The notes under the pieces are model-generated. The model saw only the letters and a program-made list of their open reading frames with translations. It was not told the DNA's origin and searched no databases. 64,000 nt of DNA from a virus, in the IMG/VR virus record IMGVR_UViG_3300020171_000018, positions 21,803 through 85,802 of that record. One strand, written 5' to 3'. Of this stretch, positions 1-64,000 are shown in pieces. The position numbers were made by a program, and so were the translations under genes. The number at the start of each line of letters is the position of its first letter. Positions within the stretch are counted from its first letter, which is position 1.

Positions 1-239
1 TCACACCAGTCCAGCCACTTCTTGTCTTCGTAGTAGGCGTGCTGGGCCTCGGGCTGGAACAGGAACTCGGGGGCGGTTAGCCGGCCCCCATCAGGGAGTT
101 CCTTGACCGCACTGAACACGTATCGGCCAGTGGATGTGTCGCAGAAGCAGTCAACCTCATGGCCTTTGCTGCGAAGGAGTTGAGCGAGGGCCAAGACGCG
201 GGACTCGTTCCTCCAACTGCTAGCGATGTAGAGTCTCAT
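1..239 (-). CDS. Nucleoside 2-deoxyribosyltransferase-like protein (runs off window start)
   Basis: Hand translation MRLYIASSWRNESRVLALAQLLRSKGHEVDCF...EDKKWLDWC; the YIASSW start is typical of NDT-like proteins. Confidence 0.6.
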   Translation of the reverse strand, partial: MRLYIASSWRNESRVLALAQLLRSKGHEVDCFCDTSTGRYVFSAVKELPDGGRLTAPEFLFQPEAQHAYYEDKKWLDWC

Positions 240-240
240 G

Positions 241-393
241 CTACCCTCTGACCTGTTCTTGAGCCTTCTTGCCCCTCCAAGGGCACTTTCTACACGCCCA
301 ATCCTGCGTCCGCTGGCGCCACTCAACGAGGGCACCGCAGGCCGGGCACTTGGGCCTGCCTGGAACCTCTGAGGCAACTGTGGTCTTATTCAC
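241..393 (-). CDS. Small Zn-ribbon protein
   Basis: Hand-translated 50 aa with CPAC...CRKC; GGGGAG upstream of GTG. Confidence 0.5.
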   Translation of the reverse strand: MNKTTVASEVPGRPKCPACGALVEWRQRTQDWACRKCPWRGKKAQEQVRG

Positions 394-471
394 GGGTCAA
401 CTCCCCTTCTTGAAAATGAGGTAGAAGCAGTGTTTCCTTCCTAGCCAACTTGTCTCGTCTAATGAGCGCCA

Positions 472-750
472 TTAGCTAGCTGCTGTTTCCAAGAGACTCC
501 ATATTGGGTTCTCCTTCAGTCCCATCCTACACCCATAGATTTTGCTGTGGTCGAAAGCCCCCTCCTTGAAAATGAGTCTGCCAATTTGGATACCATCGGG
601 ATTGGTCACAAATACACTCCCCCACATAGGCGTCCCGTAGTATGGTAGTCGTGAGCCGACTTTGCCAACGGTGAAGCGGTAACTTGGGAACTCTTGCCCC
701 AAAGATAGGGCCTTCGCCTGCATTGAGTCCTCGCACTTGTGCCAATCCAT
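472..750 (-). CDS. Hypothetical protein
   Basis: ORF track; AAGGAG RBS. Confidence 0.55.
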   Translation of the reverse strand: MDWHKCEDSMQAKALSLGQEFPSYRFTVGKVGSRLPYYGTPMWGSVFVTNPDGIQIGRLIFKEGAFDHSKIYGCRMGLKENPIWSLLETAAS

Positions 751-830
751 ATCATATCTCCTTACGGTACTTGTACTTCCTCTCAGTGGAATCCCACTCT
801 ATGTAACCCTTCGAGACCGCCCCGCTTGCC

Positions 831-1169
831 CTATCCATGAGCCGGATCTTCGGGCTTGACCGCTGCTCCGGGTATGGGGTTGCCACGAAACCTGTTTGCG
901 GCCAACTTGCTGGCGGGGCGGTAAGAGATGCTGTCTCCCCTTGCACCCTCTGGCAGGTCTGACGGCTTAGCAATCCTGACAAATGACTCGCTGGGCGCTT
1001 GGATAGGATAGCGGGTCAGCAGGTACTTCCCCGTTGCGGGCCCGGCTGTGACCTGGGCAAGGAGGCATAGCGTACCCTTGCTGCGCCAAGTCTTAACCAC
1101 CGCAGTGGAGGCGTAGTAGCCACTCGGAGCGAAGTCAGCCTTTTTTAGGTCTCGCAGTCGAATGGTCAT
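831..1169 (-). CDS. Hypothetical protein
   Basis: AAGGAGG RBS, directly downstream of leftward promoter. Confidence 0.65.
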   Translation of the reverse strand: MTIRLRDLKKADFAPSGYYASTAVVKTWRSKGTLCLLAQVTAGPATGKYLLTRYPIQAPSESFVRIAKPSDLPEGARGDSISYRPASKLAANRFRGNPIPGAAVKPEDPAHG

Positions 1170-1230
1170 GGAGCCTCCTTGTACCCGTAGTCAGGCATCT
1201 ATCTCTCCCACTCTCGCCAGCGTTTCCCCT

Positions 1231-1259
1231 AGCATATCACCAACTGAAAACCCTGTCAA
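1231..1259 (-). promoter_or_regulatory. Sigma70-type leftward promoter
   Basis: TTGACA-17 bp-TATGCT with TGn extension. Confidence 0.75.
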
Positions 1260-1297
1260 GGGGCCAAAACTCGTACAAAATTGGGGGGTAAAGGGTA

Positions 1298-1326
1298 TTG
1301 ACATTGTGTGAAAGGGGGTGTACTAT
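1298..1326 (+). promoter_or_regulatory. Sigma70-type rightward (early) promoter
   Basis: TTGACA-17 bp-TACTAT, back to back with the leftward promoter. Confidence 0.8.
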
Positions 1327-1366
1327 TTCAGTGTACAGCGAGAGAATAGAAGGAGGGGGAGCGGCA

Positions 1367-1576
1367 ATGAGGAAGACGATGCTGACAGTCCGGGAGCAAA
1401 GGTTCGTGAACAACTTTGTGGGGTCGGAAGCGGGCCCCTACTGGCGCGCCAACTTGGAGGCTGACCTCGCCAGCTACCGCTACCCCCACACAGCAGCGGT
1501 GAGGGCGACCGTTGCGCGGTTGCAGGAGCAATACAACGCCACGGGGGCTTTCACACCCCTGCCCGAAACAATCTAG
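1367..1576 (+). CDS. Early hypothetical protein
   Basis: ATG after AAGGAGGGGGAG; the TTG start in the track is the -35 box. Confidence 0.65.
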   Translation: MRKTMLTVREQRFVNNFVGSEAGPYWRANLEADLASYRYPHTAAVRATVARLQEQYNATGAFTPLPETI

Positions 1577-1651
1577 CAGAGCCACCCCTTGCCCAGCGCA
1601 AGGGGCTAATGCCCAGCCCGGTGGCAAGGCCGGGCAGAAAGAAGGAATGAC

Positions 1652-1909
1652 ATGGCGACAATGCAGGAGCGCATCAACAAGCAAGGGCAGGCGTACATAG
1701 CGGGACTGGCAGCCACAGCCAAGAGTCTGTGGGCACTGGCCTGCAATGAGGATGGCATCCCGGTGGACAGCAAGTTCGCGGTCTTCTCGGACGGCAACCG
1801 GGCAGCCAAGCTCCACGACAGGGCAATGCAGCAGTATTTCGAGGCTCGCCAACAGTACGCCGATGGGGGGTATGTCGGCCTGAGGATTGAGCAGGGCAGA
1901 GCAAAGTAG
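1652..1909 (+). CDS. Early hypothetical protein
   Basis: RBS AAGGA, preceded by conserved hairpin motif. Confidence 0.65.
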   Translation: MATMQERINKQGQAYIAGLAATAKSLWALACNEDGIPVDSKFAVFSDGNRAAKLHDRAMQQYFEARQQYADGGYVGLRIEQGRAK

Positions 1910-2148
1910 GAACGCAGAAGAGGGAGGTAAGGCGATGGGACACGGGCAACTCGGCTGCTACAGAGCAATCAAGGTGACGGCCCCTTGCGGTCATGTACTC
2001 CTAGTGAGCATCCCCCCAACGCGGAGTGGGCAGCCTGGGGCAGCAGGCCGCCGAAACATTGAGAGGGCCAAGAACCGCCCATGCTGGAATTGCAGACAGA
2101 TACACCCTGGTCTTTAAGGGGAACGCAGAAGAGGGAGGTAAGGCGATG
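1909..2148 (+). repeat. 29-bp perfect direct repeat GGAACGCAGAAGAGGGAGGTAAGGCGATG (1909-1937, 2120-2148)
   Basis: Each copy runs from just after a stop codon through RBS and ATG. Confidence 0.9.
1935..2117 (+). CDS. Small Cys/His protein (CGH...CxxC)
   Basis: ATG supplied by the repeat; PCGH and CWNC. Confidence 0.55.
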   Translation: MGHGQLGCYRAIKVTAPCGHVLLVSIPPTRSGQPGAAGRRNIERAKNRPCWNCRQIHPGL

Positions 2149-2910
2149 ACATACAGGGAGCGCAAAGAGGCCAAGGCTGAGCGCCTCCGCGAGTGGGCGG
2201 CCAAGCGCAACGAGAAGGCCATAGCCGCCAGCGACAAAATGCACGCTATTATGGACAACATCCCCCTGGGCCAGCCAATCCTGGTCGGCCACCACTCCGA
2301 GGCCCATGCCCGACGCGACCAGGCCCGCATCGAAAGCAGCATGTCTGCTGTAGTGGAGAACACCCGCACGGCAGAGGCATTCGAGAGCCGCGCTGACAAC
2401 ATCGAGAAGGCCCTGGACCGCTCCATCTACTCGGACGACGACAACGCCATCGCAGCTCTGGAGGCCCGCATAGCCCAGCATGAGCGGGAGCGCGACCACA
2501 TGAAGAACATCAACGGCCTTTTTCGCAAGGCTGACGTGGCAGGACTGGCCGCGCTGGGCCTGGACTATAGCACCCTCAAGGCCAAGGTGGACAAGGCGTA
2601 CTCTTGGGAGAAGTCGCCCTACCCTGGATGGGCGCTGACCAACCTGGGCGCCCGCATTCGCACGGACAAGGAGCGCATGGAGACCATCAAGGCGCAATCG
2701 GCCCGCCACGAGCAGGCAGAGGCCAGCGGGGGCGTCACGGTGGAGGGTGCCGAGTGGGTGCGTGTGACGTTCGCAGAAAAGCCAGAGCGCGAAATCCTGA
2801 CGGCTCTCCGAGCTGCCGGCTTTTACTGGGGAGGTGGTTCCTGGAACGGGCAGAGGGCCAAGATACCCACCTGTGTGCCCATAGCCCAAGAAGCCCAAAA
2901 GGAATCTTAG
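2146..2910 (+). CDS. DUF3560 domain protein
   Basis: IPLGQPILVGHHSEAHARRD signature; C-terminal GFYW small domain. Confidence 0.85.
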   Translation: MTYRERKEAKAERLREWAAKRNEKAIAASDKMHAIMDNIPLGQPILVGHHSEAHARRDQARIESSMSAVVENTRTAEAFESRADNIEKALDRSIYSDDDNAIAALEARIAQHERERDHMKNINGLFRKADVAGLAALGLDYSTLKAKVDKAYSWEKSPYPGWALTNLGARIRTDKERMETIKAQSARHEQAEASGGVTVEGAEWVRVTFAEKPEREILTALRAAGFYWGGGSWNGQRAKIPTCVPIAQEAQKES

Positions 2911-2925
2911 AAGGAGATTGACACA

Positions 2926-3129
2926 ATGAAGCGTGAGTACATCATCTACGACTCAAGGCCCGCGTACTGCTTCGGCGGAGGGCACAAGTTCAACGCATTC
3001 CCGACCCACAACCAGCCCTGGGAAGTCGTGAGGGAGTTCTTGCCGGCTGATGTGTGCAACTACGCTCGCACTATCGCAGAGAACAAGCCTGCGGCAGTCA
3101 AGGAGGCCAAGAGACGTTGGGCCAAGTAA
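2926..3129 (+). CDS. Hypothetical protein
   Basis: AAGGAG RBS. Confidence 0.6.
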   Translation: MKREYIIYDSRPAYCFGGGHKFNAFPTHNQPWEVVREFLPADVCNYARTIAENKPAAVKEAKRRWAK

Positions 3130-3167
3130 CGCCCAGCCACGGCGAGACGTGGCGGAAAGAGGATAGC

Positions 3168-3353
3168 ATGATTGACGGAATGGCAGAAGCCAAAGCGCAC
3201 GAGAAGGCGCGAATCCACTCCAAGCACGGCCTAACGCGCTATGTGGTGTACGAGGGTGGCGAGTGGAGCACGGCAAGCGATTACGATATGGACACCTTCT
3301 ACGCTGGCAATCAGCCAGTCGCCTGCTACGTGGACGGGAAACGCGATAGCTAG
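3168..3353 (+). CDS. Hypothetical protein
   Basis: ATG after hairpin and GAGGA motif. Confidence 0.6.
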   Translation: MIDGMAEAKAHEKARIHSKHGLTRYVVYEGGEWSTASDYDMDTFYAGNQPVACYVDGKRDS

Positions 3354-3391
3354 CAGCCTGGTGGCAAGCCGAGGGGCGGAAAGAGGATACG

Positions 3392-3751
3392 ATGGCAACG
3401 ATGGCGGAACTGGTAGAGATATTCGGGGAGCCAATCTCCACCTACACCCGCGCCCAGGGCATCGAGGACGGCGTGTTGGTGGACGTGACCGAGTGGGCCA
3501 GCCCCCAACAGATGATGGGCGGATTCACGGTGCCCGTGGCAATGACGGCGGCTCTGTGGGCGAAGGTGGAGGCTCCCAAGGGCAGCCTACAGGACACACG
3601 GGGTCGCGCCCATGACGTGCTCTGGCTGGCGAGCTTGGCAGTGCGGCGCGGGCGGGAATATTACAAGGTCAAGCTCGGAAACCGCGCACCCGTGCTCCGC
3701 GTGGTGGTGGACGGCGACGGCGTAACCATCGGATACCCAGACGACTTCTAG
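3392..3751 (+). CDS. DUF6573-like protein
   Basis: ISTYTRAQGIEDGVLVDVT...FTVPVAMT...GRAHDVLW motifs. Confidence 0.7.
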   Translation: MATMAELVEIFGEPISTYTRAQGIEDGVLVDVTEWASPQQMMGGFTVPVAMTAALWAKVEAPKGSLQDTRGRAHDVLWLASLAVRRGREYYKVKLGNRAPVLRVVVDGDGVTIGYPDDF

Positions 3752-3763
3752 GGGAGGTCTAAC

Positions 3764-4273
3764 ATGACCATCTATCGCACGAGAGGTCGCATTCGCCAGC
3801 GGGTTCGCACACTCGCCAAACTCGCAGGCATCGAGCCGCCCATCGTCGCCTTCTCACGAGCGGAGGTTCTGGCGCACCGCCCCGACATGGGAGACGCCCG
3901 GCGGTCAATGTTCACCAAACGCGACGACTGCTACGGACGGGCCTGTCACGCTATCCCCGCTATAGACAACTGCCCAACTCATCCAGCCTTGATATGGTTC
4001 TCTATGCCAGTTGCCGACAGCACGCTGGCGCACGAGGTCAATCATCTCAGGACGCGAACCAGCCACAACACCCAGACCTTTGACCGCCAAGTGGCCGCAA
4101 TGGTGCGCGGCAAGGCCCCCACAGTCAAGTGGCATGATTACATCGTCACGGTTACTGTCTCGACGCGATACAAGGTGAGCGCACCATCACCAGCCGTCGC
4201 CAAGCAATCCTATAGGCGCGGCGAGGTACTGGACACCAAGCAGGCGCTGACCGCACGAAAGGGGGCAAAGTGA
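3764..4273 (+). CDS. Zincin/SprT-like metallopeptidase domain protein
   Basis: TLAHEVNH (HExxH) followed by H...F. Confidence 0.55.
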   Translation: MTIYRTRGRIRQRVRTLAKLAGIEPPIVAFSRAEVLAHRPDMGDARRSMFTKRDDCYGRACHAIPAIDNCPTHPALIWFSMPVADSTLAHEVNHLRTRTSHNTQTFDRQVAAMVRGKAPTVKWHDYIVTVTVSTRYKVSAPSPAVAKQSYRRGEVLDTKQALTARKGAK

Positions 4274-4536
4274 GATGAACAGCATAAGATTCCGCTTCTG
4301 GGGCCTGCTGTTTAAGTTCTGGTATCGGCTGGGGGAGTACAGTGGCCGCCGCGCTCAGGGGTGCGTTGACAGGATGCCTTGGTCCAAGCCCAAGAAGGAG
4401 GCCCAGCCATGAGTTGCGTAGGACGCCTGATACTACGCCTCTGGACATTCGTCTACGGCCGTCCGGCCCACACTCCTGTTATCTGGGGCGGGAGGGTCAT
4501 AATCATTCCTAATGAGCAAGGGCGGCGAGGGCGGCG

Positions 4537-5193
4537 ATGAGCCTAGAGACTACCCTTCCAGCCAAGGTGCAAATAGCCAACCTCTTTGCCAACTCAGGTC
4601 CCCAGGTCTCATCTTGGGCCAAGCTGGGGCGCCTAGTCAACCCTCCCATCTCCCGTGAGCGGGCCAGGGTGATAGGTCGCATCCTTGGCCTCTCCCTGCC
4701 CGAGAAGAATAGCTCGCACCTGTGCCAGTCCTGCGGCACAAAGGTACACCGGGCATCCAACATCTGCCGGGCCTGCAACAGTCAGAAGAGGTTCGCGGAC
4801 TCCTCGGTGGAGCTCACCTGCACTGGCTGCGGTGTCATCAAGCGGGTCCTGAAGTCCTACGCACGGGAGCTGGAACGGAGAGGCCACAAACGGTTCTACC
4901 ATGACCGGGCCTGCTTCTTGGCTCACGGCGGCAGGCCCCCTAGTGGATCCGTGGCGTCCATGCAGACCATCAAGCCCGGGGAGGCCAGGCGCATTGAGCA
5001 CCCAGATGTATCCTGCATATCCAGAAAGGCTCAGGGGCGGGGGTCTGGGTACATTTGCACTCTGGCCCATGCGTTCTATCGGACTGGGTGGAAAGGGGTG
5101 GTGTACCATGAGGGGGAGCATGTGGCGGTGGTAGTGAGGTTCCCAGAGTCAACCATTATCCCTTCATATGCCTATCTGGTTAACTCCCAATGA
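4537..5193 (+). CDS. HTH (sigma70 region 4-like) plus Zn-finger protein; C-terminus rewritten by an insertion
   Basis: ISRERARVI helix and three CxxC pairs; last 8 residues come from the TIR at 5167. Confidence 0.6.
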   Translation: MSLETTLPAKVQIANLFANSGPQVSSWAKLGRLVNPPISRERARVIGRILGLSLPEKNSSHLCQSCGTKVHRASNICRACNSQKRFADSSVELTCTGCGVIKRVLKSYARELERRGHKRFYHDRACFLAHGGRPPSGSVASMQTIKPGEARRIEHPDVSCISRKAQGRGSGYICTLAHAFYRTGWKGVVYHEGEHVAVVVRFPESTIIPSYAYLVNSQ

Positions 5194-5985
5194 TACTAGG
5201 GGTAGTAGGAGGATGTAAACGATGAGAAACGATACGTCGAGTGCATCTCGGCATGGTAGAATCCTGGGTAACGGTATCCTGTTGTGGGGCGCAACCGTTA
5301 TGATGATGGGGACGTTCTCAGCAGTATTCGCCTCTTACGCAGCAGGGGATATTGGATTCGGGCCAGCTATTGCCGTGGGACTCATTGCTGCTACGTTCTC
5401 TGCCTTACTGGCACTCTTTGGGGTACTCGGCGTGTGGTTGTGGCACCATTGGTTGCAGCCCAACCTGACATATGAGGTGCTCTTTCATCCGCATGTTGCT
5501 GGTGGGTGTGAATGGCCTCCAACGTCAGACCACGACATTCAATGGCAACAAAAGATGACTCGTCCTATTCCCGGGCCTCCTGATGGTGCTTTCATCTATC
5601 TACGGCTTCGAGCAACAATGGGGGGCACCGTTCGGGATGTTCATGTGCAATTCGTCACGCGACATTGGAAGCTGCATCCATCCTTGTGGCAGTGGGATGC
5701 AGCTACTCCCATTGTTGAACAACTTGAGGACCCCGTTACGGAGGGCAACCAAAGGGGTGGTCAAACGCTCACCTATAGCAAGCCAAAGGAACTGTCCAAA
5801 GGGGACTGCTTGTACCTTCGTCTAGTCGTTGCTGCTAGGAATCAATGGTCGGGCCACTTGGAGGTGAGTACACAGGCGGCCTATGGACAAAAGGGGTTCA
5901 TACGGCGCTCCGTTACTTTGGTATAAGAAAAGGGTAACTGGCTCTACAAGGGGTGGTAGTCTTGGGAGTTAACCAGATAGGCATA
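5167..5985. mobile_element. Non-autonomous IS1595-family (ISSod11-like ends) insertion cassette with one passenger gene
   Basis: Perfect 24-bp TIR TATGCCTATCTGGTTAACTCCCAA (5167-5190, 5962-5985); 8-bp TSD TCCCTTCA (5159-5166, 5986-5993); no transposase. Confidence 0.85.
5222..5926 (+). CDS. Passenger membrane protein (2 N-terminal TM segments plus beta domain)
   Basis: AGGAGG RBS; two hydrophobic segments. Confidence 0.75.
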   Translation: MRNDTSSASRHGRILGNGILLWGATVMMMGTFSAVFASYAAGDIGFGPAIAVGLIAATFSALLALFGVLGVWLWHHWLQPNLTYEVLFHPHVAGGCEWPPTSDHDIQWQQKMTRPIPGPPDGAFIYLRLRATMGGTVRDVHVQFVTRHWKLHPSLWQWDAATPIVEQLEDPVTEGNQRGGQTLTYSKPKELSKGDCLYLRLVVAARNQWSGHLEVSTQAAYGQKGFIRRSVTLV

Positions 5986-6124
5986 TCCCTTCAAACCCCT
6001 TCTAACACCCCCTGAAAACCAGTACCGCCAATAGTGGCCCAGGCTATCAGCGGCACCGGAAGGAGGGTCGCCACGAAGCGGCGAGGATGAATGCTAAGTA
6101 GGCGCTACTGCCATTGGCTCCTTC

Positions 6125-6592
6125 TCATGCTATCCTCAGTGGAGTCAGCACCCTCGTCCTGATGGTAGTCACCTTGCTGCGCACGTCTTCAATTTCGGAT
6201 ATGACGGCAGAGACGGCGATGCTCAGGCTGTAGGTCACGTAGTCAGCAGGAGCCAGCGGGTCATGTGGGTCAGGTCCATTGGCTGCTGCGGTGATGAAGT
6301 TGCCCCCTGTGATGCTTACTCGCACAAAGGATGGCCCTCCTCTGTCCGCAGCCTTCAGTCGCCAGCCGTTCAGCAGCTCCACGGTCAACCCGGTCTTGAG
6401 GCCACCACCTAGGTCATTCTGCCCGGATGCCCTGGCGACAATCTTGCTGTCCATGTGGTTCAGGTTGGCCGAGGCATCATGGGCAGAGTCGTAGATTTCT
6501 TGGAGCGTGATGGTCACGTAGGCTATCTGCAACTCCATAATCTGCGTATCGAAGTTGAAGTCGAACTTCCCAAAGGTCTGAGTGTTAGCCAC
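6125..6592 (-). CDS. Putative virion protein resembling the N-terminal domain of 6872-9364
   Basis: ITLQEIY...LLNGW versus SAQTMYSELQD...MINGW. Confidence 0.55.
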   Translation of the reverse strand: MANTQTFGKFDFNFDTQIMELQIAYVTITLQEIYDSAHDASANLNHMDSKIVARASGQNDLGGGLKTGLTVELLNGWRLKAADRGGPSFVRVSITGGNFITAAANGPDPHDPLAPADYVTYSLSIAVSAVISEIEDVRSKVTTIRTRVLTPLRIA

Positions 6593-6875
6593 TAGTGGCT
6601 TCCTGCAACAGGTCTAGCAGTTCGACTTTATGGGCTTTCTCGTTCTTGATGCCCCCCTCAAACATCAGAACATTCGCGTCGCACTGGTCAATCGCTGCCC
6701 TCAATGCCTTCGGGTCATACCGAGTCTTGCGGGGGAGGGACATTTTGACGCTCAACTGGCCCGCCCTCGCAAGCTCCATTACATGGTTCCAGCACAGCGG
6801 GAGGTTGTCCTCCCGCCGTGTGACCACAGCATCCTCGTGACACCCGTTCTGTCCGCAAGCACCTAAGTTCTTCAT
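6585..6875 (-). CDS. Small Cys-containing coiled-coil protein
   Basis: Overlaps both neighbours at start and stop. Confidence 0.6.
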   Translation of the reverse strand: MKNLGACGQNGCHEDAVVTRREDNLPLCWNHVMELARAGQLSVKMSLPRKTRYDPKALRAAIDQCDANVLMFEGGIKNEKAHKVELLDLLQEATSG

Positions 6876-9364
6876 GTGGCGTTCGGGTCTGGGGTGCGGG
6901 TGGCCGTTGCCGACAGACCCGTTGTGCCTATGCTCCCTGTAGACTCGAACGGTACGATTGGCACGCCTGCTGATTCCCTCACCCGGATAATCACCGAGAT
7001 TGCAGTCGTCTGCACGATGTCGTTGGACTCGCTTGCAGCGTCCGCCACGCGGTCCAGGTAGGGCACATAGGCGTCGTCGTCTGTACCATATGCCCTGACC
7101 AGCCTGTTTATCTGGTAGGTGTCAGTCGACACCTGACCAGCGATGGGCGGGCTGATGGTAAGCTCCGTGGCAGTCACCGCCGTCACATAGCTGCTGAGTG
7201 CCCGGGTGACGTTGTACACGATGTCTCCCACCAGCACGGGCTCTGCACCCAGCCAGTTGGCACCCGAGTTCACCATGAGGGTGGTTGTAGTATTTGCTGT
7301 GAGCGTCCCTGCGGAGTTCGTCACCACCGTCAGCACGAATGTGACGCCGCTAAAGCTGGAGAACCGATACCTGTCCTCGATTGCCAGTACCGTGTCAATG
7401 ACGCGGATGGCCGCTCGGTTGATGTCTTTGCCGTCTGGCACATCCAACTGAATGGTTGCGTGTCCGTCCCCATCGTCAGTGATAACGATGTCCAGGTCAC
7501 TCAGGTTGTTGCCCGCCGCCAGGTTGAACGTAGCGTGCTTGTGCTCAGCACCTACTGGGGTCTGCGTGGGGAGCTTGAGGACTGCCCCGCTGGCGTCCAC
7601 CTGGAATACAGCTACGGAGTCTCCAGCCACCAGACCGCCTACCGTGACAGGCACTGTGTTCGGCGGAGCCTGCGTTGAGCCGTCGTCTCCAATCAGGGTG
7701 TAGTTCTGCTTGTCCGCCGTCGCCATAAGCTTGACGTAGACGCCCCTGGCTCCGAACAGCTTGCCTCCTGCAAATGTACCGAAAGCGGCAGCTTTGGGAC
7801 TTGAGATTGCCGTCACAACGGTACAGTTGGCCGCCGTCAACGTCGGGGTAGTAATCTGCTCCGAGGTCTGGAAGGTCCCATCGAGCCGTGTCACCATGAG
7901 GTATCCCGCCGCACCTGAAGCAGTGGCACTGGCCACGACACCCTTTGCACCTGAGGTTCCACCCGTCACGACCTCGCCCACCACAGCGTTGCCCGTCGCA
8001 CCGTTGTAGTCGAGCCGTACCTCGACGCCCTTGTAAAACTGCCCCTGTACTGCTAGGGCTGCACCGGAGTCAATATCCGCTGTGACCCCACGTCGCATCC
8101 TGTACTGGAGCACCTCATAGGTGTCCTTCATCAACTCGGCGCTGCAGTCAATCTCGACGGAGTAAAGGATTGGGCCATTACCGTTGAGCAGGTCACGGCT
8201 GATGCGTCCAAAGGTGATGGTCACATCGGACTGCGGCGCAACAGCAGCATTGATGTTGGTGATGGTGCCTACCGTGGCGACAGCACTGCTGGACTGGCCT
8301 TCGAGTACGTCACCCACAGCTATGTCAAGGTGGCCTAGCTGCATGATGTCCAGCGTGATGGTCGGGTTGCTGCCGGACTTCGCTCGTATGTAGCCAACGA
8401 AGCCCTTGTTGGAAGGCGTCGTTGGGACCTTGATAACCTCACCCACCGTGAACGTCCCACTGGATGAGGTGGTGGTCAACCGCCTCGTGCCATCCGTGTT
8501 GTTGATGTCTGTGGCGGTGGCGAAGGCGATAACGCTGTTACCACCAATCTTGCTGGCCTCAAAGTTGTCGTACACGGTGCCCTCCTTATGGGCAAAGAAC
8601 TGTACGCGGCCAGCGTTTATAGCCTTTCCCGCCTCCTGCGTCGCCACTAGGATGTCTATCTGCCCCAGTGAGCCGAGGGCCCCGTTGGTCTCTGTGGCTG
8701 ATGCATGTTCTGGAAGCACCCCGATAGGGATGCCTACTGCCGACCTGTCCTGTACGGCGTACAGTTTGGTATCGGGAGTTCCCGCTACCTGGGCGTGAAT
8801 CGTGCCCAGGGTGCTGAACTGTGACCAGAAGTTCTCGCCGGTGGCGGAGCCGCCAGTTTGGAATGTGGCGGTGAAGTTGCCCGCAGCTACGGAGTTGCTG
8901 ACCGTATATGCCTCGGTTGCGTTGTTGAAGGTGCCGGTAAGTACTCTGATATAGACGACACCTATCTCCGAGCCATACCGCTGGTCCCAGCCCAGAATCT
9001 TTCCAGTGGCGGTCGATGTAGTACCCGTGATGGTCTCACCACGGTCATCGGCCTCGAACATCACGCCCGCGCCAGAGGCGTTATAGGAGATTGCTCGAAT
9101 CACCCCGGTCGCCCATCCACTGGTCGTGAGAGAGCCTGTCTTGATGTACTGAAGCGAGTCCGAGTCTATAAACCAGCCATTTATCATGGTGAACTGAGTC
9201 GGTGTCTGTGCCGACATGGGTACCTGGTCATCCATCTGGTTCAGGGCATCGAACAGGTCCTGCAACTCTGAGTACATCGTCTGGGCACTGTAAATGTCCG
9301 TTCCAGTCAGGTGCCGTATGATTTTGTTGGCATAGTCAATGCTGAAGTCGCTTAGGAATGCCAT
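6872..9364 (-). CDS. Large virion spike/receptor-binding-like protein
   Basis: 830 aa, G/T/A-rich; repeated GExITG(G/T)TSxAxG-type units. Confidence 0.6.
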   Translation of the reverse strand: MAFLSDFSIDYANKIIRHLTGTDIYSAQTMYSELQDLFDALNQMDDQVPMSAQTPTQFTMINGWFIDSDSLQYIKTGSLTTSGWATGVIRAISYNASGAGVMFEADDRGETITGTTSTATGKILGWDQRYGSEIGVVYIRVLTGTFNNATEAYTVSNSVAAGNFTATFQTGGSATGENFWSQFSTLGTIHAQVAGTPDTKLYAVQDRSAVGIPIGVLPEHASATETNGALGSLGQIDILVATQEAGKAINAGRVQFFAHKEGTVYDNFEASKIGGNSVIAFATATDINNTDGTRRLTTTSSSGTFTVGEVIKVPTTPSNKGFVGYIRAKSGSNPTITLDIMQLGHLDIAVGDVLEGQSSSAVATVGTITNINAAVAPQSDVTITFGRISRDLLNGNGPILYSVEIDCSAELMKDTYEVLQYRMRRGVTADIDSGAALAVQGQFYKGVEVRLDYNGATGNAVVGEVVTGGTSGAKGVVASATASGAAGYLMVTRLDGTFQTSEQITTPTLTAANCTVVTAISSPKAAAFGTFAGGKLFGARGVYVKLMATADKQNYTLIGDDGSTQAPPNTVPVTVGGLVAGDSVAVFQVDASGAVLKLPTQTPVGAEHKHATFNLAAGNNLSDLDIVITDDGDGHATIQLDVPDGKDINRAAIRVIDTVLAIEDRYRFSSFSGVTFVLTVVTNSAGTLTANTTTTLMVNSGANWLGAEPVLVGDIVYNVTRALSSYVTAVTATELTISPPIAGQVSTDTYQINRLVRAYGTDDDAYVPYLDRVADAASESNDIVQTTAISVIIRVRESAGVPIVPFESTGSIGTTGLSATATRTPDPNAT

Positions 9365-9379
9365 GTCGTCCTCCTCATG

Positions 9380-11116
9380 CTACAGATTTGGGTCTACCGA
9401 TAATGCTATGGTTGAAACCAGTCCCGTTGCAGGAATCGTTGAAGGAGTCGAAATGGGAACGTATCGGGTGCTTCCTACGGATGTCTTGCGCACCCGTATT
9501 GTAACGGCCTTTGGGGTTGAGCCAGGATAGCTTCCAGAGGCTATCCCGTCTGGCGCCACACTCAGTGTATTCATGTACTCATCGTTGGTCGTTGCGTCGT
9601 AGACGCCTACCCGTGCGTCTATCACTGCCACTGCGCCTTGGTCAACGATGGTCAGGGTAATATCCACTGAAGAAGAGAAGGTCATTGTGCCCGCGCCAGC
9701 GTTCTCTGCGGTCAGCCCTGTTGTGCCCCCAACAATGGCAACAACAGTGTTGCTGGCCCCCTCATAGCGTACAGCCAGAGCGACCGTTCCAAACGTGAGG
9801 TTGGTGAACGTCAGGGTAGGCGAGGGGGTACTCTCCACCACGATGGAGTGAAAGGCAGGGTTCACAAACAGCGAACTCTGGCAGTTTGTGCTGTTGTCCC
9901 ACTTCACTGCGCCGTCCAATGTCCCAACAATCGAGTTCAGTATGTTGCAGTTGCGGACTTTGGCTGCCCCTAGGTAGACACGTCCACAGGCATCGAACGT
10001 GGTGCCGAATATCTCGTCGCTAACGTCGCAGTTAGTGAAGTCAATGGCGTTGGCTTCGTCCGCCCGCTCACAGTTCTTGAAGGTTGTAGCATAGAGGTCA
10101 AAGTCCTCCACCGCAGCGGTCCTGGTAAGACGCCACCCCTGCCGTGTAGACCCTGAGTTGATTTCGGGGTTCGCCGCCACGGAGAAACTCGGCCCGCTGC
10201 GTCCTCGGTCAGTACCCACAGCCACGCCAAACGTAACCACCGTATCACCCGATGGAGTCGTGGCATTGCCCACCACATCAAGTCCCCAGTAGCACAGCCC
10301 CGCTGCGTCCTCGTCGGGAACCGCCTTGACCCTGCTGGTGCCGTTGTAGTACATGGGAGTTTCCCAGACAAGGTTTTCTGCCTGACTGGAGAAGGTCAAG
10401 CCTGCAGCCGCAACGGCGTCGCCCAGCACAAACTTACACCTACAGAAGAAGGTGCCTGCCTTTTCAATAATCATGCCGTAGCGTCGGCTCTTGGTACCCC
10501 AGTCCCAGTCCGCTATCTCCTTGAAGCCCGCACCTGCAACCGCCACGGTGCCGGATACCCGTATCTCACCACGCCCATAGCATATCTGGTCTATGGCGAA
10601 GTTCTGACCTTTGGCGGTGCCAGTCGTTGTGATTGTCGCTCCAAAGTACTGAATGCTGGAAAGGGTCAGTCCAGCGCCACCGTAGGTGGAACGTGTCTGA
10701 CTTGGGTCAATCACGTACATCACCCAACCATCACTATCAGGAATACCATAGTCAGAGCCACCCACGTAATACTCGTTATAATCAGTGGTAGTAGTACCAA
10801 GGCGAATGGAGAGGCCACCAAGCGCAAGAGTTTGGATTAGCTTTGGCGTGTTGCAGCGCAGCCACATGAAGATGAGCATCTTGTAGGCTGCTCCACCTGA
10901 GGCGAAGTTGAGTCCCGACCCCCTGTTGTACCACGCCCCCTTTGTGACTGCACCCGATACCGCTTTTGAGATACAACCAGCACCAGACCCAGCCGTCCGC
11001 TGCACCCAAGTGTCAGTTTCATCCACTATTGAAGTAGTGCCAATTTGAATCCACACTGACCCACCGGCATCGGCATCGTTCAGCACCGTTAGGTCTGTGC
11101 TTATTGCGAGTGTCAT
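9380..11116 (-). CDS. Virion protein (lectin-like N-terminus, beta-helix-like centre, Ig-like C-terminus)
   Basis: 578 aa beta-rich; xTFxNC/xTFDAC-type repeats. Confidence 0.5.
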   Translation of the reverse strand: MTLAISTDLTVLNDADAGGSVWIQIGTTSIVDETDTWVQRTAGSGAGCISKAVSGAVTKGAWYNRGSGLNFASGGAAYKMLIFMWLRCNTPKLIQTLALGGLSIRLGTTTTDYNEYYVGGSDYGIPDSDGWVMYVIDPSQTRSTYGGAGLTLSSIQYFGATITTTGTAKGQNFAIDQICYGRGEIRVSGTVAVAGAGFKEIADWDWGTKSRRYGMIIEKAGTFFCRCKFVLGDAVAAAGLTFSSQAENLVWETPMYYNGTSRVKAVPDEDAAGLCYWGLDVVGNATTPSGDTVVTFGVAVGTDRGRSGPSFSVAANPEINSGSTRQGWRLTRTAAVEDFDLYATTFKNCERADEANAIDFTNCDVSDEIFGTTFDACGRVYLGAAKVRNCNILNSIVGTLDGAVKWDNSTNCQSSLFVNPAFHSIVVESTPSPTLTFTNLTFGTVALAVRYEGASNTVVAIVGGTTGLTAENAGAGTMTFSSSVDITLTIVDQGAVAVIDARVGVYDATTNDEYMNTLSVAPDGIASGSYPGSTPKAVTIRVRKTSVGSTRYVPISTPSTIPATGLVSTIALSVDPNL

Positions 11117-11319
11117 GGATAAGCCTCGTCAAGTGCGGCCTGTAGCTCTGCCTCAGTCAGTGTATCATCCCACGGACCATTGTTCTTGACACCTCTCTCA
11201 ATAACACAGTGCCCCTTCACGCACATGACACCAAAGCGGGCAATGTTCACCTTGAGCACCCACACTATCTCCTTGTCCAGTGAGCATCGTCCATAGACCG
11301 CGACATCGCTTACTAGCAT
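11113..11319 (-). CDS. Small Cys-containing protein
   Basis: ATGA overlap with downstream gene. Confidence 0.55.
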   Translation of the reverse strand: MLVSDVAVYGRCSLDKEIVWVLKVNIARFGVMCVKGHCVIERGVKNNGPWDDTLTEAELQAALDEAYP

Positions 11320-11320
11320 A

Positions 11321-11833
11321 TTAAGCCACCCTCTTCCGCCAGAGCTGGTAGGTGTATGTCCTGTTCACACCTGCCATTTGCTGTAGCGTGAGCTTGAGGC
11401 CATACTTGGCAGGTTTGGTCGTAATGAATAGAACGAACAGGGTTTGAGCATCCAAGTAGGTCTCCTCCGCATACTTGAGATAGGTTGTAGGACCCGTCAC
11501 GAGGCTCATGTACTGGCGGATGATTAGCGTGTCGCCAGCCTGCATTGGACTCAGGCCAACATAGCCCTCTAAGTACCTGCTGGGGTTGCCTGCCGTCTCG
11601 TCTAGGATGATGTTCTGCTCAAGGCCGTCTGCGACGATGGTTCCCTCGATGGCGGCGTCGAAAGCTTCTATCCTATCTATGCGGGCCTTTCTGGCACCCG
11701 TACCAGCCTCGAAGGTCGCGTCCTCACCCAAGAGGTCCGTCCTGGGTTGACCGGTAAGAGCGGTCAGCGCCCTAGTCGCGTGTCCCCATATCTCACCTAC
11801 GCTTGCGCCTCCTCTAGCCGGAAAGTCAGGCAT
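11321..11833 (-). CDS. Putative minor capsid/vertex protein (beta-sandwich)
   Basis: C-domain paralogous to 11844-12200 and 63307-64000. Confidence 0.55.
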   Translation of the reverse strand: MPDFPARGGASVGEIWGHATRALTALTGQPRTDLLGEDATFEAGTGARKARIDRIEAFDAAIEGTIVADGLEQNIILDETAGNPSRYLEGYVGLSPMQAGDTLIIRQYMSLVTGPTTYLKYAEETYLDAQTLFVLFITTKPAKYGLKLTLQQMAGVNRTYTYQLWRKRVA

Positions 11834-11843
11834 GGCTTACCCC

Positions 11844-12200
11844 TCACATCTCGCTGAAGAACTCGTAATCTACATCAACATCCGGCCCTGCCACCGTCCG
11901 AACCGTGACCTTTAGCCCATAGGTATCCGGGCGCCCCTCGATAAAGACCACCGGGCTGGGCAGGGGTGCCGTATAGGTCTCCTGATGGTACTGTTGCCAA
12001 GCGCCCCCTGGCCTTACTTTCACGTAGAGCGCCACAACAACGGAGCCGCCCGGTGCCAACTTTGACAGGTCTACGTAGCCCGATAGTTTGTGGGGGACGC
12101 CCCCAGATGCCTCAACGAGTGGGGACTCTGCATTGCTGCACAGAACGCTCCCAGAGCCCAACTCGTAAAGTCCCCGCACCCTAACCGTAGTGATTCCCAT
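11844..12200 (-). CDS. Putative minor virion protein (beta-sandwich)
   Basis: GYVDLSKL...ETY...YGLKVT motif shared with neighbour. Confidence 0.55.
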   Translation of the reverse strand: MGITTVRVRGLYELGSGSVLCSNAESPLVEASGGVPHKLSGYVDLSKLAPGGSVVVALYVKVRPGGAWQQYHQETYTAPLPSPVVFIEGRPDTYGLKVTVRTVAGPDVDVDYEFFSEM

Positions 12201-12204
12201 GATT

Positions 12205-12771
12205 CTACCTTCGCCATCCTTCTTGCCCGGGGATGGCCGTTGCGTCCCCCTGCTCGATGGGGGTCTTTCCTTCAATGACGCTCAATCGAATAGCCGCCGT
12301 AGCCCCAGCCACCGCCGTTTGGAAGAACAACCTGTAGATAATCGGGTAGCGAAGGTCCACTCCGTAGCTCTCAGTTGGCAGTACGAAGTGGGCGTACATC
12401 AGAGCGTCCTGATTATTTATAGCCACACCTACATTGTTGGGCCCGTCGTTTATCACATTGAATGAGATGCAGGGTCTGGGCAACTCGAACCGAGTCACGG
12501 CGAAGCCTATGGTGCGCGAGTACCCCTTACTCCCCGTTGGAATCTTGCTCTCTTCCAACCTACGCAATCGGGCAAGCTGAGCGGCAGAGGCGGCCTGCAC
12601 AAGAAACGACATCACATCAGGCCGCATCCGGGCCTCATCCCCACTCAGCACCTCTGACCCCTGCAACCCCTGAGGAGTGGCAAGCGCCGACTCCTTCAGC
12701 AAGCGGGCCAAGTCTGTTCTGTCTAGGTCTGTTCTGTCTTGGTTACTGGGGTTACTGGCGTTTTGCGTCAC
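12205..12771 (-). CDS. Putative virion protein with small jelly-roll-like C-domain
   Basis: FNVINDGPNNVGV beta motif; GGAG RBS. Confidence 0.5.
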   Translation of the reverse strand: MTQNASNPSNQDRTDLDRTDLARLLKESALATPQGLQGSEVLSGDEARMRPDVMSFLVQAASAAQLARLRRLEESKIPTGSKGYSRTIGFAVTRFELPRPCISFNVINDGPNNVGVAINNQDALMYAHFVLPTESYGVDLRYPIIYRLFFQTAVAGATAAIRLSVIEGKTPIEQGDATAIPGQEGWRR

Positions 12772-13072
12772 GGTGTATCTCCACCTCGGTTGGCAGCAGC
12801 GTCACGGGGTCCCACCGAATCTTCCAGACTTCCTTGTTGGTGTACGTGGCAGGGGCAGCAATAGGGGCAGCAACAGGAGCGCTAATGCTGTTGTTGGGGT
12901 TGCGAGAACGCAGCCATACCACTAACCCTATGGCAGCAACTAATCCCACGGCCAGCCACAGGCCAGTGTTGTCACGGTGCTCTTTACGGTTCTCTCCGCT
13001 CTCTCTGCGGGCCAGCCTTCTTGACTTAGTCGCCACGATTAGCCCCCTCCCACTCCTGTTACGGCCCCCCAA
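12752..13072 (-). CDS. Basic single-TM membrane protein
   Basis: Arg-rich N-terminus, TM LWLAVGLVAAIGLVVWL, then RNP. Confidence 0.65.
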   Translation of the reverse strand: MGGRNRSGRGLIVATKSRRLARRESGENRKEHRDNTGLWLAVGLVAAIGLVVWLRSRNPNNSISAPVAAPIAAPATYTNKEVWKIRWDPVTLLPTEVEIHRDAKRQ

Positions 13073-13640
13073 TGGTAGCTAGGGGAGCAACCGTCTCAGG
13101 AGTCAACTTCCCGCCTGGTACGGTAGTCTCCATCCCATACACCCGCCCTTGAATCCAAGTCCTAGCCATAGCGTGATCCAACTCCCCGTCGTTGTCCAAG
13201 TCGTAGTAGGCTATGTCGGCGGGGAGACCCGCTTGACGGGCAAGACTGGCAGCCAGGATCGCCGTATCATCACAGTCTCTCCATTTTGGCACCTGTCCCT
13301 GGGCCAGCATAGAAGCGAACTCATCAGGACTCGTGATGCTCTCCATGCCAACTGGGTCATCAGTGTACCCCACCGTGTCCGATATGTAGGTCTGGATGGC
13401 CTGGGCCGCCTGAGGGGTGCCGGGGTTGGCGCCTGCTTGGGACAGCACCGAGCGGGCAAGGTGGCTCACGGACTCGCTCTGCTCCCCACGGTGCAGGAAC
13501 TCCTGAGAGGCTTGCATGACCTGATTGGCGGAGTCGGGGCTGATTGGGAACTGGACTACCTCGCCAATGCTGCTGCCGATACCTGGCCGCCCCTTGACCC
13601 CAGTAGACCCCAATCCTGACCCTTGGCTCAGTCTCAGCAC
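13059..13640 (-). CDS. Transglutaminase-like (papain-fold) putative cysteine protease
   Basis: YTDDP...DCDD (Cys)...DHA (His)...ETT (acidic) triad pattern. Confidence 0.8.
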   Translation of the reverse strand: MLRLSQGSGLGSTGVKGRPGIGSSIGEVVQFPISPDSANQVMQASQEFLHRGEQSESVSHLARSVLSQAGANPGTPQAAQAIQTYISDTVGYTDDPVGMESITSPDEFASMLAQGQVPKWRDCDDTAILAASLARQAGLPADIAYYDLDNDGELDHAMARTWIQGRVYGMETTVPGGKLTPETVAPLATIGGP

Positions 13641-13662
13641 TGCTACCCCCTCTCCCCGTATC

Positions 13663-14004
13663 TCACCCGTATCTTAGCACCAACGGGGGTGAGAATCGGA
13701 GGTTGTTCTTACCCGCTTTGCCTCGCAACACCTCAATTGTACCACTGCCCTCTAGGAAAGCCTCTTGTAATACACGGCCATAGAGGTCATCACCGGGGAG
13801 CACCCGCAACTCTCCAACCGATTTCCCACCAAGCAGCTCATCCAGTGACCAGACCGCCACGGCTCCACTATTGGGGAACACCACGGCGAGTTTTCGGTCG
13901 TGGGGCATTCCTCTGGACTCGTCTACGAACTCCACCAGTTGAAACCCAGTACCCCCCACGCCGTTACCGTGGTAGGCCACCTCATGCACCTTGATGCGCC
14001 CCAC
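13663..14004 (-). CDS. Hypothetical protein
   Basis: In operon; AAAGGGGG upstream. Confidence 0.6.
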   Translation of the reverse strand: MGRIKVHEVAYHGNGVGGTGFQLVEFVDESRGMPHDRKLAVVFPNSGAVAVWSLDELLGGKSVGELRVLPGDDLYGRVLQEAFLEGSGTIEVLRGKAGKNNLRFSPPLVLRYG

Positions 14005-14017
14005 TGCGCCCCCTTTC

Positions 14018-14335
14018 TCACTTCAATAGCCTGTTGACGACTTCCACTACCAAGCCGCCCAGGGCCACCGCTCCTGCCCAGGGGCTGAACTTGACTATGA
14101 TGTTGCGGGGCCTAGTCCTCTTCTGGTGGTTCTGCTCAAGGGTCTGCACCACCAAGTTGGGGATGGTCTGCTCCAAGCTTCTCACCATCCACCAGGCCGA
14201 GGAGAGTTGGATTGCAGTGGGAGTCGCGGACATGCCTCTCGCGGCCACCTCGTCCAGCCCTACCTCCACCAGCCTGTCCATCTGTGAGAGGTCCCTAGTT
14301 GGCGTCATATCGGTCTCCTCTTGGTGAGAGTCCAT
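14018..14335 (-). CDS. Small protein with C-terminal TM segment
   Basis: GAGGTG RBS; hydrophobic C-terminus. Confidence 0.55.
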   Translation of the reverse strand: MDSHQEETDMTPTRDLSQMDRLVEVGLDEVAARGMSATPTAIQLSSAWWMVRSLEQTIPNLVVQTLEQNHQKRTRPRNIIVKFSPWAGAVALGGLVVEVVNRLLK

Positions 14336-14436
14336 TGTGCCCCACCTCTTTGCGCACAGAATACCCAATCGTATTCTCTCCGTACAGGGAGAGGTGGCGC
14401 ATCAGTACAAAAGAGCGGGTCACACAAGTACCTACT

Positions 14437-16989
14437 TTACGCCCTTGTGGTCTTGTGGTAACTTGCGTCTCCCTTGAACCCCGTAGTGCCCGTCTTTCGG
14501 TACTCCCCAGACTTCTCGTTGTACCGATACCAGTGGTACAAGCCGCTTTTACGCACGCCAATGAGGCCACTGGGGTCACTATACCACCCCTTCGCCTTAT
14601 CTAGTTCCTTGACGCCTGTGGCACCTGGGTTGCGGAAGATGATGCTCCCGTTGACGTTGTAGAGCTGCGGGGCGGTCTTGAGCTCACCCCTGTTGGCGGC
14701 GTCCAGCTCTTGGAACGGGATAGAGTCGGGGTTCTTCTTCCCGCCCACCCCCTTTGCCCCTTTCACCCCTCGCACCCCCCTAGCCCCCCTGATGTACTCA
14801 TGGAGCGCCCCAGGGTACGCCTCAGGAGCAGCCCTAGACTCAGTGGGCTTGGTCTCAACCGTCCCCTCGGTGTGGACAAGGCCCCCTGGGGTGGTTGTGG
14901 ACTCCAGCACGGACTCAGGAGCGGGGGCATCGGGGAAGTCGGTGATGGAGCTGGCGTCCATCTCCCCAAAAGTGGGGTTGCGCTTGCCCTTGTGGTAGTG
15001 CGGCCCAATGTACCGCTTGCTGCCCTTAGTAAGTTGGTGCCCAATTGTGGCTACGAGGCCCTCTCCTTTTGCATCGTGGTAGTGCCTAGGGCCATGATGG
15101 GTCACTTTCCCGCGCCGAGAAGCATGGGTGTGCCAGTAGCCCTCTGGGTTTTGGGGGTTCTGCAGGGGCGGCTCAATCACCCTCCCTTTATCCCCAAGAG
15201 CTGGCGTCACCAGCGTCGCCAGCTCCTTCTGAGAGGTGTACTCCTCAGGGCCGGGCTGGATTGACACCCCAGCCCCGCAGCCACTGCACCGCCCGACTCC
15301 TACTGACCCAGACTCGAATGGTTGACCACAGGACGGGCATTTTAGCTCTGAAACGATTGACATTGGATTCTCCTTCCTTCTACCATATGTTCCCCCAGAG
15401 TGCCCATACCCGCCACGCTGCTTGTGAGGGGATGGGGCATTGGGGGGTATAAACGAGATTATAGGGGACTCCAAGGCCATCTCAAGGTTCAGGTATGCCA
15501 CTGTGCTACTCCAGCCAGAGTGGGCCTTGGCGAACTCCTTGGCCGCCCAGACCATTCGAGCGTGCCTGCTATCATCTTTACCCGCAAGGGCAGCTCTGGC
15601 AAGGTGATAGAGGTTCACAAGCTCAGCCTGTTCCCTTTTGTTGGCATATCTACTGGGATTCTTGCTCATATCAGCCTTCTCTCTAACAGGGCCTAGCCAC
15701 TCCTGACCCTTGCCCTTCTTCAACCCCAACTCTTTCAGGTACGCAAGGTCTCCTGCTGTGATGCTACCTTTGCCCTTGAAAGTCAACACATACTGCACGG
15801 ACGCCACGGGGCTTGGCCCAAACCACCCCGTAGGCCCAATGACTAGCTGCCCCTGAGCGTCCCACCTATTCGCTCTGAGCGTCCACCCAGGGGACATACG
15901 AGACAGGTCTGGCATATTGGTGGGATTCATGGTGAACAGTGGCAGCATCGCACCCCTCCAGGCACTTGGAACCTTCGGCCTCTTCAGCTTCTCCCCGGTA
16001 TCGCTCTTATAGTAGTGCTCCGCCATCCTGTCGTAGTACGTTTCCAGCTTCTTCAGCTTCTTCCCGTACTTCCGGCGTAGCTCTTCCTGCTCTTTGTAGA
16101 CGGGGAACTGGGCATGACCCATCTCACTCCACTCCAACATGCGCTTCGTCTTGAGCTGGACCTCAACGGGCAGGCCGTTCGACTCAACAAGCAGGTGGTA
16201 GGAGCGGTACAGGCCCTTGGGCTGGGTTATGTAGTCCTCCTCTTCTATCACATTGAACTCGCCACGAATCTTTTTCAGTCCAGCGTACAGGGAGTCCAAG
16301 GTGGAGAATACGACGCGGACGCCCGCTATGTCGGTTAGTGAGGATAGCTCAGTACCCCGCCTAGTCAGCTTCTCCATGATGCTCTCCACGGTCTTTAGCC
16401 GGGATGAGACCTTGCCGGGGAACATGCGCTCCAACTCTGTAGAGACCTGAGATAGGGACTCCCGGTAGCGTGCCTGGTACGCCTCGATGCTTGTGTCACT
16501 GAGGCCATTGGATCCCTCTGGGTTCCCCTTGGGCATCGTCTCAGAGGTGGTCAGCCACATTTTGTGACCCAATCCCAGCTTCTTAATCTCCTTCTGGGCG
16601 TCCCTTAGGCTACCAGCGAACACTAGCTTGCCATCGGAGACTCTGAATATCTTGTAGCTGGTGCTCTTGGGTATGGGGTTCCCGCTTCCTTCCTTGGTCT
16701 TCTCCAACAGTCCCAGAAACGCCTCGACCACTTCAGCCTCTGCCGCCATCTTGGTAGTGGCCCTTCTCGACCCCAGTTTCCTAGAGCCATCCCAGATAGC
16801 CCACTCCCAATCGTTGTGACCGAGCCTCTTCACCGCCGCCGAGTATTCCTGGAGGCCAAGGTAGGTCTCCCTGTCAGGGTGCAGGGCCTCCCATTCGTCA
16901 TGCCCCACAGAGCGCCAGGCTACCTTGTCCCGCATCTCCTGGAGGGCGAGCCGGCGCCTCATCAGCTTGAACTGTGTAGTCAAGGGCAT
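14437..16989 (-). CDS. Modular NP-punctuated protein containing a RelA/SpoT-type alarmone synthetase domain, Zn ribbon and His-rich module
   Basis: RLKTVESIMEKL...DIAGVRV...EEDYI..PK..YRSYH...EVQLKT; 10 Asn-Pro motifs between modules. Confidence 0.85.
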   Translation of the reverse strand: MPLTTQFKLMRRRLALQEMRDKVAWRSVGHDEWEALHPDRETYLGLQEYSAAVKRLGHNDWEWAIWDGSRKLGSRRATTKMAAEAEVVEAFLGLLEKTKEGSGNPIPKSTSYKIFRVSDGKLVFAGSLRDAQKEIKKLGLGHKMWLTTSETMPKGNPEGSNGLSDTSIEAYQARYRESLSQVSTELERMFPGKVSSRLKTVESIMEKLTRRGTELSSLTDIAGVRVVFSTLDSLYAGLKKIRGEFNVIEEEDYITQPKGLYRSYHLLVESNGLPVEVQLKTKRMLEWSEMGHAQFPVYKEQEELRRKYGKKLKKLETYYDRMAEHYYKSDTGEKLKRPKVPSAWRGAMLPLFTMNPTNMPDLSRMSPGWTLRANRWDAQGQLVIGPTGWFGPSPVASVQYVLTFKGKGSITAGDLAYLKELGLKKGKGQEWLGPVREKADMSKNPSRYANKREQAELVNLYHLARAALAGKDDSRHARMVWAAKEFAKAHSGWSSTVAYLNLEMALESPIISFIPPNAPSPHKQRGGYGHSGGTYGRRKENPMSIVSELKCPSCGQPFESGSVGVGRCSGCGAGVSIQPGPEEYTSQKELATLVTPALGDKGRVIEPPLQNPQNPEGYWHTHASRRGKVTHHGPRHYHDAKGEGLVATIGHQLTKGSKRYIGPHYHKGKRNPTFGEMDASSITDFPDAPAPESVLESTTTPGGLVHTEGTVETKPTESRAAPEAYPGALHEYIRGARGVRGVKGAKGVGGKKNPDSIPFQELDAANRGELKTAPQLYNVNGSIIFRNPGATGVKELDKAKGWYSDPSGLIGVRKSGLYHWYRYNEKSGEYRKTGTTGFKGDASYHKTTRA

Positions 16990-16991
16990 AC

Positions 16992-17402
16992 CTACCCCCC
17001 GCCCCCAAGAGTGCCCAGTAGTTCCATCACCTTTGCTCTCCCTCTCCCACCTTGATTCCTGTGCTCCCTCACAATCAACCAGTATAGCTGTCTCCCAAAC
17101 CTGTCCTTGGCTGGCCGGGAGTAGAACCCCTTGCTGGGTCTGTGCGGATACCCCAGACAGTGCGTTAACTCGTGAACCAGCCTCTTTCTGCGTTCATGCA
17201 CCCTTTGCTTGGCCCACTCAGGAGTCACCACAATCAGCTTCTTGGCCGGGACCGCCCAGATGTCTGGGTACTTCCCCCTGTACGTTGGCTCCTCTTGCAA
17301 ATACACCCGCTCCACCCCCATGATGGGGCACGCAACCTTCTCAAGCCAGTCCATGTCGGCCTGGTGAATCAGGACCGCTCCTCTGGCCAACTTGGCGGGC
17401 AT
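16992..17402 (-). CDS. Zincin-like metallopeptidase
   Basis: LVHELTHCLGYPH (HExxHxxGxxH). Confidence 0.7.
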   Translation of the reverse strand: MPAKLARGAVLIHQADMDWLEKVACPIMGVERVYLQEEPTYRGKYPDIWAVPAKKLIVVTPEWAKQRVHERRKRLVHELTHCLGYPHRPSKGFYSRPAKDRFGRQLYWLIVREHRNQGGRGRAKVMELLGTLGGGG

Positions 17403-17615
17403 CTACACTCTCGCCCTCTTAGCCCGCCGTGCCTCATTTATCAAGATAATCCAAGAGTCATTCGGGAGCAGGCCAGGCCCCTCAGCAATCATTAGCTCTC
17501 CCCTTGAGTTGAAATGCAACTTGACGGGCACGAGAGGCATCAGGGTGCCGTGCCGCTTCTCCAAGGCGCGGAGCTCCTGTTTCGAGAAGGAGACCATAAA
17601 CGAGGGGTTACGCAA
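17403..17615 (-). CDS. Small protein beginning MRNP
   Basis: AGGAGGTG RBS. Confidence 0.6.
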   Translation of the reverse strand: MRNPSFMVSFSKQELRALEKRHGTLMPLVPVKLHFNSRGELMIAEGPGLLPNDSWIILINEARRAKRARV

Positions 17616-17625
17616 GATGCACCTC

Positions 17626-19806
17626 CTAGCTCACCATCAGAGTGGCACCACAGTCACACTGGTACACCCCGGGGTCAGGGTTCCCGATTGACCCCTGGCA
17701 TGAGGGGCAGCTCAGAGATGGGTTCCTTCCGGGATTGCTCCTTCTGGGATTACCTGGGTTAGCCTCCACCGTCTTTGCCCCTGCTACCAGACTACTCACC
17801 ACCTCTTTACTCGGTGCCGCCACAAACAGCGGCATGATAACGATGTCCTGCATGACGCTCCCTGAGAACGTCCCGGGGCTGCTCTCGGTAGTCAGACCCA
17901 CTGATATGGTCTCGGTCTCCTTGAACGTCCTGACAACGGTGTCACTGAGGTAGCTTGCGTCAAAGGCTATGTACCGTCTCTTGTCTTGCCCCGTCCAATC
18001 TCCATTGAGAGACGCTGGCACCAGAGCGGCCTTGGGGTCAGAGTACGTGAATACCAGCAGCCTATCTCCGGCTATCCCCACTGTGCTCCAAGGCATGAAC
18101 CCCACCTGTTTGGACTCCTTGTACCTACCAGTAATCAGGCCCCCAGTTTCCGCAAGGGCCGCCACCAGTGCCCCAGCCCTCACATCGAAGCCCCACTCCT
18201 GCCCGGAAGGGATTAGTTGGGGGTAGTTGGGGAACTTGCCTAGTATCCCCTTGAACGATTGCTCCTTATCCCCAACGGCCACAACCAGACCGGGGACATC
18301 GCTGACCTCGGTGCTGATAATGCTGCCTGCCCTGTTCTTGTTCACAAAGGTCTCATAGCTGGATACTGGAACGAAGTCAATCAGGGCCTTGCCACCCTTG
18401 AGTGCCTTTGCAGGTATGCCAGACGCCCACTTTGCCAGCTCCTTAGCGGGGATGTTGGCCGTCCAATCACCCCTCCCCGCAGTCTCTAGGGTCAGTGATG
18501 CGTGGGCCAGCCGGAACCCGTCCGCCGCTGCCAGGTCTAGGAGCTCCCCCTGCTTCTGGATGTTGATGCAGGTAAGAGTGGGCCTTGCTCTGTCGGTAGC
18601 AGCGTACAGGGTTATGCGCTTGATTACGTCCACGAGCAGGTTGGCACTGATTGTTGAGGGGTCACCAGCGGGCTTGCCAATCCTAGACTTGGCTACCTCC
18701 TCAGCCTCCTGAGCAGCTTTGGCCTCAGCAGCCTCCTTCTGCTTCTTGCGCTCGGCGGCCTCCTTGACCTCTTGAATGGCCTGTTTCGCCAAGGGGTGGA
18801 GAGGCTTGACCTCATCCTCTGGGCCCCATCTACCGCCGCTGAACAGGTCGGAAGGCCCACCCAGCACGCCTACCGTGTCATCGCTTTGAGAGACGGGCCC
18901 TACCCCGACCTCCAGACTGTTTGCCTCCTCTAGGACCGGGCTGGGTGGGGGCAATTTTACCAGAACGAACTTCCCCTGCACATTTTGGAACTCCTCACCG
19001 CCTTGGGCCCCCGCAAACATAATGGGGAGAGAGTGCTTTGCTAGACTCTCTTCATGTTCCAGCCAGCTCCTCCAGTGCGGGTCAGCCTGCAACTCCTCCT
19101 TTGCTACAGCCCTAATGTAAGCTACATGGTGGGCTCCGTCAGCCCCCAACCAAGAGGCCATCTCATACCACTGGCCCAGTTTGAGCCCATATTTGTCGGC
19201 CTGCTTTTGGCGTTCCCCCTTGACCCTAGCTAGGGCCTGCCGTGATGCCCACTGGTAGCCGAATAAGGACCGATTGAACTTGCTTGTCTTGACCGCCTCA
19301 CCCAGCCCCACAATCCGGCTAATGGTCCGTCCCACCTTGTTGTTGCCTACAGGCTTGGGAGGGTGCATGGTGTCCATATTGGCCCACCGCACGGCCTCCC
19401 AAGCAGACGGCTCACTATGAACCCCTCGCTCTCTGGTAAGAATCTCTCGTAGCCTCTCGGTGCTAGGCTTGCCCCCGTACCTAGTGGACATTATCACGTA
19501 CCCCTCAGGGCCCTTCACTAGGTAGTAGTCCAGCCGTGGGTCCCCATAGCGCCCAGTAGTGCCGGGTTTGGAGGCGTATAGGACGGGCGTCTCGGTTATC
19601 AGCCCGTCCAAGGCAGCAATAGCCTGTTGCTGGGTGGCCTCAGCATCGGCAACAGCCTTGTCCAGCTTAGCAGCCTCACGGTCATACTCCCCTTGGTCTG
19701 GGGTAGAGGGGGGCATAGTGGTCTCCCCACGGTGGGAAGCCTCTACAGCCCAAGGTTCGCCAGCCTGTACATGCTCCTCAAAGGGCGGATTGCGGGACAT
19801 GCTCAC
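17626..19806 (-). CDS. Modular protein with partial DNA polymerase III beta clamp (domains II-III) and C-terminal Zn ribbon
   Basis: ATDRARPTLTCI, AADGFRLA, GKFPNYPQLIP, IAFDASYL, IMPL motifs; NP motifs only at the termini. Confidence 0.8.
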   Translation of the reverse strand: MSMSRNPPFEEHVQAGEPWAVEASHRGETTMPPSTPDQGEYDREAAKLDKAVADAEATQQQAIAALDGLITETPVLYASKPGTTGRYGDPRLDYYLVKGPEGYVIMSTRYGGKPSTERLREILTRERGVHSEPSAWEAVRWANMDTMHPPKPVGNNKVGRTISRIVGLGEAVKTSKFNRSLFGYQWASRQALARVKGERQKQADKYGLKLGQWYEMASWLGADGAHHVAYIRAVAKEELQADPHWRSWLEHEESLAKHSLPIMFAGAQGGEEFQNVQGKFVLVKLPPPSPVLEEANSLEVGVGPVSQSDDTVGVLGGPSDLFSGGRWGPEDEVKPLHPLAKQAIQEVKEAAERKKQKEAAEAKAAQEAEEVAKSRIGKPAGDPSTISANLLVDVIKRITLYAATDRARPTLTCINIQKQGELLDLAAADGFRLAHASLTLETAGRGDWTANIPAKELAKWASGIPAKALKGGKALIDFVPVSSYETFVNKNRAGSIISTEVSDVPGLVVAVGDKEQSFKGILGKFPNYPQLIPSGQEWGFDVRAGALVAALAETGGLITGRYKESKQVGFMPWSTVGIAGDRLLVFTYSDPKAALVPASLNGDWTGQDKRRYIAFDASYLSDTVVRTFKETETISVGLTTESSPGTFSGSVMQDIVIMPLFVAAPSKEVVSSLVAGAKTVEANPGNPRRSNPGRNPSLSCPSCQGSIGNPDPGVYQCDCGATLMVS

Positions 19807-19819
19807 TCTCCTAGGCAGC

Positions 19820-21211
19820 CTAACTCACTTGGAACTCAGCGCCACACCCGTCGCACCGATACGTGCCAGCGCCCAGGCTGCCCACCCCCTGGTTGCAGCC
19901 TGGGCAGGAAAGGGAGTCTGGGTTCCCTCTTGGTGTCCCTTCGTACTCTCGTATCAATCTGTCCTGAGTAGCGTTGTCGTACCCATGCCACACACCGGCG
20001 GTCACCTGAGCAATCCGCCTCTTGCCGAACTTGGGATACTCAGCCTTGATTCTGGGCAGCATCATGGCCCACCACTTGGCGGGGGGTCTGGTGGACTTCC
20101 CAGGCGCTGAGCGGGGATTCAGGGAAGGGGCACTCCCGCCTTCCCCCTCAACATACCTTTGGGCTACCTTGCGCGGCAGCGTCTCACGCTCTATCTTGGG
20201 TAGGCGCTCACTTACTAGCCGTTGTAGCTCATCCCGACCCTTCTCATTGGTAGGTCTGCCTACCCACATCTGCTCGACGCTGCCCTTGAATGGTAGCTCT
20301 ATTTGGCGCACGTCTGTGAGCCCATATTGGTCTACGAGCCATTGGTCAGGCCCCTCTTTTGTACCAAGATAGCGCCAACCCCTAACCGCCAACTCGGCAA
20401 TTAGCACATGGCGCTCACGGCCAGACCCAAACATCCACAGATTGCCCTCCAGCTTCTTGGTAACTGAGGTAATGCCCCGAAGGGAAGACGGCAGCGGCTT
20501 TCCACGAGGGTTAGTATGGTCAAGGCCAACCTGTTCAGGTCTTAGCCCTGCCTTGGCATAGGCAAAGCATGTCTTGTGGTAGGTGTGCAGCTTCCCCACC
20601 TTCACACCTCCAGCATAGATGGGGCGCGTGCAGAAGAAGCAGGTAGCCTTGCCCCTCTCCTGCTTTCGGGAGCGCCAGGTCCGCTTGGAGACGGCTGAGC
20701 GTTCGGCGTGAGAGAGGGGGTTCATGCAGCACCCTGGGTTCTTTCCACCACAACACCCAGCCCTGACCCCTGGGTTAGCTACTGGTTGGTAGGCGTGCTG
20801 CTCCACCCACTCCATAGCCTTGGCTCTAGCCTTAAACCAGCGCACCTTTGCCTTGCTGGGGGCTATCCAAGCTTTCGCCCTCCACGGCTTACCCTCGTGA
20901 CCCTGGGGGGCATCGGGGAAATAGGCCACACTCCCGTATTCCAGACCGGAGAGGTCACCCCAGAACATGATGCCCTTCTCCTGTCCGGCCCATTGGAGCT
21001 TACTGGGGTTGGACACGGGTTGCGTTACATGCTGCACTACCCCATCCCCGTCCCGCACAATTACGGGCCTCTCCACGGGCCCCTCTCCAACTCCCCTGAC
21101 AACCCCCTTGGTAATGGACTGAGCGCCGGACTGGGTAGTCTCAGGCCCAGGGTGCTCTACCCTGACTGTGGCTGTTGTTTCATTCAGACTGTTCGGATTA
21201 GCCATGTCCAC
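19820..21211 (-). CDS. Modular NP-punctuated basic protein with Zn fingers
   Basis: 8 NP motifs; CFFC...HKTC and terminal CPGC...CDGC. Confidence 0.75.
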   Translation of the reverse strand: MDMANPNSLNETTATVRVEHPGPETTQSGAQSITKGVVRGVGEGPVERPVIVRDGDGVVQHVTQPVSNPSKLQWAGQEKGIMFWGDLSGLEYGSVAYFPDAPQGHEGKPWRAKAWIAPSKAKVRWFKARAKAMEWVEQHAYQPVANPGVRAGCCGGKNPGCCMNPLSHAERSAVSKRTWRSRKQERGKATCFFCTRPIYAGGVKVGKLHTYHKTCFAYAKAGLRPEQVGLDHTNPRGKPLPSSLRGITSVTKKLEGNLWMFGSGRERHVLIAELAVRGWRYLGTKEGPDQWLVDQYGLTDVRQIELPFKGSVEQMWVGRPTNEKGRDELQRLVSERLPKIERETLPRKVAQRYVEGEGGSAPSLNPRSAPGKSTRPPAKWWAMMLPRIKAEYPKFGKRRIAQVTAGVWHGYDNATQDRLIREYEGTPRGNPDSLSCPGCNQGVGSLGAGTYRCDGCGAEFQVS

Positions 21212-21376
21212 GCTCCTTTAGTCCAACTGTTCTAAACACAATCACTCGGTCACACCTCTCACAGTACCGTACCGACCCAAGGCACCTGGCCCACTTCTTA
21301 GCCCTCTCAGCCCCCTTCACTTGGTACACCACTATCTCTCCCCAACGATGATTGCAGGCTGGCCCAGACCCCCCCT

Positions 21377-22042
21377 TCACCCAACCACGCCCCTAGAAGT
21401 CAACTGAGGGTATCGGTCGCCCCCCTTCACCTTGGCTATGAACAGCCCCTTGCCGTGCTCGTCTGTGAATACCCAATACTCGGTGCCGACCTTCCCACTT
21501 CCCAAGTCGCCCACCTCATGCTCCCAAAGGCTGCCAGCCCGTTTGGAGGGCTTCCAAGATTCGTAAACAAAGGAGCGAAGCCTCCCAATTACGATGCCCC
21601 TCTTGGGGTAGTCCTCTATCTCCACCTCTACCAGCTCTTGGGGCTCGGTCTCGTGGAACTCCCGGTACTTCTTGACCAGCTCAGGGGGGAGATTGGATAC
21701 ATCCATTTGGGCCTGAGGGTTCTTCTGCACGTTGTCTCGTGGGTTCCCTTGTACCCCCCTTGGCAGTATCTCTAGCAGGTTGATTTCCGTTCGGTAGTAC
21801 CGTCTCTTGGGGGTTATGACCTCTACTTGACCCGTGAAGGGAATCCACACTCCCTCCCCAGTGCTAAGGCCATGCTCTCCCTTGTTGGTGACTGTGAATA
21901 TCCTCGATGGGGGCATAGTGACCACTGGGTACTGCCCCTCCAACAGGGCAAAGGAGACGTTCTTGACCCTATCCCCCACTCTGACTTTACTAGCTGGAAC
22001 CAACTTCCCACTCACTATGACACCCCTCAAAATACCAGCCAT
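21377..22042 (-). CDS. Two-domain protein joined by an NP-NP linker
   Basis: GNPRDNVQKNP separates an SH3-like part from a YREFH...WEHE domain. Confidence 0.65.
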   Translation of the reverse strand: MAGILRGVIVSGKLVPASKVRVGDRVKNVSFALLEGQYPVVTMPPSRIFTVTNKGEHGLSTGEGVWIPFTGQVEVITPKRRYYRTEINLLEILPRGVQGNPRDNVQKNPQAQMDVSNLPPELVKKYREFHETEPQELVEVEIEDYPKRGIVIGRLRSFVYESWKPSKRAGSLWEHEVGDLGSGKVGTEYWVFTDEHGKGLFIAKVKGGDRYPQLTSRGVVG

Positions 22043-22121
22043 CTTCCCAGTGAAATGCCATCCAAACGCCTCCTCATTGGGTTATAGCCCCCTTCTGGCG
22101 CTCCTGACGCTCCCAAGCCCT

Positions 22122-22670
22122 TTACGCCCACTTGGCATCGAACCCGCTCAGAGCCGCCCCTGACACCACTCTCAGCACTCCCACATCAGTGTCAATCAGC
22201 GTGAACCCTGAGTCATCCAAGAACGCCGCCGCGCCGTAGAGGGTTGTCAACGCACTATCCACCACCCAGATGTAGGCGTCGAAGGTGCGCCCGGCCCAGG
22301 CCGACTCTATGAGCAGCGCCACCGGGGTAGAGAGGGTCTGCTGCACTACGCCGACCGTACCCCTGCTTGGCGTGGTGAATGCGGACACGGTGTACTTCCC
22401 GTCGGCCAGGTTGGCGCCGTCGTTGAAGTCACCTGAGCCCTTCTTCAGCCCGATGAGCACCCAGAACAAGGTGGCCGGGCCCACCCAGTTGTACTGCACG
22501 TCCGTGACTCTCAGGTACTCACCCGGATTCTTGTTCAACGGCAGGGAGCCGGGATTGAGCGCCCCGAGGCCCCGCCCGACCATCCCCACTCGAAACCCGC
22601 TCATCCTGCTCACGTGGTTGCTCATCCGGTGCTTGCTCACTGTTCCCTCGTTGCTCATCCTGATGGCCAT
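22122..22670 (-). CDS. Putative virion protein (basic RMSN leader, two NP motifs, beta domain)
   Basis: AGGAGG RBS; RMS(N/G) three times. Confidence 0.65.
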   Translation of the reverse strand: MAIRMSNEGTVSKHRMSNHVSRMSGFRVGMVGRGLGALNPGSLPLNKNPGEYLRVTDVQYNWVGPATLFWVLIGLKKGSGDFNDGANLADGKYTVSAFTTPSRGTVGVVQQTLSTPVALLIESAWAGRTFDAYIWVVDSALTTLYGAAAFLDDSGFTLIDTDVGVLRVVSGAALSGFDAKWA

Positions 22671-22710
22671 GTCAGCCTCCTGCCAGCTCTGTTAGCTCCA
22701 CCCGACTTTG

Positions 22711-23421
22711 TTAGCTCCACTTCACTGCGATGTTTGATAGGACCCCTTCTGGTGGCGGCGGTGGCGGCGGGGGAGGAGGAGGGGTAGTGCCCTTGCCCCC
22801 CAGCATCAACAGCGCACCAACCCCTACTGCCGCTATACCCAACATCCCGCCCCCGCCCCCCTTTTCTGGGTTGCGTGGGTTGCGTGGGTTGCGCCGTACA
22901 CGGGGAACCACACCCTTCTTCGCCAGGGCCTGGTATGCGATGAACAGCCCCCCACCAATGAGAAGGAGCGGCCCCAGACCAGCGGCTATTCCTCCCCCGA
23001 TGTCTTTCCATGAAGAGCGCGCCAGCTTGAACGTCAACGCCCCAAACAGGGCTAGTATTCCGATGGCAATAGCGATTACAATGATGGCTGGCCAGGCCCC
23101 TATGCCCCCGCTTCTGGACCCCACTCCGTTCTCCGTCACAACCCCGTTCCGGACCGTGCCGCTGGACTCCCTCTCAGGCGCCCCCTCCATGTCCACCGTC
23201 ACCCGATACCCGTCGAATATCGGGGCCGTGTCCTGCTCAATGACGTAGTGGAGGAGCTTCCCCCGGAGTCCCGGAGTCCACCCGGTTCCGGCGTTTATAG
23301 CGGCTGCAATGGTGCCAGAGAGCCCCGGAGTCCCAGAGAACGCCATCACCAACTGACTGGAGGGGCCGTGGTAGCTGTCACCCCGGGGCGTAGTCACCTC
23401 TCTTGATATAGCGTAGGCCAT
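22711..23421 (-). CDS. Multi-TM membrane protein with RRNPRNPRNP and poly-Pro
   Basis: Three hydrophobic segments; GGAGG RBS. Confidence 0.75.
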   Translation of the reverse strand: MAYAISREVTTPRGDSYHGPSSQLVMAFSGTPGLSGTIAAAINAGTGWTPGLRGKLLHYVIEQDTAPIFDGYRVTVDMEGAPERESSGTVRNGVVTENGVGSRSGGIGAWPAIIVIAIAIGILALFGALTFKLARSSWKDIGGGIAAGLGPLLLIGGGLFIAYQALAKKGVVPRVRRNPRNPRNPEKGGGGGMLGIAAVGVGALLMLGGKGTTPPPPPPPPPPPEGVLSNIAVKWS

Positions 23422-23423
23422 GA

Positions 23424-23654
23424 TTACCTCCCTTGACCCGGTTGACCGCGCCTTGGTTGACCGCGCCCCCGGGTGTCATATGGGGCGTTTATGTATCGCT
23501 CGACCTCCACGGCGTCAACATACAGGATTCCCCGTACCTTGACCCCGTGGAGGTCGTTGGCCTTTATCATGCGATAGATGGTGATGAGGGGCTTTCCAAG
23601 CTCCTGAGATACCCTTTTGACCGTCAAGAGAACTAGGGAGCCGTCATCCGCCAC
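23424..23654 (-). CDS. Excisionase-like HTH DNA-binding protein
   Basis: LLTVKRVSQELGKPLITIYRMIKANDLHGVKV. Confidence 0.7.
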   Translation of the reverse strand: MADDGSLVLLTVKRVSQELGKPLITIYRMIKANDLHGVKVRGILYVDAVEVERYINAPYDTRGRGQPRRGQPGQGR

Positions 23655-23727
23655 GTCAACACCACCAATTTCTACAAGTTTTTCAGCTTTTGATACCTAG
23701 AATACTACCCCCTTTATCACGTTGTTG

Positions 23728-24066
23728 TCAAGTGGCCCTCTTAGATGAAGCCAACAGCTCCTTGTTGGTCGGCCCCATACCATCCCCGGTTCGCCGAAGT
23801 GCGTCAAACAACGTTTCAAGCTCGTCCCTGCATCTGGTACACAAGTTGAAGCCTGTACGTGGAGGCTCCGTGCCGGGAGGGTTTGCGCAATGATGCTGGA
23901 ACCTCGTATCTACCCAGGCGCGGTGCCTATCGCAGGTATCCTTCTTGCACATCGCACAGGCGGTACTGGCCTCGTCTGGGAGAGTTGGTTCACACAGGTC
24001 ACAGATATAGATTACCTTGGTTGTCTTCATCAGGAGAAACCTCCTTCGTTGCTCAATGATTCGCAT
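23728..24066 (-). CDS. Zn-finger protein
   Basis: CDLC, CAMC..DTCDRH, LCTRC; similar to 37753-38046. Confidence 0.55.
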   Translation of the reverse strand: MRIIEQRRRFLLMKTTKVIYICDLCEPTLPDEASTACAMCKKDTCDRHRAWVDTRFQHHCANPPGTEPPRTGFNLCTRCRDELETLFDALRRTGDGMGPTNKELLASSKRAT

Positions 24067-24127
24067 ACAGCAACCCCTCCTTACCACACTGCGCCATAAA
24101 GCCCCCGGATTTACCCGTGGGGAGTAG

Positions 24128-24694
24128 TCACCAAGCCCCAGGCAGCTTCCTAAAGGCATTCAACGCCCTGATTCGCATGTTGGGGCCATTGGTCACTGCT
24201 ACTACAGCCACCCTCTCCATTTCTGGGGGCGTGATAAGCACCAACCAGTGGAGCACTATCAGCAACCCCTCAGGCCGAGTGACTCTAGCGGCCTCTCTTG
24301 CCATGATATTGGGTCTGGGGTACGGATACCCCCAGTAGGCGGCCCGACTCTCGTCATATGGCGGGTCGCATATCACTATTCCAAAGAGGCTGTCAGCAAA
24401 GGGCAGGTGGCAGGCATCCGCTAGAACAGTAGGTCTAACAGCCGGGTTCATGTCCACTGACATCCCCTCTTTGACTAGCCCAGAGCAGACGAACAGGACA
24501 GGCTCCTCCCAGCCTATGCGCTCTTTGATGCGCTCAAGAAGCAGGCCAGGAAAGCGTTGGGCATACTTGCCCGTGGCCCTGGGGAGCGCCCACACCTCAG
24601 TCTTACCTATCTGGTGGTACTGTCCAGAGCCCCCAGCCCAGCGATTAGGAGTAGGAGTGGGTTGAGTCACAGCGACGGAAGGCCGCTCACTCAC
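24128..24694 (-). CDS. Minimal amino-DNA methyltransferase-like protein
   Basis: VCSG, VDMNP, DACHLPF, CDPPY; start uncertain. Confidence 0.7.
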   Translation of the reverse strand: MSERPSVAVTQPTPTPNRWAGGSGQYHQIGKTEVWALPRATGKYAQRFPGLLLERIKERIGWEEPVLFVCSGLVKEGMSVDMNPAVRPTVLADACHLPFADSLFGIVICDPPYDESRAAYWGYPYPRPNIMAREAARVTRPEGLLIVLHWLVLITPPEMERVAVVAVTNGPNMRIRALNAFRKLPGAW

Positions 24695-24980
24695 GTCGTA
24701 CCAACTTCCATCTTGGGAACCACCCCTGACTTCGCATCTTGGCCAGGGCAAACACCAGCATGTTTATGGCATCCAAGGCATCATCCTTTGCCTTGTAGGG
24801 GGGAGTCTCTACCAGTAGATGGGACTTTGGCACCTCTACCAAGCTCCCCCTCTTGGCCTTGTACGCAGCCTGCCCCATTAGCTCCTCCACCGAAAAGTGT
24901 TTCCACAGGTCTGCATAGGGGGAGTCCTTGTGGATCTGGAAGGCCACAGAGATTATGGAGTCGTACTCGTCTCTGGTCAT
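24687..24980 (-). CDS. All-alpha MazG-like / nucleotide-modification-associated protein
   Basis: Y..LW...KAKR...DDALDAIN helical pattern. Confidence 0.45.
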   Translation of the reverse strand: MTRDEYDSIISVAFQIHKDSPYADLWKHFSVEELMGQAAYKAKRGSLVEVPKSHLLVETPPYKAKDDALDAINMLVFALAKMRSQGWFPRWKLVRRE

Positions 24981-25450
24981 GGCCTGCCCTCTCGCGGAGA
25001 CACAAGGGCCTTGGGGAGCTGCAACCCAACCTGCCCCTGATACCGTCCCCGGTACAGCGGCTCGTCCACTGCCAGCTTCAGGTAGGAGATGGACCACACC
25101 TTCATGCACGGCTCTATCCTGATGCCGTAGCAGGAGCCGTTGAATACCTCCATCGTGAGGGTGCCCTTGAACCCAGGGTCCGCCACTGTTGGAGGGGCCA
25201 TCAACCCCAGCCTTGCCCAGGTGGAGCGGAGGCAGATAAGGCCAATGACTCCCGCAGGCACCTCAACAGTCTCTATAGTGGAGGCAAGAATCCGTCTCAT
25301 GGGTGGGATGACCATAGGCAGGGCGATGGGCTCCCAGAACATCCTATCTATGGACTCTTGATTGGTAGCATCTATGAACAGGGCTGGCAAGATTCGATTA
25401 TCCTGGGGGTGCCTCTCGAACACTACCCTGTCAGCAATTGTCAGATCCAT
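24977..25450 (-). CDS. dcd: dCTP deaminase (trimeric dUTPase superfamily)
   Basis: SID, LRSTWARLGL, ADPGFKGTLTMEVFN, YRGRYQGQ. Confidence 0.9.
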   Translation of the reverse strand: MDLTIADRVVFERHPQDNRILPALFIDATNQESIDRMFWEPIALPMVIPPMRRILASTIETVEVPAGVIGLICLRSTWARLGLMAPPTVADPGFKGTLTMEVFNGSCYGIRIEPCMKVWSISYLKLAVDEPLYRGRYQGQVGLQLPKALVSPREGRP

Positions 25451-25454
25451 GTTT

Positions 25455-25802
25455 CTACCCCCCTTTCCGTTCGACTATCAACCGAGTCCCAGGCACTCCA
25501 ACCTTTGTGGCCTGCTCGATGATCCTCGGACTCACCCCGAGGGTCAGGAGTGCCTGCTTATCCAAGGTTGCCCGGCCCTGAGTCGGTGCCAGAGATACCT
25601 CGTATCCACCGGCGTACCAGGCCCTGGGCAGCTCCAACTCAACTGCGGCATCCAGTAGGGCCTGCTTGAGCCTGTCCTCCTCTTCTTTCAGGGCCGCAAG
25701 AGCCTCATGGGTGTTGAAGTAGTCTTGGGCCAGAACGGACATTCTCTGGGCGTCTGAACCAGCGAGAACTAGTGGCTCTACCTTAGTCTCCGCCACTGAC
25801 AC
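25455..25802 (-). CDS. Hypothetical coiled-coil phage protein
   Basis: GGAGGTG RBS. Confidence 0.6.
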   Translation of the reverse strand: MSVAETKVEPLVLAGSDAQRMSVLAQDYFNTHEALAALKEEEDRLKQALLDAAVELELPRAWYAGGYEVSLAPTQGRATLDKQALLTLGVSPRIIEQATKVGVPGTRLIVERKGG

Positions 25803-25954
25803 ACCTCCTACTCACTTGCCAAGAATCCGGGCCCGGGCATCCCTGAACTGCTTCCATATCCCCTCTCTGGCCTCCTTCCATGTCTTCTCTATCGCCCTCA
25901 GCGCCTCATCCCGCTCCCGCCGCGCTCTCTGTAGCTCACTCTTGATGCTCATGG

Positions 25955-26386
25955 CTACCCTCCTTTCGTTTCCTGCTTTGATCTGGTTCTACGGGGCCTT
26001 CTTGTCACCGTGGTCCTCTCCGTGACGTTCTCAGCCATGTAGTGTGCGGGGCAATCGTGCCCAAACAGCCCACACGACCTGTTCGTTTGCTGATGTACTG
26101 ACCCACCAGGCATCTTCATGCCAGGCAGGGGATAGACTTCCACAAGCCCCCCGTATGGGCAGAATCCCGCCTTGAGGCAGGGGTGCTCAACGTCCTGGGA
26201 GACTACCCTCTCACAGTTGACCCAGAGACCCTTGTGGAAGTCCCAGAGGGCACGCTTCTGTGTTTCGGGGTCTGGAATACCCACCCTGAGTGCGTTAGAC
26301 ACGGCCTCATCGTAGGCTGCGTAGGCTCTGTAAACATCGTCGCTTTCGCCCTCGGGGTTCTTGGAACCTTTGCTGTTGCTACTCAT
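25955..26386 (-). CDS. Cys-cluster protein
   Basis: PCLKAGFCPYG..VE.YPL...CGLFGHDCP. Confidence 0.55.
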   Translation of the reverse strand: MSSNSKGSKNPEGESDDVYRAYAAYDEAVSNALRVGIPDPETQKRALWDFHKGLWVNCERVVSQDVEHPCLKAGFCPYGGLVEVYPLPGMKMPGGSVHQQTNRSCGLFGHDCPAHYMAENVTERTTVTRRPRRTRSKQETKGG

Positions 26387-26400
26387 GCCTCTACTCCTCT

Positions 26401-29037
26401 TTATCTCCAATCTAGCTTCTCCATTTCGCCCCACCTGTACCCCACCTTGGCATCGCACGGCGTCGGCACGTCCAACTTCACCGCCGACTCCATGATTGGC
26501 ACAACCAGTCCCGCCAGCTCCTCCACCTCCCAGGCCGGGCACTCAAACACCAACTCGTCATGCACCTGTAGAATCATCCTGCCCTGCAACCTAGCCTTTT
26601 GGAGTGCCCAGTCAATCCGTATCATGGCTATCTTGAGGATGTCTGCGGCTGTCCCTTGGACCGGCATGTTGACGGCCATCCTGATGCCCTCAGCCCGCTC
26701 CTTCCTGATTGGCGAGTAGGCCTCAGGCACCCACCTCACCCGATTGAACATATCTTTGACCCACCCCCTCTCTAGTATCTCAGCCTCTTTGGTCTTCATG
26801 TAGGCCCTGACACCTTGATACGTCTCAAACCAGGTGTTCAGGTGCCCCTGCCAGTCCTCCACGCCGATGTTCCTGTCCTGCTTGTAAAGGCCCATCGCCG
26901 AGATGCCATAAATGACGCCGAAGTTGACCCTCTTGGCGGCCTTCCTCTCATCGGGGGTTATCTGCTGGGCCAACTTCTCGTACATATAGGTTGCGGTCTC
27001 GGCGTGAAGGTCCCGCCCCTCCCTGAACGCACGCAGCATTACAGGGTCTTGGCTGAGATGGGCCATGCAGCGCATCTCTATCTGTGAGGCGTCCACCGAT
27101 AGCAGCACCCAGTCCCAGGATGGGGCCGTAAACACCCTACGCACCACCAACCCGTACCCCTCTACAGGTACATTCTGTACATTTGGAGCCTCGGATGAGA
27201 GGCGCCCAGTCGCCGTCCGGGTCTGCTTGTAGGTGGTTCGTATTCTGCCATCTGGATGCACAATCCTGGGGTACACGTCTATGTACGTCCCCTTGAGCTT
27301 CTCTATCTCCCTGTGCTCCATGATGGCATCCACAACCGGGTGCCGGCCCTTCAGCTCCTCCAGCACATCATCGTCCGTGGAGATGCCACCAGTCGGGGTT
27401 CGCTTGGTGGGCTTCAACCCTAATCTGTCGAACAGGAGCCACGCCACCTGCTGGGGAGAAGATACGTTGAAGGGTGTCCCTGCCTCCCACCACACCTGGC
27501 CCAGGGCGTCCTCCAACTTCTCAGCCATCTCCTTGGCTATCCGCTCGTTCTCAACCCTGTCCCAATACAACCCCTGAGCTGTCATGCGGTTCAGTATGGG
27601 CACTAGGGGCAACTCTATATCCCACAGCAGTGACCCCATATCCCAATGCTTGATTTGGCGTTCGAGCACCGGCCTGAGCTGGTGAGTTGCGATTGCGTCC
27701 ATCGCTGAGTAGCGAACCCACTTGGCCTCAGTGGGCACATCAGCGATGGTCGGGTGAGGCACCGTTAGCCCCGTGGCCCGCTCTATGGCCTCCCTCTCCA
27801 CCGCCTCAAGGTTCCCTACCAGTTTGAATCCGTCCGCCCCCTGCCCCACCTTCTTGGCCATAGATCCCAGCTTCCTCTCTAGGGGCTGGTGCTTGTGCGT
27901 CTTTAGCAGGATGTCGGTCTTGCCTTTGTTCCACTCCCACCTGTCCTCTGGGGGCATGGGGCCGTACTTGTGCTTGGCGGCCTCCAAGAGGTAGCGTTTG
28001 ACCTTCTCGGCCCCATACTGGCCCACTAGGTCATCGTAGCGGGCCATCTTCAAGCCAAGGTCACGGTAGGCCAACTCTTTCAGGGCCTGACTCTCCTTCC
28101 CCAAAAGGTAGGCCGCAATCATGGAGTCAAACACGGTCTTGTCAACCTTGATACTGACCGACTCAAGGACTCTTACATCGTAAAGTGCGTTGTGCATCAC
28201 CACCACCAGCCCGGGCCTGTTCAGGGCCTCAGTTAGCCTCTTGGCCCCGTCTGCCCCCAGGTCATCCCGATGCACCACGTACCCAGTCCGACCATCCGTG
28301 CTAAATGACATGCAGAACAGGCCCCGCTCGTCTGATTCTGTGTCCACCGCCACACTAGGGGACTGGCTGATGGCCTCCACCACTGTGTCCACACTTACTC
28401 TGATGGTCACGAGGTCTGGTCTGGAGTTGTCCCTGCTGAACCTCAGGCCATCCGCCAGAAACGCCCCTAGTGCCTTGAAGTCATCCATCACCAGCTTCCT
28501 GAACCGGGCCTGCCTGAGTCCCGCCGCCGGGTGATAGCATGGGAACACGACCGTCCTATGCCCCGCCACCATGACCTCCTTGGGCAGTCCATGAGTCTGG
28601 CTGACTGTGAGAGTGGGATCATTTAGCACCCAGCGAATCGCAGCGGCACCTACGGGGATGATGAGCTTGGGGCGCATGGCGCGAATCTCATCAACTAGCC
28701 AAAGAGTGGTGCAGATGGAGACCGCTTCTTCTGGGGGGGTGCCACTCCCCGTGGCGCTTGACAGGCAATTTATAGTATTAGTGAGCAGCACCCCTGTTCT
28801 GCCCAGCCCCGCTATCTCCAACAACTCATTCAGGTATCTCCCGGCGTTTCCAATGAATGGTATGCCCCCCGATTCAGGGTCCGCCTCTTCCTTGCCGGGC
28901 TGCTCCCCAATCAGCATGACCTCTAGCTCATCGTCGGCCCACCAAGGGGGAACAGGGATACCGTGCTTGCCAGCCAGGGAGCAGGAGGCGCAGGAGCGCA
29001 CGCCGTCAGCTATCTGGGAGAGTTGGGTGGAGTTCAC
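26401..29037 (-). CDS. polA: Family A DNA polymerase with N-terminal family-4 uracil-DNA glycosylase domain and 3'-5' exonuclease
   Basis: CASC..IGEQPGKEE...FIG.AG...YHPA; AVDTE, HNALYD; TGRLSS..PNVQN, DASQIEMR, KRVNFGVIYG, QVHDEL. Confidence 0.95.
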   Translation of the reverse strand: MNSTQLSQIADGVRSCASCSLAGKHGIPVPPWWADDELEVMLIGEQPGKEEADPESGGIPFIGNAGRYLNELLEIAGLGRTGVLLTNTINCLSSATGSGTPPEEAVSICTTLWLVDEIRAMRPKLIIPVGAAAIRWVLNDPTLTVSQTHGLPKEVMVAGHRTVVFPCYHPAAGLRQARFRKLVMDDFKALGAFLADGLRFSRDNSRPDLVTIRVSVDTVVEAISQSPSVAVDTESDERGLFCMSFSTDGRTGYVVHRDDLGADGAKRLTEALNRPGLVVVMHNALYDVRVLESVSIKVDKTVFDSMIAAYLLGKESQALKELAYRDLGLKMARYDDLVGQYGAEKVKRYLLEAAKHKYGPMPPEDRWEWNKGKTDILLKTHKHQPLERKLGSMAKKVGQGADGFKLVGNLEAVEREAIERATGLTVPHPTIADVPTEAKWVRYSAMDAIATHQLRPVLERQIKHWDMGSLLWDIELPLVPILNRMTAQGLYWDRVENERIAKEMAEKLEDALGQVWWEAGTPFNVSSPQQVAWLLFDRLGLKPTKRTPTGGISTDDDVLEELKGRHPVVDAIMEHREIEKLKGTYIDVYPRIVHPDGRIRTTYKQTRTATGRLSSEAPNVQNVPVEGYGLVVRRVFTAPSWDWVLLSVDASQIEMRCMAHLSQDPVMLRAFREGRDLHAETATYMYEKLAQQITPDERKAAKRVNFGVIYGISAMGLYKQDRNIGVEDWQGHLNTWFETYQGVRAYMKTKEAEILERGWVKDMFNRVRWVPEAYSPIRKERAEGIRMAVNMPVQGTAADILKIAMIRIDWALQKARLQGRMILQVHDELVFECPAWEVEELAGLVVPIMESAVKLDVPTPCDAKVGYRWGEMEKLDWR

Positions 29038-30767
29038 TGGGCGTTCTTCTGGGCGTCCCTTGGGTCAACCATTCTGTTCGCCGCAATGTCCAGATAGTGC
29101 TGGTCTTGGTCTATCCCGATGCACTCGAACCCCTCCAAGATACAGGCGAGGCGAGTCGTACCTGAGCCTATGAAGGGGTCAAGGACTACGCCATTGGGGG
29201 GAGTGATAAGCCTGCACAGCCACCGCATCAAGTCAAGGGGTTTACAGGTGGGGTGATCCGCCTTGATGCCTGTCCCCCCTAGCCCGTATTCCCGTTCAGA
29301 GCGCGAAGCCTTAGAGGTATAGAAGAACCTGCTAACAGGCCCGCTATCCCCGTAGTTGCGAATCAGCTCGCGCCTACTGCCATCTGGATGATCTGTGCGC
29401 CCCTCCATACGCCGCCAAGCATTTAGAGTACCTGAACCGTCTGTGATGCGGAATGAGCCGCCTTTGCGCTCCCCTGCTTGCTCGTCCAGTAATTGGGCAG
29501 CCCCTTCATCTAGCAGCAGGTTGGCGGGCCAGCGGCCCTCTGTACTCAACTCACCACTGCTAGTGCGGGACTTGGTGTGCAGAATCGGGTTCGCCCGCCT
29601 ATCCGACTCTATCGGATGGAGAAGAGGTTTTGACCCAGGGATGCGACATGCCCCAATGTTCAACCCGCCCACACTCCATCGAAGGACGTTCTGGGCCACT
29701 GTTGGCTCCGACAGGGGCTTGCGAACTAGGATAATTGGCTCATAGCTGGGTTTAAGAGCGACGTTCCATCCACGCCAGACGGACAATGTTCCCAATCCCG
29801 GCCCGGAAGCAAGCACGGGAACAAAAGCACCTGGGATGGTGCTCAAACTCAAGCTTCCTACGCTCAAACCGTTTACCGCAAGACAAGCAGAATACCATGA
29901 CCCATTTACTTGGATGCCTGATTGGGGGGTGAAAGTCTCTTGTGTGAGCAGCCCAATCAAGCAGGATAAGGTTTTCAGGTCGGTTGTCATCTCGTTGGTG
30001 ATTCCCATGATGGACGTGCTCGTTCGGCTGCAATCGCCGTTGGATGATGCCTTCCATGATGACATCGTGTTCAAGGCGATAGTCACCATTGGGGCATCTG
30101 ACCGCGATATAGCCATCACTACGCTTGAACCGTCCGCCCTTCCAATTTCCATTAGCAACGCCTCGGCGTCCCCTGGCCGGATTAGAGCAAGGGCGGCTGC
30201 AATAGGTTCCTTCACCTCTTCGGATTTGAGACAAAAAAACTCGGAACGTTGTACCACATGCGGGACATTGGCGCTCAACAGACATTTTTCTACCTCCTCT
30301 CGGAGATAGTTTACCACATTCAGACCTTTCGGGAACCCAGTTCCGAAAAGATACATAAGACAGTCCCTCACCTCAAACCCAGCGTCCTCAAGAGCGCACA
30401 TGAGCCTGTGATGGGTTCGAGTCCCTCCGAACACCAAGGCATGACCCCCGGGCTTGAGGACTCGCAGGGCTTCAACGGCCCAGGTCTTGTGCCACTCTTG
30501 GGCAGACAAGCCAGCATGATAGCGCGGCTTTGCACCACCAGCACCGAACCAGGTCTTCCCACTAATCCCTGGTATGCCCTCCTTACCATCTTTAGGCAAA
30601 CGCCAATCGCCCGCTAGTTTGTCCCACTCTTTGCCCATGAACTCCAATCCATACGGGGGATCAGTCACGATTGCATCCACCGAGCTCTCTGCCATCTCAG
30701 CCATGACAACCCTACAGTCCCCCAGATACAGGGTGGTTGTCAAGTCCTCGTAGTACGGTGCTCTCAT
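29034..30767 (-). CDS. Beta-class N6A/N4C DNA methyltransferase with an in-frame ~180-codon insertion
   Basis: TDPPY, HPTCKP, VLDPFIGSGTT. Confidence 0.9.
   Translation of the reverse strand: MRAPYYEDLTTTLYLGDCRVVMAEMAESSVDAIVTDPPYGLEFMGKEWDKLAGDWRLPKDGKEGIPGISGKTWFGAGGAKPRYHAGLSAQEWHKTWAVEALRVLKPGGHALVFGGTRTHHRLMCALEDAGFEVRDCLMYLFGTGFPKGLNVVNYLREEVEKCLLSANVPHVVQRSEFFCLKSEEVKEPIAAALALIRPGDAEALLMEIGRADGSSVVMAISRSDAPMVTIALNTMSSWKASSNGDCSRTSTSIMGITNEMTTDLKTLSCLIGLLTQETFTPQSGIQVNGSWYSACLAVNGLSVGSLSLSTIPGAFVPVLASGPGLGTLSVWRGWNVALKPSYEPIILVRKPLSEPTVAQNVLRWSVGGLNIGACRIPGSKPLLHPIESDRRANPILHTKSRTSSGELSTEGRWPANLLLDEGAAQLLDEQAGERKGGSFRITDGSGTLNAWRRMEGRTDHPDGSRRELIRNYGDSGPVSRFFYTSKASRSEREYGLGGTGIKADHPTCKPLDLMRWLCRLITPPNGVVLDPFIGSGTTRLACILEGFECIGIDQDQHYLDIAANRMVDPRDAQKNAQ
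29752..30285 (-). CDS. HNH endonuclease with Zn fingers, nested out of frame inside the MTase gene
   Basis: NWKGG...GYI...EH.VIME...EHVHHGNHQRDDNRPENL; own GGAGGT RBS 6 nt before ATG. Confidence 0.85.
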   Translation of the reverse strand: MSVERQCPACGTTFRVFLSQIRRGEGTYCSRPCSNPARGRRGVANGNWKGGRFKRSDGYIAVRCPNGDYRLEHDVIMEGIIQRRLQPNEHVHHGNHQRDDNRPENLILLDWAAHTRDFHPPIRHPSKWVMVFCLSCGKRFERRKLEFEHHPRCFCSRACFRAGIGNIVRLAWMERRS

Positions 30768-31025
30768 TTAGTAGCCGCTGCCCGTTGTGAGCACATAGGT
30801 AAAGAAAGCGCTGCCCATTCCCCGACGCAACCTTGCCCGGATTCTGTTGTAGCCCGCCCCCATGTCCACCTGCAACTGCGGAACAGTGGTCGCCCCGCAC
30901 TTATCACAGGTCAGGGTCTTGGGGAACCCCCTTACCCTTTGACTCAGCGCATCGGTGCCGCAGTACCAGCACATTGGACTGACTCTATGGGTAGTCGGTG
31001 TCCATCGGACGTTTATCATACCCAT
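30768..31025 (-). CDS. Zn-ribbon protein
   Basis: CWYC...CDKC; AGGAGG RBS. Confidence 0.6.
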   Translation of the reverse strand: MGMINVRWTPTTHRVSPMCWYCGTDALSQRVRGFPKTLTCDKCGATTVPQLQVDMGAGYNRIRARLRRGMGSAFFTYVLTTGSGY

Positions 31026-31073
31026 TGAACCCTCCTCCTACGATGCTCTATAGCGCTTTCTTGTCCGTAATCT

Positions 31074-31709
31074 CTACTGTCCTATCACCAAGAGAGCAGG
31101 ATCAAGCACGGCCCCCTGCTCCTTATTGGCCTTTTCGCCCTCATTGCCAATCTGCGTCTTCAGGTTGTGCCAAATACGGAGTTCCTCGCCATGTACCCAG
31201 CACGTAGCCAACATGCTGACAGCAGCGCCGTACATGAATCCAGTAATGCCCTCAAGGTCGGCTTCGTGAGACACCTCTTTAGCAATATCCACCAACTTGG
31301 TGCCTGTGGCCATGCGGGCTTCCATAAGGTTGGCCCAGCGTGCTGCATACCTCACACAAGCAGCACCATATGGATCCTTGTTGAACTTAACCCAGGTATT
31401 CCACTTGGTAACGTTGGTGACAGTGAACGGCTTGATGCCCTCAGCGGCGGCAGCTTCGGCACGGCGTTGCGCTTCTGCGCGCTCGGCAAGCACTCGCTGG
31501 CCCTCAGGTGAGGCTTCCCACCTCTGATGGCGGCGGTTCACCTCCGCGAAGTATTCGTTGACCATGAGCAGGGGGTCACTATCGGGGTTGGCTGTAATCG
31601 ACACGTCGTTGAATGTGGTCGTTACTACCCTGCGGCTCTCAGATGCCCGCTTTGCCATGCGCCGTGTGACCTGTTCTATGGTTTCACCAACCATCGGCTC
31701 GTCCTTCAT
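31074..31709 (-). CDS. Conserved phage hypothetical protein
   Basis: GITGFMYGAAV..L..CW.HGEEL..WHN motif. Confidence 0.65.
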   Translation of the reverse strand: MKDEPMVGETIEQVTRRMAKRASESRRVVTTTFNDVSITANPDSDPLLMVNEYFAEVNRRHQRWEASPEGQRVLAERAEAQRRAEAAAAEGIKPFTVTNVTKWNTWVKFNKDPYGAACVRYAARWANLMEARMATGTKLVDIAKEVSHEADLEGITGFMYGAAVSMLATCWVHGEELRIWHNLKTQIGNEGEKANKEQGAVLDPALLVIGQ

Positions 31710-31963
31710 TTACTTCTCCTTCCTTAGTCATTGTCGCTCTCCTACCTGTGATTCCCTTTTAGCTGACTCTCTAGAAGAACAGCCACAAACCGCTAACGTC
31801 CTTGAAGCCGAGAGCGGGAAGGTATCCAGCCAATGGGGTATGAGGTAGGATAGCTCCCCAACTTATCATCACTATCCACATACAAAACATGTAGGCAGGT
31901 ACGAAAAGCACCGCAAGCCCTATGTAGTAGAAGGGATCCGAGTTGTCTTCCATACTATTCCTC

Positions 31964-32734
31964 CTATAACGCTCTCTTGTCCCACCGCTTGTGTATCTCA
32001 GCCACAACCCCCTTGCTGACCACTGACCCGAATCCCTCTATCCCCCGCCACTCAGACACAGAGGCATTCACCATCTCCGCAATACTCCCAAAGTGCTTGG
32101 CCGCCGCAATCGCCCTCTTCGGCCCCAATAGCGGGTGCTCTCTGGTCCCACTGAGGGCCAGCGCCACCCTCTCCAGCATCGTGGCCTCCCCGAACATGAA
32201 CGGGTCCGGAGGCTTGACCAAGGGCGCAGGCATGGGCGTCTGGTAGGAATCGTACAGGCTAAGAATAGTCCGCGCCACCTCTCTGTCGCTCTCTACCCAC
32301 TTTACCAGCACCCCCATCTCCTGCCGGGCGGTATCCCAGGCACAAAGGCTATGGTACATGAACCCGGATGACTTCCAGACCACTTTCCCATCCCTGCTCC
32401 TTCCTGCCATGTACTCCAGCAGGCCCTCAGTACCCACCCTAACCCCCTGACGATTGATTATCACCCAAGACCTATCATAGGCGTGCAGCATCCCCGCAAG
32501 TTGCCAGTTAGCCCTCCCCGATTCTATGTCCCCCGTGAGGGACCTGACCTTCTTGTACTCAATCCCAATCTGGATCGGTTTGGAGTGGTGGTCCACCCCG
32601 AAGAAGGCGTAGTCTCCAAACTCCAACTCCGTTATCTCTACGGCCCTACCCAGTATAGATAGGATGGCAGGAGAGGATGCCTGCTCCCGGCGGTCTGCGA
32701 GGATGACTGGGGGGGCCTCTTCGCCACTCGACAT
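31964..32734 (-). CDS. ERCC4/XPF-like nuclease with HhH motifs
   Basis: ADRRE, LEFGDY, IEYK, GIEGFG. Confidence 0.8.
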   Translation of the reverse strand: MSSGEEAPPVILADRREQASSPAILSILGRAVEITELEFGDYAFFGVDHHSKPIQIGIEYKKVRSLTGDIESGRANWQLAGMLHAYDRSWVIINRQGVRVGTEGLLEYMAGRSRDGKVVWKSSGFMYHSLCAWDTARQEMGVLVKWVESDREVARTILSLYDSYQTPMPAPLVKPPDPFMFGEATMLERVALALSGTREHPLLGPKRAIAAAKHFGSIAEMVNASVSEWRGIEGFGSVVSKGVVAEIHKRWDKRAL

Positions 32735-32740
32735 ACTCCC

Positions 32741-33028
32741 CTACCAGACTGCGATGAACCAGTAGTTCGACTTGTTGACCACGCATAGCCTCTCCTCAAC
32801 AGGCCCCTTGATTAAGTAGTTGCCATTTGGCGCTATCTTCTCGGTGGCAGCCAAGGTGAACGTGTACCTCTCTACGGACTCAATGGTTCCCTTGAGGGCC
32901 ACCTGAGCTGAGAACCAGACCGTGACCAACTTCCCCATTAGGCCCTTGAGCTGGTCTATGTCGTAGGGTGAAAGAGGTTTGCTCTCCTTGCCTTGGGAGC
33001 CTTGGGGGCCTTGTGGATGTTCAGGCAT
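32741..33028 (-). CDS. Sm/Hfq-like RNA-binding protein
   Basis: LVTVWF...LKGTIESVERYTFTL...VVNKSN resembles the Sm1/Sm2 pattern. Confidence 0.5.
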   Translation of the reverse strand: MPEHPQGPQGSQGKESKPLSPYDIDQLKGLMGKLVTVWFSAQVALKGTIESVERYTFTLAATEKIAPNGNYLIKGPVEERLCVVNKSNYWFIAVW

Positions 33029-33079
33029 TATTGTCTCCCTGTTGTTTGTCCAGTTCCCCGCTCAGTGTCTTGGCCCGAC

Positions 33080-33862
33080 TCAGGGGTATATCAGGTCCAA
33101 AACCCTCGGTATGGTCAACCCCTGCTCAACCGTGGTGTCATACGGGGGCTCCGCATCCACTGCGAACTCCGCCCCGTACAGCCACGCAGCCAACCTGCAG
33201 TCAACCACATTCGCTACAAACCCACGCCTAGAATGATGCTCCGTTCGCACATTCATCTGCACCAGATATGGACTCTGGTTGAACCCCCGCCTCACCTGCT
33301 TGCCGGTCGCCTTGTCGTTCACATACTCCCCATGGAGCTGGAATGTGACCAGCAGGTTCACATCGGTCTCGTAGGCGTCCTTGTATATCTGCGACTGCTC
33401 GGCGTTGACTGGCCCATAGTCCCTGGGGAGCACCTGGGTGAGCTTACCAAACCGGGCCAGCCTGTGCAGCTCCCACATCTCCGACCCTGAGTCAATAGCA
33501 ATAGAGGCTGCGTTCTTCAGGGCATACTTGTAGTCGCCCACGAACTGCTCCCAGGTCTCCAGGTACTTGTCCTTGTCGGCCTGTATCGGCACCTCCGGCA
33601 CATCGTAGTGGGCCACGTAGATGTCCCCTGGGCCGAACTCTGTCAGCCCCAAGAACTTGTCCACCACCCCTTCTAGGCCCTTGTCAAAGTTCATCACGTA
33701 GAGGGGCTGAGGGGCGGTCAGTGCCAAGGTGCTCTTGCCGGACTTCTCACCCCCCTCTACGGCGGCGATTATGCGCCTCTTGGTGGAGACTGTGGCTGGC
33801 TTGAATCGAGTGGTGCGGTCTGTGGTGGGTTGTATTTTGTCAACGGCCTTAGGTACGGGCAT
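33080..33862 (-). CDS. AAA_24/Sak4-like P-loop ATPase
   Basis: GGEKSGKS, NFDKG, IAIDS. Confidence 0.75.
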   Translation of the reverse strand: MPVPKAVDKIQPTTDRTTRFKPATVSTKRRIIAAVEGGEKSGKSTLALTAPQPLYVMNFDKGLEGVVDKFLGLTEFGPGDIYVAHYDVPEVPIQADKDKYLETWEQFVGDYKYALKNAASIAIDSGSEMWELHRLARFGKLTQVLPRDYGPVNAEQSQIYKDAYETDVNLLVTFQLHGEYVNDKATGKQVRRGFNQSPYLVQMNVRTEHHSRRGFVANVVDCRLAAWLYGAEFAVDAEPPYDTTVEQGLTIPRVLDLIYP

Positions 33863-34271
33863 CGCTCTGGGCCTCCTGCATGGGAATCAGGAGTATGAGC
33901 AAGTCATAGGCGCGTTTGGCCTCTCGGTCAAAGCGGAAATCTGGACTACGCACGTTCCTGTCCAACTCGTGCAAAACGCCCAACAGGGTAGAGGCTGCTT
34001 GGTACGAGGGCATCTGCTCCTTGGTCAACCTGTGTGCCCACACAATTCCCCCAGCCAGCATGATGTCCGCCGCACTCGAAATCGAGAACCCTTGGAGAAC
34101 CCGGGACGCCTCTTCCCAAGACTTCACCAAGAGTTCCAGCTTGCCCAGGGCCTCGTTCACGGTTGAGTCTGCCTGACTCACCGTGCTGGCCCTGAGGGTG
34201 TTCAGGGATTCCTGGGCCTCCTTGACCACTTGCTTCTTGTAGGACTCTAAGGCTTGCGAAATGCTAGACAT
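33849..34271 (-). CDS. Hypothetical protein
   Basis: AAGGAGG RBS. Confidence 0.6.
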   Translation of the reverse strand: MSSISQALESYKKQVVKEAQESLNTLRASTVSQADSTVNEALGKLELLVKSWEEASRVLQGFSISSAADIMLAGGIVWAHRLTKEQMPSYQAASTLLGVLHELDRNVRSPDFRFDREAKRAYDLLILLIPMQEAQSDART

Positions 34272-34289
34272 GACTAACCTCCTTGGTCT

Positions 34290-35036
34290 TTACTCTCCTG
34301 TCAGTATCTTGTCAGATTCCTCCACCAGTACCGCCCACCCCTCCTCCACACTCAGCCCCACCCCTAGCCTATCGCACACCCCCTTCACCGGGCACCTCGG
34401 ACAGAACCTCGTTTTATCCACTGTCTGTGGCGGAATCGGCCCCTCAGCCGCCATCGCCCTCTCCACCACATCCCTGCCCGACACAATGGTCCGCCAATGC
34501 TCCTCCAACTCCCTAGGGGTAAAACTCACCCTGTACCTGTCTGGCCCCCTTGGAGCTGGCGGCGCATAGTTGCCGTTGACCCAGAGCACCGCTAGCCCCG
34601 CCTCTCCTTGAATGTACTCAGGCCTCAGCCTCACCATGTAGAGGTAGGCTCCAATTTGCACGAACCACTCCCAATGGGCTTCTGGGCCTTTGTTGCTCGA
34701 TGTCCAGGTTGCCTTGGCCTCCCAGATTCTCCCACCCTCCACCCAGTCGGGAGTGCCCAGAATGCCGTCCAACACGAGCCCTGGGTGCCTTGTAGTCCCC
34801 TCTGGGGCAGTGGGGGCCAGCAGGTTCTCCCAAGCCTCTCCCACACCGAACAGGGTCAGGGTCTCTCGGGAGATGTTGTACTGACCCATGACTCGGATTA
34901 TGAATGTGCGCCTGAGACACACAATAAAATCCGAAATGTGCGGGTCTGGCCTGGGGTTAGCTATGATTCCCCCAGTCTGCCCAGGTTGCCCCTGTTCCCC
35001 TGCTGTTCCTACTGCCCCAAAGGGTTCTATCTTCAC
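34290..35036 (-). CDS. Solo Cas4-like PD-(D/E)XK exonuclease
   Basis: SDF..CLR, GTPD, EAK, Q...Y, CPRCPVKGVC. Confidence 0.8.
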   Translation of the reverse strand: MKIEPFGAVGTAGEQGQPGQTGGIIANPRPDPHISDFIVCLRRTFIIRVMGQYNISRETLTLFGVGEAWENLLAPTAPEGTTRHPGLVLDGILGTPDWVEGGRIWEAKATWTSSNKGPEAHWEWFVQIGAYLYMVRLRPEYIQGEAGLAVLWVNGNYAPPAPRGPDRYRVSFTPRELEEHWRTIVSGRDVVERAMAAEGPIPPQTVDKTRFCPRCPVKGVCDRLGVGLSVEEGWAVLVEESDKILTGE

Positions 35037-35066
35037 ATCAAGCCTTTCACCGAACTGGAGCTGGGT

Positions 35067-35864
35067 TTATGGTGTGCTCAGATTCCCCTCAGTCTCCACC
35101 AGCAGCCCGGCCTCCACCATCGCCCTGAGGCTTCTCATGGCCGTTTGCTTGGTGGCGTTGTCGGCCACCTTGACCTCCGGGTTCGCCTTCTGCAACTCCT
35201 CCAGCTTCCTGCCCATTATCTGGCCGGGCAGCTTGGTTCGGGCGATGGTGCCGCCGTTGATCTTGATGACGGCGTACACCAAGTTGGTGATGTCCTCACT
35301 GATGGCCTGAGGCTCAGCGACCCCCTCAGCAGCCTCTGTACCCGTCGCTGGGGCCGTCGCGGGCTTCCCGCCCTTCTTGTACGCCTGTCCGGGCTTTCCC
35401 ACGAGCCTGGTTGGGAGCAGTATGGTCGGCTGCCGAACAGTCGCCCCATCTTCAGACGCAGACCTGAACCCGGTGGTGGTGGGCTTGCGCTCCACGTAGA
35501 GCTTGTACCCTACCAGCCACTTGAGGTCTGGGGCGTCGGTCTCCTTCTTGGGAATGCCGCAGTTCACGCACTCCCGCAGGAACTGGGCCAGGTTGCTCGT
35601 CTTGACCAGACCATCCCTCGGGGCGTCCTCCACGGTCTGTCTGTCCTCGCTCACCACCCACTCGTCGGGGGCACCGCTGAGCGGGTATATCTGTTCGGCC
35701 TCCTCCGCTGGGGGATCCAAGGGCTTCATTTTGAGGTGGGCCGCCATGACCGTCACTCCCCTGCCAGGGTAAGTGAACGGCTCAAAGCTGTAGCCCGTTA
35801 TCTCGACTACGGACTTGTCCAGTAGCCCTTCTTCTTGCTTTTCTACCGAGAATGTAAAGGCCAT
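35067..35864 (-). CDS. Putative single-stranded DNA-binding protein
   Basis: Position between helicase and exonuclease; beta-rich core with a low-complexity linker. Confidence 0.4.
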   Translation of the reverse strand: MAFTFSVEKQEEGLLDKSVVEITGYSFEPFTYPGRGVTVMAAHLKMKPLDPPAEEAEQIYPLSGAPDEWVVSEDRQTVEDAPRDGLVKTSNLAQFLRECVNCGIPKKETDAPDLKWLVGYKLYVERKPTTTGFRSASEDGATVRQPTILLPTRLVGKPGQAYKKGGKPATAPATGTEAAEGVAEPQAISEDITNLVYAVIKINGGTIARTKLPGQIMGRKLEELQKANPEVKVADNATKQTAMRSLRAMVEAGLLVETEGNLSTP

Positions 35865-35921
35865 GTTGGGCTGTTCTCCTTTCGTGACCCGTTTCGACTT
35901 CTACTTTAGCTACCATGTTAG

Positions 35922-37595
35922 CTACCGTGGTTCCAATGGATCCGGTAGGGTTGCATACTCCCTCCATGCTTGCTGGAACCACCAAGGAAAGAACCTATTG
36001 TATTGTCGTCTAAACCACCTCCATGTATCATCCAAGACAATCGTTTCACTCCAATCCGTCTCTGACCTGATTGCTCGGAAGCTCTGTTGAATTAGCGTAG
36101 TGGCAGCCACATACGCGGCGTAATCTGGGTCTTGGGCCTCTCTGGCCTTGAGCTGATTGGTCTGTGTGGTCGGGAACGGCACCTTGGGGAGAATCTGATA
36201 CCTGGCCAGATTTCCCATCAAATCAAGCCCAATTCCCGCCCTTGGGGATATTAGGACCGCCGGAGGGTCAGCCGCCTTGAACTCCTCCAGCGGCCCATCC
36301 CCATTCCCCCGCTCATGGACGTAGAACAGCGACCTGTGCTGCGTCCGGGCCAGAATCGCCTCTTGGAGCCAATATGAAACAGAGTGCACCACCCCCTTTC
36401 TATCGAGCCTTCGTCCTATCACCTGGTCAATCCTGGCCGCCAGAGTATCCAGCTCCTCTGACGTGACCTGATAGCGCATCTTGGCCGTTGGCACGTATAT
36501 CACTGGCCTATTCTCCACTGGCCAGCGACAGGGGTATGAGGCATAGTCCCACTGCCCATCTGGAACCCCCAGCAGGTGGGCGTACATCTTCCCATCGGGC
36601 ATGGTGCCACTCATAAACACAACTTTGCTCTCCGCCAATGTGTAGATGTCTTGGGCAAACTCTCCCACCCAGATTGGCTTGAGGTCAGCACCCACTAGGG
36701 AGCCCGGGGAAATCTCCGCCCCGTGTCTCCTGCGGTGCCGAGCATCCGCGGCAATGATGGGCTCCACCACCCAGCTCTCGGGCTTCATAACGGAGATTCG
36801 CAGCAGGGCATCCACCAGGGTTTCGGCCTTCTTGAGACCCTTGGCCGTCTCCCTTGGTATGTCGTCGTTGGTGCCCCCCTGCGTGGCCTCCTTGACCCGT
36901 CCGGCCCATCCTGCCAACTCCTGTCGGGCCAACTTGAGGGTCTCCTTGGCCCAGGCTGCCCAGTCCTCTACCTTCTCGCTGGCTGGTAGCCCAATATCCG
37001 CATCCAATCCCAACACCTGTTCTAGTTGTGGGAGCGTGACTCTGACGGATACTAATTGCATTAGCCAGCCCTCAAGCAAATGGGCCTCATCCACAATGAT
37101 GGTGTGCCATTTACCCAGGCCGCCCCCAAACTTGTTGGCGTACCAGAAGTAGGCGACGTTGGTAATGAGGATTCTGGTGGTCTGGGCTTCCCTCTTGGCG
37201 TCGTAGTAGGAACAGCCCCCGTCTCTTAGCTCACACTTGAACCCGAGATGGCAGGGACCCTCTTCTACGGTTAGGAATGGTTTGAGGGCGCAACTATGTT
37301 CGCTCATTCCTTTCATCACGAACGCCTGCCCCTCGAACTCTTGTGCGTATTGATCTTGGAGACTTTTGAGGGGCACAAGGATAGCCACTCGTTGGTCATC
37401 CATGAGAAGTTGAGCAATGGACATGGCGACAACCGACTTGCCGGAGCCAGGAGGTGCCTCACGAATGGTGTATCTCTTGGGGGAGGAAAGAATAGAAGAA
37501 GTCATGCGCCACTGGTCCCGACGCCAGCTAGGGTGCTTGAACCCCAAATCCGTTGGGGGGAAAGGCGCATCGTCTACAGGTGGCCGTCTGGTCAC
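35922..37595 (-). CDS. DinG/XPD-like SF2 helicase
   Basis: APPGSGKS, Cys cluster, VDEAH, MSGT, KVPFP, Q..R.IRS..D. Confidence 0.9.
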   Translation of the reverse strand: MTRRPPVDDAPFPPTDLGFKHPSWRRDQWRMTSSILSSPKRYTIREAPPGSGKSVVAMSIAQLLMDDQRVAILVPLKSLQDQYAQEFEGQAFVMKGMSEHSCALKPFLTVEEGPCHLGFKCELRDGGCSYYDAKREAQTTRILITNVAYFWYANKFGGGLGKWHTIIVDEAHLLEGWLMQLVSVRVTLPQLEQVLGLDADIGLPASEKVEDWAAWAKETLKLARQELAGWAGRVKEATQGGTNDDIPRETAKGLKKAETLVDALLRISVMKPESWVVEPIIAADARHRRRHGAEISPGSLVGADLKPIWVGEFAQDIYTLAESKVVFMSGTMPDGKMYAHLLGVPDGQWDYASYPCRWPVENRPVIYVPTAKMRYQVTSEELDTLAARIDQVIGRRLDRKGVVHSVSYWLQEAILARTQHRSLFYVHERGNGDGPLEEFKAADPPAVLISPRAGIGLDLMGNLARYQILPKVPFPTTQTNQLKAREAQDPDYAAYVAATTLIQQSFRAIRSETDWSETIVLDDTWRWFRRQYNRFFPWWFQQAWREYATLPDPLEPR

Positions 37596-37752
37596 GGTGG
37601 CCCCTTTTCTATGTTCCTGACAGGCTAGGTTCCAGTTTTGGGGCCCCAGCAGTCTCTTGTCGAAACGGGCCCCAATCCTATCCCAGTGTTAGCTCACAGA
37701 CTCGGCAAAAGCTATTGCCGTGCGCTTCGCATCACCTTCCCGGCTGCGTCTG

Positions 37753-38046
37753 TCAGACCTGCATAGGCCCCCGGTCAGACAATGCTCTCTTGGTATAGAA
37801 AGAGTCCCAGATAAACTTATGCCTTTCGGCGGTCAAATAGGAGCGTATGCTGCCGAGATGTTCTGCATTATGATTACAGCAAACGAGGAAACGCAAACTT
37901 CCAAGGCTTGACCCCGGTAGTCGCATCTCTACCGAGTGTGTATCACACAAGTCGGCACCGCAGATGATGCAGGGGCTAATAGCTACATTGTCGCACTTCG
38001 GCATGTCACAGAGTAGGAACATCTTGGTTATCTCACGAATACTCAT
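37753..38046 (-). CDS. Zn-finger protein
   Basis: CD..KC, CIICGADLCDTH; GAGGAGG RBS. Confidence 0.6.
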   Translation of the reverse strand: MSIREITKMFLLCDMPKCDNVAISPCIICGADLCDTHSVEMRLPGSSLGSLRFLVCCNHNAEHLGSIRSYLTAERHKFIWDSFYTKRALSDRGPMQV

Positions 38047-38100
38047 GCTACCTCCTCTTTATCCCGCTTACCTTGAGGTACTTCGGGGGGGGGGGGGCAT

Positions 38101-38982
38101 CTACGGGTAGAAAGACCCCTTACTCTCACTCCCGCCCCCGTTCACTTCTACCGCCTGCAACTCCTCGCGCCTCTCCACGGTCGGGTGCTCTCTCCAGCTC
38201 ATCAACTGCCCCATCCCCTCCCCGTTATCCTCCACCAAGAGTGTCAGGTTCCAACCCCTAGAGGCCAGACCATGCAAGGCCGAGCCGTACATGGGAGTAT
38301 TCTCCACCTGCGCCCAAAAGAACCTGCGCCATTCTAGGCTCCCAATCCCGTCCAAAACCGCCTTGAGTTGGGTGAGTTGCTCATATATCCCCGACCAATC
38401 CCCGACCTTCATGCTCATATCCAGGGTATGGGCGTACCCCACTATGGCGCTGGCTGCCTTGCCCTTGAGCCGCGTTCTCTCGCCAAACTCGAAAAAAATA
38501 TCACTTGCTGCTATTGCCGAGTTGTCTACATCCAGCACATCCATGCTCATGCCCTGCACCACGTAGGCGACACAAGTACGCACAAAATCAGAGGGGGTCT
38601 TGAAATGCGCCCGATAGGTCTCGCATATCTGGTGGACGTAATGGGCCATCTCCGGTGGCACCACCACGTCAAACCTCTCCTTGTGGCCCTTCTCGTCGGT
38701 TGAGCGGACATGCGGCGAGAGGGAGTCAGAGTCCAAGGTCTTAGTGACACCGGCGAGGTCCGCTAGGGAGATGCGAGAGCCGTGAGCCGTTCGTGGGAGG
38801 TCGGAGAAGGGGGTCTGTTGGTCAAAGGTCCGCTGGTCAAACCCGGGGTCAATAGAGGAGGCTGGGGGGGCCGAGAGGGTCAGGGGAGATGAGGGGGCCG
38901 CAGCAGTAGAAGTAGGGGTAGGAAGTGCGATGGAGCCGTGGCCGTCGTGGGCGTTCTCTCGCCCAGCACTATTTCGTCTCAT
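38101..38982 (-). CDS. Ribbon-helix-helix domain regulator
   Basis: ERFDVVVPPEMAHYV...FKTPSDFVR; GGAGG RBS. Confidence 0.55.
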   Translation of the reverse strand: MRRNSAGRENAHDGHGSIALPTPTSTAAAPSSPLTLSAPPASSIDPGFDQRTFDQQTPFSDLPRTAHGSRISLADLAGVTKTLDSDSLSPHVRSTDEKGHKERFDVVVPPEMAHYVHQICETYRAHFKTPSDFVRTCVAYVVQGMSMDVLDVDNSAIAASDIFFEFGERTRLKGKAASAIVGYAHTLDMSMKVGDWSGIYEQLTQLKAVLDGIGSLEWRRFFWAQVENTPMYGSALHGLASRGWNLTLLVEDNGEGMGQLMSWREHPTVERREELQAVEVNGGGSESKGSFYP

Positions 38983-39201
38983 CAAGATCCTCCGAGGCGG
39001 CTCGTAGGTTTTAGGCCGGGTCTCAAACAGGCATTGTAGAGCATACACTAGGGGTCAAGGGCTCCGCAATAGAACGGAAGTACAGGTGCAGCGGCGTGGT
39101 CACTTCGGCTCCACCACAGTAGCAGGCATAAGGGAGACGACGCCCCGCTTGACCATCATGTAGTACCTCTCAGCGCTCTAGGCTGGAGGTATCCTACACG
39201 A

Positions 39202-39238
39202 CTTCGGGGTACTAGTCCATAGTTACGCAACGGAGCCC
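39202..39238 (-). repeat. Orphan IS6-like end; inverted copy of 54110-54146
   Basis: 35/37 identity to GGGCACCGTTGCGTAACTATGGACTAGTACCCCAAAG. Confidence 0.85.
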
Positions 39239-39263
39239 TTGGTTCCTAACGCTAACGGCGTGG

Positions 39264-39542
39264 TCACGATGGCTCCTCCTGCGCCTTGTGCCACGCCATA
39301 TGTTCTCGCCAAGCGCGTAGAGACCGCCCACCGTCTATCTCCTCCCTGACAAGGGCCGCCTGAACACCGCAGTAGCGGCAGCGTCCACAATCGCAAGAAG
39401 GACAAACATCGGTGCCGCCCATCGAGGCTTCAAGAACACGTTCACCACAGACACGGCAGGGGGCGTTCTCGTCATACTCCACGACGACACACCCACCACC
39501 AATTAGGGGATACCGTGTTAGGGGATACCGTGCTGTTTTCAT
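39264..39542 (-). CDS. Cys-rich Zn-finger protein
   Basis: CRVC, CPSCDCGRCRYC. Confidence 0.6.
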   Translation of the reverse strand: MKTARYPLTRYPLIGGGCVVVEYDENAPCRVCGERVLEASMGGTDVCPSCDCGRCRYCGVQAALVREEIDGGRSLRAWREHMAWHKAQEEPS

Positions 39543-39985
39543 GCTTGCTCCTTCTGCGCCAGCGCCGTTAGCAGACACTCACCATCCTTGAAGGTCGTCC
39601 CTCTGTTCTCCTCCCAGCTCGTGACGTGAATCGTTGGCATCTTCGATGCTGGATGCCAAATGACATGGACTACATAACCCGCGTTGGCAAGTGCAGGCTC
39701 CCACACCCGCCTGTCCAGCGAGGCCATCCAGCCACGGCCACCACAAGGCTGACACACATCTAGTTCCTCACCACCATGTTTCAAGCTCTTTCGCCACGCT
39801 CTACGTGTGCCTCCGCAGTTTTTGCACAGCACCCGCACGGAGTCGTCGAAGACAAACACCTTGCCCGTACCGTGGCAATCAGGGCACTCTTGAAGGTTGT
39901 GGAATCCTAGACCATGACAACCTAGGCACAGCCGATGCATCCCCGCCAACTGCGTGGCGAGGGCATCACGCCCATTTGTAGTCAT
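39539..39985 (-). CDS. Protein with DnaJ-type CxxCxGxG zinc fingers
   Basis: Four CxxCxG repeats. Confidence 0.7.
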   Translation of the reverse strand: MTTNGRDALATQLAGMHRLCLGCHGLGFHNLQECPDCHGTGKVFVFDDSVRVLCKNCGGTRRAWRKSLKHGGEELDVCQPCGGRGWMASLDRRVWEPALANAGYVVHVIWHPASKMPTIHVTSWEENRGTTFKDGECLLTALAQKEQA

Positions 39986-40165
39986 GTCTCAGTTCTCCTT
40001 CGTCATCAAGTACTCCCCTTGTTTTCGCCTCGCTCTGGCACAAGCAGGGGCCGTTGTGCCGACTAGGGAGTGCGCACTCACGCCAACGAGTACAACGGGC
40101 AGTACGATTTGGCTTTCGGGGGATTCCCGCCAGCATCCGCACGAGGGCAAGAGTCTCCTCTTGGT

Positions 40166-40414
40166 TCACGTATCTCCTTTGCCCCCCAGTTGGGCAACTA
40201 GCGCCCATATCTGCTCTCGCTCCTCTTGGCTGGTGTATGCAGACTCACTGCCCCAATAGCTTTCTGTGACCGTAAGCACATATTTCAGCGCCGCCGCTAG
40301 CGCCTCCACCGTGCGGCAGAGGTCAAGGGTGCTATCTAGCGCAACTTCTTGCCAAGGTCCCTCCAACTTTCTTTGTTTGGCTTCGCGCACCTGCTCCAGC
40401 GACATGATGGTCAT
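40166..40414 (-). CDS. Hypothetical protein
   Basis: GGAGGTG RBS. Confidence 0.55.
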   Translation of the reverse strand: MTIMSLEQVREAKQRKLEGPWQEVALDSTLDLCRTVEALAAALKYVLTVTESYWGSESAYTSQEEREQIWALVAQLGGKGDT

Positions 40415-40566
40415 GCTTCACCTCCAACCTTCAAGCAAGGCATCTAACTCGAACATCTCCCAATCCTCGCCGTCCATGTAGGTCTCCTGGTAGTAGCACT
40501 TGAATAACTCTACAATCTCTTCGGCTATCATGCTTCACCTCTCACTATTGCTGGCCCGCCGCCTGG

Positions 40567-40785
40567 CTACTGCCCCGACCTCAAGGTAGTCAGGACATCG
40601 TTGTGCCCCAACCCGTACTGGTCTATTACCGCCAAGAATGCAGCCTCTGGATACGCCTGTGATTCTCCGCGCCGCTCCCTGTAGGCATTTAGTGCCTTCA
40701 TGCCCTCAATAGTTGCCAGAGCCGCCACGCACTGGCTGAAGACGAAGGCTACTTGTCGCATGGTAAGGACATCGTAACTATTCAT
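40567..40785 (-). CDS. Conserved small phage protein
   Basis: IEGMKALN..R..RGESQAY.E..F motif. Confidence 0.6.
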   Translation of the reverse strand: MNSYDVLTMRQVAFVFSQCVAALATIEGMKALNAYRERRGESQAYPEAAFLAVIDQYGLGHNDVLTTLRSGQ

Positions 40786-40904
40786 GGCTCTCTTCTCCTC
40801 TCTACTATTGCTGCCCGCCGCTCGGCGTGTGTACGCTACCCTCTGCCCCGTCGGGCAAAGTCGCCGATACCTGACAGTAGACACGGCGGGCTTGCTGGCG
40901 CTGT

Positions 40905-41300
40905 CTACTTTGGCATCTCAACGTCAATATCAGGTATGATAACGGATGGCCTGAATATCACCCTGTAGCGGTAGGCGTCCGCGCGTACAGGTTCCAGTTG
41001 CTCCACGAAGTAGCTGACGTTGTCTGATAGGCCCAGGAAGTGCTTCTTGTAGGTGCTAGGCCCTACCTTGCAAGTCACAGAGAGTTCACTTGACGGGTCA
41101 TAGTTGCCTAGTGAACACAGTCCTTCGATAGTTAGCAGGTATGTGTCCGTGATGCCGTTGAAGAACACAATCCTACGTGTAACCTCGAATTGGTCTGCCG
41201 CCTTTGATACGTTCTTTGAAGCTACGTCCGCTTCTGAAGAACAGGCTACCAGGGCCAGGACGCCGGCAACGAGGACGAGTAGGCACAGTAGCTTCTTCAT
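40905..41300 (-). CDS. Phage lipoprotein
   Basis: MKK signal peptide with lipobox LVAC; AAGGAGG RBS. Confidence 0.8.
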   Translation of the reverse strand: MKKLLCLLVLVAGVLALVACSSEADVASKNVSKAADQFEVTRRIVFFNGITDTYLLTIEGLCSLGNYDPSSELSVTCKVGPSTYKKHFLGLSDNVSYFVEQLEPVRADAYRYRVIFRPSVIIPDIDVEMPK

Positions 41301-41319
41301 GTCTCCTCCTTCAATTAGT

Positions 41320-41870
41320 GGGCTTGCTGGCGCTGGCCCAGCTTGCGCACTGCTTTCGGGTGGTCTCCACCACCAGCGCCAGCCTTGGCAGCCTTGCCGC
41401 AGGAGAACTTGCCCTTTCGGGTAGCTGTCGTCCCACGACTGCCCTATCCTTCCCCGCCGACTGCCACGGGAAGGCCCTTGCCCTCCCTGACGGAGCGGGC
41501 CCCTCAAACTGGCGGTTGCGCTTTTGTCTGTGGCCCTCTGCCACCACGTCCACGCCAGTTATTAGGCATTGTAGCGTGCTGGCACCCCTCGTCTATTAAG
41601 GCATCTCCTGATACGTCCACAAGAGTCTGGCAACTCACCAGTCCGAGCCTGTGGACTGCTCTTGTGCTGGACTCCTAGTTGTCCGCACATGCCACCAGCA
41701 CGCTACGACTCAGAGCCTACATTAGTCTCCATCGCCGACCGGACACTTCCACCAGGCCACTGCCATCCTTTGGCGACTCCGGCAGCACCTACACCGTTCT
41801 GGTTTCGCGGTGTCCACGATACATCGTCTCGTGAACTCGCCCTCGGCTCTGAGTAGTCGCCTAAGTCGTT
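41320..41870 (-). ncRNA. Candidate large structured non-coding RNA
   Basis: No credible ORF; many stems, GNRA loops and a long-range 10-bp helix. Confidence 0.45.
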
Positions 41871-41894
41871 AAAACCCTTCTACGGGCTACCCAC

Positions 41895-42050
41895 CTACGT
41901 TGACTTTGGAATCCCTATAGGCTCCACAGGCTCCACAGGCTCCACAGGCTTCTGGCAACGAGGGCATCGGCGCACCTCTACCTTCCGTGGAGCCCAACTG
42001 TGCCCGCAGAAGGCGCAGGTGACCATAGTTACTGGGACGTTGACCGGCAT
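41895..42050 (-). CDS. Small Zn-ribbon protein (CxxCGHxWxPR...CPRC), first gene of the leftward operon
   Basis: Hand translation; GGAGG RBS; PVE x3 from a 9-bp tandem repeat. Confidence 0.7.
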   Translation of the reverse strand: MPVNVPVTMVTCAFCGHSWAPRKVEVRRCPRCQKPVEPVEPVEPIGIPKST

Positions 42051-42074
42051 TGCAAACCTCCGACGTTATGATAT

Positions 42075-42103
42075 ATGATATACTCTAATAATTCCACCGT
42101 CAA
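42075..42103 (-). promoter_or_regulatory. Sigma70-type promoter of the replication operon
   Basis: TTGACG-17 bp-TATCAT. Confidence 0.7.
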
Positions 42104-42248
42104 GGGGGGTGTTTGGTGACAGCCATAGGCAAGCCCCGCCGAACCATAATCGTCACTCCGGCCAGATCCCCTATTCCACCCAGACCTGATCCCAGCCCCA
42201 TGCCGACAAGGGAACCTACGGTGGAGCCCCAAGTGGAGCCTCAGAGGG

Positions 42249-42953
42249 TTGGAGGGAGTCAGTAACTTGGGTAAACAGAAAAGGCCCAGACCAATCCTGC
42301 CCATAGGTCACCGCCGAGAGCCGATTGTCGCCTATCGTAGCTGGAATGTGCTGGCGGATTCCGGGGGTTGGCGTCTAGCAAGTAATAGAAGCAGCGGGAG
42401 TAACAGCCCCGCTATTTGGCCCCCCTTTGAGCCCACAGTAGCGTCTTGCCTTCACCCGCACCTTCGCCAACCAAAGGGGCACGGTCTGGCCCCCGCTGAG
42501 GGGTGCTCCTGCGGCATTTATGGCCGCAGAGCCTGTTCTATGACTGGGTTGCGCTGGGGGCATATTGTTGGGGCAGTTTCGCTGTGGGGTAAGGTGATAG
42601 GACACCAGAGCGGGTACAGGGCCGAGTATGCCTATCCACATACCCTGTTAGCAGCTAGTTGCTGCCTGTGTGGGAAACTACGCCCATTTGGCCGGATGCA
42701 GTTCTTTGCAATCCCAGACTTATTTGGGGCTGTGGGGGGCCGGGGGCGCGTTGCATCAGTCTCATTTCTATGCCTGGGGTGCTCTTTGGGCTCCACAGTT
42801 GCGGACCAACTATTTCTACGCCCGGTATCCCTACTGCTGGATGCCCTACAGACCTGTTATGGAGTAGAGGTCATAGACAACTTTGAGCAGCCACGAAGGA
42901 GGCCAAAGAAGGCCAGAGGCGATCAACAGCCTCTATGTAACGAGACACGATAG
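42249..42953 (+). CDS. Conserved hypothetical protein
   Basis: AYRSW...CSCGIY...G.V.LWG.V..H..GYRAE motif; start uncertain. Confidence 0.6.
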   Translation: MEGVSNLGKQKRPRPILPIGHRREPIVAYRSWNVLADSGGWRLASNRSSGSNSPAIWPPFEPTVASCLHPHLRQPKGHGLAPAEGCSCGIYGRRACSMTGLRWGHIVGAVSLWGKVIGHQSGYRAEYAYPHTLLAASCCLCGKLRPFGRMQFFAIPDLFGAVGGRGRVASVSFLCLGCSLGSTVADQLFLRPVSLLLDALQTCYGVEVIDNFEQPRRRPKKARGDQQPLCNETR

Positions 42954-42954
42954 A

Positions 42955-45081
42955 ATGCCCCTAACCGCGCTCGACGGGATTCTAGGCGACCTTAATGAAT
43001 CTCAACTCCAGGCCGTGGTCGCGGATACAGACCACCCCATACTCGTACTTGCGGGCCCGGGTGCCGGAAAAACTAGAACACTTGTTCACAGAATAGCTTA
43101 CATCATAGACTACCTCGGCTTCCCCGCTGACTCCATCCTCGCCGTGACCTTCAGTCGGGCCGCCGCTGCCGAGATGCGTCGGCGCTTGCACTTACTGCTT
43201 GGCCCCAGAGCCCGAGACCTCCGCGCCTCCACAATCCACTCCTACTGCTACGACTTGATGCACCGTAGAGGGGTTGACTCCAAGCCCATTGAGTACGACG
43301 CCCAAAAGCGGTTTGTCACGGACTACATCAAGACTGCCCTGATAGCCCAACCCAAGCTCAGGGATGTCCTCAACCCCACTCAATGGCGCTGGGCGCTGAG
43401 CTGGATAGATGCAGCCAAGGACGAGCTTATTCCCCCTGCCCACTCCCTGAAATGGTTTGCAGACCATATCCAGACCAACCTCCGCTCTGTTCCAGAGATG
43501 GCTCGGGGCGTGGCAGCAGTTGAGGCCCCTCTGCTGACTGACCTCTACACCAAATACCAAACACACATGCACGCAGAGGGCCTAGTGGACTTTAGCGACA
43601 TGCTCGTATACGCCCTAGGCACGTTTAGGACAGAGCCAGCGGTTTTGGCCCAAGAACAGGAATGGTACAGGTATGTCTGTGTTGACGAGTTACAGGACAC
43701 TTCGGCCATCCAGTATCAAATACTCTCCCTCGTTGCCAAGCACACTCACCTCTTTGTGGTAGCTGACGAAATGCAGGCGGTCTATGCGTTCAGAAACGCT
43801 GACCCTAACCATAATGTCCTTGCCTTCTTAAAAAGGCATCCACAGGGGGAAATCATCAAACTTGAGTGCAACTATCGCTCCACCCGAACCATAGTCAATG
43901 TGGCTAACAGGCTCTTGGCAGCAGCCCCCTATGAAGACGACAGGTACAGAAAGGTGCTCCAACCTCGGCCAGACGCTCAAGAGGGCCTACAAGTAGAGGT
44001 GAGCTACCACCGTGATGACCAAGAAGAGGCAGACTCGGTTGCAGACAAGATAGAGGCTCTAATCGGCGCCACGGGCTACCTGCCCCAAGACATCTTCGTG
44101 CTCTATCGCACCAACGCCCAGTCCGCCCCGATCGAGCGTGCCCTGTCAGCCCGGGACATCCCCCATGTGCTCATGGCTGGCCTGGGCTTCTGGGAGCGGT
44201 CCGCCACGAAGGACATGATGGCGTATCTGCGCCTCTACAACAAACGGTTCGACAACTCAGCCTTTGAGCGGGTCTGCAACTACGCTTCAATCCACATGTC
44301 CACCAGCGGCACCAGGTATCTTGGCCGGAAGTTTGTGGAAGCCTGCAAACAGCTCAACCCCGACTCCTATTGGGACGCGACGGTGAGCATGGCCCAGAAC
44401 CCACCTGAGAAGAGCTGGCGCCCAGGCATCCACGACTTCATTCGCATGATGGCAGGGGCCCCCAAGTCAGACTCCTTGGGCTGGTCTCTGCCGGAACTCG
44501 TGCTCTACTTCACCAAGCAGTATGACCATCACAGACAGATGGAGGACACCACGGACTCAACCGGGTGGCTCACGGGGAGCGCTATTGCTAGTCTGTCCCG
44601 GAGGTTCCCCAGCCTGCCCAGACTGATTGCCTACTCAGTCAAGGAGAGCAAAAAAACCAAGAGCGAGGCTGAGTCGTACAAGTCGGTGGTCTTAGGGACA
44701 ATCCATTCAGCCAAGGGCCTTGAACGAAAGGTGGTATTTGGCATTGGTATCACGGACTCCCTCCTGCCACACTATCTGAGTAGGAACCTGTATAGCCCCT
44801 GGTTGCCGCCGCCCGTGCTTCTCTCAATTTCGGATGAAAGACGGGTATGCTTTGTGTTAATAAGTCGCGCTGCCGAACGGTTGTACCTCTCTTGCCCAAT
44901 GAGCAACGGGTGGAAGCCCAACATGCGCCCCAGCAGGTTCCTTGAGGAGATGGGGCTGCTGGACATAGCTCAGGTGCCAGAGGCATACAGGGGGGCCGTG
45001 GAGAGGGCGAGGAGTGAGAAGTGGGCAGACGAGCCCCCTGATAAGGCTGGACATAGAACACTGAGCGAGGGCAGCCAGTGA
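42955..45081 (+). CDS. UvrD/PcrA/Rep-like SF1 helicase
   Basis: AGPGAGKT, VDELQDT, Q.VY.FR.A, NYRS, YRTNAQS, TIHSAKGLE. Confidence 0.95.
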   Translation: MPLTALDGILGDLNESQLQAVVADTDHPILVLAGPGAGKTRTLVHRIAYIIDYLGFPADSILAVTFSRAAAAEMRRRLHLLLGPRARDLRASTIHSYCYDLMHRRGVDSKPIEYDAQKRFVTDYIKTALIAQPKLRDVLNPTQWRWALSWIDAAKDELIPPAHSLKWFADHIQTNLRSVPEMARGVAAVEAPLLTDLYTKYQTHMHAEGLVDFSDMLVYALGTFRTEPAVLAQEQEWYRYVCVDELQDTSAIQYQILSLVAKHTHLFVVADEMQAVYAFRNADPNHNVLAFLKRHPQGEIIKLECNYRSTRTIVNVANRLLAAAPYEDDRYRKVLQPRPDAQEGLQVEVSYHRDDQEEADSVADKIEALIGATGYLPQDIFVLYRTNAQSAPIERALSARDIPHVLMAGLGFWERSATKDMMAYLRLYNKRFDNSAFERVCNYASIHMSTSGTRYLGRKFVEACKQLNPDSYWDATVSMAQNPPEKSWRPGIHDFIRMMAGAPKSDSLGWSLPELVLYFTKQYDHHRQMEDTTDSTGWLTGSAIASLSRRFPSLPRLIAYSVKESKKTKSEAESYKSVVLGTIHSAKGLERKVVFGIGITDSLLPHYLSRNLYSPWLPPPVLLSISDERRVCFVLISRAAERLYLSCPMSNGWKPNMRPSRFLEEMGLLDIAQVPEAYRGAVERARSEKWADEPPDKAGHRTLSEGSQ

Positions 45082-45335
45082 CCATTGGGATAGACCTTGA
45101 CCACACCAACCCCGGTGCCCACTGCTCCTACCGAGACGCCCTGAGAGCCATGACCAAGTTGGGCATCACCCTGGAACGCACCAGCCCTACCCTGCTGGCT
45201 ATTCGGTGCGCTACTGAGCCTGAGCCCCAAGTCTTGGACATCCTCAAGGCGTACAGGCAGGAGCTGCTGGACCTGGCAGGGTTGGACTGGTGGACTGGGG
45301 ATATTGTCGTGCTGGGGCCGGGGGATGCCCAGTAA
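45078..45335 (+). CDS. TubC-N-like small domain protein
   Basis: LGITL....LAI...LDILKAYRQELL pattern. Confidence 0.5.
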   Translation: MTIGIDLDHTNPGAHCSYRDALRAMTKLGITLERTSPTLLAIRCATEPEPQVLDILKAYRQELLDLAGLDWWTGDIVVLGPGDAQ

Positions 45336-45361
45336 CTCCCACAGCCCAGTCCCCCTGTACC

Positions 45362-45396
45362 CCCTGAGGTCAACCCTGAGGTCAACCCTGAGGCCA
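45362..45396 (+). repeat. Three tandem 12-bp iteron-like repeats CCCTGAGGTCAA (third imperfect)
   Basis: Copies start at 45362, 45374 and 45386. Confidence 0.85.
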
Positions 45397-45440
45397 CCCT
45401 GCCCCCTGCATCCCCAATACCCCCTAAGACCCCCTCTTAG

Positions 45441-45874
45441 TCTTAGTATATAGGCGTTTTGAAAAAAATCTAGGTGGAAATTTGGCAGTAGCCGATTCCT
45501 GTCATATTAGCTACTATCATGGCCTAGTTGTATAGCTATTACCACTAACATTACCCAACCACTGTCACCATCTAGGTTATGGGGTTCGAGGGTATTACTA
45601 TCATTTTCGACGCCCCAGAAAAAAGGCGGTTTTCTGGCATTGAGTCGGTGCGTATCAAGGTTCATGCGTCGGCTACTCCCGTTCTGTAAAACGGCCTCCT
45701 GTTTTTCAGAGATGATAGTAAAATCCCCCACCGAACAGTTTTTGTATGTGTATGAACGGCAAGAATGTTAGTGACTAGATATGGGAATCCTCTGCAGGCA
45801 GTAGGTGTGGATGACATTCTCGTATCTGTTCATTAAACTACTTGAAAATTTTTCAAAACGCCTATATACTAAGA
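45441..45874. other. Probable replication origin: 26-bp perfect inverted repeat around an AT-richer non-coding spacer
   Basis: TCTTAGTATATAGGCGTTTTGAAAAA at 45441-45466 and its reverse complement at 45849-45874. Confidence 0.55.
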
Positions 45875-45927
45875 GTACTAAGGGGGTGTGGGGGGTTTTG
45901 AGGGAAGTTCTGTGGAGGAGGTGTTTG

Positions 45928-46233
45928 ATGACCGTGCTTCAAGCAGTGGGCTCTAATAACTCTGTGGACTCCGCCAGCGTGCCTGAGCTCTTGGAGGCGC
46001 TAGCAAAACAGTGGAGAACATCTCCCTACGCCGTTTACCGTTGGTATAGGCGGGGGACGGCTGTCTCTGAGACGGTCCCAATGGGCTCGGACCATCTCAG
46101 CACCAACCAACTCGTGGCGGCCCTCGCGGAGCGTTGGGATGTGTCCCCCGGCAGTCTTTATCGATACCTGGTTGCTGAGGAGGAACGCCGTTCCAATCCC
46201 AAGTCGGCAGTTCGGAGGGTTCGACATGCCTAG
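45928..46233 (+). CDS. Double HTH protein
   Basis: Two LA..W.(T/V)SP..(V/L)YR units; GGAGGAGG RBS. Confidence 0.65.
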   Translation: MTVLQAVGSNNSVDSASVPELLEALAKQWRTSPYAVYRWYRRGTAVSETVPMGSDHLSTNQLVAALAERWDVSPGSLYRYLVAEEERRSNPKSAVRRVRHA

Positions 46234-47182
46234 GAGAAACGGTTCTGTTGCGGTAGAGGATATGCCGCTACTCCGAGCCAAGAACTCTGTTGACTCTGCC
46301 AGCGTGAATCAGGCTGTGGGGCGCATTGCCCAACTGCGCGGGGTCTCGGCCAACACAGTGTATCGGTGGTTACGGCGTGGGGAGCAACGCCACTCGGCTA
46401 TCGGTCGCATTCCCCAAGAGACCACTGAGTCCTATTGGGATGCCATTACTAGTCAAGCCCAAGCTATTGTGCTTGGCATAGGGGTGGCAAAGGGTCGGGA
46501 CAAGAAACAGGTGGTCTCACTGTACCTCTCTGCCCGGATCTTGGAGAACTTAGACAGAATCTCCGTGGCCCTGACCCCGCTACTTAGGGTGAAGCTCAAG
46601 CGCCCAGATGTAATTAGCGTCCTTGCAGCCGCCACGATGGGCGCCAAGGCCGTCTCAGACGCCATAGTAGAAGACCCCTCAGTGTGGCAGGGCCGCCTTC
46701 TCAAGCAGCTCCGTAAATGGAGCCACGACACAGAAGAAGAGTTCGACAAACACTACTGGATTTGGAAGCAGGAGGAGCTGGAGTGGAGGGCTAGCCACCA
46801 GAAGGAAGTCTGGGCTATTGAGTCCCCCCCGGGCCCGTTTGACCCCGCTAACATTAGGTGGGCTGTAGGGGCGGGCACCAAGCACATGCAAGAGGCGTGC
46901 TACCGGGTGCTGGATTACGCCAAGGCCATGAAGGAAGCCATCCCACCTGAGCAGTGGGAGTGGTACGCTGCACACTTGATTGAGTCCTGGGGGTGGAAGG
47001 CGGCCTTTGCGACGGTTGAGGAAGAGGGGGGCCTGATTACGGGAGCGGAAGGGTGGGAGCGGGCCAAGGAGTTCTATGACTATGGGTGGATTCTGACCAC
47101 CAGATGGGCAACGCCTCAGTGGGAGTACGGGCCGGATGTAGCGCACAGACTGGTCAACAGAAGGATCAGGAACAAGAACTAG
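46226..47182 (+). CDS. HTH-containing protein
   Basis: IAQLRGVSANTVYRWLRR; GGAGG RBS. Confidence 0.65.
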   Translation: MPRRNGSVAVEDMPLLRAKNSVDSASVNQAVGRIAQLRGVSANTVYRWLRRGEQRHSAIGRIPQETTESYWDAITSQAQAIVLGIGVAKGRDKKQVVSLYLSARILENLDRISVALTPLLRVKLKRPDVISVLAAATMGAKAVSDAIVEDPSVWQGRLLKQLRKWSHDTEEEFDKHYWIWKQEELEWRASHQKEVWAIESPPGPFDPANIRWAVGAGTKHMQEACYRVLDYAKAMKEAIPPEQWEWYAAHLIESWGWKAAFATVEEEGGLITGAEGWERAKEFYDYGWILTTRWATPQWEYGPDVAHRLVNRRIRNKN

Positions 47183-47383
47183 TCAAAACAAATGTGGCCC
47201 CAGGAGTCGTCATCCCAGGGCCACCAGCCTGTCAGGGACCGCCACCGTTCGGAGGTCGTAGGGTGAGACAAGCCCTACTGACCTACTGGATAGAGATTAG
47301 CACAGGGATTCTATTGTTGTCAAGTGGGGGCGGTTCTGGTCTACGAACGGTGCTGGTCTGGAAGTAGTAGGATAGGAATAACC

Positions 47384-47590
47384 ATGCATACTGACTGGGG
47401 CTTGGATGAGGAACCCGTAGAGAGCAGTACCGTATGGGTCATCTGTGCTAAATGTGGCGGAGCGCGCCATCTGGTCTTTGGTCGCCCAGAGGCCACACCA
47501 CACTGGTTTTGTCAGGATGTAGTGGTTTGGATACAGCCAGGACAGCATGTCGAGGTAGCATACTTGGATAAGGGTAATGGCGCTACTTGA
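47384..47590 (+). CDS. Small Cys-containing protein
   Basis: CAKC; AGGA RBS. Confidence 0.5.
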   Translation: MHTDWGLDEEPVESSTVWVICAKCGGARHLVFGRPEATPHWFCQDVVVWIQPGQHVEVAYLDKGNGAT

Positions 47591-47670
47591 GGCGCATCCA
47601 GCGGCACCGCATATCCTCACGGTTTAAGCGCTGGCCCGGTTCTGTTCCTCAAAACTCGTGCTCAAACCCC

Positions 47671-47699
47671 TTGACAGGCATGTTACAACATGATAACAT
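47671..47699 (+). promoter_or_regulatory. Sigma70 promoter with palindromic operator in the spacer
   Basis: TTGACA-17 bp-TAACAT; CATGTT-AC-AACATG at 47679-47692. Confidence 0.7.
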
Positions 47700-47789
47700 T
47701 CCCAGCGTCGGTAGTGAGGTTGGGGTTACTTCATACTAGAAATACACCCTAGCCGTTCCTCTCCGACAGCAGGACTCTCCTTGCCCGAG

Positions 47790-47951
47790 ATGACGCGCAC
47801 ACCCCCAGTTGACCTAGAGGCCGCCAAGTGGCGGGGGTTCAGGAAGCGGCTGATAGACCAGAAGAGGTCCTTTGCCAGTTGGCTCCGCGAGAAGATAGAC
47901 CAGGCCCTCTCGGAGCCAACTGACAATCAGGATAGTGGCAGGGGTGGCTAG
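47790..47951 (+). CDS. Small RHH/CopG-like regulator (53 aa)
   Basis: Hand translation MTRTPPVDLEAAKWRGFRKRLIDQKRSFASWLREKIDQAL. Confidence 0.55.
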   Translation: MTRTPPVDLEAAKWRGFRKRLIDQKRSFASWLREKIDQALSEPTDNQDSGRGG

Positions 47952-48253
47952 TTCCAGCCCGCCCCTGAGCTGCCCGTGCTCCTCCCACTGAAGTCCACCA
48001 ACTCCTCGCCTGAGAACGTCGCCCACATAAATCCTCCTCCTAAAGAGGGGGCTACCAGTAGCACATGACCCCTAGGGAGCCTCCTGCCCGCCAGAACAGT
48101 ATCCCTGTTGCTGTAGATGCCCGTGAGAGTTTTGAATCTCCATCGAGGTGCCCGCTCCCCCATCCACCCATTCACACTCACCACGGAGCCAATGGGCACT
48201 CGTCTGAGGGGAATCTTGCCCACACCTCTAGCGATTGTCTTGCAGGCGCGCAT
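47948..48253 (-). CDS. Basic hypothetical protein
   Basis: GGGAGG RBS after the ATPase stop. Confidence 0.5.
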   Translation of the reverse strand: MRACKTIARGVGKIPLRRVPIGSVVSVNGWMGERAPRWRFKTLTGIYSNRDTVLAGRRLPRGHVLLVAPSLGGGFMWATFSGEELVDFSGRSTGSSGAGWN

Positions 48254-48263
48254 ACGGGCCTCC

Positions 48264-49874
48264 CTAGCCTCCAAAGGATAAAGGCAGGTCACCGGGGCCA
48301 TCTGACTGAGCTCTATGCCTGGGAGCCTGTAGTCCGGGGATGTTTGGCACCACGACAGACTGGGCCTCTGCTTGAGCGGGTTGCTCACCGCCAAACTGCG
48401 AGCCCGACATGACCGCCTCTTCCTCGGCTCTGACGGATGCATAAGCCCTGTTCAAGTCATTCGACAGCGCCCCAAGGGTGCCGCCTCTGGGGATGTACCT
48501 GCTCATGTCTCGATGCCCGCGAGCTGGCCTTTGGGTCTCTGCTTGCCTAGAGGTCATTGGCCCAATAGTCCCAAGGGTGGGTACGGGGCTGGGCAGGGCG
48601 GGCTGGTTGGCCCCCATACCCGGGAGCACATACGCTCCCTGAGCTCCTTGGCCCCTGTAAGCGCCTCCAATACGCCTGTACTTTGCTATCTCGTGGGTCA
48701 TCCAAGCGGGCCTCTCGTACTTAATCATCCCCTGATGCTCGGAGTCCATGAAGCCGTAGATGTACTTGACTCGCTCCTCCCTAGGAATGGCGTCGAAGGC
48801 GGCCTTGGCCTGGCGCAGAGTATAGAGCATCTTCCTGCGCTCAGTGACCTCGAACATTGGGTCGGGGGGTTTGAGGAAGATGATGTCGGACCTGATGCCG
48901 GCTTTGTTGATATCTGAGCTGTCCTGCACTGTGCAGACCAATAGGATGCCACGGTGGGCCACGGTGTTTTGTAGCTCCTCAAAGGTCAGGCCAAGTTGGG
49001 ACATTGAGCGTTTGGAGTTGATGTAGAGTGAGGCGTCGTCCAGAATCACGGCGCACCCAGCGGGAACCTGCTGCATGAGAGGCCCCAAGAGGTGGTGCGG
49101 GACGGCAATCATGTTAGGCGGGAGAGGAATGTTGGCACTGGGGCCTACCCAGAATATCGGGTAGCCACCGTGCTTTTGCTGCCACTTAGCGGCCAAGGGT
49201 CCCGCAGCGAAGGTTGTCTTCCCGGAGTTTCTTCTGCCCACGACGAACACGGAGAGGTACTCACTATTCAGGGCCTCCTCCAACCAGGCTGGCCACTGTT
49301 CCCCAACCGAGCCTATACCGCTTAGCCCCCCCATCGGGTTGACACCCCCAGCTATCCCAGCAATGGACGCCACAATCTTGCTCTGAATAGCCGTGGCTAT
49401 CTGGGTGATGCTGGACTGGAACCCCTGCCTGAGCCCCCGACCTACGGCGTCCCCGAGGAACTTGCCCAAATCCAGGCCGGAGAACGGGCTGGTCTCCTCA
49501 TGGGTCCCTTCATGGATGGGTTGGGCTGGGGCTGGGAATTGGCTGGGCGTCTGGGGTCCCACCTGAGGGCCAGAGGGCATCATGGACTGGCCCCCGGGCA
49601 TCATCGTCTGAGGCATGGTCTGGTAGGGCTGCTGGTAGGGCTGTAGCGCGTTCTGCTGGTAGGGTTGCATGGCGTTCTGCGGGGCGTTCTGACCCACGCC
49701 GCGACGCTTGCGCCCACGGACTGGCCCGGGGGCCTGCATGAAGGGCTGCTGGGGGCCTTGGGACTGACCCTGGGGCTGAGCTGGCATCATAGGGGTTGGG
49801 ACTGGGATGTAGATGATGTCGGGAGTCAGAACCTTTCTTCGAGTGGTTGCCCTTGTTGTCTTTCTCCTTGGCAT
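48264..49874 (-). CDS. FtsK/A32/Zot-like P-loop ATPase, putative genome-packaging ATPase, with Q/P-rich tails
   Basis: VVGRRNSGKT, VILDDA, AHRG...TVQ. Confidence 0.7.
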   Translation of the reverse strand: MPRRKTTRATTRRKVLTPDIIYIPVPTPMMPAQPQGQSQGPQQPFMQAPGPVRGRKRRGVGQNAPQNAMQPYQQNALQPYQQPYQTMPQTMMPGGQSMMPSGPQVGPQTPSQFPAPAQPIHEGTHEETSPFSGLDLGKFLGDAVGRGLRQGFQSSITQIATAIQSKIVASIAGIAGGVNPMGGLSGIGSVGEQWPAWLEEALNSEYLSVFVVGRRNSGKTTFAAGPLAAKWQQKHGGYPIFWVGPSANIPLPPNMIAVPHHLLGPLMQQVPAGCAVILDDASLYINSKRSMSQLGLTFEELQNTVAHRGILLVCTVQDSSDINKAGIRSDIIFLKPPDPMFEVTERRKMLYTLRQAKAAFDAIPREERVKYIYGFMDSEHQGMIKYERPAWMTHEIAKYRRIGGAYRGQGAQGAYVLPGMGANQPALPSPVPTLGTIGPMTSRQAETQRPARGHRDMSRYIPRGGTLGALSNDLNRAYASVRAEEEAVMSGSQFGGEQPAQAEAQSVVVPNIPGLQAPRHRAQSDGPGDLPLSFGG

Positions 49875-49964
49875 TGTGGTTCTCCTTGCCTATCGGGTTG
49901 ACTCCTAATGATGCTAAATTGATACCATAGGTTGGGGCTATGCATTCAAGGAGGCGCCACTTTT

Positions 49965-50186
49965 ATGAACAAGTCTGCCCTGCGTGAAACCATCAGGAAA
50001 TCCATTGCCTACCAGTTCAACACAACCTCTGGGCACGGTCTTAGCTCGGCTCAAGTTGCAACCCTTTCTACCTACATCGCTGCTGGTATTGCTGATGCCC
50101 TTGCCGATCAGTTGGACGCTGAAATTACTCAGGCTTTTGAGCATCACCTAGCTGCTTATGCACATACTCGGCTCCAAGTCCGGTAG
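49965..50186 (+). CDS. Hypothetical protein
   Basis: AAGGAGG upstream; opposite strand to neighbours. Confidence 0.45.
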   Translation: MNKSALRETIRKSIAYQFNTTSGHGLSSAQVATLSTYIAAGIADALADQLDAEITQAFEHHLAAYAHTRLQVR

Positions 50187-50568
50187 CGTTGAGTTGTAGA
50201 TAGGACGCAACGGCAGTTCGGTCAATCAACACAACCGCTTGCTCGGTTGTGAGTCCACAGGCATCTTTCAGAAACTTGAAATCAGCGGCCATCTGATAGG
50301 CTGCCAACGAGGGTGCTACCCCCTTGTCTGCTAGACTCATTACTCGAAGCCGCCCAAGTGCCAATGGTGCCGTTGGAGGATAGATTCCAGGGGGGACACG
50401 GAGTTCCCCTCCGTGAGTCACCATTGCATCCACCAATTGGTGCAGTGGACTAGCGCAGTAGTCGCGGGTACCACTACCACCCTTTGTATCTTTGGGAGTC
50501 AACCAGATAGGCAAAGGGTTCTGGTCCCCACCACTTACTGCTTCTCCTTGGGGTTCGGATGCGTCCAT
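50125..50568 (-). CDS. Hypothetical protein
   Basis: AAGGAGG RBS. Confidence 0.5.
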   Translation of the reverse strand: MDASEPQGEAVSGGDQNPLPIWLTPKDTKGGSGTRDYCASPLHQLVDAMVTHGGELRVPPGIYPPTAPLALGRLRVMSLADKGVAPSLAAYQMAADFKFLKDACGLTTEQAVVLIDRTAVASYLQLNATGLGAEYVHKQLGDAQKPE

Positions 50569-50569
50569 G

Positions 50570-52252
50570 CTAACCCTCCTTGTTGCTATCATCGTTGCTA
50601 TCATCATCCACCAGAGTAGGCACGATGTCAACCACGGCTGCTACGGGAGCGGGACTCTTGGGCTTGTCTGGGGGCCGCACTACTACCGCAACCCCGCTGC
50701 CCCCGCTGCCCCCATCATCGGGCCCATTCTCTCCGACCCCGCTGATGTCGTCACCCCCACTATCACCCTGAGCCTCCCCAGCCCCCTCTACCCCCGCTCG
50801 ATTCATGCTGTTTTCAACCGCCTTGTAGGTGAGGTCAATCCCCTGTTTGACCGAGGTGAGCCAAGTGGTGCCAGCGGGGGTTATGAGCACGGCAGCAACC
50901 GCAGATACAGTGTCAAGGGCTTTCGCATCCATTGTCGCAGAGGCCAGCACCCTGATAAACGGGTTGTCCAAGAGCTTCTTGACCTCGGACAGCAGCACTC
51001 GGACCTCATCCACGGTGAACTCGTGCAGGATGACCTCGAGCTCACTGAGGCCGGGCTTCTGCGCCTGGAGGTCAGCATAGAGTTTCTGTACAAACTCGGT
51101 GGGCCTGAGAGAGAGGGCGTTCTTGAGCCAGTCCCAGTCGGCGGCCTTGAGCAGCCCCATGAGGTCAGTGCCCTTGAGGCGGGTCTTGAGCTTGTTGAGG
51201 AGTTGAGCCGTGTCCACTGGGGCCTCCTGGGTTGTAGGCTGCATTGTAGGTTGCACGGGTTGGGGTGCCCGTGGTTGGGGCCCTGACTGTGGGGCACCAG
51301 CGCGTTGTGGCTGCCCAGGGCCAAGGGCGGGCTGCTGAGGCGCCCCACCAACTTGGGGCTGGGTCGGAGCGGGCGGCTGCTGGGGTATCAGGGCTGTAAG
51401 CCTGGCAACTAGTGGCTCTAGTTGCTGTGTACGTGCTAACTCCATTACGAGGTCTATCAGGCTAGTCTTGTGCGTGTCCTCCGAATCGCCCGTACCCGTT
51501 CGCCGCACAAAGCCATACTTTTCAGCCCGCGCTATAGCCTTGTCCAACTTGTCCAGTGGGTCTTCATCCTCCTCGTCACCTTCCTCCTTGGGGGGTTTTA
51601 TGTTAAACGCCTTGTAGAGTCTGGCCGTGGCTACCTTGTCCCGTATAGCAGGGTTGCTGTCCAACATGGCAAGGGCGTCGTCAGTGGCACGCTCATCCAG
51701 ACGTTCTTGAAAGGTCTTGGGCTTCTCGGCCTCCTTTTTTCGGGCCTCTCGGATAGCCTCATCCGGGGTCTGCCACTTGGGGGCGCCGGGAAACTTGTAC
51801 CCAATCACAGGCCCGGTGTAGGCGGCGCTCTTGGCATAGATTACATACTCGCCCCCGCCGAACTGCGGGACCCAGTGCTGCTCGATGTCCTCCCGGCTGG
51901 GCATGTCGGAGACGTACTCCCCAATTGTGACCAAGGAGACGCTGCCAAGTCGAACAGGTTTTCTAACCTCGAACTTGGGCACGGGGAAGGCTTCACTGCG
52001 GGAGCGGCGAATGCGCTCTATTAGGCGAATGTTGTTGAGAACCTTGCGGTTCAGCTCCCAGTTGAAGTCGTCACCACTATTGACTACATACGGGAGGGAG
52101 CGGTAGGGGGCGAAGCGATCCCCCGAACCCTCCGGGGCGGCACCATCTTCGGATTCGTCCAGTTCGTCGGGGTAGAAATCGTCGCCGGGCTTGATGAGAC
52201 GGACGTGTTTGCCACGGGAGAAGAGTTTTAGAGGGTTGAGTGAGATACCCAT
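50570..52252 (-). CDS. Large helical protein with Q/P-rich linker
   Basis: 560 aa; AGGAGGT RBS; upstream of the ATPase. Confidence 0.7.
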   Translation of the reverse strand: MGISLNPLKLFSRGKHVRLIKPGDDFYPDELDESEDGAAPEGSGDRFAPYRSLPYVVNSGDDFNWELNRKVLNNIRLIERIRRSRSEAFPVPKFEVRKPVRLGSVSLVTIGEYVSDMPSREDIEQHWVPQFGGGEYVIYAKSAAYTGPVIGYKFPGAPKWQTPDEAIREARKKEAEKPKTFQERLDERATDDALAMLDSNPAIRDKVATARLYKAFNIKPPKEEGDEEDEDPLDKLDKAIARAEKYGFVRRTGTGDSEDTHKTSLIDLVMELARTQQLEPLVARLTALIPQQPPAPTQPQVGGAPQQPALGPGQPQRAGAPQSGPQPRAPQPVQPTMQPTTQEAPVDTAQLLNKLKTRLKGTDLMGLLKAADWDWLKNALSLRPTEFVQKLYADLQAQKPGLSELEVILHEFTVDEVRVLLSEVKKLLDNPFIRVLASATMDAKALDTVSAVAAVLITPAGTTWLTSVKQGIDLTYKAVENSMNRAGVEGAGEAQGDSGGDDISGVGENGPDDGGSGGSGVAVVVRPPDKPKSPAPVAAVVDIVPTLVDDDSNDDSNKEG

Positions 52253-52489
52253 GAGAGTAGTGACCTCCTATGCGGGCATTTGGGCCAGTTGGCGGGCGGA
52301 CTGGGGTTACTGTACATAGACACCCTCTATTGTGGTTCTGCTCTGCGGATGCACTACCAAACGCTCGGGAGCACTACCAGTCTGCCGACCACGGCCTACA
52401 GAAGGCCCGGACAGACGCAGCAGATGCGCTCAGGGCGTGGGAGGACGCTAAGGCAGAGTTTGCCTTATACGAGGCCTTTTGCAAAACGC

Positions 52490-52690
52490 CTAAGAAACCC
52501 TAACCTCTTTTGCGGCTTCGTACCTTCTCGCCAAGGCCCACAACCATCTGCTTGGGTCCTGCACGTCGTCAGTGTGGTAGTGCAGGTGAATCTGGTCTCC
52601 GAATACCTCCCTGAGTTTCTCGAATAGCAGGGACTCCTCTAACGGAAGTAACGCCTCTTTGTTACTGTTGAAGTGGAAATGTACATCCAT
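52490..52690 (-). CDS. Hypothetical protein
   Basis: AAGGAG RBS. Confidence 0.5.
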   Translation of the reverse strand: MDVHFHFNSNKEALLPLEESLLFEKLREVFGDQIHLHYHTDDVQDPSRWLWALARRYEAAKEVRVS

Positions 52691-52850
52691 TGGCTACTCC
52701 TTTCCTTTCACTACTTCTGCCCAGCAGTACCTCTATTGTACCCCACTTGACAAACGGTTTTCTAGAGGGGCGCATCAAGGTAATGTACAATAATTGACTT
52801 CCCTTATAACTGAATTGACCCGTACCCTATGGCTAGTATATCATGGTTGC

Positions 52851-53351
52851 ATGAATGAAAAAAGACGTGGCCGCCCACCACGTCAAACAAAACTGGGGGA
52901 ACCGCCTCCTGAGTCCGCCTACGGAGTGGCTCTGAACTACGGCCTGCTGGAACGGATCACAAAGCATTCCCAATCCAGCAGACCCAGTGAGCAACCTCGC
53001 AACACCCCCTTGGGGCGCCATACGGTGTTACAGATACTTTGGGCACTCATGCAGGGCGCTAGGGGCTACGAGATACGACATAGCCTCGGTCTGACCAGTA
53101 GATTCTCCATAATCAATGCTAAGGTTTGGTATTACAACCACCCAGAGAAGATTAGAGAGATGCAGCCCTACTGGGAGATGCGAGACCCAGATACTCACAA
53201 GGTGGCATATCGGTGTATGGTATGTGGCTCCATCAAGGCCACTAAGCTGGAGGTGGAGGCGCACTGCGTCAGAGAGGTTATTCCAGAGGCGTACCTGACG
53301 CTCCACTGGCCGTTCACGCCTGAGGAGACTGAGATTTTAGGAGGGATGTAG
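52851..53351 (+). CDS. AT-hook/HTH/C2H2-like regulator, probably leaderless
   Basis: RRGRPP and CMVC...HC; TTGACC-18-TATCAT ends 6 nt before ATG. Confidence 0.6.
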   Translation: MNEKRRGRPPRQTKLGEPPPESAYGVALNYGLLERITKHSQSSRPSEQPRNTPLGRHTVLQILWALMQGARGYEIRHSLGLTSRFSIINAKVWYYNHPEKIREMQPYWEMRDPDTHKVAYRCMVCGSIKATKLEVEAHCVREVIPEAYLTLHWPFTPEETEILGGM

Positions 53352-53518
53352 CTATGTGGAATGTAGCTATGTGGTGGGCTATCAGAGTCGGTGCTGTCCT
53401 TGGCATATTCATTCTTGCTACCCTGCTTTCAGTTGTATTGAGGGTTCTGGGGCAGGCTGCTAGCTATCACATTACCCATCGGAAGCACATTCTACGCTAA
53501 CGCATAGGAGGCCCAGAA

Positions 53519-53869
53519 ATGACCACTCAGCCGCAACCCCCAGCACCCCAGCTCAAGCCTGAGATCATCCCGGCGGTCACGGGTGATGTCAGGGTGCCCC
53601 TCTACGCCACGGGAGCGGGCGGGGAGTTTCTGTCTCTCTATATTATTGCCTACAGGAACCCGGAGACCGGTGAGCTGGGGCCACACCCACAGACCGGCCA
53701 GTACCCGATGGTGTGTCCTGACTGTAAACGGGGGGAGCTGAAAGGCGGGGAAATCTATGGCCCCAACAACCTACGAAGGTGGGTGTGTGGTTGGTGTGGG
53801 ATAGCATGGCAGACTCGGAACGGGATGTACAAGGGCCCAAGGTATGCAGTCGGGCTTGAGAGTTGCTAG
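53519..53869 (+). CDS. Zn-ribbon protein
   Basis: CPDC...CGWC; AGGAGG RBS. Confidence 0.6.
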   Translation: MTTQPQPPAPQLKPEIIPAVTGDVRVPLYATGAGGEFLSLYIIAYRNPETGELGPHPQTGQYPMVCPDCKRGELKGGEIYGPNNLRRWVCGWCGIAWQTRNGMYKGPRYAVGLESC

Positions 53870-53887
53870 AGAAGGAGAGGGGAAACG

Positions 53888-54097
53888 ATGCCTACGCTAG
53901 GTGAGCAAAGGGTGAGGTTGGACTTCAACCCGTCCGAGGATACGCGAGTTGATGTGTTCAAGCAGCTCACCGCCCAACTAATTGACCATTGTGAGTTGAT
54001 GAAGAGCCAAGGGAGGGACGCACGGCTTTGCGCCCTGGCACAAACGGCCTACGAGGAAGCCGCCATGTGGGCCGTAAAAGCTGCTACTTCGCCATAG
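53888..54097 (+). CDS. Acb2/Tad1-like helical hairpin protein (putative immune-signal sponge)
   Basis: FNPS...R..ALAQTAYEEAAMWAVKA. Confidence 0.65.
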   Translation: MPTLGEQRVRLDFNPSEDTRVDVFKQLTAQLIDHCELMKSQGRDARLCALAQTAYEEAAMWAVKAATSP

Positions 54098-54109
54098 ATC
54101 GCAGGGGAT

Positions 54110-54146
54110 GGGCACCGTTGCGTAACTATGGACTAGTACCCCAAAG
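54110..54146 (+). repeat. Orphan IS6-like end; inverted copy of 39202-39238
   Basis: Begins GGCACCGTTGC, similar to the IS26 end GGCACTGTTGC. Confidence 0.85.
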
Positions 54147-54592
54147 CTTGCTAGGGTCAAACTAACACATGGAGGAGGGTAAGATGGCATCAGGCAAGAA
54201 TCAGGCCAAAGAACAGACAGAGGCGACACCCAGCAGGGCAGCCAAACAACTAGTGGCTGACTACCGCTACCTTTTGTCAACTCCAGCTATTGGAACCGAT
54301 GCCTTGGAGCTGCTCAAGTTGCTTGTGGAAGACGCAAAGACGGACCGTGCCTCTAGGCTTTGGTAGAGGGCGCTCCCTCTATAGCTGCGGCAACCTCTTT
54401 GTACACGGCTCCGAATTGGCGAAGAAGGGCTCCAGTCGGACTTGGTTGACATGACTTTGGGTCATAGCTACCCTCTAGGCGGAATACGTCTAGGGGGTTC
54501 CGATGGGAAAGTGGAAGCCAACCCGAATACCACGTCCAAAAGGCGGTTTCTGGGTAGAGTTGGTGGAGGCATGGCAAGTGGAACGAGCTAAC

Positions 54593-55456
54593 ATGGCCTA
54601 TTGGCAGGTGACATGCAAGTTCTGTGGGGGGACCCGCGTGGTCAAGTACGGCACCTATCACGGCGTACAGCGGTTCCTATGCCGGAGCTGTAACCGAAAG
54701 TTTGCCGACAACAACGCCCCTCCGCACATGCAATTCCCTACTGCTGCCATAGCCTCAGCCCTGAACCAGTTCTATCAGACTACCTCGCTGGATAAGATTC
54801 GTACCCAGCTAGACCTAGACCAGCACCCCTACCCAGGCCACGCGACGGTGTACGAATGGGTAGTAAAGTACACCAAGAAGGCAGTTGAGGCTCTTAGCGG
54901 AGTAACGGTTAACACTGGCAAAATCTGGGTGGCCGACGAAACGATGCTGCTGGTGGCAGGCAGCAAGACCAAAGAGGGGTCAGAGAACACAGCTTGGTTC
55001 TGGGATGTCTTGGATGAGGACTCTAGGTTTCTTCTTGCCTCACACTTGTCTCAGACTCGGACCACCCGCGACGCCGAAACTCTTTTTCAGCGGGCCGCAG
55101 AGGTAGCTACTAGGCCGCCTAGATTCATAGTCACTGATAAGCTGTCAGCCTATTTGGATGGGATTGAACGGGTATTCGGAGGTGACACCATTCATATCCA
55201 ATCTCATGGGATGCGCTCTAGTACCAATATCAACTTGGTGGAGAGGTTTCATGGCACGATTAAGGACAGAACCAACCTGATGCGGGGGCTTCACTCGCTT
55301 GTGACGGCTAGGTTCGTAATGAGTGGATGGGCGATTCACTACAACTACATGAGGAAGCACCAAGCGCTAGGGGGCAAGACACCCGCTGAGGTGGCGGGTG
55401 TGGAGGCACCGTTTAAGAGCTGGCTAGAAGTAATACAGCTAGAAGGGAGAGTCTAA
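54593..55456 (+). CDS. IS6-like DDE transposase with N-terminal Zn ribbon
   Basis: CKFC..CRSC; WVADET, VTDKL.AY, N.VERFHG..K.R. Confidence 0.9.
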   Translation: MAYWQVTCKFCGGTRVVKYGTYHGVQRFLCRSCNRKFADNNAPPHMQFPTAAIASALNQFYQTTSLDKIRTQLDLDQHPYPGHATVYEWVVKYTKKAVEALSGVTVNTGKIWVADETMLLVAGSKTKEGSENTAWFWDVLDEDSRFLLASHLSQTRTTRDAETLFQRAAEVATRPPRFIVTDKLSAYLDGIERVFGGDTIHIQSHGMRSSTNINLVERFHGTIKDRTNLMRGLHSLVTARFVMSGWAIHYNYMRKHQALGGKTPAEVAGVEAPFKSWLEVIQLEGRV

Positions 55457-55833
55457 TGGCGTTAGCTGACAAAGATGTTCTTCGTAGAATGCGGAGGCCC
55501 CAAACGGTACGAGACTATGGGGAGCTGGCGGAAGTTCGCACCAGAAGGATAGAAAAGCACTTAGGGCTTGCTGTAGTCCTACCCGACGAGGAGTTGCTTG
55601 AGATATACAGAGACTTGGAGCGCGAAGCCCAGGCCAATAAGTGTGAAGCCTGCAACAAAGAATCTGGTGCCGCATCGAAGGAACCCGCCCAGTGGTCGGT
55701 TGGGAGTAGGTTCATCAGGAAGACCACTAAAGTGCTCAACGTGAAGGCCACCGCGCTCAATTTCCTCAGCCTCTTTCTCAGGCACGGCAATGGCAAAGGC
55801 AAGGATACAAGCTCCAATAAAGTTAAACACTAG
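55456..55833 (+). CDS. IS passenger hypothetical protein
   Basis: TAATG coupling to transposase. Confidence 0.5.
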   Translation: MALADKDVLRRMRRPQTVRDYGELAEVRTRRIEKHLGLAVVLPDEELLEIYRDLEREAQANKCEACNKESGAASKEPAQWSVGSRFIRKTTKVLNVKATALNFLSLFLRHGNGKGKDTSSNKVKH

Positions 55834-55945
55834 CCCAACAAAGGTGAACCAAGAGGCTGAGTCTAGGTGGTGCAGGTGAATCACAAGCGCATTCTAGGGC
55901 AGCTAGGGAGAGGGGAATAGCTAATGTCCGCCATTACTGATGTTA

Positions 55946-56257
55946 TTATCGAGATGGCTCGTGACCTTCGTCGTCGGGAAGTAGGGCAAGAAGAATGCGT
56001 TGATTGTTCTCCACAATCAGGTCTACCAAGGACTCCACGAACGCAACCTGAATACCCACCTTATTGGCGGGTGGGGCTTCGAGGAGGGCGGCTATCGCTT
56101 CAAGTGCTTTTGGGGTGCCGCTCTCGCCGTGTGTGGCCGCTTCACCCTGGGAGACTGTCTGTCCGAATCGAGCTCTCGTCAGTTCAGCGAGGCGTTCACT
56201 CAAGGCATCTCTGTTTAGTAGAAGCCGTATCAAGGCTTCCTTTTCTTCGGGTGTCAT
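55946..56257 (-). CDS. IS passenger hypothetical protein (leaderless)
   Basis: TTGACA in the right TIR-17 bp-TACAAT, 6 nt before ATG. Confidence 0.65.
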   Translation of the reverse strand: MTPEEKEALIRLLLNRDALSERLAELTRARFGQTVSQGEAATHGESGTPKALEAIAALLEAPPANKVGIQVAFVESLVDLIVENNQRILLALLPDDEGHEPSR

Positions 56258-56325
56258 GGCTGCATTGTAAAGGGCACCACGCTAGGTGTCAACCAAGTCC
56301 GACTGGAACCCTGTAAGACCCCCAC

Positions 56326-56355
56326 TTGACAATTGACCGATAAACCCCTTACCAT
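56326..56355 (+). promoter_or_regulatory. Promoter of the structural operon
   Basis: TTGACA-18 bp-TACCAT. Confidence 0.55.
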
Positions 56356-56386
56356 AGGGTTGTCGTTTGGCCCGCACTGGGGCCAC

Positions 56387-56435
56387 AAAGGGACCGAGCA
56401 CCAGCGAGAAGGTGTTGTCGGTCCCTTTTCGTTTG
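56387..56435 (+). terminator. Terminator/attenuator-like hairpin in the operon leader
   Basis: AAAGGGACCGA / TCGGTCCCTTT 11-bp stem followed by TCGTTT. Confidence 0.5.
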
Positions 56436-56559
56436 TGCTCGAAAGTATCGGACCCAAGACTCAGGACTCAGGGCAGTAGAGCCAAAGCGAAACGACAGAT
56501 AAGCCAGACGCTCGTAAGGCTGCCCCAGTAGAACCATAATCTACTTGGGAGGTGTACGA

Positions 56560-57066
56560 GTGCCTACGGTTACACTTATCAAGGGAAACCCCGCGAACCC
56601 CAGACGCCACAGGCGCCACTACCGCAGGAACCCCGGAGCCCTCGCGGCCGCAACCAGATCCCTACCCGAATTGGGCGATGCCGTTGCGGGCGTGCTGGGC
56701 GCAGGCGTGGTCCTGACCGTCCCCGCGATGGTGATGAAGACCAGCACGGGCTGGACAAGAGTGCTGGTTGGCGGTCTCATTGGCTTGGGCGGTGCCTGGG
56801 CGACACGCCAGTTCGTCAACCCCAAGGCTGGCAATGCATTTGGGCTGGGCGCTGCTGTCATAGTGCTGGGCCAGGCAGTGGGCGTCGCCACCCAGGGCAA
56901 GTGGGGCATCCCGCTCACCCTGACCGTCGTGCCGCCAATGGAAGGCCGACTCTCCGCCCCCACTCCTCAGCCGACACTGATGAGTGGCATGGACAGGAGC
57001 GTGGGTGCCTTCGTGGATACCACATACGGGGGCGAGAACAGCGCCCTGAACCCACCGTTGGTCTAG
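56560..57066 (+). CDS. Virion membrane protein with Arg/His-rich NP-repeat N-terminus
   Basis: GGAGGTG RBS; KGNPANPRRHRRHYRRNP then three hydrophobic segments. Confidence 0.7.
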   Translation: MPTVTLIKGNPANPRRHRRHYRRNPGALAAATRSLPELGDAVAGVLGAGVVLTVPAMVMKTSTGWTRVLVGGLIGLGGAWATRQFVNPKAGNAFGLGAAVIVLGQAVGVATQGKWGIPLTLTVVPPMEGRLSAPTPQPTLMSGMDRSVGAFVDTTYGGENSALNPPLV

Positions 57067-57176
57067 GGGTATCGGTCTAAGGGCCGGTCTAACCTGAACG
57101 TGGAATACCCTGAACATGGAACACCCTGAACAGGCCCGGCTAGGAATAGTCGGGAAGTAGCAGGAAGGAGAAACCG

Positions 57177-57713
57177 ATGTCGTGCATAGTACCAGTCTCG
57201 GAACTCAGCATTGATGCCATACGGAACATGAAACTCAAGGCTCGCCGGATGCTCACGGAGCTGATGGTGCGGGCTGGCAAGGTGCAGGCCCCCAATCAGG
57301 TAGCCGTGCGGGACATTCGCGCCAACGATGACCTCACTATCGCCAACGGCGCAGATACCAACGAGTTCATCACGCCGGCTCTGGTAGCAGCCACCAACCT
57401 CACCTACGTCAACGCGCTGCTGGCTGCCAACAGGTATCTGGCCATTTACGCCGTGGCGATTGACTCCACGCTCCCCGCCCCCATCACCATGCTGTTCCAG
57501 GTCGGCCCCGGTGGAACCACCACTAGGGCTTACGTGGACCTCCAGAAGCTCTACGTGCATGATGAGTTCGTGGGCTACCTGGATGACCCGGTGGTGTACC
57601 AGCCCTCCGACCAGATGTTCATTGCGATGGAAATAGGTCGCACTGACGCAGCCGGCCAGAGGGTGGTCTTGATCGGGTACGTGGCTGAGCCTATGGGCCA
57701 GAGCATCAGCTAG
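57177..57713 (+). CDS. Putative major capsid protein (single jelly roll)
   Basis: 178 aa; N-terminal helix then alternating beta pattern; strong RBS; C-ending codon bias; first soluble gene of the block. Confidence 0.55.
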   Translation: MSCIVPVSELSIDAIRNMKLKARRMLTELMVRAGKVQAPNQVAVRDIRANDDLTIANGADTNEFITPALVAATNLTYVNALLAANRYLAIYAVAIDSTLPAPITMLFQVGPGGTTTRAYVDLQKLYVHDEFVGYLDDPVVYQPSDQMFIAMEIGRTDAAGQRVVLIGYVAEPMGQSIS

Positions 57714-57901
57714 ACCCAAAACCTAGAACCAAGGTCTGTCGGCTTTGTCTCCGGGCCGCGGTGTCCATACGGCTCCTAGGGGGTGACACGGGGAACACCC
57801 CCTAGAACCCCCAAAAGAAAAGACGGGGGGAATCCCCTGGGAGCCTTGACGGGGAGCAGTACCAGAATCTAGGAGCAGACAAGCAGACAAGGAGCAAGAA
57901 C

Positions 57902-58354
57902 ATGCCACAGTCGCAAAGAGTGAACAGAGTACTCAACATCCTGATGGGATTCAGGCTCTCATACCGTTTGATACCCGCCGTAGCAGCCGGTGCGGCAACT
58001 CCGGGTGTACCAGTCACTTCTGGCGCTCCCGGCGTCGGCGCAGACGTGAACCTCGTGGCAGCCAAGGGCATCGTAGTTGACTTCTGGGCGTGCCAGTTCA
58101 ACTTGGACACCCAGGGCGGTGCCATCCAGATAATGGAACTTCATGTGTGGCAGGGAGCGGCGGTCTGGGCCATAGGAACCCAGATTTCATCGTTCCGCTA
58201 CCACCCGTCACTGGTCACTCCCAACATCGGGGCCATCCCGGTTGGGCCGTACCCGGTACGGCTCTTGGCCAACGCCCAAGTGCAGATGGCCGCAGCTGGC
58301 GCGGCGGCCAGGGTGCTGGGTGTGTCCCTCCTGTATGGGGTGAACTTCATCTAA
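57902..58354 (+). CDS. Putative minor capsid protein (beta-sandwich)
   Basis: Ala/Gly/Val-rich beta pattern. Confidence 0.5.
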   Translation: MPQSQRVNRVLNILMGFRLSYRLIPAVAAGAATPGVPVTSGAPGVGADVNLVAAKGIVVDFWACQFNLDTQGGAIQIMELHVWQGAAVWAIGTQISSFRYHPSLVTPNIGAIPVGPYPVRLLANAQVQMAAAGAAARVLGVSLLYGVNFI

Positions 58355-58446
58355 CCCAAGGCATGTGGGGCTGGATGAGGGCTCGAACTGGGGCTCTCAT
58401 CCAGCCAAGGTGTGTTACTCCAAAGAGTAAATAAGGAGAGAACACA

Positions 58447-58849
58447 AGTGACAAGAGTGACAAGCAGGAACATTGCAGGACTGGGGCTCTGGTGTAGGGT
58501 CAGGTCTCTCTTTGACAAGCCCTTCTTTGACAAGCCCTCGCTCAAGACTAACGACTTGGAACAGAAATGGGTGTGCGTGGTCCCCATTGCGGCTCTGGGT
58601 GGCGGACTGGGGGCCGTTTGGCTTCCTCTTCGGGACATGCGACGGGAGCAACTGCCGGACAACAGGCCCTCACGATGCGCCAAGTATGCATGGAGAGCGA
58701 CAACGGAGCACGAGGGTGTCTGCTATAAGGTGTGTTGCTTCTCAGATGAGCCCGCTCTTCTCCAACCCGCAGACTATGTTTGGGTGATTGAGAGGCCCCC
58801 AGTACCTGTCGCGGATGCCTCTTTGGCGGCAGTAGGGGCTGGCATATGA
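58447..58849 (+). CDS. Hypothetical protein
   Basis: AAGGAG RBS; ATGA overlap with next gene. Confidence 0.45.
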
Positions 58850-59754
58850 GCAAGGGCAACAGGATGATTGACTACACCGACAAATCCACGGCGGCCAAAA
58901 TCCCAGCAACCTTTGATAGGCACAACAGACTGCTGGAGAGCTTCACCAAGTTGCAAGAGGTGCAGGAATACTACAAATTGGGGCAGCAAGCATTGGAGCA
59001 GGGTCTTGGGGTGTCAATTTGCCACCTAGGGTGTGGGATTTGCTGCCGGGTTAATGTGCCTATCGCAATGGGCGTGGAGGCTCGGAACATCATCTCTTGG
59101 GCGCTTGGTAGAGGCCCGCTGTTCCTTGAGGGGCTTTTGGACAGATGCGAGAACTGGCTCATTAGCGCAGACGGCCCAACTCATGCTAGGGAAGGGATAA
59201 TCGTAGGTATCATTCCTCGAAAGATACTTGGGGAGTTCCAGACTCTACAAGGGTCACAGTGTCCGTTCCTCAACCCCGACACCACTTGTGTGATCCACGG
59301 AGCACGCCCTATTGTCTGTCAAGCCTTTGGTGTGACCCGTGACCCAGCCCCTATTTGCCCAAGGCCACTTGGGTCGGGGGAGCGTCGAGACCTCATGGCC
59401 ATCATTTCAGGCCCGTCCGTGGATGCTCTGAGGCGCAAAGTCCAACTGATGCGACAGGCGGCCAGTGAAGGGAATCCAGCCTGGGGTGCCAGCGGGCTCC
59501 TGCCGACAATGCTCTTGGCCGCTGGTAGACCAGAGAGGCTAAAGGCACTCATAGCCGAAAACCGCATACCCTCTGCCAAGCTCCTGATGGTAGCTGGGGA
59601 GTATCACGGGCTACTTTGGCAGGACCAGTTGGACGGGGCCAGACAGGGGGTGCCCGGGGAGCTACTCATTGAGCACGACAAGGGCCTTGAAACAGACGGC
59701 ATAGACAGGCGGGACCTGGAGAGGGCCAAGCAGGAGTTCAGGCAACTTGTGTAA
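58846..59754 (+). CDS. YkgJ/CxxCxxCC-family Fe-S/Zn cluster protein
   Basis: CHLGCGICC...CPFL...CVIHGARPIVC. Confidence 0.85.
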   Translation: MSKGNRMIDYTDKSTAAKIPATFDRHNRLLESFTKLQEVQEYYKLGQQALEQGLGVSICHLGCGICCRVNVPIAMGVEARNIISWALGRGPLFLEGLLDRCENWLISADGPTHAREGIIVGIIPRKILGEFQTLQGSQCPFLNPDTTCVIHGARPIVCQAFGVTRDPAPICPRPLGSGERRDLMAIISGPSVDALRRKVQLMRQAASEGNPAWGASGLLPTMLLAAGRPERLKALIAENRIPSAKLLMVAGEYHGLLWQDQLDGARQGVPGELLIEHDKGLETDGIDRRDLERAKQEFRQLV

Positions 59755-59763
59755 CAGGAGAGA

Positions 59764-60066
59764 ATGATGACCACCAGAAGCAAGAAACCTAAGCCCACTG
59801 GGGCTGCTCCGGCTGCTCCGGTTGCTCCGATTCCAGCTCCTACCCCAATCGTGGCTGCGGTGCCCGCGCCAAGGGTGCTAGAGACGCCAAAGGCAGAAGT
59901 GGAGGTTGGGAGCCTCGCCCCCGGTGACTCCTTCCAGCTCGATGGGAGGAGCTGTCGGCGTGAAGGGGGCGTGGGGGATGAGGTGGTGGTCTTGCAGATA
60001 GGGGCGGAAGGGGGTCACGGCGCCAGGTATTTCATGCAGGCGGATACCAAGGTCGTAAAGACATAG
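59764..60066 (+). CDS. Pro/Ala-rich small protein
   Basis: AGGAG RBS; AP-rich linker plus small beta domain. Confidence 0.6.
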   Translation: MMTTRSKKPKPTGAAPAAPVAPIPAPTPIVAAVPAPRVLETPKAEVEVGSLAPGDSFQLDGRSCRREGGVGDEVVVLQIGAEGGHGARYFMQADTKVVKT

Positions 60067-60096
60067 AAAATACGAAATCAGTCACGGAGGTGTGAA

Positions 60097-60747
60097 ATCG
60101 CTACGCTTACGTTCGCAAGATGGTTCGAACCTGCTCCCGTCCAAGCGGTAGTGCTCCCCGGAGAGAACATTGGAATCTACGTCTCCGGGCAGTACCAGTT
60201 CTACCGGGTGCCCTTTGTGGAGGCAATCCCGTCATCCCGGCAGATGACGCAGAACCTGGGCGTAGTGGGTGCAAACGCCTCCAGCGGCGGCGGCACCCCG
60301 ACGCAGATAACGGTGACGGACGTGCCCGATGGCTATTTTGGGCACTTCCGCTGGATGCCCATTGATGACGCCGAGATAGAGCTGTTCGAGAGCCTGAGCG
60401 TCGGACGGTACGCGACTCTTGGCACTAGGGGTCGGGTGAATGTGCAAACAGGGCTAGTGGACCCGACCTGGGCCTCCACCACCATTGGCGTGTTCGGCGC
60501 TCAGCGGTCTGCATTCATGCTGGCGTGGAACATTGCGGCCATTGGCCTGACCCAGAGCAGGATCAAGTTCTGGGGGTACAAGTATACCTTGGTGCCCTTC
60601 GCCCCGAGCTGGAATATCATCCTGCACAGGATTGCGTTCGCTCAGCCGACGGGTGACCTGACGGCGAGCATGACCCCGGAGCAGAAGAAGCAACTCGCTG
60701 ACTTCAGGGCGACGCTCGTTCCCGCTGAGGGCTTCACGGCGGCTTAG
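60097..60747 (+). CDS. Putative second capsid protein; probable ATC start (first canonical start is GTG 60151)
   Basis: Beta-rich; GGAGGTG at 60086-60092 precedes in-frame ATC. Confidence 0.5.
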   Translation: MATLTFARWFEPAPVQAVVLPGENIGIYVSGQYQFYRVPFVEAIPSSRQMTQNLGVVGANASSGGGTPTQITVTDVPDGYFGHFRWMPIDDAEIELFESLSVGRYATLGTRGRVNVQTGLVDPTWASTTIGVFGAQRSAFMLAWNIAAIGLTQSRIKFWGYKYTLVPFAPSWNIILHRIAFAQPTGDLTASMTPEQKKQLADFRATLVPAEGFTAA

Positions 60748-60817
60748 ACCTAACCCTGATGACCCTGAGGAGAGCCATAAGCCCAGAAACCCGGTAAAAG
60801 AACATGGAGGCGCTACG

Positions 60818-61198
60818 ATGACCATGCTAGTAACAGTGCCATCTAGGGACATAGTTGAGGCGCAGGCAGGCTCCAAGCTCAAGAATGGTGGCCTCATCTC
60901 ACTGATTGCAAACGCTACACCCCTGACGGTCTACACCATGCCGACGGGGCTGACGGCCAGGCTATGGGCGCTCGAGGTGTTCAACGGGAACGCCGCTGAC
61001 ACCATTGTCTCCATAGGCACGGGGTTGGCCCCGCTGGTGCTCGCCATCCCTAGGCTGTTTGTAGGCGCGGGCCTTCACGACATAATTCCGCTGCCCCCGT
61101 TCGAGTTCTCGGCCAACATTACGGCGGAGGCGTCGGTGGCAGGGGCCGCTCCCGCCAACGTGGCCGTGATTCTCTACGTCGTTAGCATCGGCGGGTAG
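60818..61198 (+). CDS. Putative minor virion protein (jelly-roll-like)
   Basis: VYTMP...LEVFNGN beta pattern; GGAGG RBS. Confidence 0.55.
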   Translation: MTMLVTVPSRDIVEAQAGSKLKNGGLISLIANATPLTVYTMPTGLTARLWALEVFNGNAADTIVSIGTGLAPLVLAIPRLFVGAGLHDIIPLPPFEFSANITAEASVAGAAPANVAVILYVVSIGG

Positions 61199-61254
61199 AG
61201 GGGAGCATTAGCCTCTCTACATTGAGGTGGTAGGTTGAGGCGGCAGGAGGAGCT

Positions 61255-61611
61255 ATGGGTCAGATAGAGATTGCCTCTTTTACGCTAACGGTTGCTGCGT
61301 CAACAGAGGCTACCGCGCGACAGAACGCCCAAGTTGCTGGCCGCATATTTGAGGTCGGAATCCATTGGCCGGGCGGGTGCAACGGGTTGGTGCGCGTGAG
61401 GGTCTCTCACGGCGCTGTACAAATCGTGCCACGAGACGGGGGGCTGGCGATGGATAATGTGCTGGCTCCCTACCAGGTGGATGAACCAATAGCCAGGGGG
61501 GAACCCCTAGAGGTGGTTGTCCAGAACACAGACGGGGCCTGGCCGCACACAATCACCGTTACTGCCTCCATTAGAAAGGCGGCCAGTAGCGCCGGTGGGG
61601 GCGGAAAGTGA
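61255..61611 (+). CDS. Putative minor virion protein (jelly-roll-like)
   Basis: IHWPGGC.GLV.V...N.D..WPHTITV. Confidence 0.55.
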   Translation: MGQIEIASFTLTVAASTEATARQNAQVAGRIFEVGIHWPGGCNGLVRVRVSHGAVQIVPRDGGLAMDNVLAPYQVDEPIARGEPLEVVVQNTDGAWPHTITVTASIRKAASSAGGGGK

Positions 61612-62096
61612 CGACTCAGACCACTCGACTCATTCCCGCTGTAGGAATAGGCTTCCCCGACTACAGCCGTGGCATCTCCACACAGACTGTGCCCCTGATT
61701 CGCAGCGCAGATGATCAGTACGCCTTTTCGGCCTGGGACTCGGTACTGATAGCCGATGGAGCAAGCACGATAATTGACATTCCAGCCACCCCCCTCATCA
61801 GTGGGGTTCCGACCGTCGTGATATGCTACGACTTCTACTCCTCTATGGACGCAGATGGGTTGTGTATGATGGTGGTGCAATCTGTCTCGGCGGCCCCGGT
61901 GGTGGTGTCACAGGTGGTACGCAAGTTGGGCTATGGGCTAGTGGAAGAGCACTTGGCTGTTGGGTATCCGTTCCAAAACATCATACGCCTCACGCTCCAG
62001 AACCGGACGGGTCAGGCGAGGACTTTCACTTACGGCGTCCTCGGCGTGTGGACGAGTAAGCAGACATTCAACCTAACGAGCACACCTGTACCATGA
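61608..62096 (+). CDS. Putative vertex/spike protein with GxPDY N-terminal motif
   Basis: IPAVGIGFPDYS. Confidence 0.5.
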   Translation: MTTQTTRLIPAVGIGFPDYSRGISTQTVPLIRSADDQYAFSAWDSVLIADGASTIIDIPATPLISGVPTVVICYDFYSSMDADGLCMMVVQSVSAAPVVVSQVVRKLGYGLVEEHLAVGYPFQNIIRLTLQNRTGQARTFTYGVLGVWTSKQTFNLTSTPVP

Positions 62097-62602
62097 TAAC
62101 TACTACAACACCCATCCCCGCTGTAGGAGTAGGCAGGCCGGATTACACGCAGAACATTGCGTGGGCGGCGGTGTCAACCCAGCGTGGGGTGCAGATACGG
62201 CAAACCTTTCATGCCTATGGCACCAATGTGGATACCTTGCCCTACCCTAACGCTTATGGAATGGTCGTGCCTTGGTACAACCACAGCAGCGCTGTGGTGT
62301 ATGTGGTGCCAGATGACCTTCCGGCACACATGCAGAGCCTCCACCTGACTACTCCGCGAGACGTGCTGAAAACCATCCAGCTTTTCCGTTTCGCTTCCTG
62401 GGCTGACTATCTCCTCTGGAATGTGGAGAAGCTGGAGGGTGAGCTCTGGGGGTATGGCGCGCTGACGCTGCGCTGGTCCAAGGGTATGCCAGCGGTGACG
62501 GGGAGGGTCTACGTGATAGGCTTTGGCGAGTTCTCCAACGAGGTGCACTTCGACGTGAGCATCCAGTTGCACAACATCCTGGAAGAGGTAGTGTATGGCT
62601 AA
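62093..62602 (+). CDS. Putative vertex/spike protein with GxPDY N-terminal motif
   Basis: IPAVGVGRPDYT. Confidence 0.5.
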   Translation: MITTTTPIPAVGVGRPDYTQNIAWAAVSTQRGVQIRQTFHAYGTNVDTLPYPNAYGMVVPWYNHSSAVVYVVPDDLPAHMQSLHLTTPRDVLKTIQLFRFASWADYLLWNVEKLEGELWGYGALTLRWSKGMPAVTGRVYVIGFGEFSNEVHFDVSIQLHNILEEVVYG

Positions 62603-62969
62603 GCCGGACGACCTCAACAAGCCGGGGCCTCCACTCAAGCCGGAGCCGGAGCCGGAGCCCAAGCCGAAGCCGGAGCCGGACAAGCCCTCGGAGCCAACGG
62701 GGGACGTGACATCTGTGGTGCCCACTGAGCGGATTTGGTACGAGGTGGGGAAGCCTGAGAAGCATGAGGTGGTGCATTTCCCCTCTGCCCCAATCGGCCC
62801 AGGTCTGAAGTTCTACCATGCCACGGGTGTCACGCAACTCCTTCTCCGTGAGGGACACAGCAAAGAGGCTACAGGTGCCTTTCTCATAGTCGTGAATCCG
62901 CGGGAGAGGGCACAGGAGAAGAAGGAGAAGCGGGAGAGGGAGAAGAGGGAGAAGGAGACGAAGACATGA
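62595..62969 (+). CDS. PE/PK-repeat protein
   Basis: KPEPEPEPKPKPEP and EK-rich tail. Confidence 0.6.
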   Translation: MAKPDDLNKPGPPLKPEPEPEPKPKPEPDKPSEPTGDVTSVVPTERIWYEVGKPEKHEVVHFPSAPIGPGLKFYHATGVTQLLLREGHSKEATGAFLIVVNPRERAQEKKEKREREKREKETKT

Positions 62970-63307
62970 CAGAGCAGCGAAGGGTAGTGGAGATAAACCC
63001 CCTAGCTCCTGTGAGCATTACGTCTCTGCCACTGATCACTAGCGCCATCAGCACGGTGGCGGTGGCTATCGTGACCACCGTGGTCCTGGTGGCAACGGCG
63101 GCTAGACGCTACGCCTGCATAGTCAACACGGGGCCGACGTGGGTGTACCTGGCCTTCGCCGAGCCGGCAGTAGTGGGGCGAGGTATCCCCCTGGCCCCCA
63201 ATGGGCTGGGCAGCTACGAGATAACGCTGCTGAACCCGTTTGTTGGCGCTGTCAACGCTATAGCTAATGGTGCGGCCAGCAGCGTGGCTGTAGAGGAGGC
63301 TACGTGA
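62966..63307 (+). CDS. Putative small virion beta-sandwich protein
   Basis: RRYACIVNTGPTWVYL...GIPL.P.G.GSY. Confidence 0.55.
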   Translation: MTEQRRVVEINPLAPVSITSLPLITSAISTVAVAIVTTVVLVATAARRYACIVNTGPTWVYLAFAEPAVVGRGIPLAPNGLGSYEITLLNPFVGAVNAIANGAASSVAVEEAT

Positions 63308-64000
63308 TGCTGCGAAACTCCGAAAAGAGCTTCACCGAGCGGCTATCCTTTTTGGGGACCGTCTCGGGAATCGTGGGTGCGCCGAACTTCCAGTGCGCCA
63401 ACCTGATAGGCCATGACCCCGACTTTTTTGAAGGCTACTGGGTCTATGTTATCTGGGACGCGGGTGGTCTTGGCGGCGCTCCCCAGAGGCAGCAGCTAGT
63501 CTGCACCGGGTATGTCAGCGCCACCGGAGACCTCGCGGTAGGTGCCTTTGCGCCTGCTATTGCCATAGGGGATAAAGTCCTTCTAATCCATCCGTCACTA
63601 GCAGCATCCATTACATCGGGTGTGGACATTAGCACCATACTCGCGCTCGTGAGCGCTGAGCTGACACTGGACGAGGACAATGGTGTGGTCACTGCCACTG
63701 GCTTGGGCACCGAGGACAACGTGTACATCAATGCGGGCCCTGCGGGGGAGTTCGAGCCCCGCGTGGTGAAGATAGACCTGGACCTCATGGTGGGTGGCGA
63801 TACCACGGTTATCAGATACTACGAGCGCCTGACGCCAGGCGTTGGATGGTGGCTCATGGATTATGAAGCTTACAGCGGAATAGACGGCGGCCTGCTGGAT
63901 GGCGTCAAGGCCATCTGCGTCGAGATGCAGCCCAATAGGTTTGGGGTGCGCGTCACGCTTGAGCAAACAGCGGGTGCCGTTAAGAACTACCAGTGGCAGA
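63307..64000 (+). CDS. Putative virion protein (runs off window end)
   Basis: Hand-translated open frame from TGATG overlap; C-domain paralogous to 11321-11833. Confidence 0.7.
   Translation, partial: MLRNSEKSFTERLSFLGTVSGIVGAPNFQCANLIGHDPDFFEGYWVYVIWDAGGLGGAPQRQQLVCTGYVSATGDLAVGAFAPAIAIGDKVLLIHPSLAASITSGVDISTILALVSAELTLDEDNGVVTATGLGTEDNVYINAGPAGEFEPRVVKIDLDLMVGGDTTVIRYYERLTPGVGWWLMDYEAYSGIDGGLLDGVKAICVEMQPNRFGVRVTLEQTAGAVKNYQWQ

Follow-up and report, generated by a model that had tools for sequence, protein, structure and literature searches.

Asn-Pro seams as candidate processing sites in polyvalent-type viral proteins

A block of minus-strand genes in the viral genome described here encodes multi-module proteins in which, to judge from sequence comparison, the dipeptide Asn-Pro (NP) is a conserved, directional seam between autonomous, exchangeable modules. 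The explanation that we favour, at a probability somewhat below one half (roughly 0.45), is that polyvalent-type polyproteins are processed at these seams, with a zincin encoded in the block as the prime candidate enzyme.

Polyvalent proteins (Iyer, Burroughs, Anand, de Souza and Aravind 2017; PMC5512222) string disparate effector domains together in one mobile-element polypeptide, and embedded zincin peptidases are predicted to release the domains (PMC5512222). By predicted architecture the block proteins are of this type: the 850-aa protein combines unrelated domains (RelA/SpoT, a Zn ribbon and conserved modules) in one chain, and it is encoded by a virus (IMG/VR record), one of the phage, virus and conjugative-element sources of such proteins. 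Both typically contain RelA/SpoT, RadC/JAB and zincin (MPTase) domains. Unlike in the proteins of PMC5512222, the zincin can here be a separate 136-aa gene, and the modules are often only 30-100 aa long, Zn ribbons and single hydrophobic helices among them. Packaging into the virion and delivery are putative in the present case.

The gene block and its Asn-Pro enrichment

The genome (IMG/VR virus record G000) comprises 85,802 bp, has a 109-bp terminal repeat and a CheckV completeness of 100, and comes from an uncultured virus in groundwater. Coordinates are those of the window, the 64,000-nucleotide stretch of this record that was analysed. The block is part of a long minus-strand gene run, which continues into large proteins without assignment. 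The relevant genes are:

12205-12771, minus strand: ORF with a leader ending in NP (residues 7-8; motif in sequence)
12752-13072, minus strand: ORF with a TM segment, then SRNP (motif in sequence)
13059..13640, minus strand: 193-aa transglutaminase-like (papain-fold) protein (Pfam Transglut_core, E 2e-6)
14437..16989, minus strand: 850-aa polyvalent-type protein, 10 NP seams (Pfam RelA_SpoT, E 1.4e-22)
16992..17402, minus strand: 136-aa predicted stand-alone minimal zincin metallopeptidase (HELTHCLGYPH), 0 NP (101 homologues, AF2 fold)
17403..17615, minus strand: 70-aa putative ORF with M-R-N-P leader (translation)
17626..19806, minus strand: 726-aa clamp-containing protein, 6 NP (Pfam DNA_pol3_beta_2, E 1.3e-9; phrog_947)
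19820..21211, minus strand: 463-aa modular protein, 8 NP (one homologue, P0002)
21377..22042, minus strand: 221-aa protein, 2 NP, at 100 and 108 (C-terminal module homologous to an ORF of L004)
22122..22670, minus strand: 182-aa protein, 2 NP close to the N-terminus (shuffle p 0.02)
22711..23421, minus strand: 236-aa membrane protein, 3 NP, with RRNPRNPRNP between hydrophobic segments (translation)
23728..24159, minus strand: 143-aa Cys-rich protein, 2 NP, lying beyond the part covered by the first-pass annotation
56545..57066, plus strand: 173-aa membrane protein, 5 NP against 0.6 expected (shuffle p <0.0005)

In eight minus-strand ORFs (14437-24159) NP occurs 33 times against 5.6 expected (z 11.6), so the proposed enrichment survives correction for composition. 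In shuffling tests the 850- and 463-aa proteins each reach p <0.0005 and the 726-aa protein p 0.0015. The first-pass annotation had counted 32 NP in seven proteins (10, 1, 6, 8, 2, 2 and 3), which we reproduce, its protein with a single NP fitting the 70-aa ORF; recounting likewise returned 10 of 24 Asn followed by Pro in the 850-aa protein, no NP in the 878-aa PolA polymerase and one in the 830-aa protein. Within the block ORFs neither the reversed dipeptide PN (3 vs 5.6 expected) nor other X-Pro pairs are enriched (GP 17 vs 21.6, SP 7 vs 13, DP 6 vs 7.5). The motif also recurs, as had been noticed, in the membrane protein of 56545-57066, whose neighbour is a putative capsid gene; three of the five NP of this protein frame an Arg/His-rich arm.

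The nucleotide pattern AAYCC falls 33 times in frame 0 of the block, 2 times in frame 1 and 6 times in frame 2; the corresponding counts for the remaining genome are 58, 45 and 44. Since codon choice at the seams matches background usage (chi-square p 0.20), selection acts on the peptide, in agreement with the earlier suggestion. The same data bear on the reading that NP reflects 2A-type translational StopGo, or else a DNA-level motif or compositional artefact, which we find hardly credible. While 2A peptides end in NPG|P and 9 of the 38 seams here read NPG, NPGP itself occurs at 0/38 of them and at 1/190 in the family, and the upstream context D(V/I)ExNPGP is missing; a DNA motif or artefact sits poorly with an AAYCC excess confined to frame 0, background codon usage and an unenriched PN. 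The NPGP counts, reading frame and codon usage essentially refute these readings.

Modules, seams and relatives

The NP dipeptides of the 850-aa protein lie at residues 104, 156, 355, 444, 541, 611, 614, 671, 753 and 787. Unknown N-terminal modules are followed by RelA/SpoT (157-355), two conserved modules (356-444 and 445-541), a Zn-ribbon module (542-611), a His/Tyr-rich module and C-terminal modules. The RelA/SpoT synthetase model (PF04607) matches residues 196-302 with 80.5 bits (cut-off 27); the module is bracketed by the NP at 156 and 355, as first annotated, and N355-P356 are the sole invariant columns of a seven-sequence alignment (A5). The 726-aa protein consists of an MSMSRNP leader, a 677-aa NP-free unit (an unknown N-domain and beta-clamp domains; residues 7-683, flanked by NP as had been stated), an NP run (four copies) and a Zn ribbon that itself contains one more; its 65% identical relative P0108 retains the C-terminal seams. 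An MDMANP leader opens the 463-aa protein, which continues with a Cys-rich module (165-234), module B (366-430) and a C-terminal Zn ribbon, and the 221-aa protein has an N-terminal module, its two seams and a conserved C-terminal module ending in RGVVG. An NP does precede each Zn ribbon (3/3), and the two reported NP runs, NPGNPRRSNPGRNP and RRNPRNPRNP, are both present.

Cutting at N|P yields segments that align end to end with segments of the few relatives, in which the neighbours differ: residues 356-444 of the 850-aa protein with P0005 374-461, residues 445-541 and 542-611 with P0004 92-189 and 190-259, and residues 366-430 of the 463-aa protein with P0002 149-212. Among 49 proteins, 255 of 972 homologous segment pairs match over their full length, where random cuts give 6-17, which upholds the placement of NP at module boundaries. 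HSP ends fall ≤5 residues from an NP in 31% of cases (10.7% at random), and at aligned positions of ≤60% identity a seam NP is kept as NP in 43%, other Asn in 15%. P0002, the single homologue of the 463-aa protein among 5.8e9 proteins, has two NP-bounded modules in common with it and unrelated sequence between them; modules of the 463-aa protein recur in P0106 and P0071. The C-terminal module of the 221-aa protein has a homologue in the L004 ORF 2299-2796 (E 1e-12), where a Zn ribbon, an N-terminal module unlike that of the 221-aa protein, and three NP precede it. Some modules also have genes of their own (the zincin; module B in L003; the RelA module in the provirus Pro-Nvie1, between portal and protease/MCP), and relatives add zincin, RadC/JAB, ATLF-like and M78-like modules. 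Module swapping in relatives had been proposed as a check, and modules are indeed gained, lost and exchanged exactly at NP.

NP might instead be a structural seam that is left uncleaved, the proteins acting as intact multi-domain chains. Asn would then cap the end of a helix (C-cap) or form a turn, and Pro would open a helix at N1; the two residues would insulate modules that fold alone and make the junctions recombination-tolerant. The AF2 model of the 850-aa protein, which is of low confidence, does place all ten of its NP either in coil or where a helix begins, no residues beyond [K/R/G]-N-P are conserved around the seams, and some polyvalent proteins, such as N4 vRNAP, are reportedly packaged unprocessed (PMC5512222). 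Gly-Pro, Ser-Pro and Asp-Pro could cap equally well, yet they are not enriched; NP also stands in leaders of ≤8 residues (with which four ORFs of this genome start) and before short C-terminal tails, where there are no modules to insulate, and it occurs in tandem runs. NP also bounds single hydrophobic helices that lie between cytoplasmic-type enzyme modules. We consider the uncleaved seam unlikely, if a serious contender.

Alternatively, NP with its flanking basic residues could be a docking motif for a capsid, internal-membrane or packaging component, tagging modules or proteins for the virion without cleavage. Basic NP runs adjoin TM segments in the membrane proteins at 22711-23421 and 56545-57066, avidity would rise with tandem repeats, and the block lies within the minus-strand run leading into large unassigned proteins. 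A docking tag has no need, however, to mark every module junction or to match homology breakpoints, and neither a receptor candidate nor virion genes were found in this genome; we hold docking to be improbable.

The 136-aa zincin

The ORF at 16992-17402 carries the motif HExxHxxGxxH and has 101 relatives at E<1e-3 among metagenome cluster representatives. In 51 sequences D47, H77, E78 and H81 are invariant, and for G84 and H87 conservation is 90% or higher. The protein has no match in Pfam or PHROG, and its family none in GenBank phages or PLSDB plasmids. The AF2 model (pLDDT 92.1, pTM 0.86) comprises a helix, three strands, an HExxH helix and a C-terminal helix (H14-28, E34-37, E48-51, E56-59, H68-82, H101-116), with the motif on helix 68-82. 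As modelled, with the core fold and with HExxH plus a third metal ligand, the ORF is a minimal zincin.

Its nearest folds are abylysin, selecase, IrrE, ArdC, Wss1 and MMPs, at modest scores (Wss1: Z 7.6, rmsd 4.0 Å, 106 residues aligned; best Foldseek E 7e-3). The structural neighbours listed are nearly all zincins, the one exception being the YbeY RNase (Z 7.0), whose motif HxxxHxxGxxH lacks the Glu invariant in the zincin family. A core of ~105-130 aa with this order of helices and strands is shared by the block zincin and the minimal zincins (proabylysin, projannalysin, selecase), Wss1/SprT, IrrE and ArdC-type MPTases, to which it has 13-21% identity (Z 7.0-7.6); minigluzincins use the gluzincin Glu as third ligand, whereas the block zincin is metzincin-like. 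The nearest folds (Wss1, IrrE, ArdC; Z ≤7.6) are also compatible with an effector or a YbeY-like non-peptidase role.

Stand-alone zincin relatives (n=57) contain NP at background level (11 vs 9.3 expected); those fused to other modules (n=43) contain 145 against 28.9 expected, and 18 PN, a link between zincin and NP that is partly built in, because the fused proteins were found through the zincin. In the fused forms NP stands 3-10 residues past the last zincin helix and directly ahead of the first. In this genome and in L004 a zincin is encoded along with NP-rich proteins that contain no zincin; less directly, a Chloroflexota MAG holds P0006, P0004, P0005 and P0108, but on separate contigs, and P0064 and P0002 probably lie on one contig, both contigs being 23858 bp.

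Possible processing and what it would mean

In the reading that we favour, each seam, a [K/R/G]-N-P in a stretch left as coil by the low-confidence model, is a predicted processing site. The polyproteins would be split by a peptidase of the virus itself, releasing the RelA/SpoT synthetase, the clamp unit, the Zn ribbons and small basic or membrane peptides, and short M-x(1-6)-N-P leaders would be trimmed as well; the prime candidate is the 136-aa zincin, which would work in trans in this genome and in cis in the fused proteins. That cutting occurs is something we infer, as are the enzyme, the bond (X|N, N|P or P|X) and the timing (assembly, virion or host cell). Several observations count against processing. 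The zincin of P0005 belongs to a different clade, and a single enzyme family might therefore fail to account for every seam; the remaining proteome shows no avoidance of NP (58 observed vs 39.7 expected), though a promiscuous NP-cutter might select against it; and some domain borders have no NP, such as that between N-domain and clamp in the 726-aa protein. To our knowledge few proteases accept Pro at P1', a further point against processing.

The interpretation first put forward is partly supported: it keeps a peptide-level, directional boundary motif and gains a candidate enzyme in the block, but loses its analogy with FlhB/YscU and reovirus mu1. There the scissile bond is Asn-Pro in a conserved, strained context (the NPTH loop); here NPTH is found at 0/38 seams, and at 0/190 in the family, the residues after NP vary, and the seams lie in variable stretches, coil in the low-confidence model. 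Autocleavage of this type is rejected. The seams might also be cut by another agent: the transglutaminase-like cysteine protease (13059-13640), a host protease, or slow spontaneous succinimide cleavage. The transglutaminase-like gene lies near the block, with a similar gene beside NP proteins and zincin in L004 (E 4e-4), and Asn-Pro is prone to backbone cleavage, as in the NPTH of FlhB/YscU. Such a module was not found in the 49 family proteins, however, NPTH occurs at 0/228 seams, which are variable linkers rather than strained loops, and spontaneous cleavage at unstrained Asn-Pro is reportedly slow; another cutter is in our estimate quite improbable.

For zincins that read Asn-Pro there is precedent, which we count in favour of processing: site-2 protease (S2P) needs NP, located in TM1, in SREBP-2 (PMC7981912), and PPEP-1 (M34) cuts VNP|PVP (doi 10.1101/2024.03.15.585006). 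Both are zinc metallopeptidases that recognise Asn-Pro; S2P cuts inside the membrane helix, away from NP, and the block zincin, of a ~110-aa minimal fold family, is neither M34 nor M50. Pro-Pro endopeptidase specificity was rejected: its substrates require NP|P, and NPP is found at 3/38 seams here and 8/190 in the family.

Dipeptide-type sites are known from large dsDNA viruses (ASFV pS273R, GG|X; poxvirus I7, AG|X; adenovirus protease), where a minimal site is likewise repeated at structural or core polyprotein junctions and a protease of the virus recognises it. The viruses in question infect eukaryotes and their proteases are Ulp1/adenain-like cysteine enzymes; in the present case the putative site is Asn-Pro, the candidate a zincin and the host prokaryotic. 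It is conceivable, though on balance doubtful, that a widespread, hitherto undescribed set of uncultured prokaryotic viruses (groundwater, marine, sludge) generally uses Asn-Pro as a two-residue mark for cutting, read by a dedicated family of ~110-aa zincins of new specificity. Effector, DNA-binding and membrane-peptide cassettes could then be put together, exchanged and set free from polyproteins. If so, prokaryotic viruses would possess an equivalent of the GG|X and AG|X polyprotein codes known from eukaryotic giant viruses.

Our search of the accessible literature found no account of such an Asn-Pro seam system, in agreement with the first-pass annotation; the general architecture is already known as that of polyvalent proteins (PMC5512222), and a term search of that paper found no mention of Asn-Pro or another junction motif.

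Even without cutting, NP is a practical domain delimiter in these multi-module viral proteins. Should the seams be cut, a new protease specificity, for Asn-Pro, would reside in a zincin scaffold that ranks among the smallest known and could be useful for tag removal, and a simple parsing rule would resolve large dark multi-module viral proteins into functional units. Prokaryotic DNA viruses would then be making polyproteins and dividing them by a defined site code, which would explain the free exchange of unrelated effector cassettes.

Asn-Pro in the minus-strand block and its setting

We re-derived the counts of the Asn-Pro dipeptide (NP) in the block of minus-strand ORFs at 14437-24159. The per-protein numbers of the first-pass annotation were reproduced, the protein credited there with a single NP fitting the 70-aa ORF.

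ORFs of the NP-rich block (window positions)
14437-16989, minus strand: 850-aa protein, NP at 10 of its 24 Asn (1.44 NP expected)
16992-17402, minus strand: 136-aa zincin ORF, 0 NP
17403-17615, minus strand: 70-aa ORF, begins M-R-N-P
17626-19806, minus strand: 726-aa protein, 6 NP (1.28 expected)
19820-21211, minus strand: 463-aa protein, 8 NP (1.06 expected)
21377-22042, minus strand: 221-aa protein, 2 NP
22122-22670, minus strand: 182-aa protein, 2 NP
22711-23421, minus strand: 236-aa protein, 3 NP
23728-24159, minus strand: 143-aa ORF

After composition correction, the whole block, including the 143-aa ORF, holds 33 NP versus 5.6 expected (z 11.6), and NP is by far its most over-represented dipeptide. 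PN, with the two residues in the opposite order, shows no enrichment (3 versus 5.6 expected), nor do DP, SP and GP. The nucleotide string AAYCC occurs 33 times in frame in the block and 2 and 6 times in the other frames, as against 58/45/44 in the rest of the genome, and the codons at NP seams, that is, at module boundaries, match the genome's usage. Since PN is flat, AAYCC is biased to one frame and the seam codons are genome-like, the signal is directional and lies, as had been proposed, at the level of the peptide; a DNA-level motif or a composition artefact is rejected on the frame specificity of AAYCC and the background codon usage. Other long proteins are at expectation (PolA 0, methylase 1, 830-aa protein 1), which agrees with the near-absence originally reported for PolA and the 830-aa protein. 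Outside N-P itself the consensus is weak: position -1 favours K/R/G and -2 K/S, with small or polar residues downstream. The motif also recurs beyond the block, including, as first noticed, in the protein at 56545-57066.

NP outside the block (window positions)
56545-57066: 5 NP
472-750: motif present
12205-12771 and 12752-13072: NP as a leader or juxta-membrane motif

Two NP-bounded modules, at window 15000-15200 (residues ~615-671 of the 850-aa protein) and at residues 423-476 of its metagenomic homologue P0004, are basic and rich in His and Tyr, with HYH, HHH and GPRHYH motifs and an enrichment of the dipeptide YH (z 4.2); they could be metal- or nucleic-acid-binding peptides.

The source contig is a single 85,802-bp IMG/VR virus record with a 109-bp direct terminal repeat, rated complete, and groundwater metagenomes of two studies contain near-identical DNA. 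The block belongs to a long run of minus-strand genes; on one side of it lie replication genes (PolA fused to UDG, a methylase, a DinG-like helicase) and on the other large unassigned proteins of 578 and 830 aa. Terminase_6N and HK97 capsid HMMs found no match in this genome, PHROG and Pfam yielded almost nothing on the candidate structural genes, and no RNA holder is listed for the window stretch. The sole PHROG structural hint in the genome is a match to the C-terminus of a virion structural protein (L001:102-821, E 9e-9). A neighbouring pair of minus-strand ORFs (170 and 143 aa; window 11321-12275) has similar beta-rich C-terminal segments (...YGLK(L/V)T(L/V)...); judged by eye only, they look like paralogues, and they may be small structural proteins. 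A similarity of ORF 12205-12771 to beta-rich ORFs of the outside locus L003 gained no support from BLASTP.

NP as a boundary between exchangeable modules

The block proteins have very few relatives. The 463-aa protein has a single homologue (P0002) among 5.8 billion proteins, and scans of viral contigs turned up no relative of the 463-aa protein, the 726-aa protein, the metagenomic homologue P0106 or PolA. Exactly two stretches are common to the 463-aa protein and P0002, each NP-bounded in both, with unrelated sequence between them. P0004 and P0005 from a Chloroflexota MAG match the 850-aa protein over its C-terminal half, and P0108 from the same MAG is 65% identical to the 726-aa protein and retains its C-terminal seams. 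Divided between N and P, homologous pieces align from the first to the last residue (89/88, 97/98, 70/70 and 65/64 residues), while the neighbours of matching pieces have other partners or none. Module B of the 463-aa protein (residues 366-430) is also a stand-alone gene of ~95 aa in L003, an unrelated 46%-GC metagenome contig, and another outside locus, L004, repeats the 221-aa protein's C-terminal module, there preceded by three NP and an N-terminal module of another kind. N355 and P356 are the sole invariant columns when seven proteins are aligned on the 850-aa protein.

Across 49 proteins, 31% of internal BLAST HSP ends come no more than 5 residues from an NP, versus 10.7% for random sites (maximum 15.7% in 500 trials) and at most 12.6% for twelve other dipeptides roughly similar to NP in frequency (120-139 occurrences versus 190). 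Cutting at NP gives 255 end-to-end homologous segment pairs in these proteins, random cuts 6-17. At ≤60% identity, NP is kept at 43% of aligned seam positions, compared with 15% for other Asn. The placement of NP at module borders was borne out by P0002, P0004 and P0005, whose pieces swap partners there. An AlphaFold2 model of the whole 850-aa protein (7-row alignment) places each of the ten NP either in coil or where a helix starts, weak evidence only at a mean pLDDT of 43.7 with just the RelA part moderately confident; this is too poor for domain mapping.

Were NP a passive linker, these patterns would be hard to explain. Asn is strictly preferred before Pro, over Gly, Ser or Asp; NP stands in N-terminal leaders of a few residues (MSMSRNP, MDMANP, MRNP), ahead of short C-terminal tails and in tandem runs; and single-helix hydrophobic modules sit between cytoplasmic-type enzymes.

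P0003, on a 61,457-bp contig, is a 97%-identical 765-aa version of the 850-aa protein that departs from it at residue ~737, within the Gly-rich GARGVRGVKGAKG stretch, and stops early; it looks like a frameshift variant lacking the last two NP-bounded modules. The Chloroflexota MAG proteins (locus tags Q8O76_; P0004, P0005, P0006 and P0108) are 54-87% identical to block proteins and lie on short contigs of 1-4 kb, which hints either at a related virus binned with its host or at a Chloroflexota host of the virus.

A minimal zincin and its association with NP

The 136-aa ORF at 16992-17402, which lies between the genes of the 726-aa and 850-aa proteins, encodes the motif HELTHCLGYPH. Searched exhaustively with HMMER, 1.84 billion cluster representatives yielded 101 relatives at E<1e-3, with the pattern ...PDIW...VT.EW..Q...ERRKRLvHE..H..G..H; four positions do not vary (D47, H77, E78, H81) and two hardly vary (G84, H87). 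The AlphaFold2 model of the ORF product built from the family alignment (pLDDT 92.1) has the canonical minimal zincin topology. Foldseek neighbours include proabylysin, selecase, IrrE and ArdC, and VIA-align neighbours Wss1 (Z 7.6), selecase (7.4), abylysin (7.0) and MMPs. Zincins make up nearly all of the structural neighbours listed, although RNase YbeY also scores 7.0; because these scores are modest, membership of the fold rests on topology and the invariant motif. Pfam and PHROG have no model for the family, tblastn against GenBank phages and PLSDB plasmids gave no match, and the pattern ERRKRLVH found no relative among IMG/VR viral contigs. A scan of GTDB genomes returned a single zincin locus, L004.

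L004:708-5566, Firmicutes MAG contig CALMFM010000223.1 (GC 42%): distant element with the repeated gene set, comprising a transglutaminase-like protein, a TM protein, a Zn-ribbon/NP protein with the 221-aa C-terminal module, a 364-aa NP protein and the zincin

This set suggests a module conserved across very different hosts.

The 57 short stand-alone zincin relatives contain NP at background (11 versus 9.3 expected), whereas the 43 fused relatives contain 145 NP versus 28.9 expected, with PN at 18; one 727-aa fusion has 15 versus 2.2. In the fusions, NP lies a few residues past the last zincin helix and, where sequence precedes the domain, directly before the first. The attached modules recur across fusions and are NP-bounded.

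Modules attached to the zincin in fused relatives
the same RelA/SpoT module, with a ...LPLFxxNP tail
modules A and B of the 463-aa protein
Zn ribbons; single hydrophobic helices
a second HEIGH-type zincin; an ATLF-like domain; RadC/JAB

The presence of the zincin in these fusions is by construction, since they were found through it. The zincin and NP-rich non-zincin proteins also co-occur in the window genome and on L004; the Chloroflexota MAG has both, but on separate contigs. From identical size and a shared JGI/IMG source only, we infer that P0064 and P0002 are co-located on one 23,858-bp contig. P0005 bears a different zincin.

Proposed seam processing and comparison with polyvalent proteins

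On the simplest reading, the seams would be processing sites and the zincin the processing enzyme. We put the probability that NP seams are cut at roughly 45%; that this zincin does the cutting is somewhat unlikely. Processing by the zincin would fit a published prediction, in which the parts of polyvalent proteins are freed by zincin domains (PMC5512222), and also two known zincins that need Asn-Pro to recognise their substrates, namely PPEP-1 (doi 10.1101/2024.03.15.585006) and S2P acting on SREBP-2 (PMC7981912). A zincin cut with Asn at P1' and Pro at P2' is as plausible as one between N and P. The transglutaminase-like protein at 13059-13640 is a second candidate protease: it has a counterpart in L004, but a check of the 49 family proteins found none with such a module.

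The best cultured-record match of the RelA module is L005:5813-6445 in the archaeal, tailed Nitrososphaera provirus Pro-Nvie1, a stand-alone 210-aa homologue between the portal and protease/MCP genes that shares the C-terminal Y-Y-x-x-D-x-G-E-K...P tail, without NP. Its position hints at virion packaging or delivery of the NP proteins, and is the sole pointer in that direction.

The parallel with polyvalent proteins drawn in the first-pass annotation holds, in that the NP proteins have the same architecture; what PMC5512222 does not describe is the junction code, a minimal zincin encoded in trans and cassettes of so small a size. Full-text literature searches likewise found no description of these, matching the earlier statement that none was known. 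What is new here is a family-wide statistical link of NP to one defined zincin family, which provides a concrete, testable candidate enzyme-substrate pair.

Follow-up and report, generated by a model that had tools for sequence, protein, structure and literature searches.

A candidate RelP/RelQ-like alarmone synthetase module between Asn-Pro pairs in a viral multi-module protein

Sequence comparisons support the view that an 850-aa viral protein, P0001, is built as beads on a string and carries an autonomous, apparently active small alarmone synthetase (SAS) unit bounded by Asn-Pro (NP) dipeptides. Three elements are new: a well-supported 10-module clade in which NP is conserved at the C-terminal module edge and homology breaks 1–3 residues from NP; a minimal zincin-like gene next to P0001 that is fused to the protein in five of the relatives; and sequence features that favor a guanosine-type synthetase. 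The core idea of an injected polyvalent protein with a RelA/SpoT domain is already known since 2017 (PMC5512222).

The window analyzed here is a 64,000-nucleotide stretch (positions 21,803 to 85,802 of IMG/VR record IMGVR_UViG_3300020171_000018). The record comes from an uncultured groundwater virus. Coordinates are those of the window; P0001, its modules and the three neighboring genes described with it lie on the complementary strand.

Results

The P0001 gene (14437..16989) encodes 10 NP dipeptides, which delimit about 10 modules of 34–199 aa. The SAS (RelA/SpoT SYNTH) module, recognized by Pfam, AF2, Foldseek and its catalytic residues, occupies residues 158–354 (15928..16518), exactly between NP156-157 on its N-terminal side (16519-16524) and NP355-356 on its C-terminal side (15922-15927), which bears out the preliminary description of complete RelA/SpoT synthetase motifs between two NPs. 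It is followed by a module (residues 357–444; 15658..15921) common to a SAS-less protein, P0128, and farther on by an NP-preceded zinc-ribbon module (residues 542–611, CPSC...CSGC; 15157..15366); the modules other than those named are small and have no assigned family. A Pfam search of P0001 found no named polyvalent-protein domain, MuF or PAAR, an ESM Atlas search with residues 356–850 returned nothing usable, and no public RNA run held the P0001 sequence. On the upstream side lie a 136-aa zincin-like gene (16992..17402) and two NP-rich neighbors, one of 726 aa with a DnaN-like part and 6 NP (17626..19806) and one of 463 aa with 8 NP (19820..21211), both ending in an NP and Zn-ribbon tail; an element of the same type follows the SAS domain in stand-alone relatives. 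Two features of polyvalent proteins are therefore present: several unrelated domains in one phage polypeptide (about 10 modules, including SAS and Zn ribbon) and association with a zincin-like metallopeptidase (seen in gene adjacency, fusions and predicted fold).

Pfam RelA_SpoT (PF04607) matched residues 196–302 (16084..16404) over profile positions 1–112 of 113 (E = 1.4e-22; 80.5 bits, against a gathering cut-off of 27 bits), and the same match came up at 85.2 bits when all six frames of the genome were searched. This core contains the synthetase motifs SRLKTVESIMEK, TDIAGVRVV, YRSYH and EVQLKT. The residues tested were those of R-x-K...S...K, the Mg-binding Asp of D-x-x-G-x-R, the stacking Tyr/His of Y-x-S-x-H and the Glu/Gln of E-x-Q, the roles of Asp and Tyr in SAS catalysis being assigned after Kurata et al. 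Eight of them (R197, K199, K207, D220, Y261, H265, E276 and Q278 in P0001 numbering, which is module numbering plus 157) are invariant in a 61-sequence family alignment, and S203, G223 and R225 are also present, each being invariant or at least 90% conserved among the 61 homologues. The AF2 model of the module (pLDDT 95.8, pTM 0.90) has the SAS fold, a central antiparallel sheet flanked by helices, with the C-terminal tail predicted to be ordered up to N355; its best Foldseek matches were RelP (from 6.6e-11) and RelQ (from 2e-10), together spanning 6.6e-11 to 1e-9, with TM 0.56–0.66 over 183–195 columns, and CapRel was also a good structural match (TM 0.66–0.69). On sequence and model together, residues 158–354 are probably a complete and active RelP/RelQ-like nucleotide 3'-pyrophosphokinase. 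A catalytically dead or structural remnant could be read from Syn4, which is EVQLKT where the usual form is EIQIRT; however, family members have either K or R there, the eight core residues do not vary over 61 sequences and the fold is complete with very high model confidence, so that we regard a remnant as extremely unlikely.

The family profile ranked RelP/RelQ first (1e-29 to 1e-26), followed by long Rel/RelA (1e-22), CapRel (1e-16) and FaRel2 (4e-12), with SaSAS at 0.22 and Tas1 unmatched, and the Syn2 (GVR), Syn3 (SxH) and Syn4 (LK) motifs of the module fit the RSH consensus (AVR, SxH and IR). The characterized phage MuF-RSH fusions, Apk2, make (p)ppApp only and carry the signatures RYT, GxN and YH at these three positions (PMC12226406). 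Beyond its motifs, P0001 departs from Apk1/Apk2 in having no MuF or PAAR domain and no HD hydrolase in the genome; against the NCBIfam equivalog for RelQ, NF053588, it scored 51.8 bits where the cut-off is 320. Both the signature residues and the profile ranking favor a guanosine type resembling RelP/RelQ over the (p)ppApp type of Apk. Alternatively, the same architecture could serve a different chemistry, that of a growth-arresting toxin instead of a generator of the (p)ppGpp signal. The module (pI 9.2) and its stand-alone relatives (9.3–10.1) are basic and housekeeping SAS (5.5–8.4) are not, a property that an RNA or tRNA substrate would also suit: FaRel2 guides tRNA with a basic surface, the counterpart of which in housekeeping SAS is acidic (Kurata et al.). 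The CapRel structural match and the exclusive (p)ppApp output of the Apk2 fusions lean the same way, and Syn motifs by themselves are insufficient to read specificity, swapped signature residues having been not enough to change it in experiments (PMC12226406). Nevertheless, the profile places CapRel and FaRel2 at least 10 orders of magnitude behind RelP/RelQ and long Rel, Tas1 does not match, the three motifs are of RSH and not Apk2 type, and an immunity gene or Aph1-like hydrolase was not found; a toxin of different chemistry thus seems to us rather unlikely.

HD_4, HD and NUDIX hydrolases (PF13328, PF01966 and PF00293) gave no match at E<=1 in the entire 85.8-kb genome, in which controls were matched, so the earlier remark that no hydrolase is recognizable nearby now extends to the genome. 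The companion remark on antitoxins agrees with a weak negative: small flanking ORFs and antisense ORFs matched no Pfam, PHROG or PADLOC family. An immunity gene antisense to P0001 was considered and dropped, the antisense ORFs in or at the gene (15400-15696, 14710-15264, 14678-14998 and 16925-17323) being without a Pfam family. The lack of both an alarmone hydrolase and a recognizable immunity gene among the genes searched fits an effector directed against a host that the virus need not protect. One could instead envision a toxin that works in superinfection exclusion or in a toxin-antitoxin pair, as with gp29/gp30 of mycobacteriophage Phrann, neutralized by an unrecognized small neighbor and hitting competing phages; the match to a PADLOC candidate defense family (PDC-S33, 1.9e-19) and the small unannotated ORFs of 116 and 113 aa downstream (14018-14368 and 13663-14004) would accord with it. 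However, such a partner is not conserved: the contig of the relative P0002 (L001) shares just two genes of the block with this virus, one of them the zincin, and lacks the downstream ORFs. The downstream and antisense ORFs match no family, and the module sits inside a large protein instead of a two-gene operon; we therefore judge a toxin-antitoxin role quite improbable.

The module falls in a distinct clade with at least 150 representative relatives, among them a stand-alone form of 223 aa that is 60% identical. Other relatives fuse the module to Phage_portal_3 (P0163), Mu_F with InPase (P0193), LPD1, ddrB-ParB with MTase, RadC with InPase, or DRAT. The query (NP) clade is monophyletic (SH-aLRT 99) and is left out of the housekeeping SAS clade (SH-aLRT 100), so that of the placement in the SAS phylogeny called for in the preliminary description, monophyly and separation from housekeeping SAS are in hand, in a tree that is without labelled toxSAS subfamily references. 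Scanning viral contigs with P0001 recovered no relatives, and scanning them with the family alignment gave nothing beyond remote relatives and, at the ends of contigs, long RSH genes of hosts.

The stop codon of the zincin-like gene lies 2 nt before the start of P0001, directly upstream of it. Five relatives (P0126, P0127, P0129, P0130 and P0132) have a zincin domain fused N-terminally to the SAS protein, and an HMM built from these N-terminal domains matches the 136-aa protein (E = 3e-17). Its HELTHCLGYPH segment has the form HExxHxxGxxH, with H77, E78, G84 and H87 invariant. The AF2 model (pLDDT 85.5) has abylysin, selecase, Wss1, YbeY and MMPs as top structural matches, with Z <=7.4. YbeY is an RNase. 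Searches of Pfam and PHROG gave no match, a word-based search found one protein, 87% identical, and no longer forms (weak evidence), and a viral-contig scan with the zincin alignment found no relatives. By its motif and predicted fold, the 136-aa protein is a putative peptidase, a minimal HExxHxxGxxH zincin of an undescribed family; its position upstream of P0001 and its fusion to the module in relatives fit proteolytic processing, making it the candidate processing peptidase.

P0001 has 10 NP where 1.4 are expected from its own composition (about 7-fold), and across the genome no dipeptide is more strongly over-represented than NP (90 observed, 46.6 expected); the enrichment is seen again in a relative of 39% GC. 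At the C-terminal module position, NP is present in 10 of the 10 closest representatives, and it precedes the first helix in all seven of the closest representatives that have an N-terminal extension. Homology with P0128, P0002, P0125 and P0129 breaks no more than 1–3 residues from NP355 (that with P0128 begins at P0001 residue 354, right at NP355), and in the majority of distant relatives the C-terminus of the protein itself coincides with the NP355 position. A DNA-level motif was ruled out as the cause, since AAYCC is frame-specific (10:0:2 by frame), the codons are mixed and the enrichment recurs at 39% GC. Ribosome skipping of the 2A type, to our knowledge known for eukaryotic ribosomes only, was also ruled out by the absence of NPGP. 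Helices commonly start with Asn as N-cap and Pro at N1, and an Asn-Pro bond can be cut via a succinimide, with no protease, in self-cleavage of the asparagine peptide lyase type (FlhB/YscU NPTH and reovirus mu1 N42-P43); a literature search on Asn-Pro autocleavage in virion polyproteins found nothing relevant.

Given such helix starts, the NP pairs could be mere linkers or helix caps, with P0001 working uncut within the cell during infection and outside the particle, and the zincin-like protein acting as a regulator or a YbeY-like nuclease. Several modules do start with NP-E/D/S, the module's tail is predicted ordered right up to N355, the structural matches of the zincin stay below a Z of 8 and include YbeY, and virion hallmark genes were not found nearby. 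However, NP is in 7-fold excess in P0001 and clusters in three adjacent proteins, no NP at all occurs in two other ORFs of this genome (878 aa and 557 aa), and NP coincides with homology breakpoints and with the natural ends of distant relatives' proteins; furthermore, fusions of the zincin to proteins punctuated by NP are recurrent, and metallopeptidase domains are general among polyvalent proteins. We consider an uncut, linker-joined P0001 doubtful.

Discussion

The explanation that best accounts for the whole, and that we hold to be somewhat probable, is an NP-separated polyvalent protein that is cut at or near NP and frees a RelP/RelQ-like synthetase to make (p)ppGpp in the host. Cutting would yield separate units, most likely through the adjacent minimal zincin or else through Asn-Pro self-cleavage via succinimide, and the freed synthetase would act inside the host, soon after entry should P0001 be packaged like the portal- and MuF-fused relatives; the resulting (p)ppGpp could bring about a stringent-like shutdown that favors the virus or blocks competitors. 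By analogy with those distant relatives, P0001 may be carried in the particle. The preliminary description had proposed a probable virion polyprotein, held inactive until released on entry. Its multi-module nature, the NP-bounded module, the relatives fused to portal and MuF and the linked zincin all accord with a polyprotein, but the virion part is not matched by the surroundings, in which Pfam and PHROG recognized no portal, MuF, capsid or tail genes near P0001; a held-inactive state is unnecessary for a protein made late in lytic infection.

More broadly, and only tentatively, we suggest that NP is a punctuation code, by which groundwater-virus cargo polyproteins of exchangeable modules (including an alarmone synthetase, a clamp-like domain and Zn ribbons) would be cut at NP, either by a minimal metzincin-like peptidase of 136 aa dedicated to the task or by Asn-Pro self-cleavage, freeing a (p)ppGpp synthetase in the newly infected cell. 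If NP is such a signal, module boundaries could be read from sequence in hundreds of unannotated viral proteins; and if the code holds, bacterial viruses would have a counterpart to the way large DNA viruses of eukaryotes process polyproteins, and its cleavage signal would be defined and predictable. The minimal zincin linked to the module, together with the NP borders, also bears on a long-standing proposal in which polyvalent proteins are processed into functional pieces. Predictions of alarmone synthetases carried by phages date back to 2017, and bench study so far has been of (p)ppApp-making MuF fusions only; with its guanosine-type features, this module is a candidate case of a virus triggering the stringent-response signal that its host itself uses.

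Among known systems, the minigluzincins and other minimal zincins (abylysin 4JIU, selecase 4QHF, jannalysin 4JIX; Wss1/SprT) resemble the 136-aa protein in size (about 105–136 residues), in a three-strand sheet and in an active-site helix with HExxH, but identity is 11–24% with Z <=7.4, and the third-ligand motif is metzincin-like (HExxHxxGxxH) here and gluzincin-like in minigluzincins. We know of no tie between the minimal-zincin families and viruses or Asn-Pro sites. RelP and RelQ (PDB 6EWZ, 5DEC, 2BE3, 6FGK and 3L9D) are the best profile and structural matches to the module over the whole domain of about 190 residues, with the same catalytic residues, but identity is just 22–26%, the tree clades are separate, and the module is basic, lies within a larger protein and has its own conserved C-terminal tail (KRPKxPSxW..LPxFxLNP), whereas housekeeping RelP/RelQ are acidic or neutral. 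The toxSAS (CapRel SJ46 7ZTB, FaRel2 8PU3 and PhRel/Phrann gp29), reportedly described by Jimmy et al. in 2020 and Kurata et al. in 2021, are like the module in being basic, mobile-element-borne single-domain RSH synthetases; they serve in conflicts, and CapRel is a good structural match, but their profile similarity lies below that of RelP/RelQ, the module was found with neither a neighboring antitoxin nor a fused pseudo-ZFD antitoxin domain, and it is embedded in a modular protein.

Apk2 (Bartoli/Paulet/Viala; PMC12226406) is likewise a phage-encoded RSH synthetase domain on a carrier protein, one believed to travel in the capsid, and some homologues of the module are MuF fusions (P0193); however, Apk2 joins RYT/GxN/YH signatures to a MuF carrier and has two immunity genes, iapK and aph1, after it, whereas the module has GVR/SxH/LK and no MuF, and neither a hydrolase in the genome nor a recognizable immunity gene was found for it. 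The closest precedent in architecture is the polyvalent protein, for which Iyer, Burroughs, Anand, de Souza and Aravind (2017, J Bacteriol; PMC5512222) list RelA/SpoT as a phage-only domain and propose processing by metallopeptidase. Like those proteins, P0001 is a viral multi-module protein that sets a RelA/SpoT NTase domain alongside modules unrelated to it and is associated with a zincin-like metallopeptidase, cutting being proposed only. It differs from them in that head, portal and tail genes are not recognizable nearby in this virus, in its Asn-Pro borders, which the available part of PMC5512222 does not describe, and in its peptidase, which here is a separate 136-aa gene.

Results

P0001, an 850-aa ORF punctuated by Asn-Pro (NP) pairs, lies at 14437-16989 on the minus strand of a virus genome that is complete at 85.8 kb and bears direct terminal repeats (the window being its bases 21803-85802), and groundwater metagenomes were the only source of near-identical DNA. 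Its ten NP pairs stand at residues 104, 156, 355, 444, 541, 611, 614, 671, 753, and 787, and Pfam RelA_SpoT matches residues 196-302 (E 1.4e-22; score 80.5 bits, cut-off 27). Because the coordinates in the preliminary description correspond exactly to residues 158-354, the stretch bounded by pairs two and three, and all motifs are present (SRLKTVESIMEK, TDIAGVRVV, YRSYH, and EVQLKT), its observation of complete RelA/SpoT synthetase motifs flanked by two NPs is correct as written. Across an alignment of this module with 60 homologues, R197, K199, K207, D220, Y261, H265, E276, and Q278 are invariant, and 12 further positions, including S203, G223, R225, R262, and T281, are at least 90% conserved. 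Mutating the Mg-binding Asp or the acceptor-stacking Tyr inactivates FaRel2 (Kurata et al.), and the module has counterparts of both. The AlphaFold2 model from the 61-sequence alignment (mean pLDDT 95.8, pTM 0.90) shows an ordered chain between roughly residue 165 and N355; its best Foldseek matches are S. aureus RelP, B. subtilis RelQ and RelP, and S. pneumoniae RelQ (E 6.6e-11 to 4e-9, TM 0.56-0.66, 183-195 columns), followed by long Rel enzymes and CapRel. Given the motifs, invariant residues, ordered model, and RelP/RelQ fold match, a dead or fragmentary synthetase domain is very unlikely.

The 10 NP pairs of P0001 compare with 1.4 expected from its composition (24 Asn, 51 Pro; Poisson ~3e-6 by our own arithmetic). 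Genome-wide, NP is the most over-represented dipeptide (90 versus 46.6 expected), clustered in three adjacent proteins (10, 6, and 8 pairs) and absent from the 878-aa and 557-aa ORFs of the virus. In the DNA, AAYCC occurs in a frame-specific way (10:0:2), and NP codon choice varies; the enrichment lies at the protein level, since L001, a related viral contig of 39% GC (58% here), repeats it, with 28 NP against 10.4 expected overall and 9 against 1.5 in a 519-aa ORF directly after a stand-alone synthetase. L001, from Hainich groundwater, has this same system but encodes the synthetase in a gene of its own; the 519-aa ORF (10669-12228, plus strand) overlaps the synthetase stop codon and has an NP-preceded Cys/His tail.

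An NP occupies the alignment position of NP355 (residues 355-356, the module's C-terminal edge) in all ten closest representatives, within the motif LPxFxLNP, and another precedes the first conserved helix (IExYRxSF) by 2-10 residues in all seven representatives with an N-terminal extension. P0128, a related protein that has no synthetase and shares the following module, begins to match P0001 at residue 354; matches of P0002, P0125, and P0129 stop at residues 356-357; most of the more distant relatives end at the NP355 position; and in P0123 later modules are 53-69% identical to those of P0001, others being exchanged between conserved NPs. Because homology breaks and module exchanges fall at NPs, the pairs mark units shuffled by evolution, and NP355, judged from the alignments, matches a natural domain end.

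Two NP-rich minus-strand neighbours, of 726 aa (17626-19806) and 463 aa (19820-21211), have near-identical C-terminal tails, NP(D)SLSCPxC...Y(Q/R)CDxCGA..VS-stop. A zinc ribbon of this kind, again preceded by NP, lies inside P0001 (residues 542-611; 15157-15366) and directly after LNP in the stand-alone synthetases P0002, P0124, and P0129; NP plus zinc ribbon may serve these proteins as a common handle for targeting, docking, or packaging. Both neighbours also have an NP within their first 5-7 residues (MSRNP, MANP), which could form a short leader open to removal; alternatively, translation may really start elsewhere. A 236-aa membrane protein (22711-23421, minus strand) carries RRNPRNPRNP in a stretch separating transmembrane segments, and a tract of 12 Pro residues close to its end.

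When 1.84 billion representatives were searched exhaustively with HMMER, 3494 proteins matched at E<=0.001, 259 of them at E<=1e-10. In some the module stands alone, followed by a short zinc-ribbon or membrane tail (P0002, P0124, P0131); in others the module is C-terminal in proteins of 300-2400 residues, or mid-protein. By Pfam, RelA_SpoT is joined to Phage_portal_3 (P0163), Mu_F and InPase (P0193), or LPD1 (P0225), and other relatives carry ddrB-ParB and methyltransferase (P0133), RadC and InPase (P0141), InPase and methyltransferase (P0160), or a DRAT-like ADP-ribosyltransferase (P0139). On a 172-kb viral contig (IMGVR_UViG_3300013121_000022), a distant relative shares an operon with a ParB-methylase, ADP-ribosyltransferase, Zeta-toxin kinase, and type IB topoisomerase; the genes at 3932-15199 (plus strand), which include a ParB-N6 methylase, a 1112-aa uncharacterised protein, and a 675-aa protein with C-terminal RelA_SpoT, are likely injected effectors. 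P0122 (765 aa, 98% identical) diverges fully from P0001 past HEYIRG (residues ~735-850; window ~14437-14785), at a Gly/Arg/Lys-rich repeat, and its early end resembles a frameshift variant; a minor contig in public sequencing run X1 has 96 bases replaced at 14976-15073. Either strain-to-strain variation or mis-assembly may account for these differences in the C-terminal modules.

Directly upstream of P0001, on the same strand, a 136-aa ORF (16992-17402) stops 2 nt before the P0001 start. It matched no Pfam, PHROG, or PADLOC family. In five fusions (P0126, P0127, P0129, P0130, and P0132) a zincin-like domain precedes the synthetase module, and an HMM of their N-terminal ~105 residues matches this ORF alone in the genome (E 3e-17). 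H77, E78, G84, and H87 of HExxHxxGxxH are invariant, and PDIW and ITVTxEW motifs are shared. The best structural matches of its AlphaFold2 model (pLDDT 85.5) are minimal metallopeptidases (Z: abylysin 7.4, selecase 7.2, Wss1 7.0, jannalysin 6.7), with MMPs also found and the zincin-fold RNase YbeY at 6.9. The scores are middling, yet nearly every protein on the list is a zincin, and no sequence departs from the metal-binding motif. L001 has a zincin gene (35% identity) two ORFs upstream of its synthetase, and other relatives carry other HExxH domains. Fusion and conserved linkage are the strongest argument here for processing of the NP-punctuated proteins, and fit the metallopeptidase theme of polyvalent proteins.

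A low-depth drinking-water contig of a relative (run X4) joins window 16403-16489 to 17023-17129 with 62 other bases between, so that the 3' portion of the zincin gene leads into the synthetase at residue 167 and the first two P0001 modules are skipped; it is weak evidence, possibly of a natural zincin-synthetase fusion like P0130. The only close zincin homologue, P0272 (87% identical), is filed under a 'Chloroflexota bacterium' MAG on a 1-kb contig, which hints faintly at the host, or at mis-binned viral DNA. The NP-rich proteins have a second candidate protease three genes downstream of P0001: a 193-aa ORF (13059-13640, minus strand) whose core is transglutaminase-like (papain fold; Pfam E 2e-6).

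Single-sequence phmmer gave long Rel, RelQ, and RelP as the best solved relatives, with no toxSAS among them at E<0.01. The 61-sequence family profile ranked RelP/RelQ first (3e-29 to 6e-26), with long Rel/RelA at 5e-22 to 9e-19, CapRel SJ46 at 1.3e-16, FaRel2 at 4e-12, and promiscuous SaSAS at 0.22; Tas1 was unmatched even at E<=10. The module is not a RelQ orthologue (NCBIfam equivalog score 51.8 bits, cut-off 320), and in a tree it forms a clade with its nine closest representatives (SH-aLRT 99), apart from a clade of housekeeping SAS (SH-aLRT 100). Its signatures (Syn2 GVR, Syn3 SxH, Syn4 LK) follow the guanosine-type pattern (AVR, SxH, IR) rather than that of Apk2, a (p)ppApp-making MuF-fused RSH (RYT, GxN, YH; Paulet et al., PMC12226406), and the most likely predicted product is (p)ppGpp. 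Against these signatures, the RelP/RelQ ranking, and the unmatched Tas1, tRNA modification or (p)ppApp synthesis seems rather unlikely; we retain it as a lesser alternative because swapping Syn signatures does not switch specificity (Paulet et al., PMC12226406) and because the module, like its stand-alone relatives, is basic (pI 9.2-10.1 versus 5.5-8.4 in housekeeping SAS), a charge with which an RNA substrate, for example tRNA, would be compatible.

Discussion

On balance, we lean towards reading P0001 as a phage-type polyvalent protein whose RelP/RelQ-like module is autonomous, exchangeable, NP-bounded, probably released by the zincin, and probably (p)ppGpp-making. The linked minimal zincin would probably cut P0001 and release the module, which would then probably make (p)ppGpp. 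Alternatively, the protein might cleave itself at Asn-Pro through a succinimide, as occurs in FlhB/YscU and reovirus mu1. The proposal that a virion polyprotein holds the enzyme inactive until entry is partly supported, as regards polyvalent membership and an autonomous, NP-bounded, exchangeable module; that P0001 travels in the particle, is cleaved, stays latent beforehand, and yields this product is what we infer.

The earlier remark that no recognisable hydrolase or antitoxin lies nearby holds, more weakly for the antitoxin: six-frame searches of the whole genome for HD_4, HD, and NUDIX were empty at E<=1 (control genomes matched), and neither the two small ORFs downstream (116 aa and 113 aa) nor those antisense to P0001 matched any family or have a counterpart in L001. 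No immunity partner is therefore evident, unlike Apk2, which is accompanied by IapK and Aph1 (PMC12226406). This fits an effector against a host that the virus need not spare; a novel small inhibitor may also exist.

The domains seen in the larger module relatives are signature domains of the phage polyvalent proteins of Iyer et al. 2017 (PMC5512222), where it is proposed that such proteins enter together with the DNA and are processed by a peptidase of zincin type. In its general form, the virion-polyprotein idea was therefore already known, and the P0001 gene belongs to that class. To this known class P0001 brings three new elements: punctuation by NP, a dedicated minimal zincin, and a guanosine-type clade.

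Follow-up and report, generated by a model that had tools for sequence, protein, structure and literature searches.

A 64,000-nt stretch of DNA (hereafter the window) belongs to the IMG/VR phage record IMGVR_UViG_3300020171_000018, a complete sequence of 85.8 kb with terminal repeats, which derives from an uncultivated groundwater phage that is not an actinophage and whose DNA polymerase shares less than 30% identity with any phage in the collection searched. On the minus strand of the window lies an uninterrupted 577-codon ORF (29034–30767) for a DNA methyltransferase, and inside it, on the same strand and in a shifted frame, is a second ORF of 177 codons plus a TAA stop (29752–30285) for an HNH endonuclease; this nested arrangement, put forward in an earlier note on the DNA, was confirmed from the ORF list and the sequence. 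The N-terminal part of the methylase (aa 1–149; 30321–30767, minus strand) runs from motif IV, DPPY (aa 36–39; nt 30651–30662), up to GFPKGL and contains invariant alignment columns. The C-terminal part (aa 331–577; 29037–29777, minus strand) comprises WRGWNVALKPSYEPIILVRKP, a variable middle, and motif I, DPFIGSGTT (nt 29154–29177). Between the two is an insert of approximately 543 nt (methylase-frame aa 150–330; 29778–30320, minus strand) that can be translated through as a stop-free passenger peptide. The limits of the insert were correctly placed between GFPKGL (aa 144–149) and WRGWNVALKP (aa 331–340), as it is there that the methylase-frame reading leaves and rejoins the family alignment.

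The HNH ORF occupies the third frame, with its start offset by +2 from the methylase frame, so that the methylase frame is the +1 frame of the HNH. The internal ribosome-binding site that had been claimed for it is present as a Shine-Dalgarno sequence, GGAGG (30293–30297, minus strand), read from the sequence and separated by a 7-nt spacer from the ATG start codon (30283–30285); the DNA immediately 5′ of the ATG at 30285 reads GAGGAGGTAGAAAA, and the methylase frame reads the GGAGG within R-E-E-V. At the other end, the last nine or so HNH codons overlap the methylase motif WRGWNVALK, and the two codons CTT AAA, for the Leu and Lys of the conserved ALKP, contain the TAA stop of the HNH. The TGA stop of the methylase itself shares bases with a GTG, the listed start codon of a downstream DNA polymerase ORF (GTGA, 29034–29037). 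A scan for promoters and terminators returned only weak consensus matches and zero terminators. There is a single copy of the HNH gene in the 85.8-kb record. In public reads, the stretch is present in DNA runs from groundwater metagenomes only, and the sequence from a second groundwater study, independent of the first, matches insert and flanks without a single difference.

The host ORF belongs to the PF01555 family (N6/N4 DNA methylase; Pfam E 1.8e-30), and all of the family motifs outside the insert are intact. Alignments show D36, P37, P38, and Y39, together with G144, F145, P146, and K147, to be invariant on the N-terminal side of the insert, and K339, P340, E343, P344, R349, K350, P351, F532, G534, S535, and T538 to be invariant beyond it. 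Motif IV (DPPY) precedes motif I (FxGxG), and this motif order, together with a Rossmann core, predicts a beta-class N6-adenine/N4-cytosine DNA methyltransferase. In an AlphaFold2 (AF2) model, the methylase core has a pLDDT above 90, and its best fold matches are CcrM (6pbd, E 1.6e-8), M.BceJIV, and M.RsrI. Within the insert, aa 148–221 are modeled with a pLDDT of 64–82, which may merely reflect the alignment conservation that the HNH frame imposes, and aa 228–340 with a pLDDT of 30–50.

The HNH ORF scores 23.7 bits against the Pfam family HNH_3 (PF13392), narrowly short of the curated threshold (24.8 bits), and zinc ribbons also match; all 14 aligned relatives match HNH_3, the best with an E-value of 5e-13. 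Seventeen residues are invariant in 14 HNH sequences. These form an N-terminal zinc ribbon (C7, C10, C29, C33; 30187–30267, minus strand) with weak Pfam Zn_ribbon matches, a catalytic core (E72, H73, H92, H93, D100, N101, N105, H114, H119; 29929–30072, minus strand), and a C-terminal zinc ribbon (C133, C136, C155, C159; 29809–29889, minus strand) whose profile matches the FCS/MYM-type zinc finger, the sole match in a profile search of PDB sequences with the HNH. The AF2 model of the nuclease has a pLDDT of 84; the top Foldseek hit, I-HmuI (1u3e), is weak (E 0.08), and there was no Foldseek match at E ≤ 0.001. Differences between related pairs fall at the HNH codon positions in the order 3 > 1 > 2, with 40/24/58 differences at positions 1/2/3 in the pair L018/L019 and 55/37/78 in L010/L074, and divergence within pairs is lower for the HNH protein than for the methylase-frame peptide (0.22 vs. 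0.30 and 0.36 vs. 0.58). The position bias, the lower divergence of the HNH protein, and the invariant ligands argue that the nuclease is a maintained gene. Purifying selection thus evidently acts on the HNH frame, which is the constrained one, and the methylase-frame reading of the same DNA appears to evolve in a passenger-like manner, with the absence of stops as its sole clear constraint. The term "overprinted", by which the HNH gene had been described, fits the arrangement only in part: the HNH is an imported, old fold, and it is the methylase-frame translation of the HNH stretch that is the newer reading.

How readily could such an open frame arise by chance? When the HNH protein was held fixed and synonymous codons were drawn from the phage's own usage, the probability of finding no stop in the methylase frame was 8.5e-4, with 5.7 stops expected; the rough figure of 2e-4 given previously on the basis of uniform codons is of the same order. 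Shuffling the HNH ORF's own synonymous codons gave a probability of 0.084 for the window, but this is a weak null because the reused codon set has already been shaped by stop avoidance. Elsewhere in the window there are junk open runs of 141–174 codons in alternative frames. Taken alone, the locus in the window is of moderate significance only, and the decisive evidence is therefore the comparison across relatives.

For this comparison, viral, metagenome, and genome contigs were searched with the HNH frame, independently of gene calling, and 19 distinct loci were obtained that carry a full-length or near-full-length HNH relative together with a PF01555 methylase. All full-length relatives at 40–61% identity lie in or adjoin a PF01555 methylase gene, and in the nested relatives the methylase frame is always the +1 frame of the HNH, as in the window. 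Stops in the methylase frame of homologues would, according to the earlier note, count against its reading. In 14 of the 19 loci (GC content 0.31–0.57), the methylase frame is stop-free across 148–239 HNH codons, whereas the +2 frame of those same stretches contains 6–31 stops. In three others the methylase frame is broken, by one stop in L016, by a stop near the contig end in L017, and by a frame-shift upstream in L011, which indicates that read-through is not obligatory. Of the remainder, L027 has its HNH in the methylase frame itself, on a short contig, and in the L015 group (L001-3 and L075-77 are the same DNA) the HNH lies downstream of a truncated N-terminal half of PF01555 and upstream of an MT-A70 gene.

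The open frame recurs in approximately 10 lineages at 40–60% HNH identity. Among 68 non-nested HNH relatives used as a control, the +1 frame contains 4.0 stops per 100 codons, and none of the 42 control relatives with a GC content below 0.60 is stop-free in that frame. Judged by these comparisons, selection keeps the methylase frame open, and the comparative statistics on selection for an open host frame are firmer than any earlier in print. They also bear on the suggestion that the host gene is dead, that is, that the methylase was inactivated by the insertion and that its open frame reflects chance or recent history. The methylase is probably dispensable, as has been argued for that of the related mycobacteriophage element described below (PMC11855218), and the long junk open runs in this genome, together with the broken frames in L011, L016, and L017, are what a dead gene would lead one to expect; but a frame that stays stop-free in some 10 lineages, set against four stops per 100 codons in the controls, and methylase motifs that are all intact outside the insert make inactivation very improbable.

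Homing endonuclease genes persist in essential or useful genes by way of introns, inteins, or intergenic placement, and some phage HNH homing genes split their host gene. The statement that no intein or intron ends are evident at the locus was borne out by Rfam, Pfam, and the junction residues, all of which were negative. A scan of both strands with Rfam between 28800 and 31100 gave no match at E ≤ 1, and the insert of about 543 nt is nearly filled by the 534-nt ORF, leaving no room for a ribozyme core; a group I or group II intron carrying a homing endonuclease ORF was rejected on these grounds, the absence of an Rfam match and of non-coding space. An intein was likewise rejected, as the Pfam scan found no Hint or intein domain in the methylase-frame insert and splice-junction residues are lacking: the insert extends from about N150 to about V330, ahead of W331, with neither an initial Cys or Ser nor a terminal His-Asn. 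It could still be supposed that an intron or intein of an unrecognized kind removes the insert and that the open frame is incidental, given that HNH-carrying introns are common in phages and that atypical phage introns exist, such as that of BAKA (cited in PMC11855218). Cryptic splicing of this kind is nonetheless highly unlikely, for besides the negative searches, which have their counterpart in the same negative result for the mycobacteriophage element (PMC11855218, sections 3.1–3.5), the host frame is held open across lineages although an intron needs no open host frame and so cannot explain its conservation.

An element of the same design has been described in mycobacteriophages. The "ShiLan domain" (Arsenault, Gosselin and Gogarten, Genes 2025, PMC11855218, following Gosselin et al. 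2023, PMC9957025) is a 202-aa insert in mycobacteriophage methylases that is stop-free in the methylase frame and hides, in the third frame, a 195-aa HNH with flanking zinc fingers. The insert was reported to have no intron or intein features, to form a loop in AlphaFold models, and to have a disjunct distribution; no ribosome-binding site was found for the hidden HNH, and leaderless initiation was proposed (PMC11855218). In the literature, the other papers that mention such elements come only from, or cite, the same group, and all concern actinophages. The HNH of the window is homologous to these hidden nucleases. It shares 51% identity (E 4e-43) with that hidden in ShiLan gp65, and over 159 aa its identity to the nucleases concealed in ShiLan, Mantra, Totinger, and others is 50–52%, with Pollywog, MISSy, Murica, Starcevich, OwlsT2W, Bipolar, and Filuzino at the same level. 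In Cylindrospermopsis phage Cr-LKS3, g59 ("DNA methylase") hides an HNH 44% identical to that of the window, and throughout the phage collection all matches at 44% identity or more fall inside genes annotated as methylases.

The likeness extends to the architecture of the locus. In both the ShiLan and window elements the host gene belongs to PF01555 (42% identity in the N-terminal part), the HNH is in the third frame (offset 2 in both) with a zinc finger on each side, the methylase frame is stop-free, signatures of introns and inteins are absent, and the insert is patchily distributed; the TAA stop also falls within an xxT AAx codon pair, with the (Y/F)EP of the EPIxxxRKP stretch three codons further on. 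The differences concern the site, the ends, and the host. The ShiLan insert comes just after GWGTALKP and opens by duplicating 11 residues from downstream, so that the protein reads ...GWGTALKP / SYEPVCVAVKP...HNH...GRN / TAFEPIVVARKP, whereas the insert in the window precedes the motif, right after GFPKGL, and has no duplication. In ShiLan, the HNH begins with a GTG located 18 nt inside the insert, has no detectable ribosome-binding site, and ends in TAAC, whereas that of the window starts at an ATG behind a strong GGAGG and ends with the TAA in CTT AAA. The carrier is a mycobacteriophage in the one case and an uncultivated 85.8-kb groundwater phage in the other. The window therefore holds an additional, non-actinophage copy of the ShiLan type, with variation in site and start signal, and since the dual-coding reading has already been published for the homologous ShiLan element, it is not a new idea.

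Other systems resemble the locus less closely. Pacc40 gp60, a helicase-methylase (PMC11855218, section 3.6), also has an out-of-frame nuclease-like ORF in an uninterrupted methylase, at a non-ShiLan site, but its methylase family and HNH-like ORF differ from those of the window, a separation made by description only. In inteins with an out-of-frame or antisense homing endonuclease (bioRxiv 10.1101/2025.01.02.630785), the endonuclease frame likewise lies over a stretch translated in the host frame; those inteins, however, splice out, whereas the insert in the window is without a splicing domain and its passenger peptide should stay in the methylase. I-HmuI (1u3e), T4 mobE (PMC2790892), and free-standing HNHs share with the nuclease of the window the HNH_3/beta-beta-alpha-metal type, extra DNA-binding modules, and a presumed homing by break repair, but genes of the I-HmuI/T4 mobE type sit in introns or between genes and the HNH of the window sits inside a continuous host ORF.

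Two insertion sites can be distinguished among the relatives, one on either side of a single conserved methylase motif. At site A, the cassette is flanked by GFPK(S/G)L immediately upstream and by a single G(W/F)(G/N)xxLKP downstream; at site B, which is that of ShiLan, it stands just after the GWGTALKP motif. Besides the window, site A is represented by the loci L010 and L074 and by the proteins P0002, P0004, P0006, P0007, P0008, P0010, P0012, P0015, P0017, P0054, P0060, P0087, and P0114, although for some of these (P0002, P0004, P0007, P0010, P0017, P0060, P0114, and others) the hidden HNH is presumed from methylase-frame similarity by itself. Site B is represented by L012-14, L016, L018-26, Cr-LKS3, P0036, P0050, P0061, P0074, P0113, and P0118. 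Among the best methylase relatives, site A is the commoner form (13 of 20 insert-bearing proteins, window included). Insert-free sisters (P0071 of P0002 and P0081 of P0010) have at site A a variable linker of approximately 55–60 aa (SLDVSKAIDK...WQGW), which the site-A alleles lack, the cassette standing in its place; P0098 is a natural allele with almost no linker. One conserved coding stretch is adjacent to both sites, which suggests that the nuclease recognizes the DNA encoding GWGTALKP, and the HNH tree does not separate site-A from site-B nucleases. Start signals vary as well: L022 has a strong Shine-Dalgarno sequence like that of the window and L010 has AGGAG, and none was found upstream of the HNH in AT-rich relatives. 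The finding that at least some copies have an ordinary ribosome-binding site bears on the translation of the hidden gene, which the published work had raised as a question.

That the cassette at site A takes the place of the variable linker, that this is the commoner form, and that the first 70 or so residues of the passenger peptide are modeled with moderate confidence by AF2 raise the thought that this peptide could work in the methylase. The cassette at site A would then be no mere parasite and its peptide a working part of the enzyme, one DNA stretch would be doubly constrained, and the Shine-Dalgarno-driven start would set the dose of nuclease. In this phage, the open methylase frame might further serve to couple translation to that of the DNA polymerase gene through the GTGA overlap. 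This is regarded as a rather unlikely extension.

The distribution of the insert was examined on a tree built from the 120 top-ranking methylase homologues, with the insert columns removed. The 20 insert-bearing rows call for at least 12 gains or losses, seven of them forced by well-supported branches, and label shuffles gave a mean of 18.7 changes, with none of 500 as low as 12. The insert-free proteins P0071 and P0081 pair with the insert-bearing P0002 and P0010 at 98–100% support. On this tree the insert thus appears clustered yet clearly polyphyletic, the pattern expected of a homing element with some vertical descent. Four groundwater DNA runs checked for an insert-free allele or joint showed none, so that the case for mobility here leans on distant relatives.

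The same distribution bears on the nested restriction-modification pair that the earlier note had offered as its second option. A type II restriction-modification pair was rejected, since co-inheritance fails where insert-free sister methylases exist. A looser version would have a domesticated pair, in which the HNH benefits the phage, for instance through cleavage of DNA from hosts or competitors or through help with packaging, and the carrier methylase protects the phage DNA, the two making up a restriction-modification-like module rather than a selfish element. The HNH lineage is indeed tightly tied to methylase genes and under apparent purifying selection, and HNH nucleases in general can be restriction enzymes or packaging factors (PMC11855218, section 4.2). 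A mobile parasite nevertheless fits the insert-free sisters and the scatter of the insert on the tree better than a fixed functional pair does; moreover, one relative has as neighbors the remnant of a truncated PF01555 gene and a methylase of a different type, MT-A70, and the nuclease, an I-HmuI-like enzyme of the HNH_3 type with a pair of zinc ribbons, resembles phage homing enzymes. The pair was accordingly left unsupported, and its domesticated form is judged improbable.

The first option of the note, in which dual coding rather than splicing lets a homing endonuclease leave its host gene undamaged, fits all of the sequence evidence, namely the open frame, selection on the HNH, the scatter of the insert, and the absence of splicing. 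The locus is very probably a ShiLan-like mobile cassette, in which an HNH homing endonuclease gene of the free-standing type resides in a permissive linker of an orphan beta-class methylase of a phage. Ribosomes starting at the methylase ATG would cross the cassette in the +1 frame and produce the 577-aa methylase, with a passenger peptide of approximately 180 residues replacing the variable linker between GFPK and GWGTALKP, and ribosomes starting at the internal GGAGG-ATG would produce the 177-aa HNH, whose core is flanked by zinc ribbons. Selection would purge stops from the methylase frame and in this way keep the host gene whole without RNA or protein splicing. During co-infection, the HNH would cut insert-free methylase alleles near the GWGTALKP-coding stretch, and repair templated by the invaded allele would copy the cassette in. 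Activity of the insert-bearing methylase, expression of the HNH and cutting by it, its target site, and homing are all steps that we infer.

A nuclease gene whose stretch the host translates in another frame as a harmless loop represents a third lifestyle for such genes, one in which splicing is not needed. A hidden nuclease of this splicing-free kind was recognized only in 2025, and in mycobacteriophages only. The layout is found outside the actinophages in groundwater and other metagenomes and in the cyanophage Cr-LKS3; it is widespread in environmental phages, with one cultured cyanophage carrying it. In every record inspected the methylase alone is annotated, and nested nucleases of this layout escape gene callers.

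The arrangement recurs in a cultured carrier that is not an actinophage, the Cylindrospermopsis phage Cr-LKS3 (locus L108; OM373202.1, 965-2815), in which g59, annotated as 'DNA methylase', encodes 616 aa without internal stops while its third frame conceals an HNH nuclease 44% identical to that of the window. This hidden HNH occupies a ShiLan-type site, and the phage record carries no annotation of a nuclease inside g59.

Other relatives depart from the unbroken methylase frame. In a group of IMG/VR contigs (L001-L003, L015, and L075-L077; about 2298-4435 of L001), the N-terminal half of a PF01555 methylase stops after ...ALKPAHEIIVCGMKPTA and is followed by a 52%-identical HNH and then by an MT-A70 methylase gene; the PF01555 C-terminal half is missing, and the +1 frame of the HNH remains open across about 170 of its 209 codons. 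The methylase frame around the nested HNH is broken in three further relatives, by an upstream frame shift (L011), a single stop near the HNH start (L016), and a stop close to the contig end (L017), which could represent decaying alleles or assembly errors. The HNH may also lie beside the methylase, as at locus L093 (433-2770), where an insert-free PF01555 methylase is followed about 700 nt downstream by a 38%-identical HNH; similarly, phages Tiff81 and Sashimi carry a free-standing HNH alongside their methylase (PMC11855218).

The window methylase is tightly spaced with its neighbors. Its TGA overlaps the GTG given as the start of the DNA polymerase ORF, in a GTGA at 29034-29037 (-), and its ATG abuts the end of an 85-aa ORF at 30768-31025 (-; junction 30765-30770). 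A need for translational coupling with the polymerase could further favor an open methylase frame. Two genes upstream of the methylase, a 211-aa ORF at 31074-31709 (-) matches PF25186 Tad4, a family of type I Thoeris inhibitors (Pfam, E 9.6e-32), and is likely an anti-defense gene sharing an operon with the methylase.

Other open frames occur as well. A 157-aa stop-free ORF antisense to the HNH (29836-30309, +) is probably due to chance, because the matching antisense frame in relatives holds one to eight stops. Alternative-frame open runs of 141-174 codons are present within other long ORFs (7548-8069, 50884-51387, and 9973-10395, all -; 34885-35307, +), whose translations, rich in Pro, Ser, and Arg, look like junk; these served solely as background in the chance estimate. 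The passenger peptide is the methylase-frame reading of the insert; AF2 modeled its first part (methylase aa 148-221, nt ~30105-30326) with one helix and several strands at pLDDT 64-82. This prediction could hint at structure or could be an artefact of the conservation that the HNH frame imposes.

Totinger gp66 (L105), a mycobacteriophage methylase bearing a hidden HNH, also has a LAGLIDADG-type stretch, in frame, close to its N-terminal end (aa ~60-200), which corresponds to the 'lone LAGLIDADG' insertion of PMC11855218. Among the methylase homologues, protein P0053 likewise carries PF00961 (Pfam).
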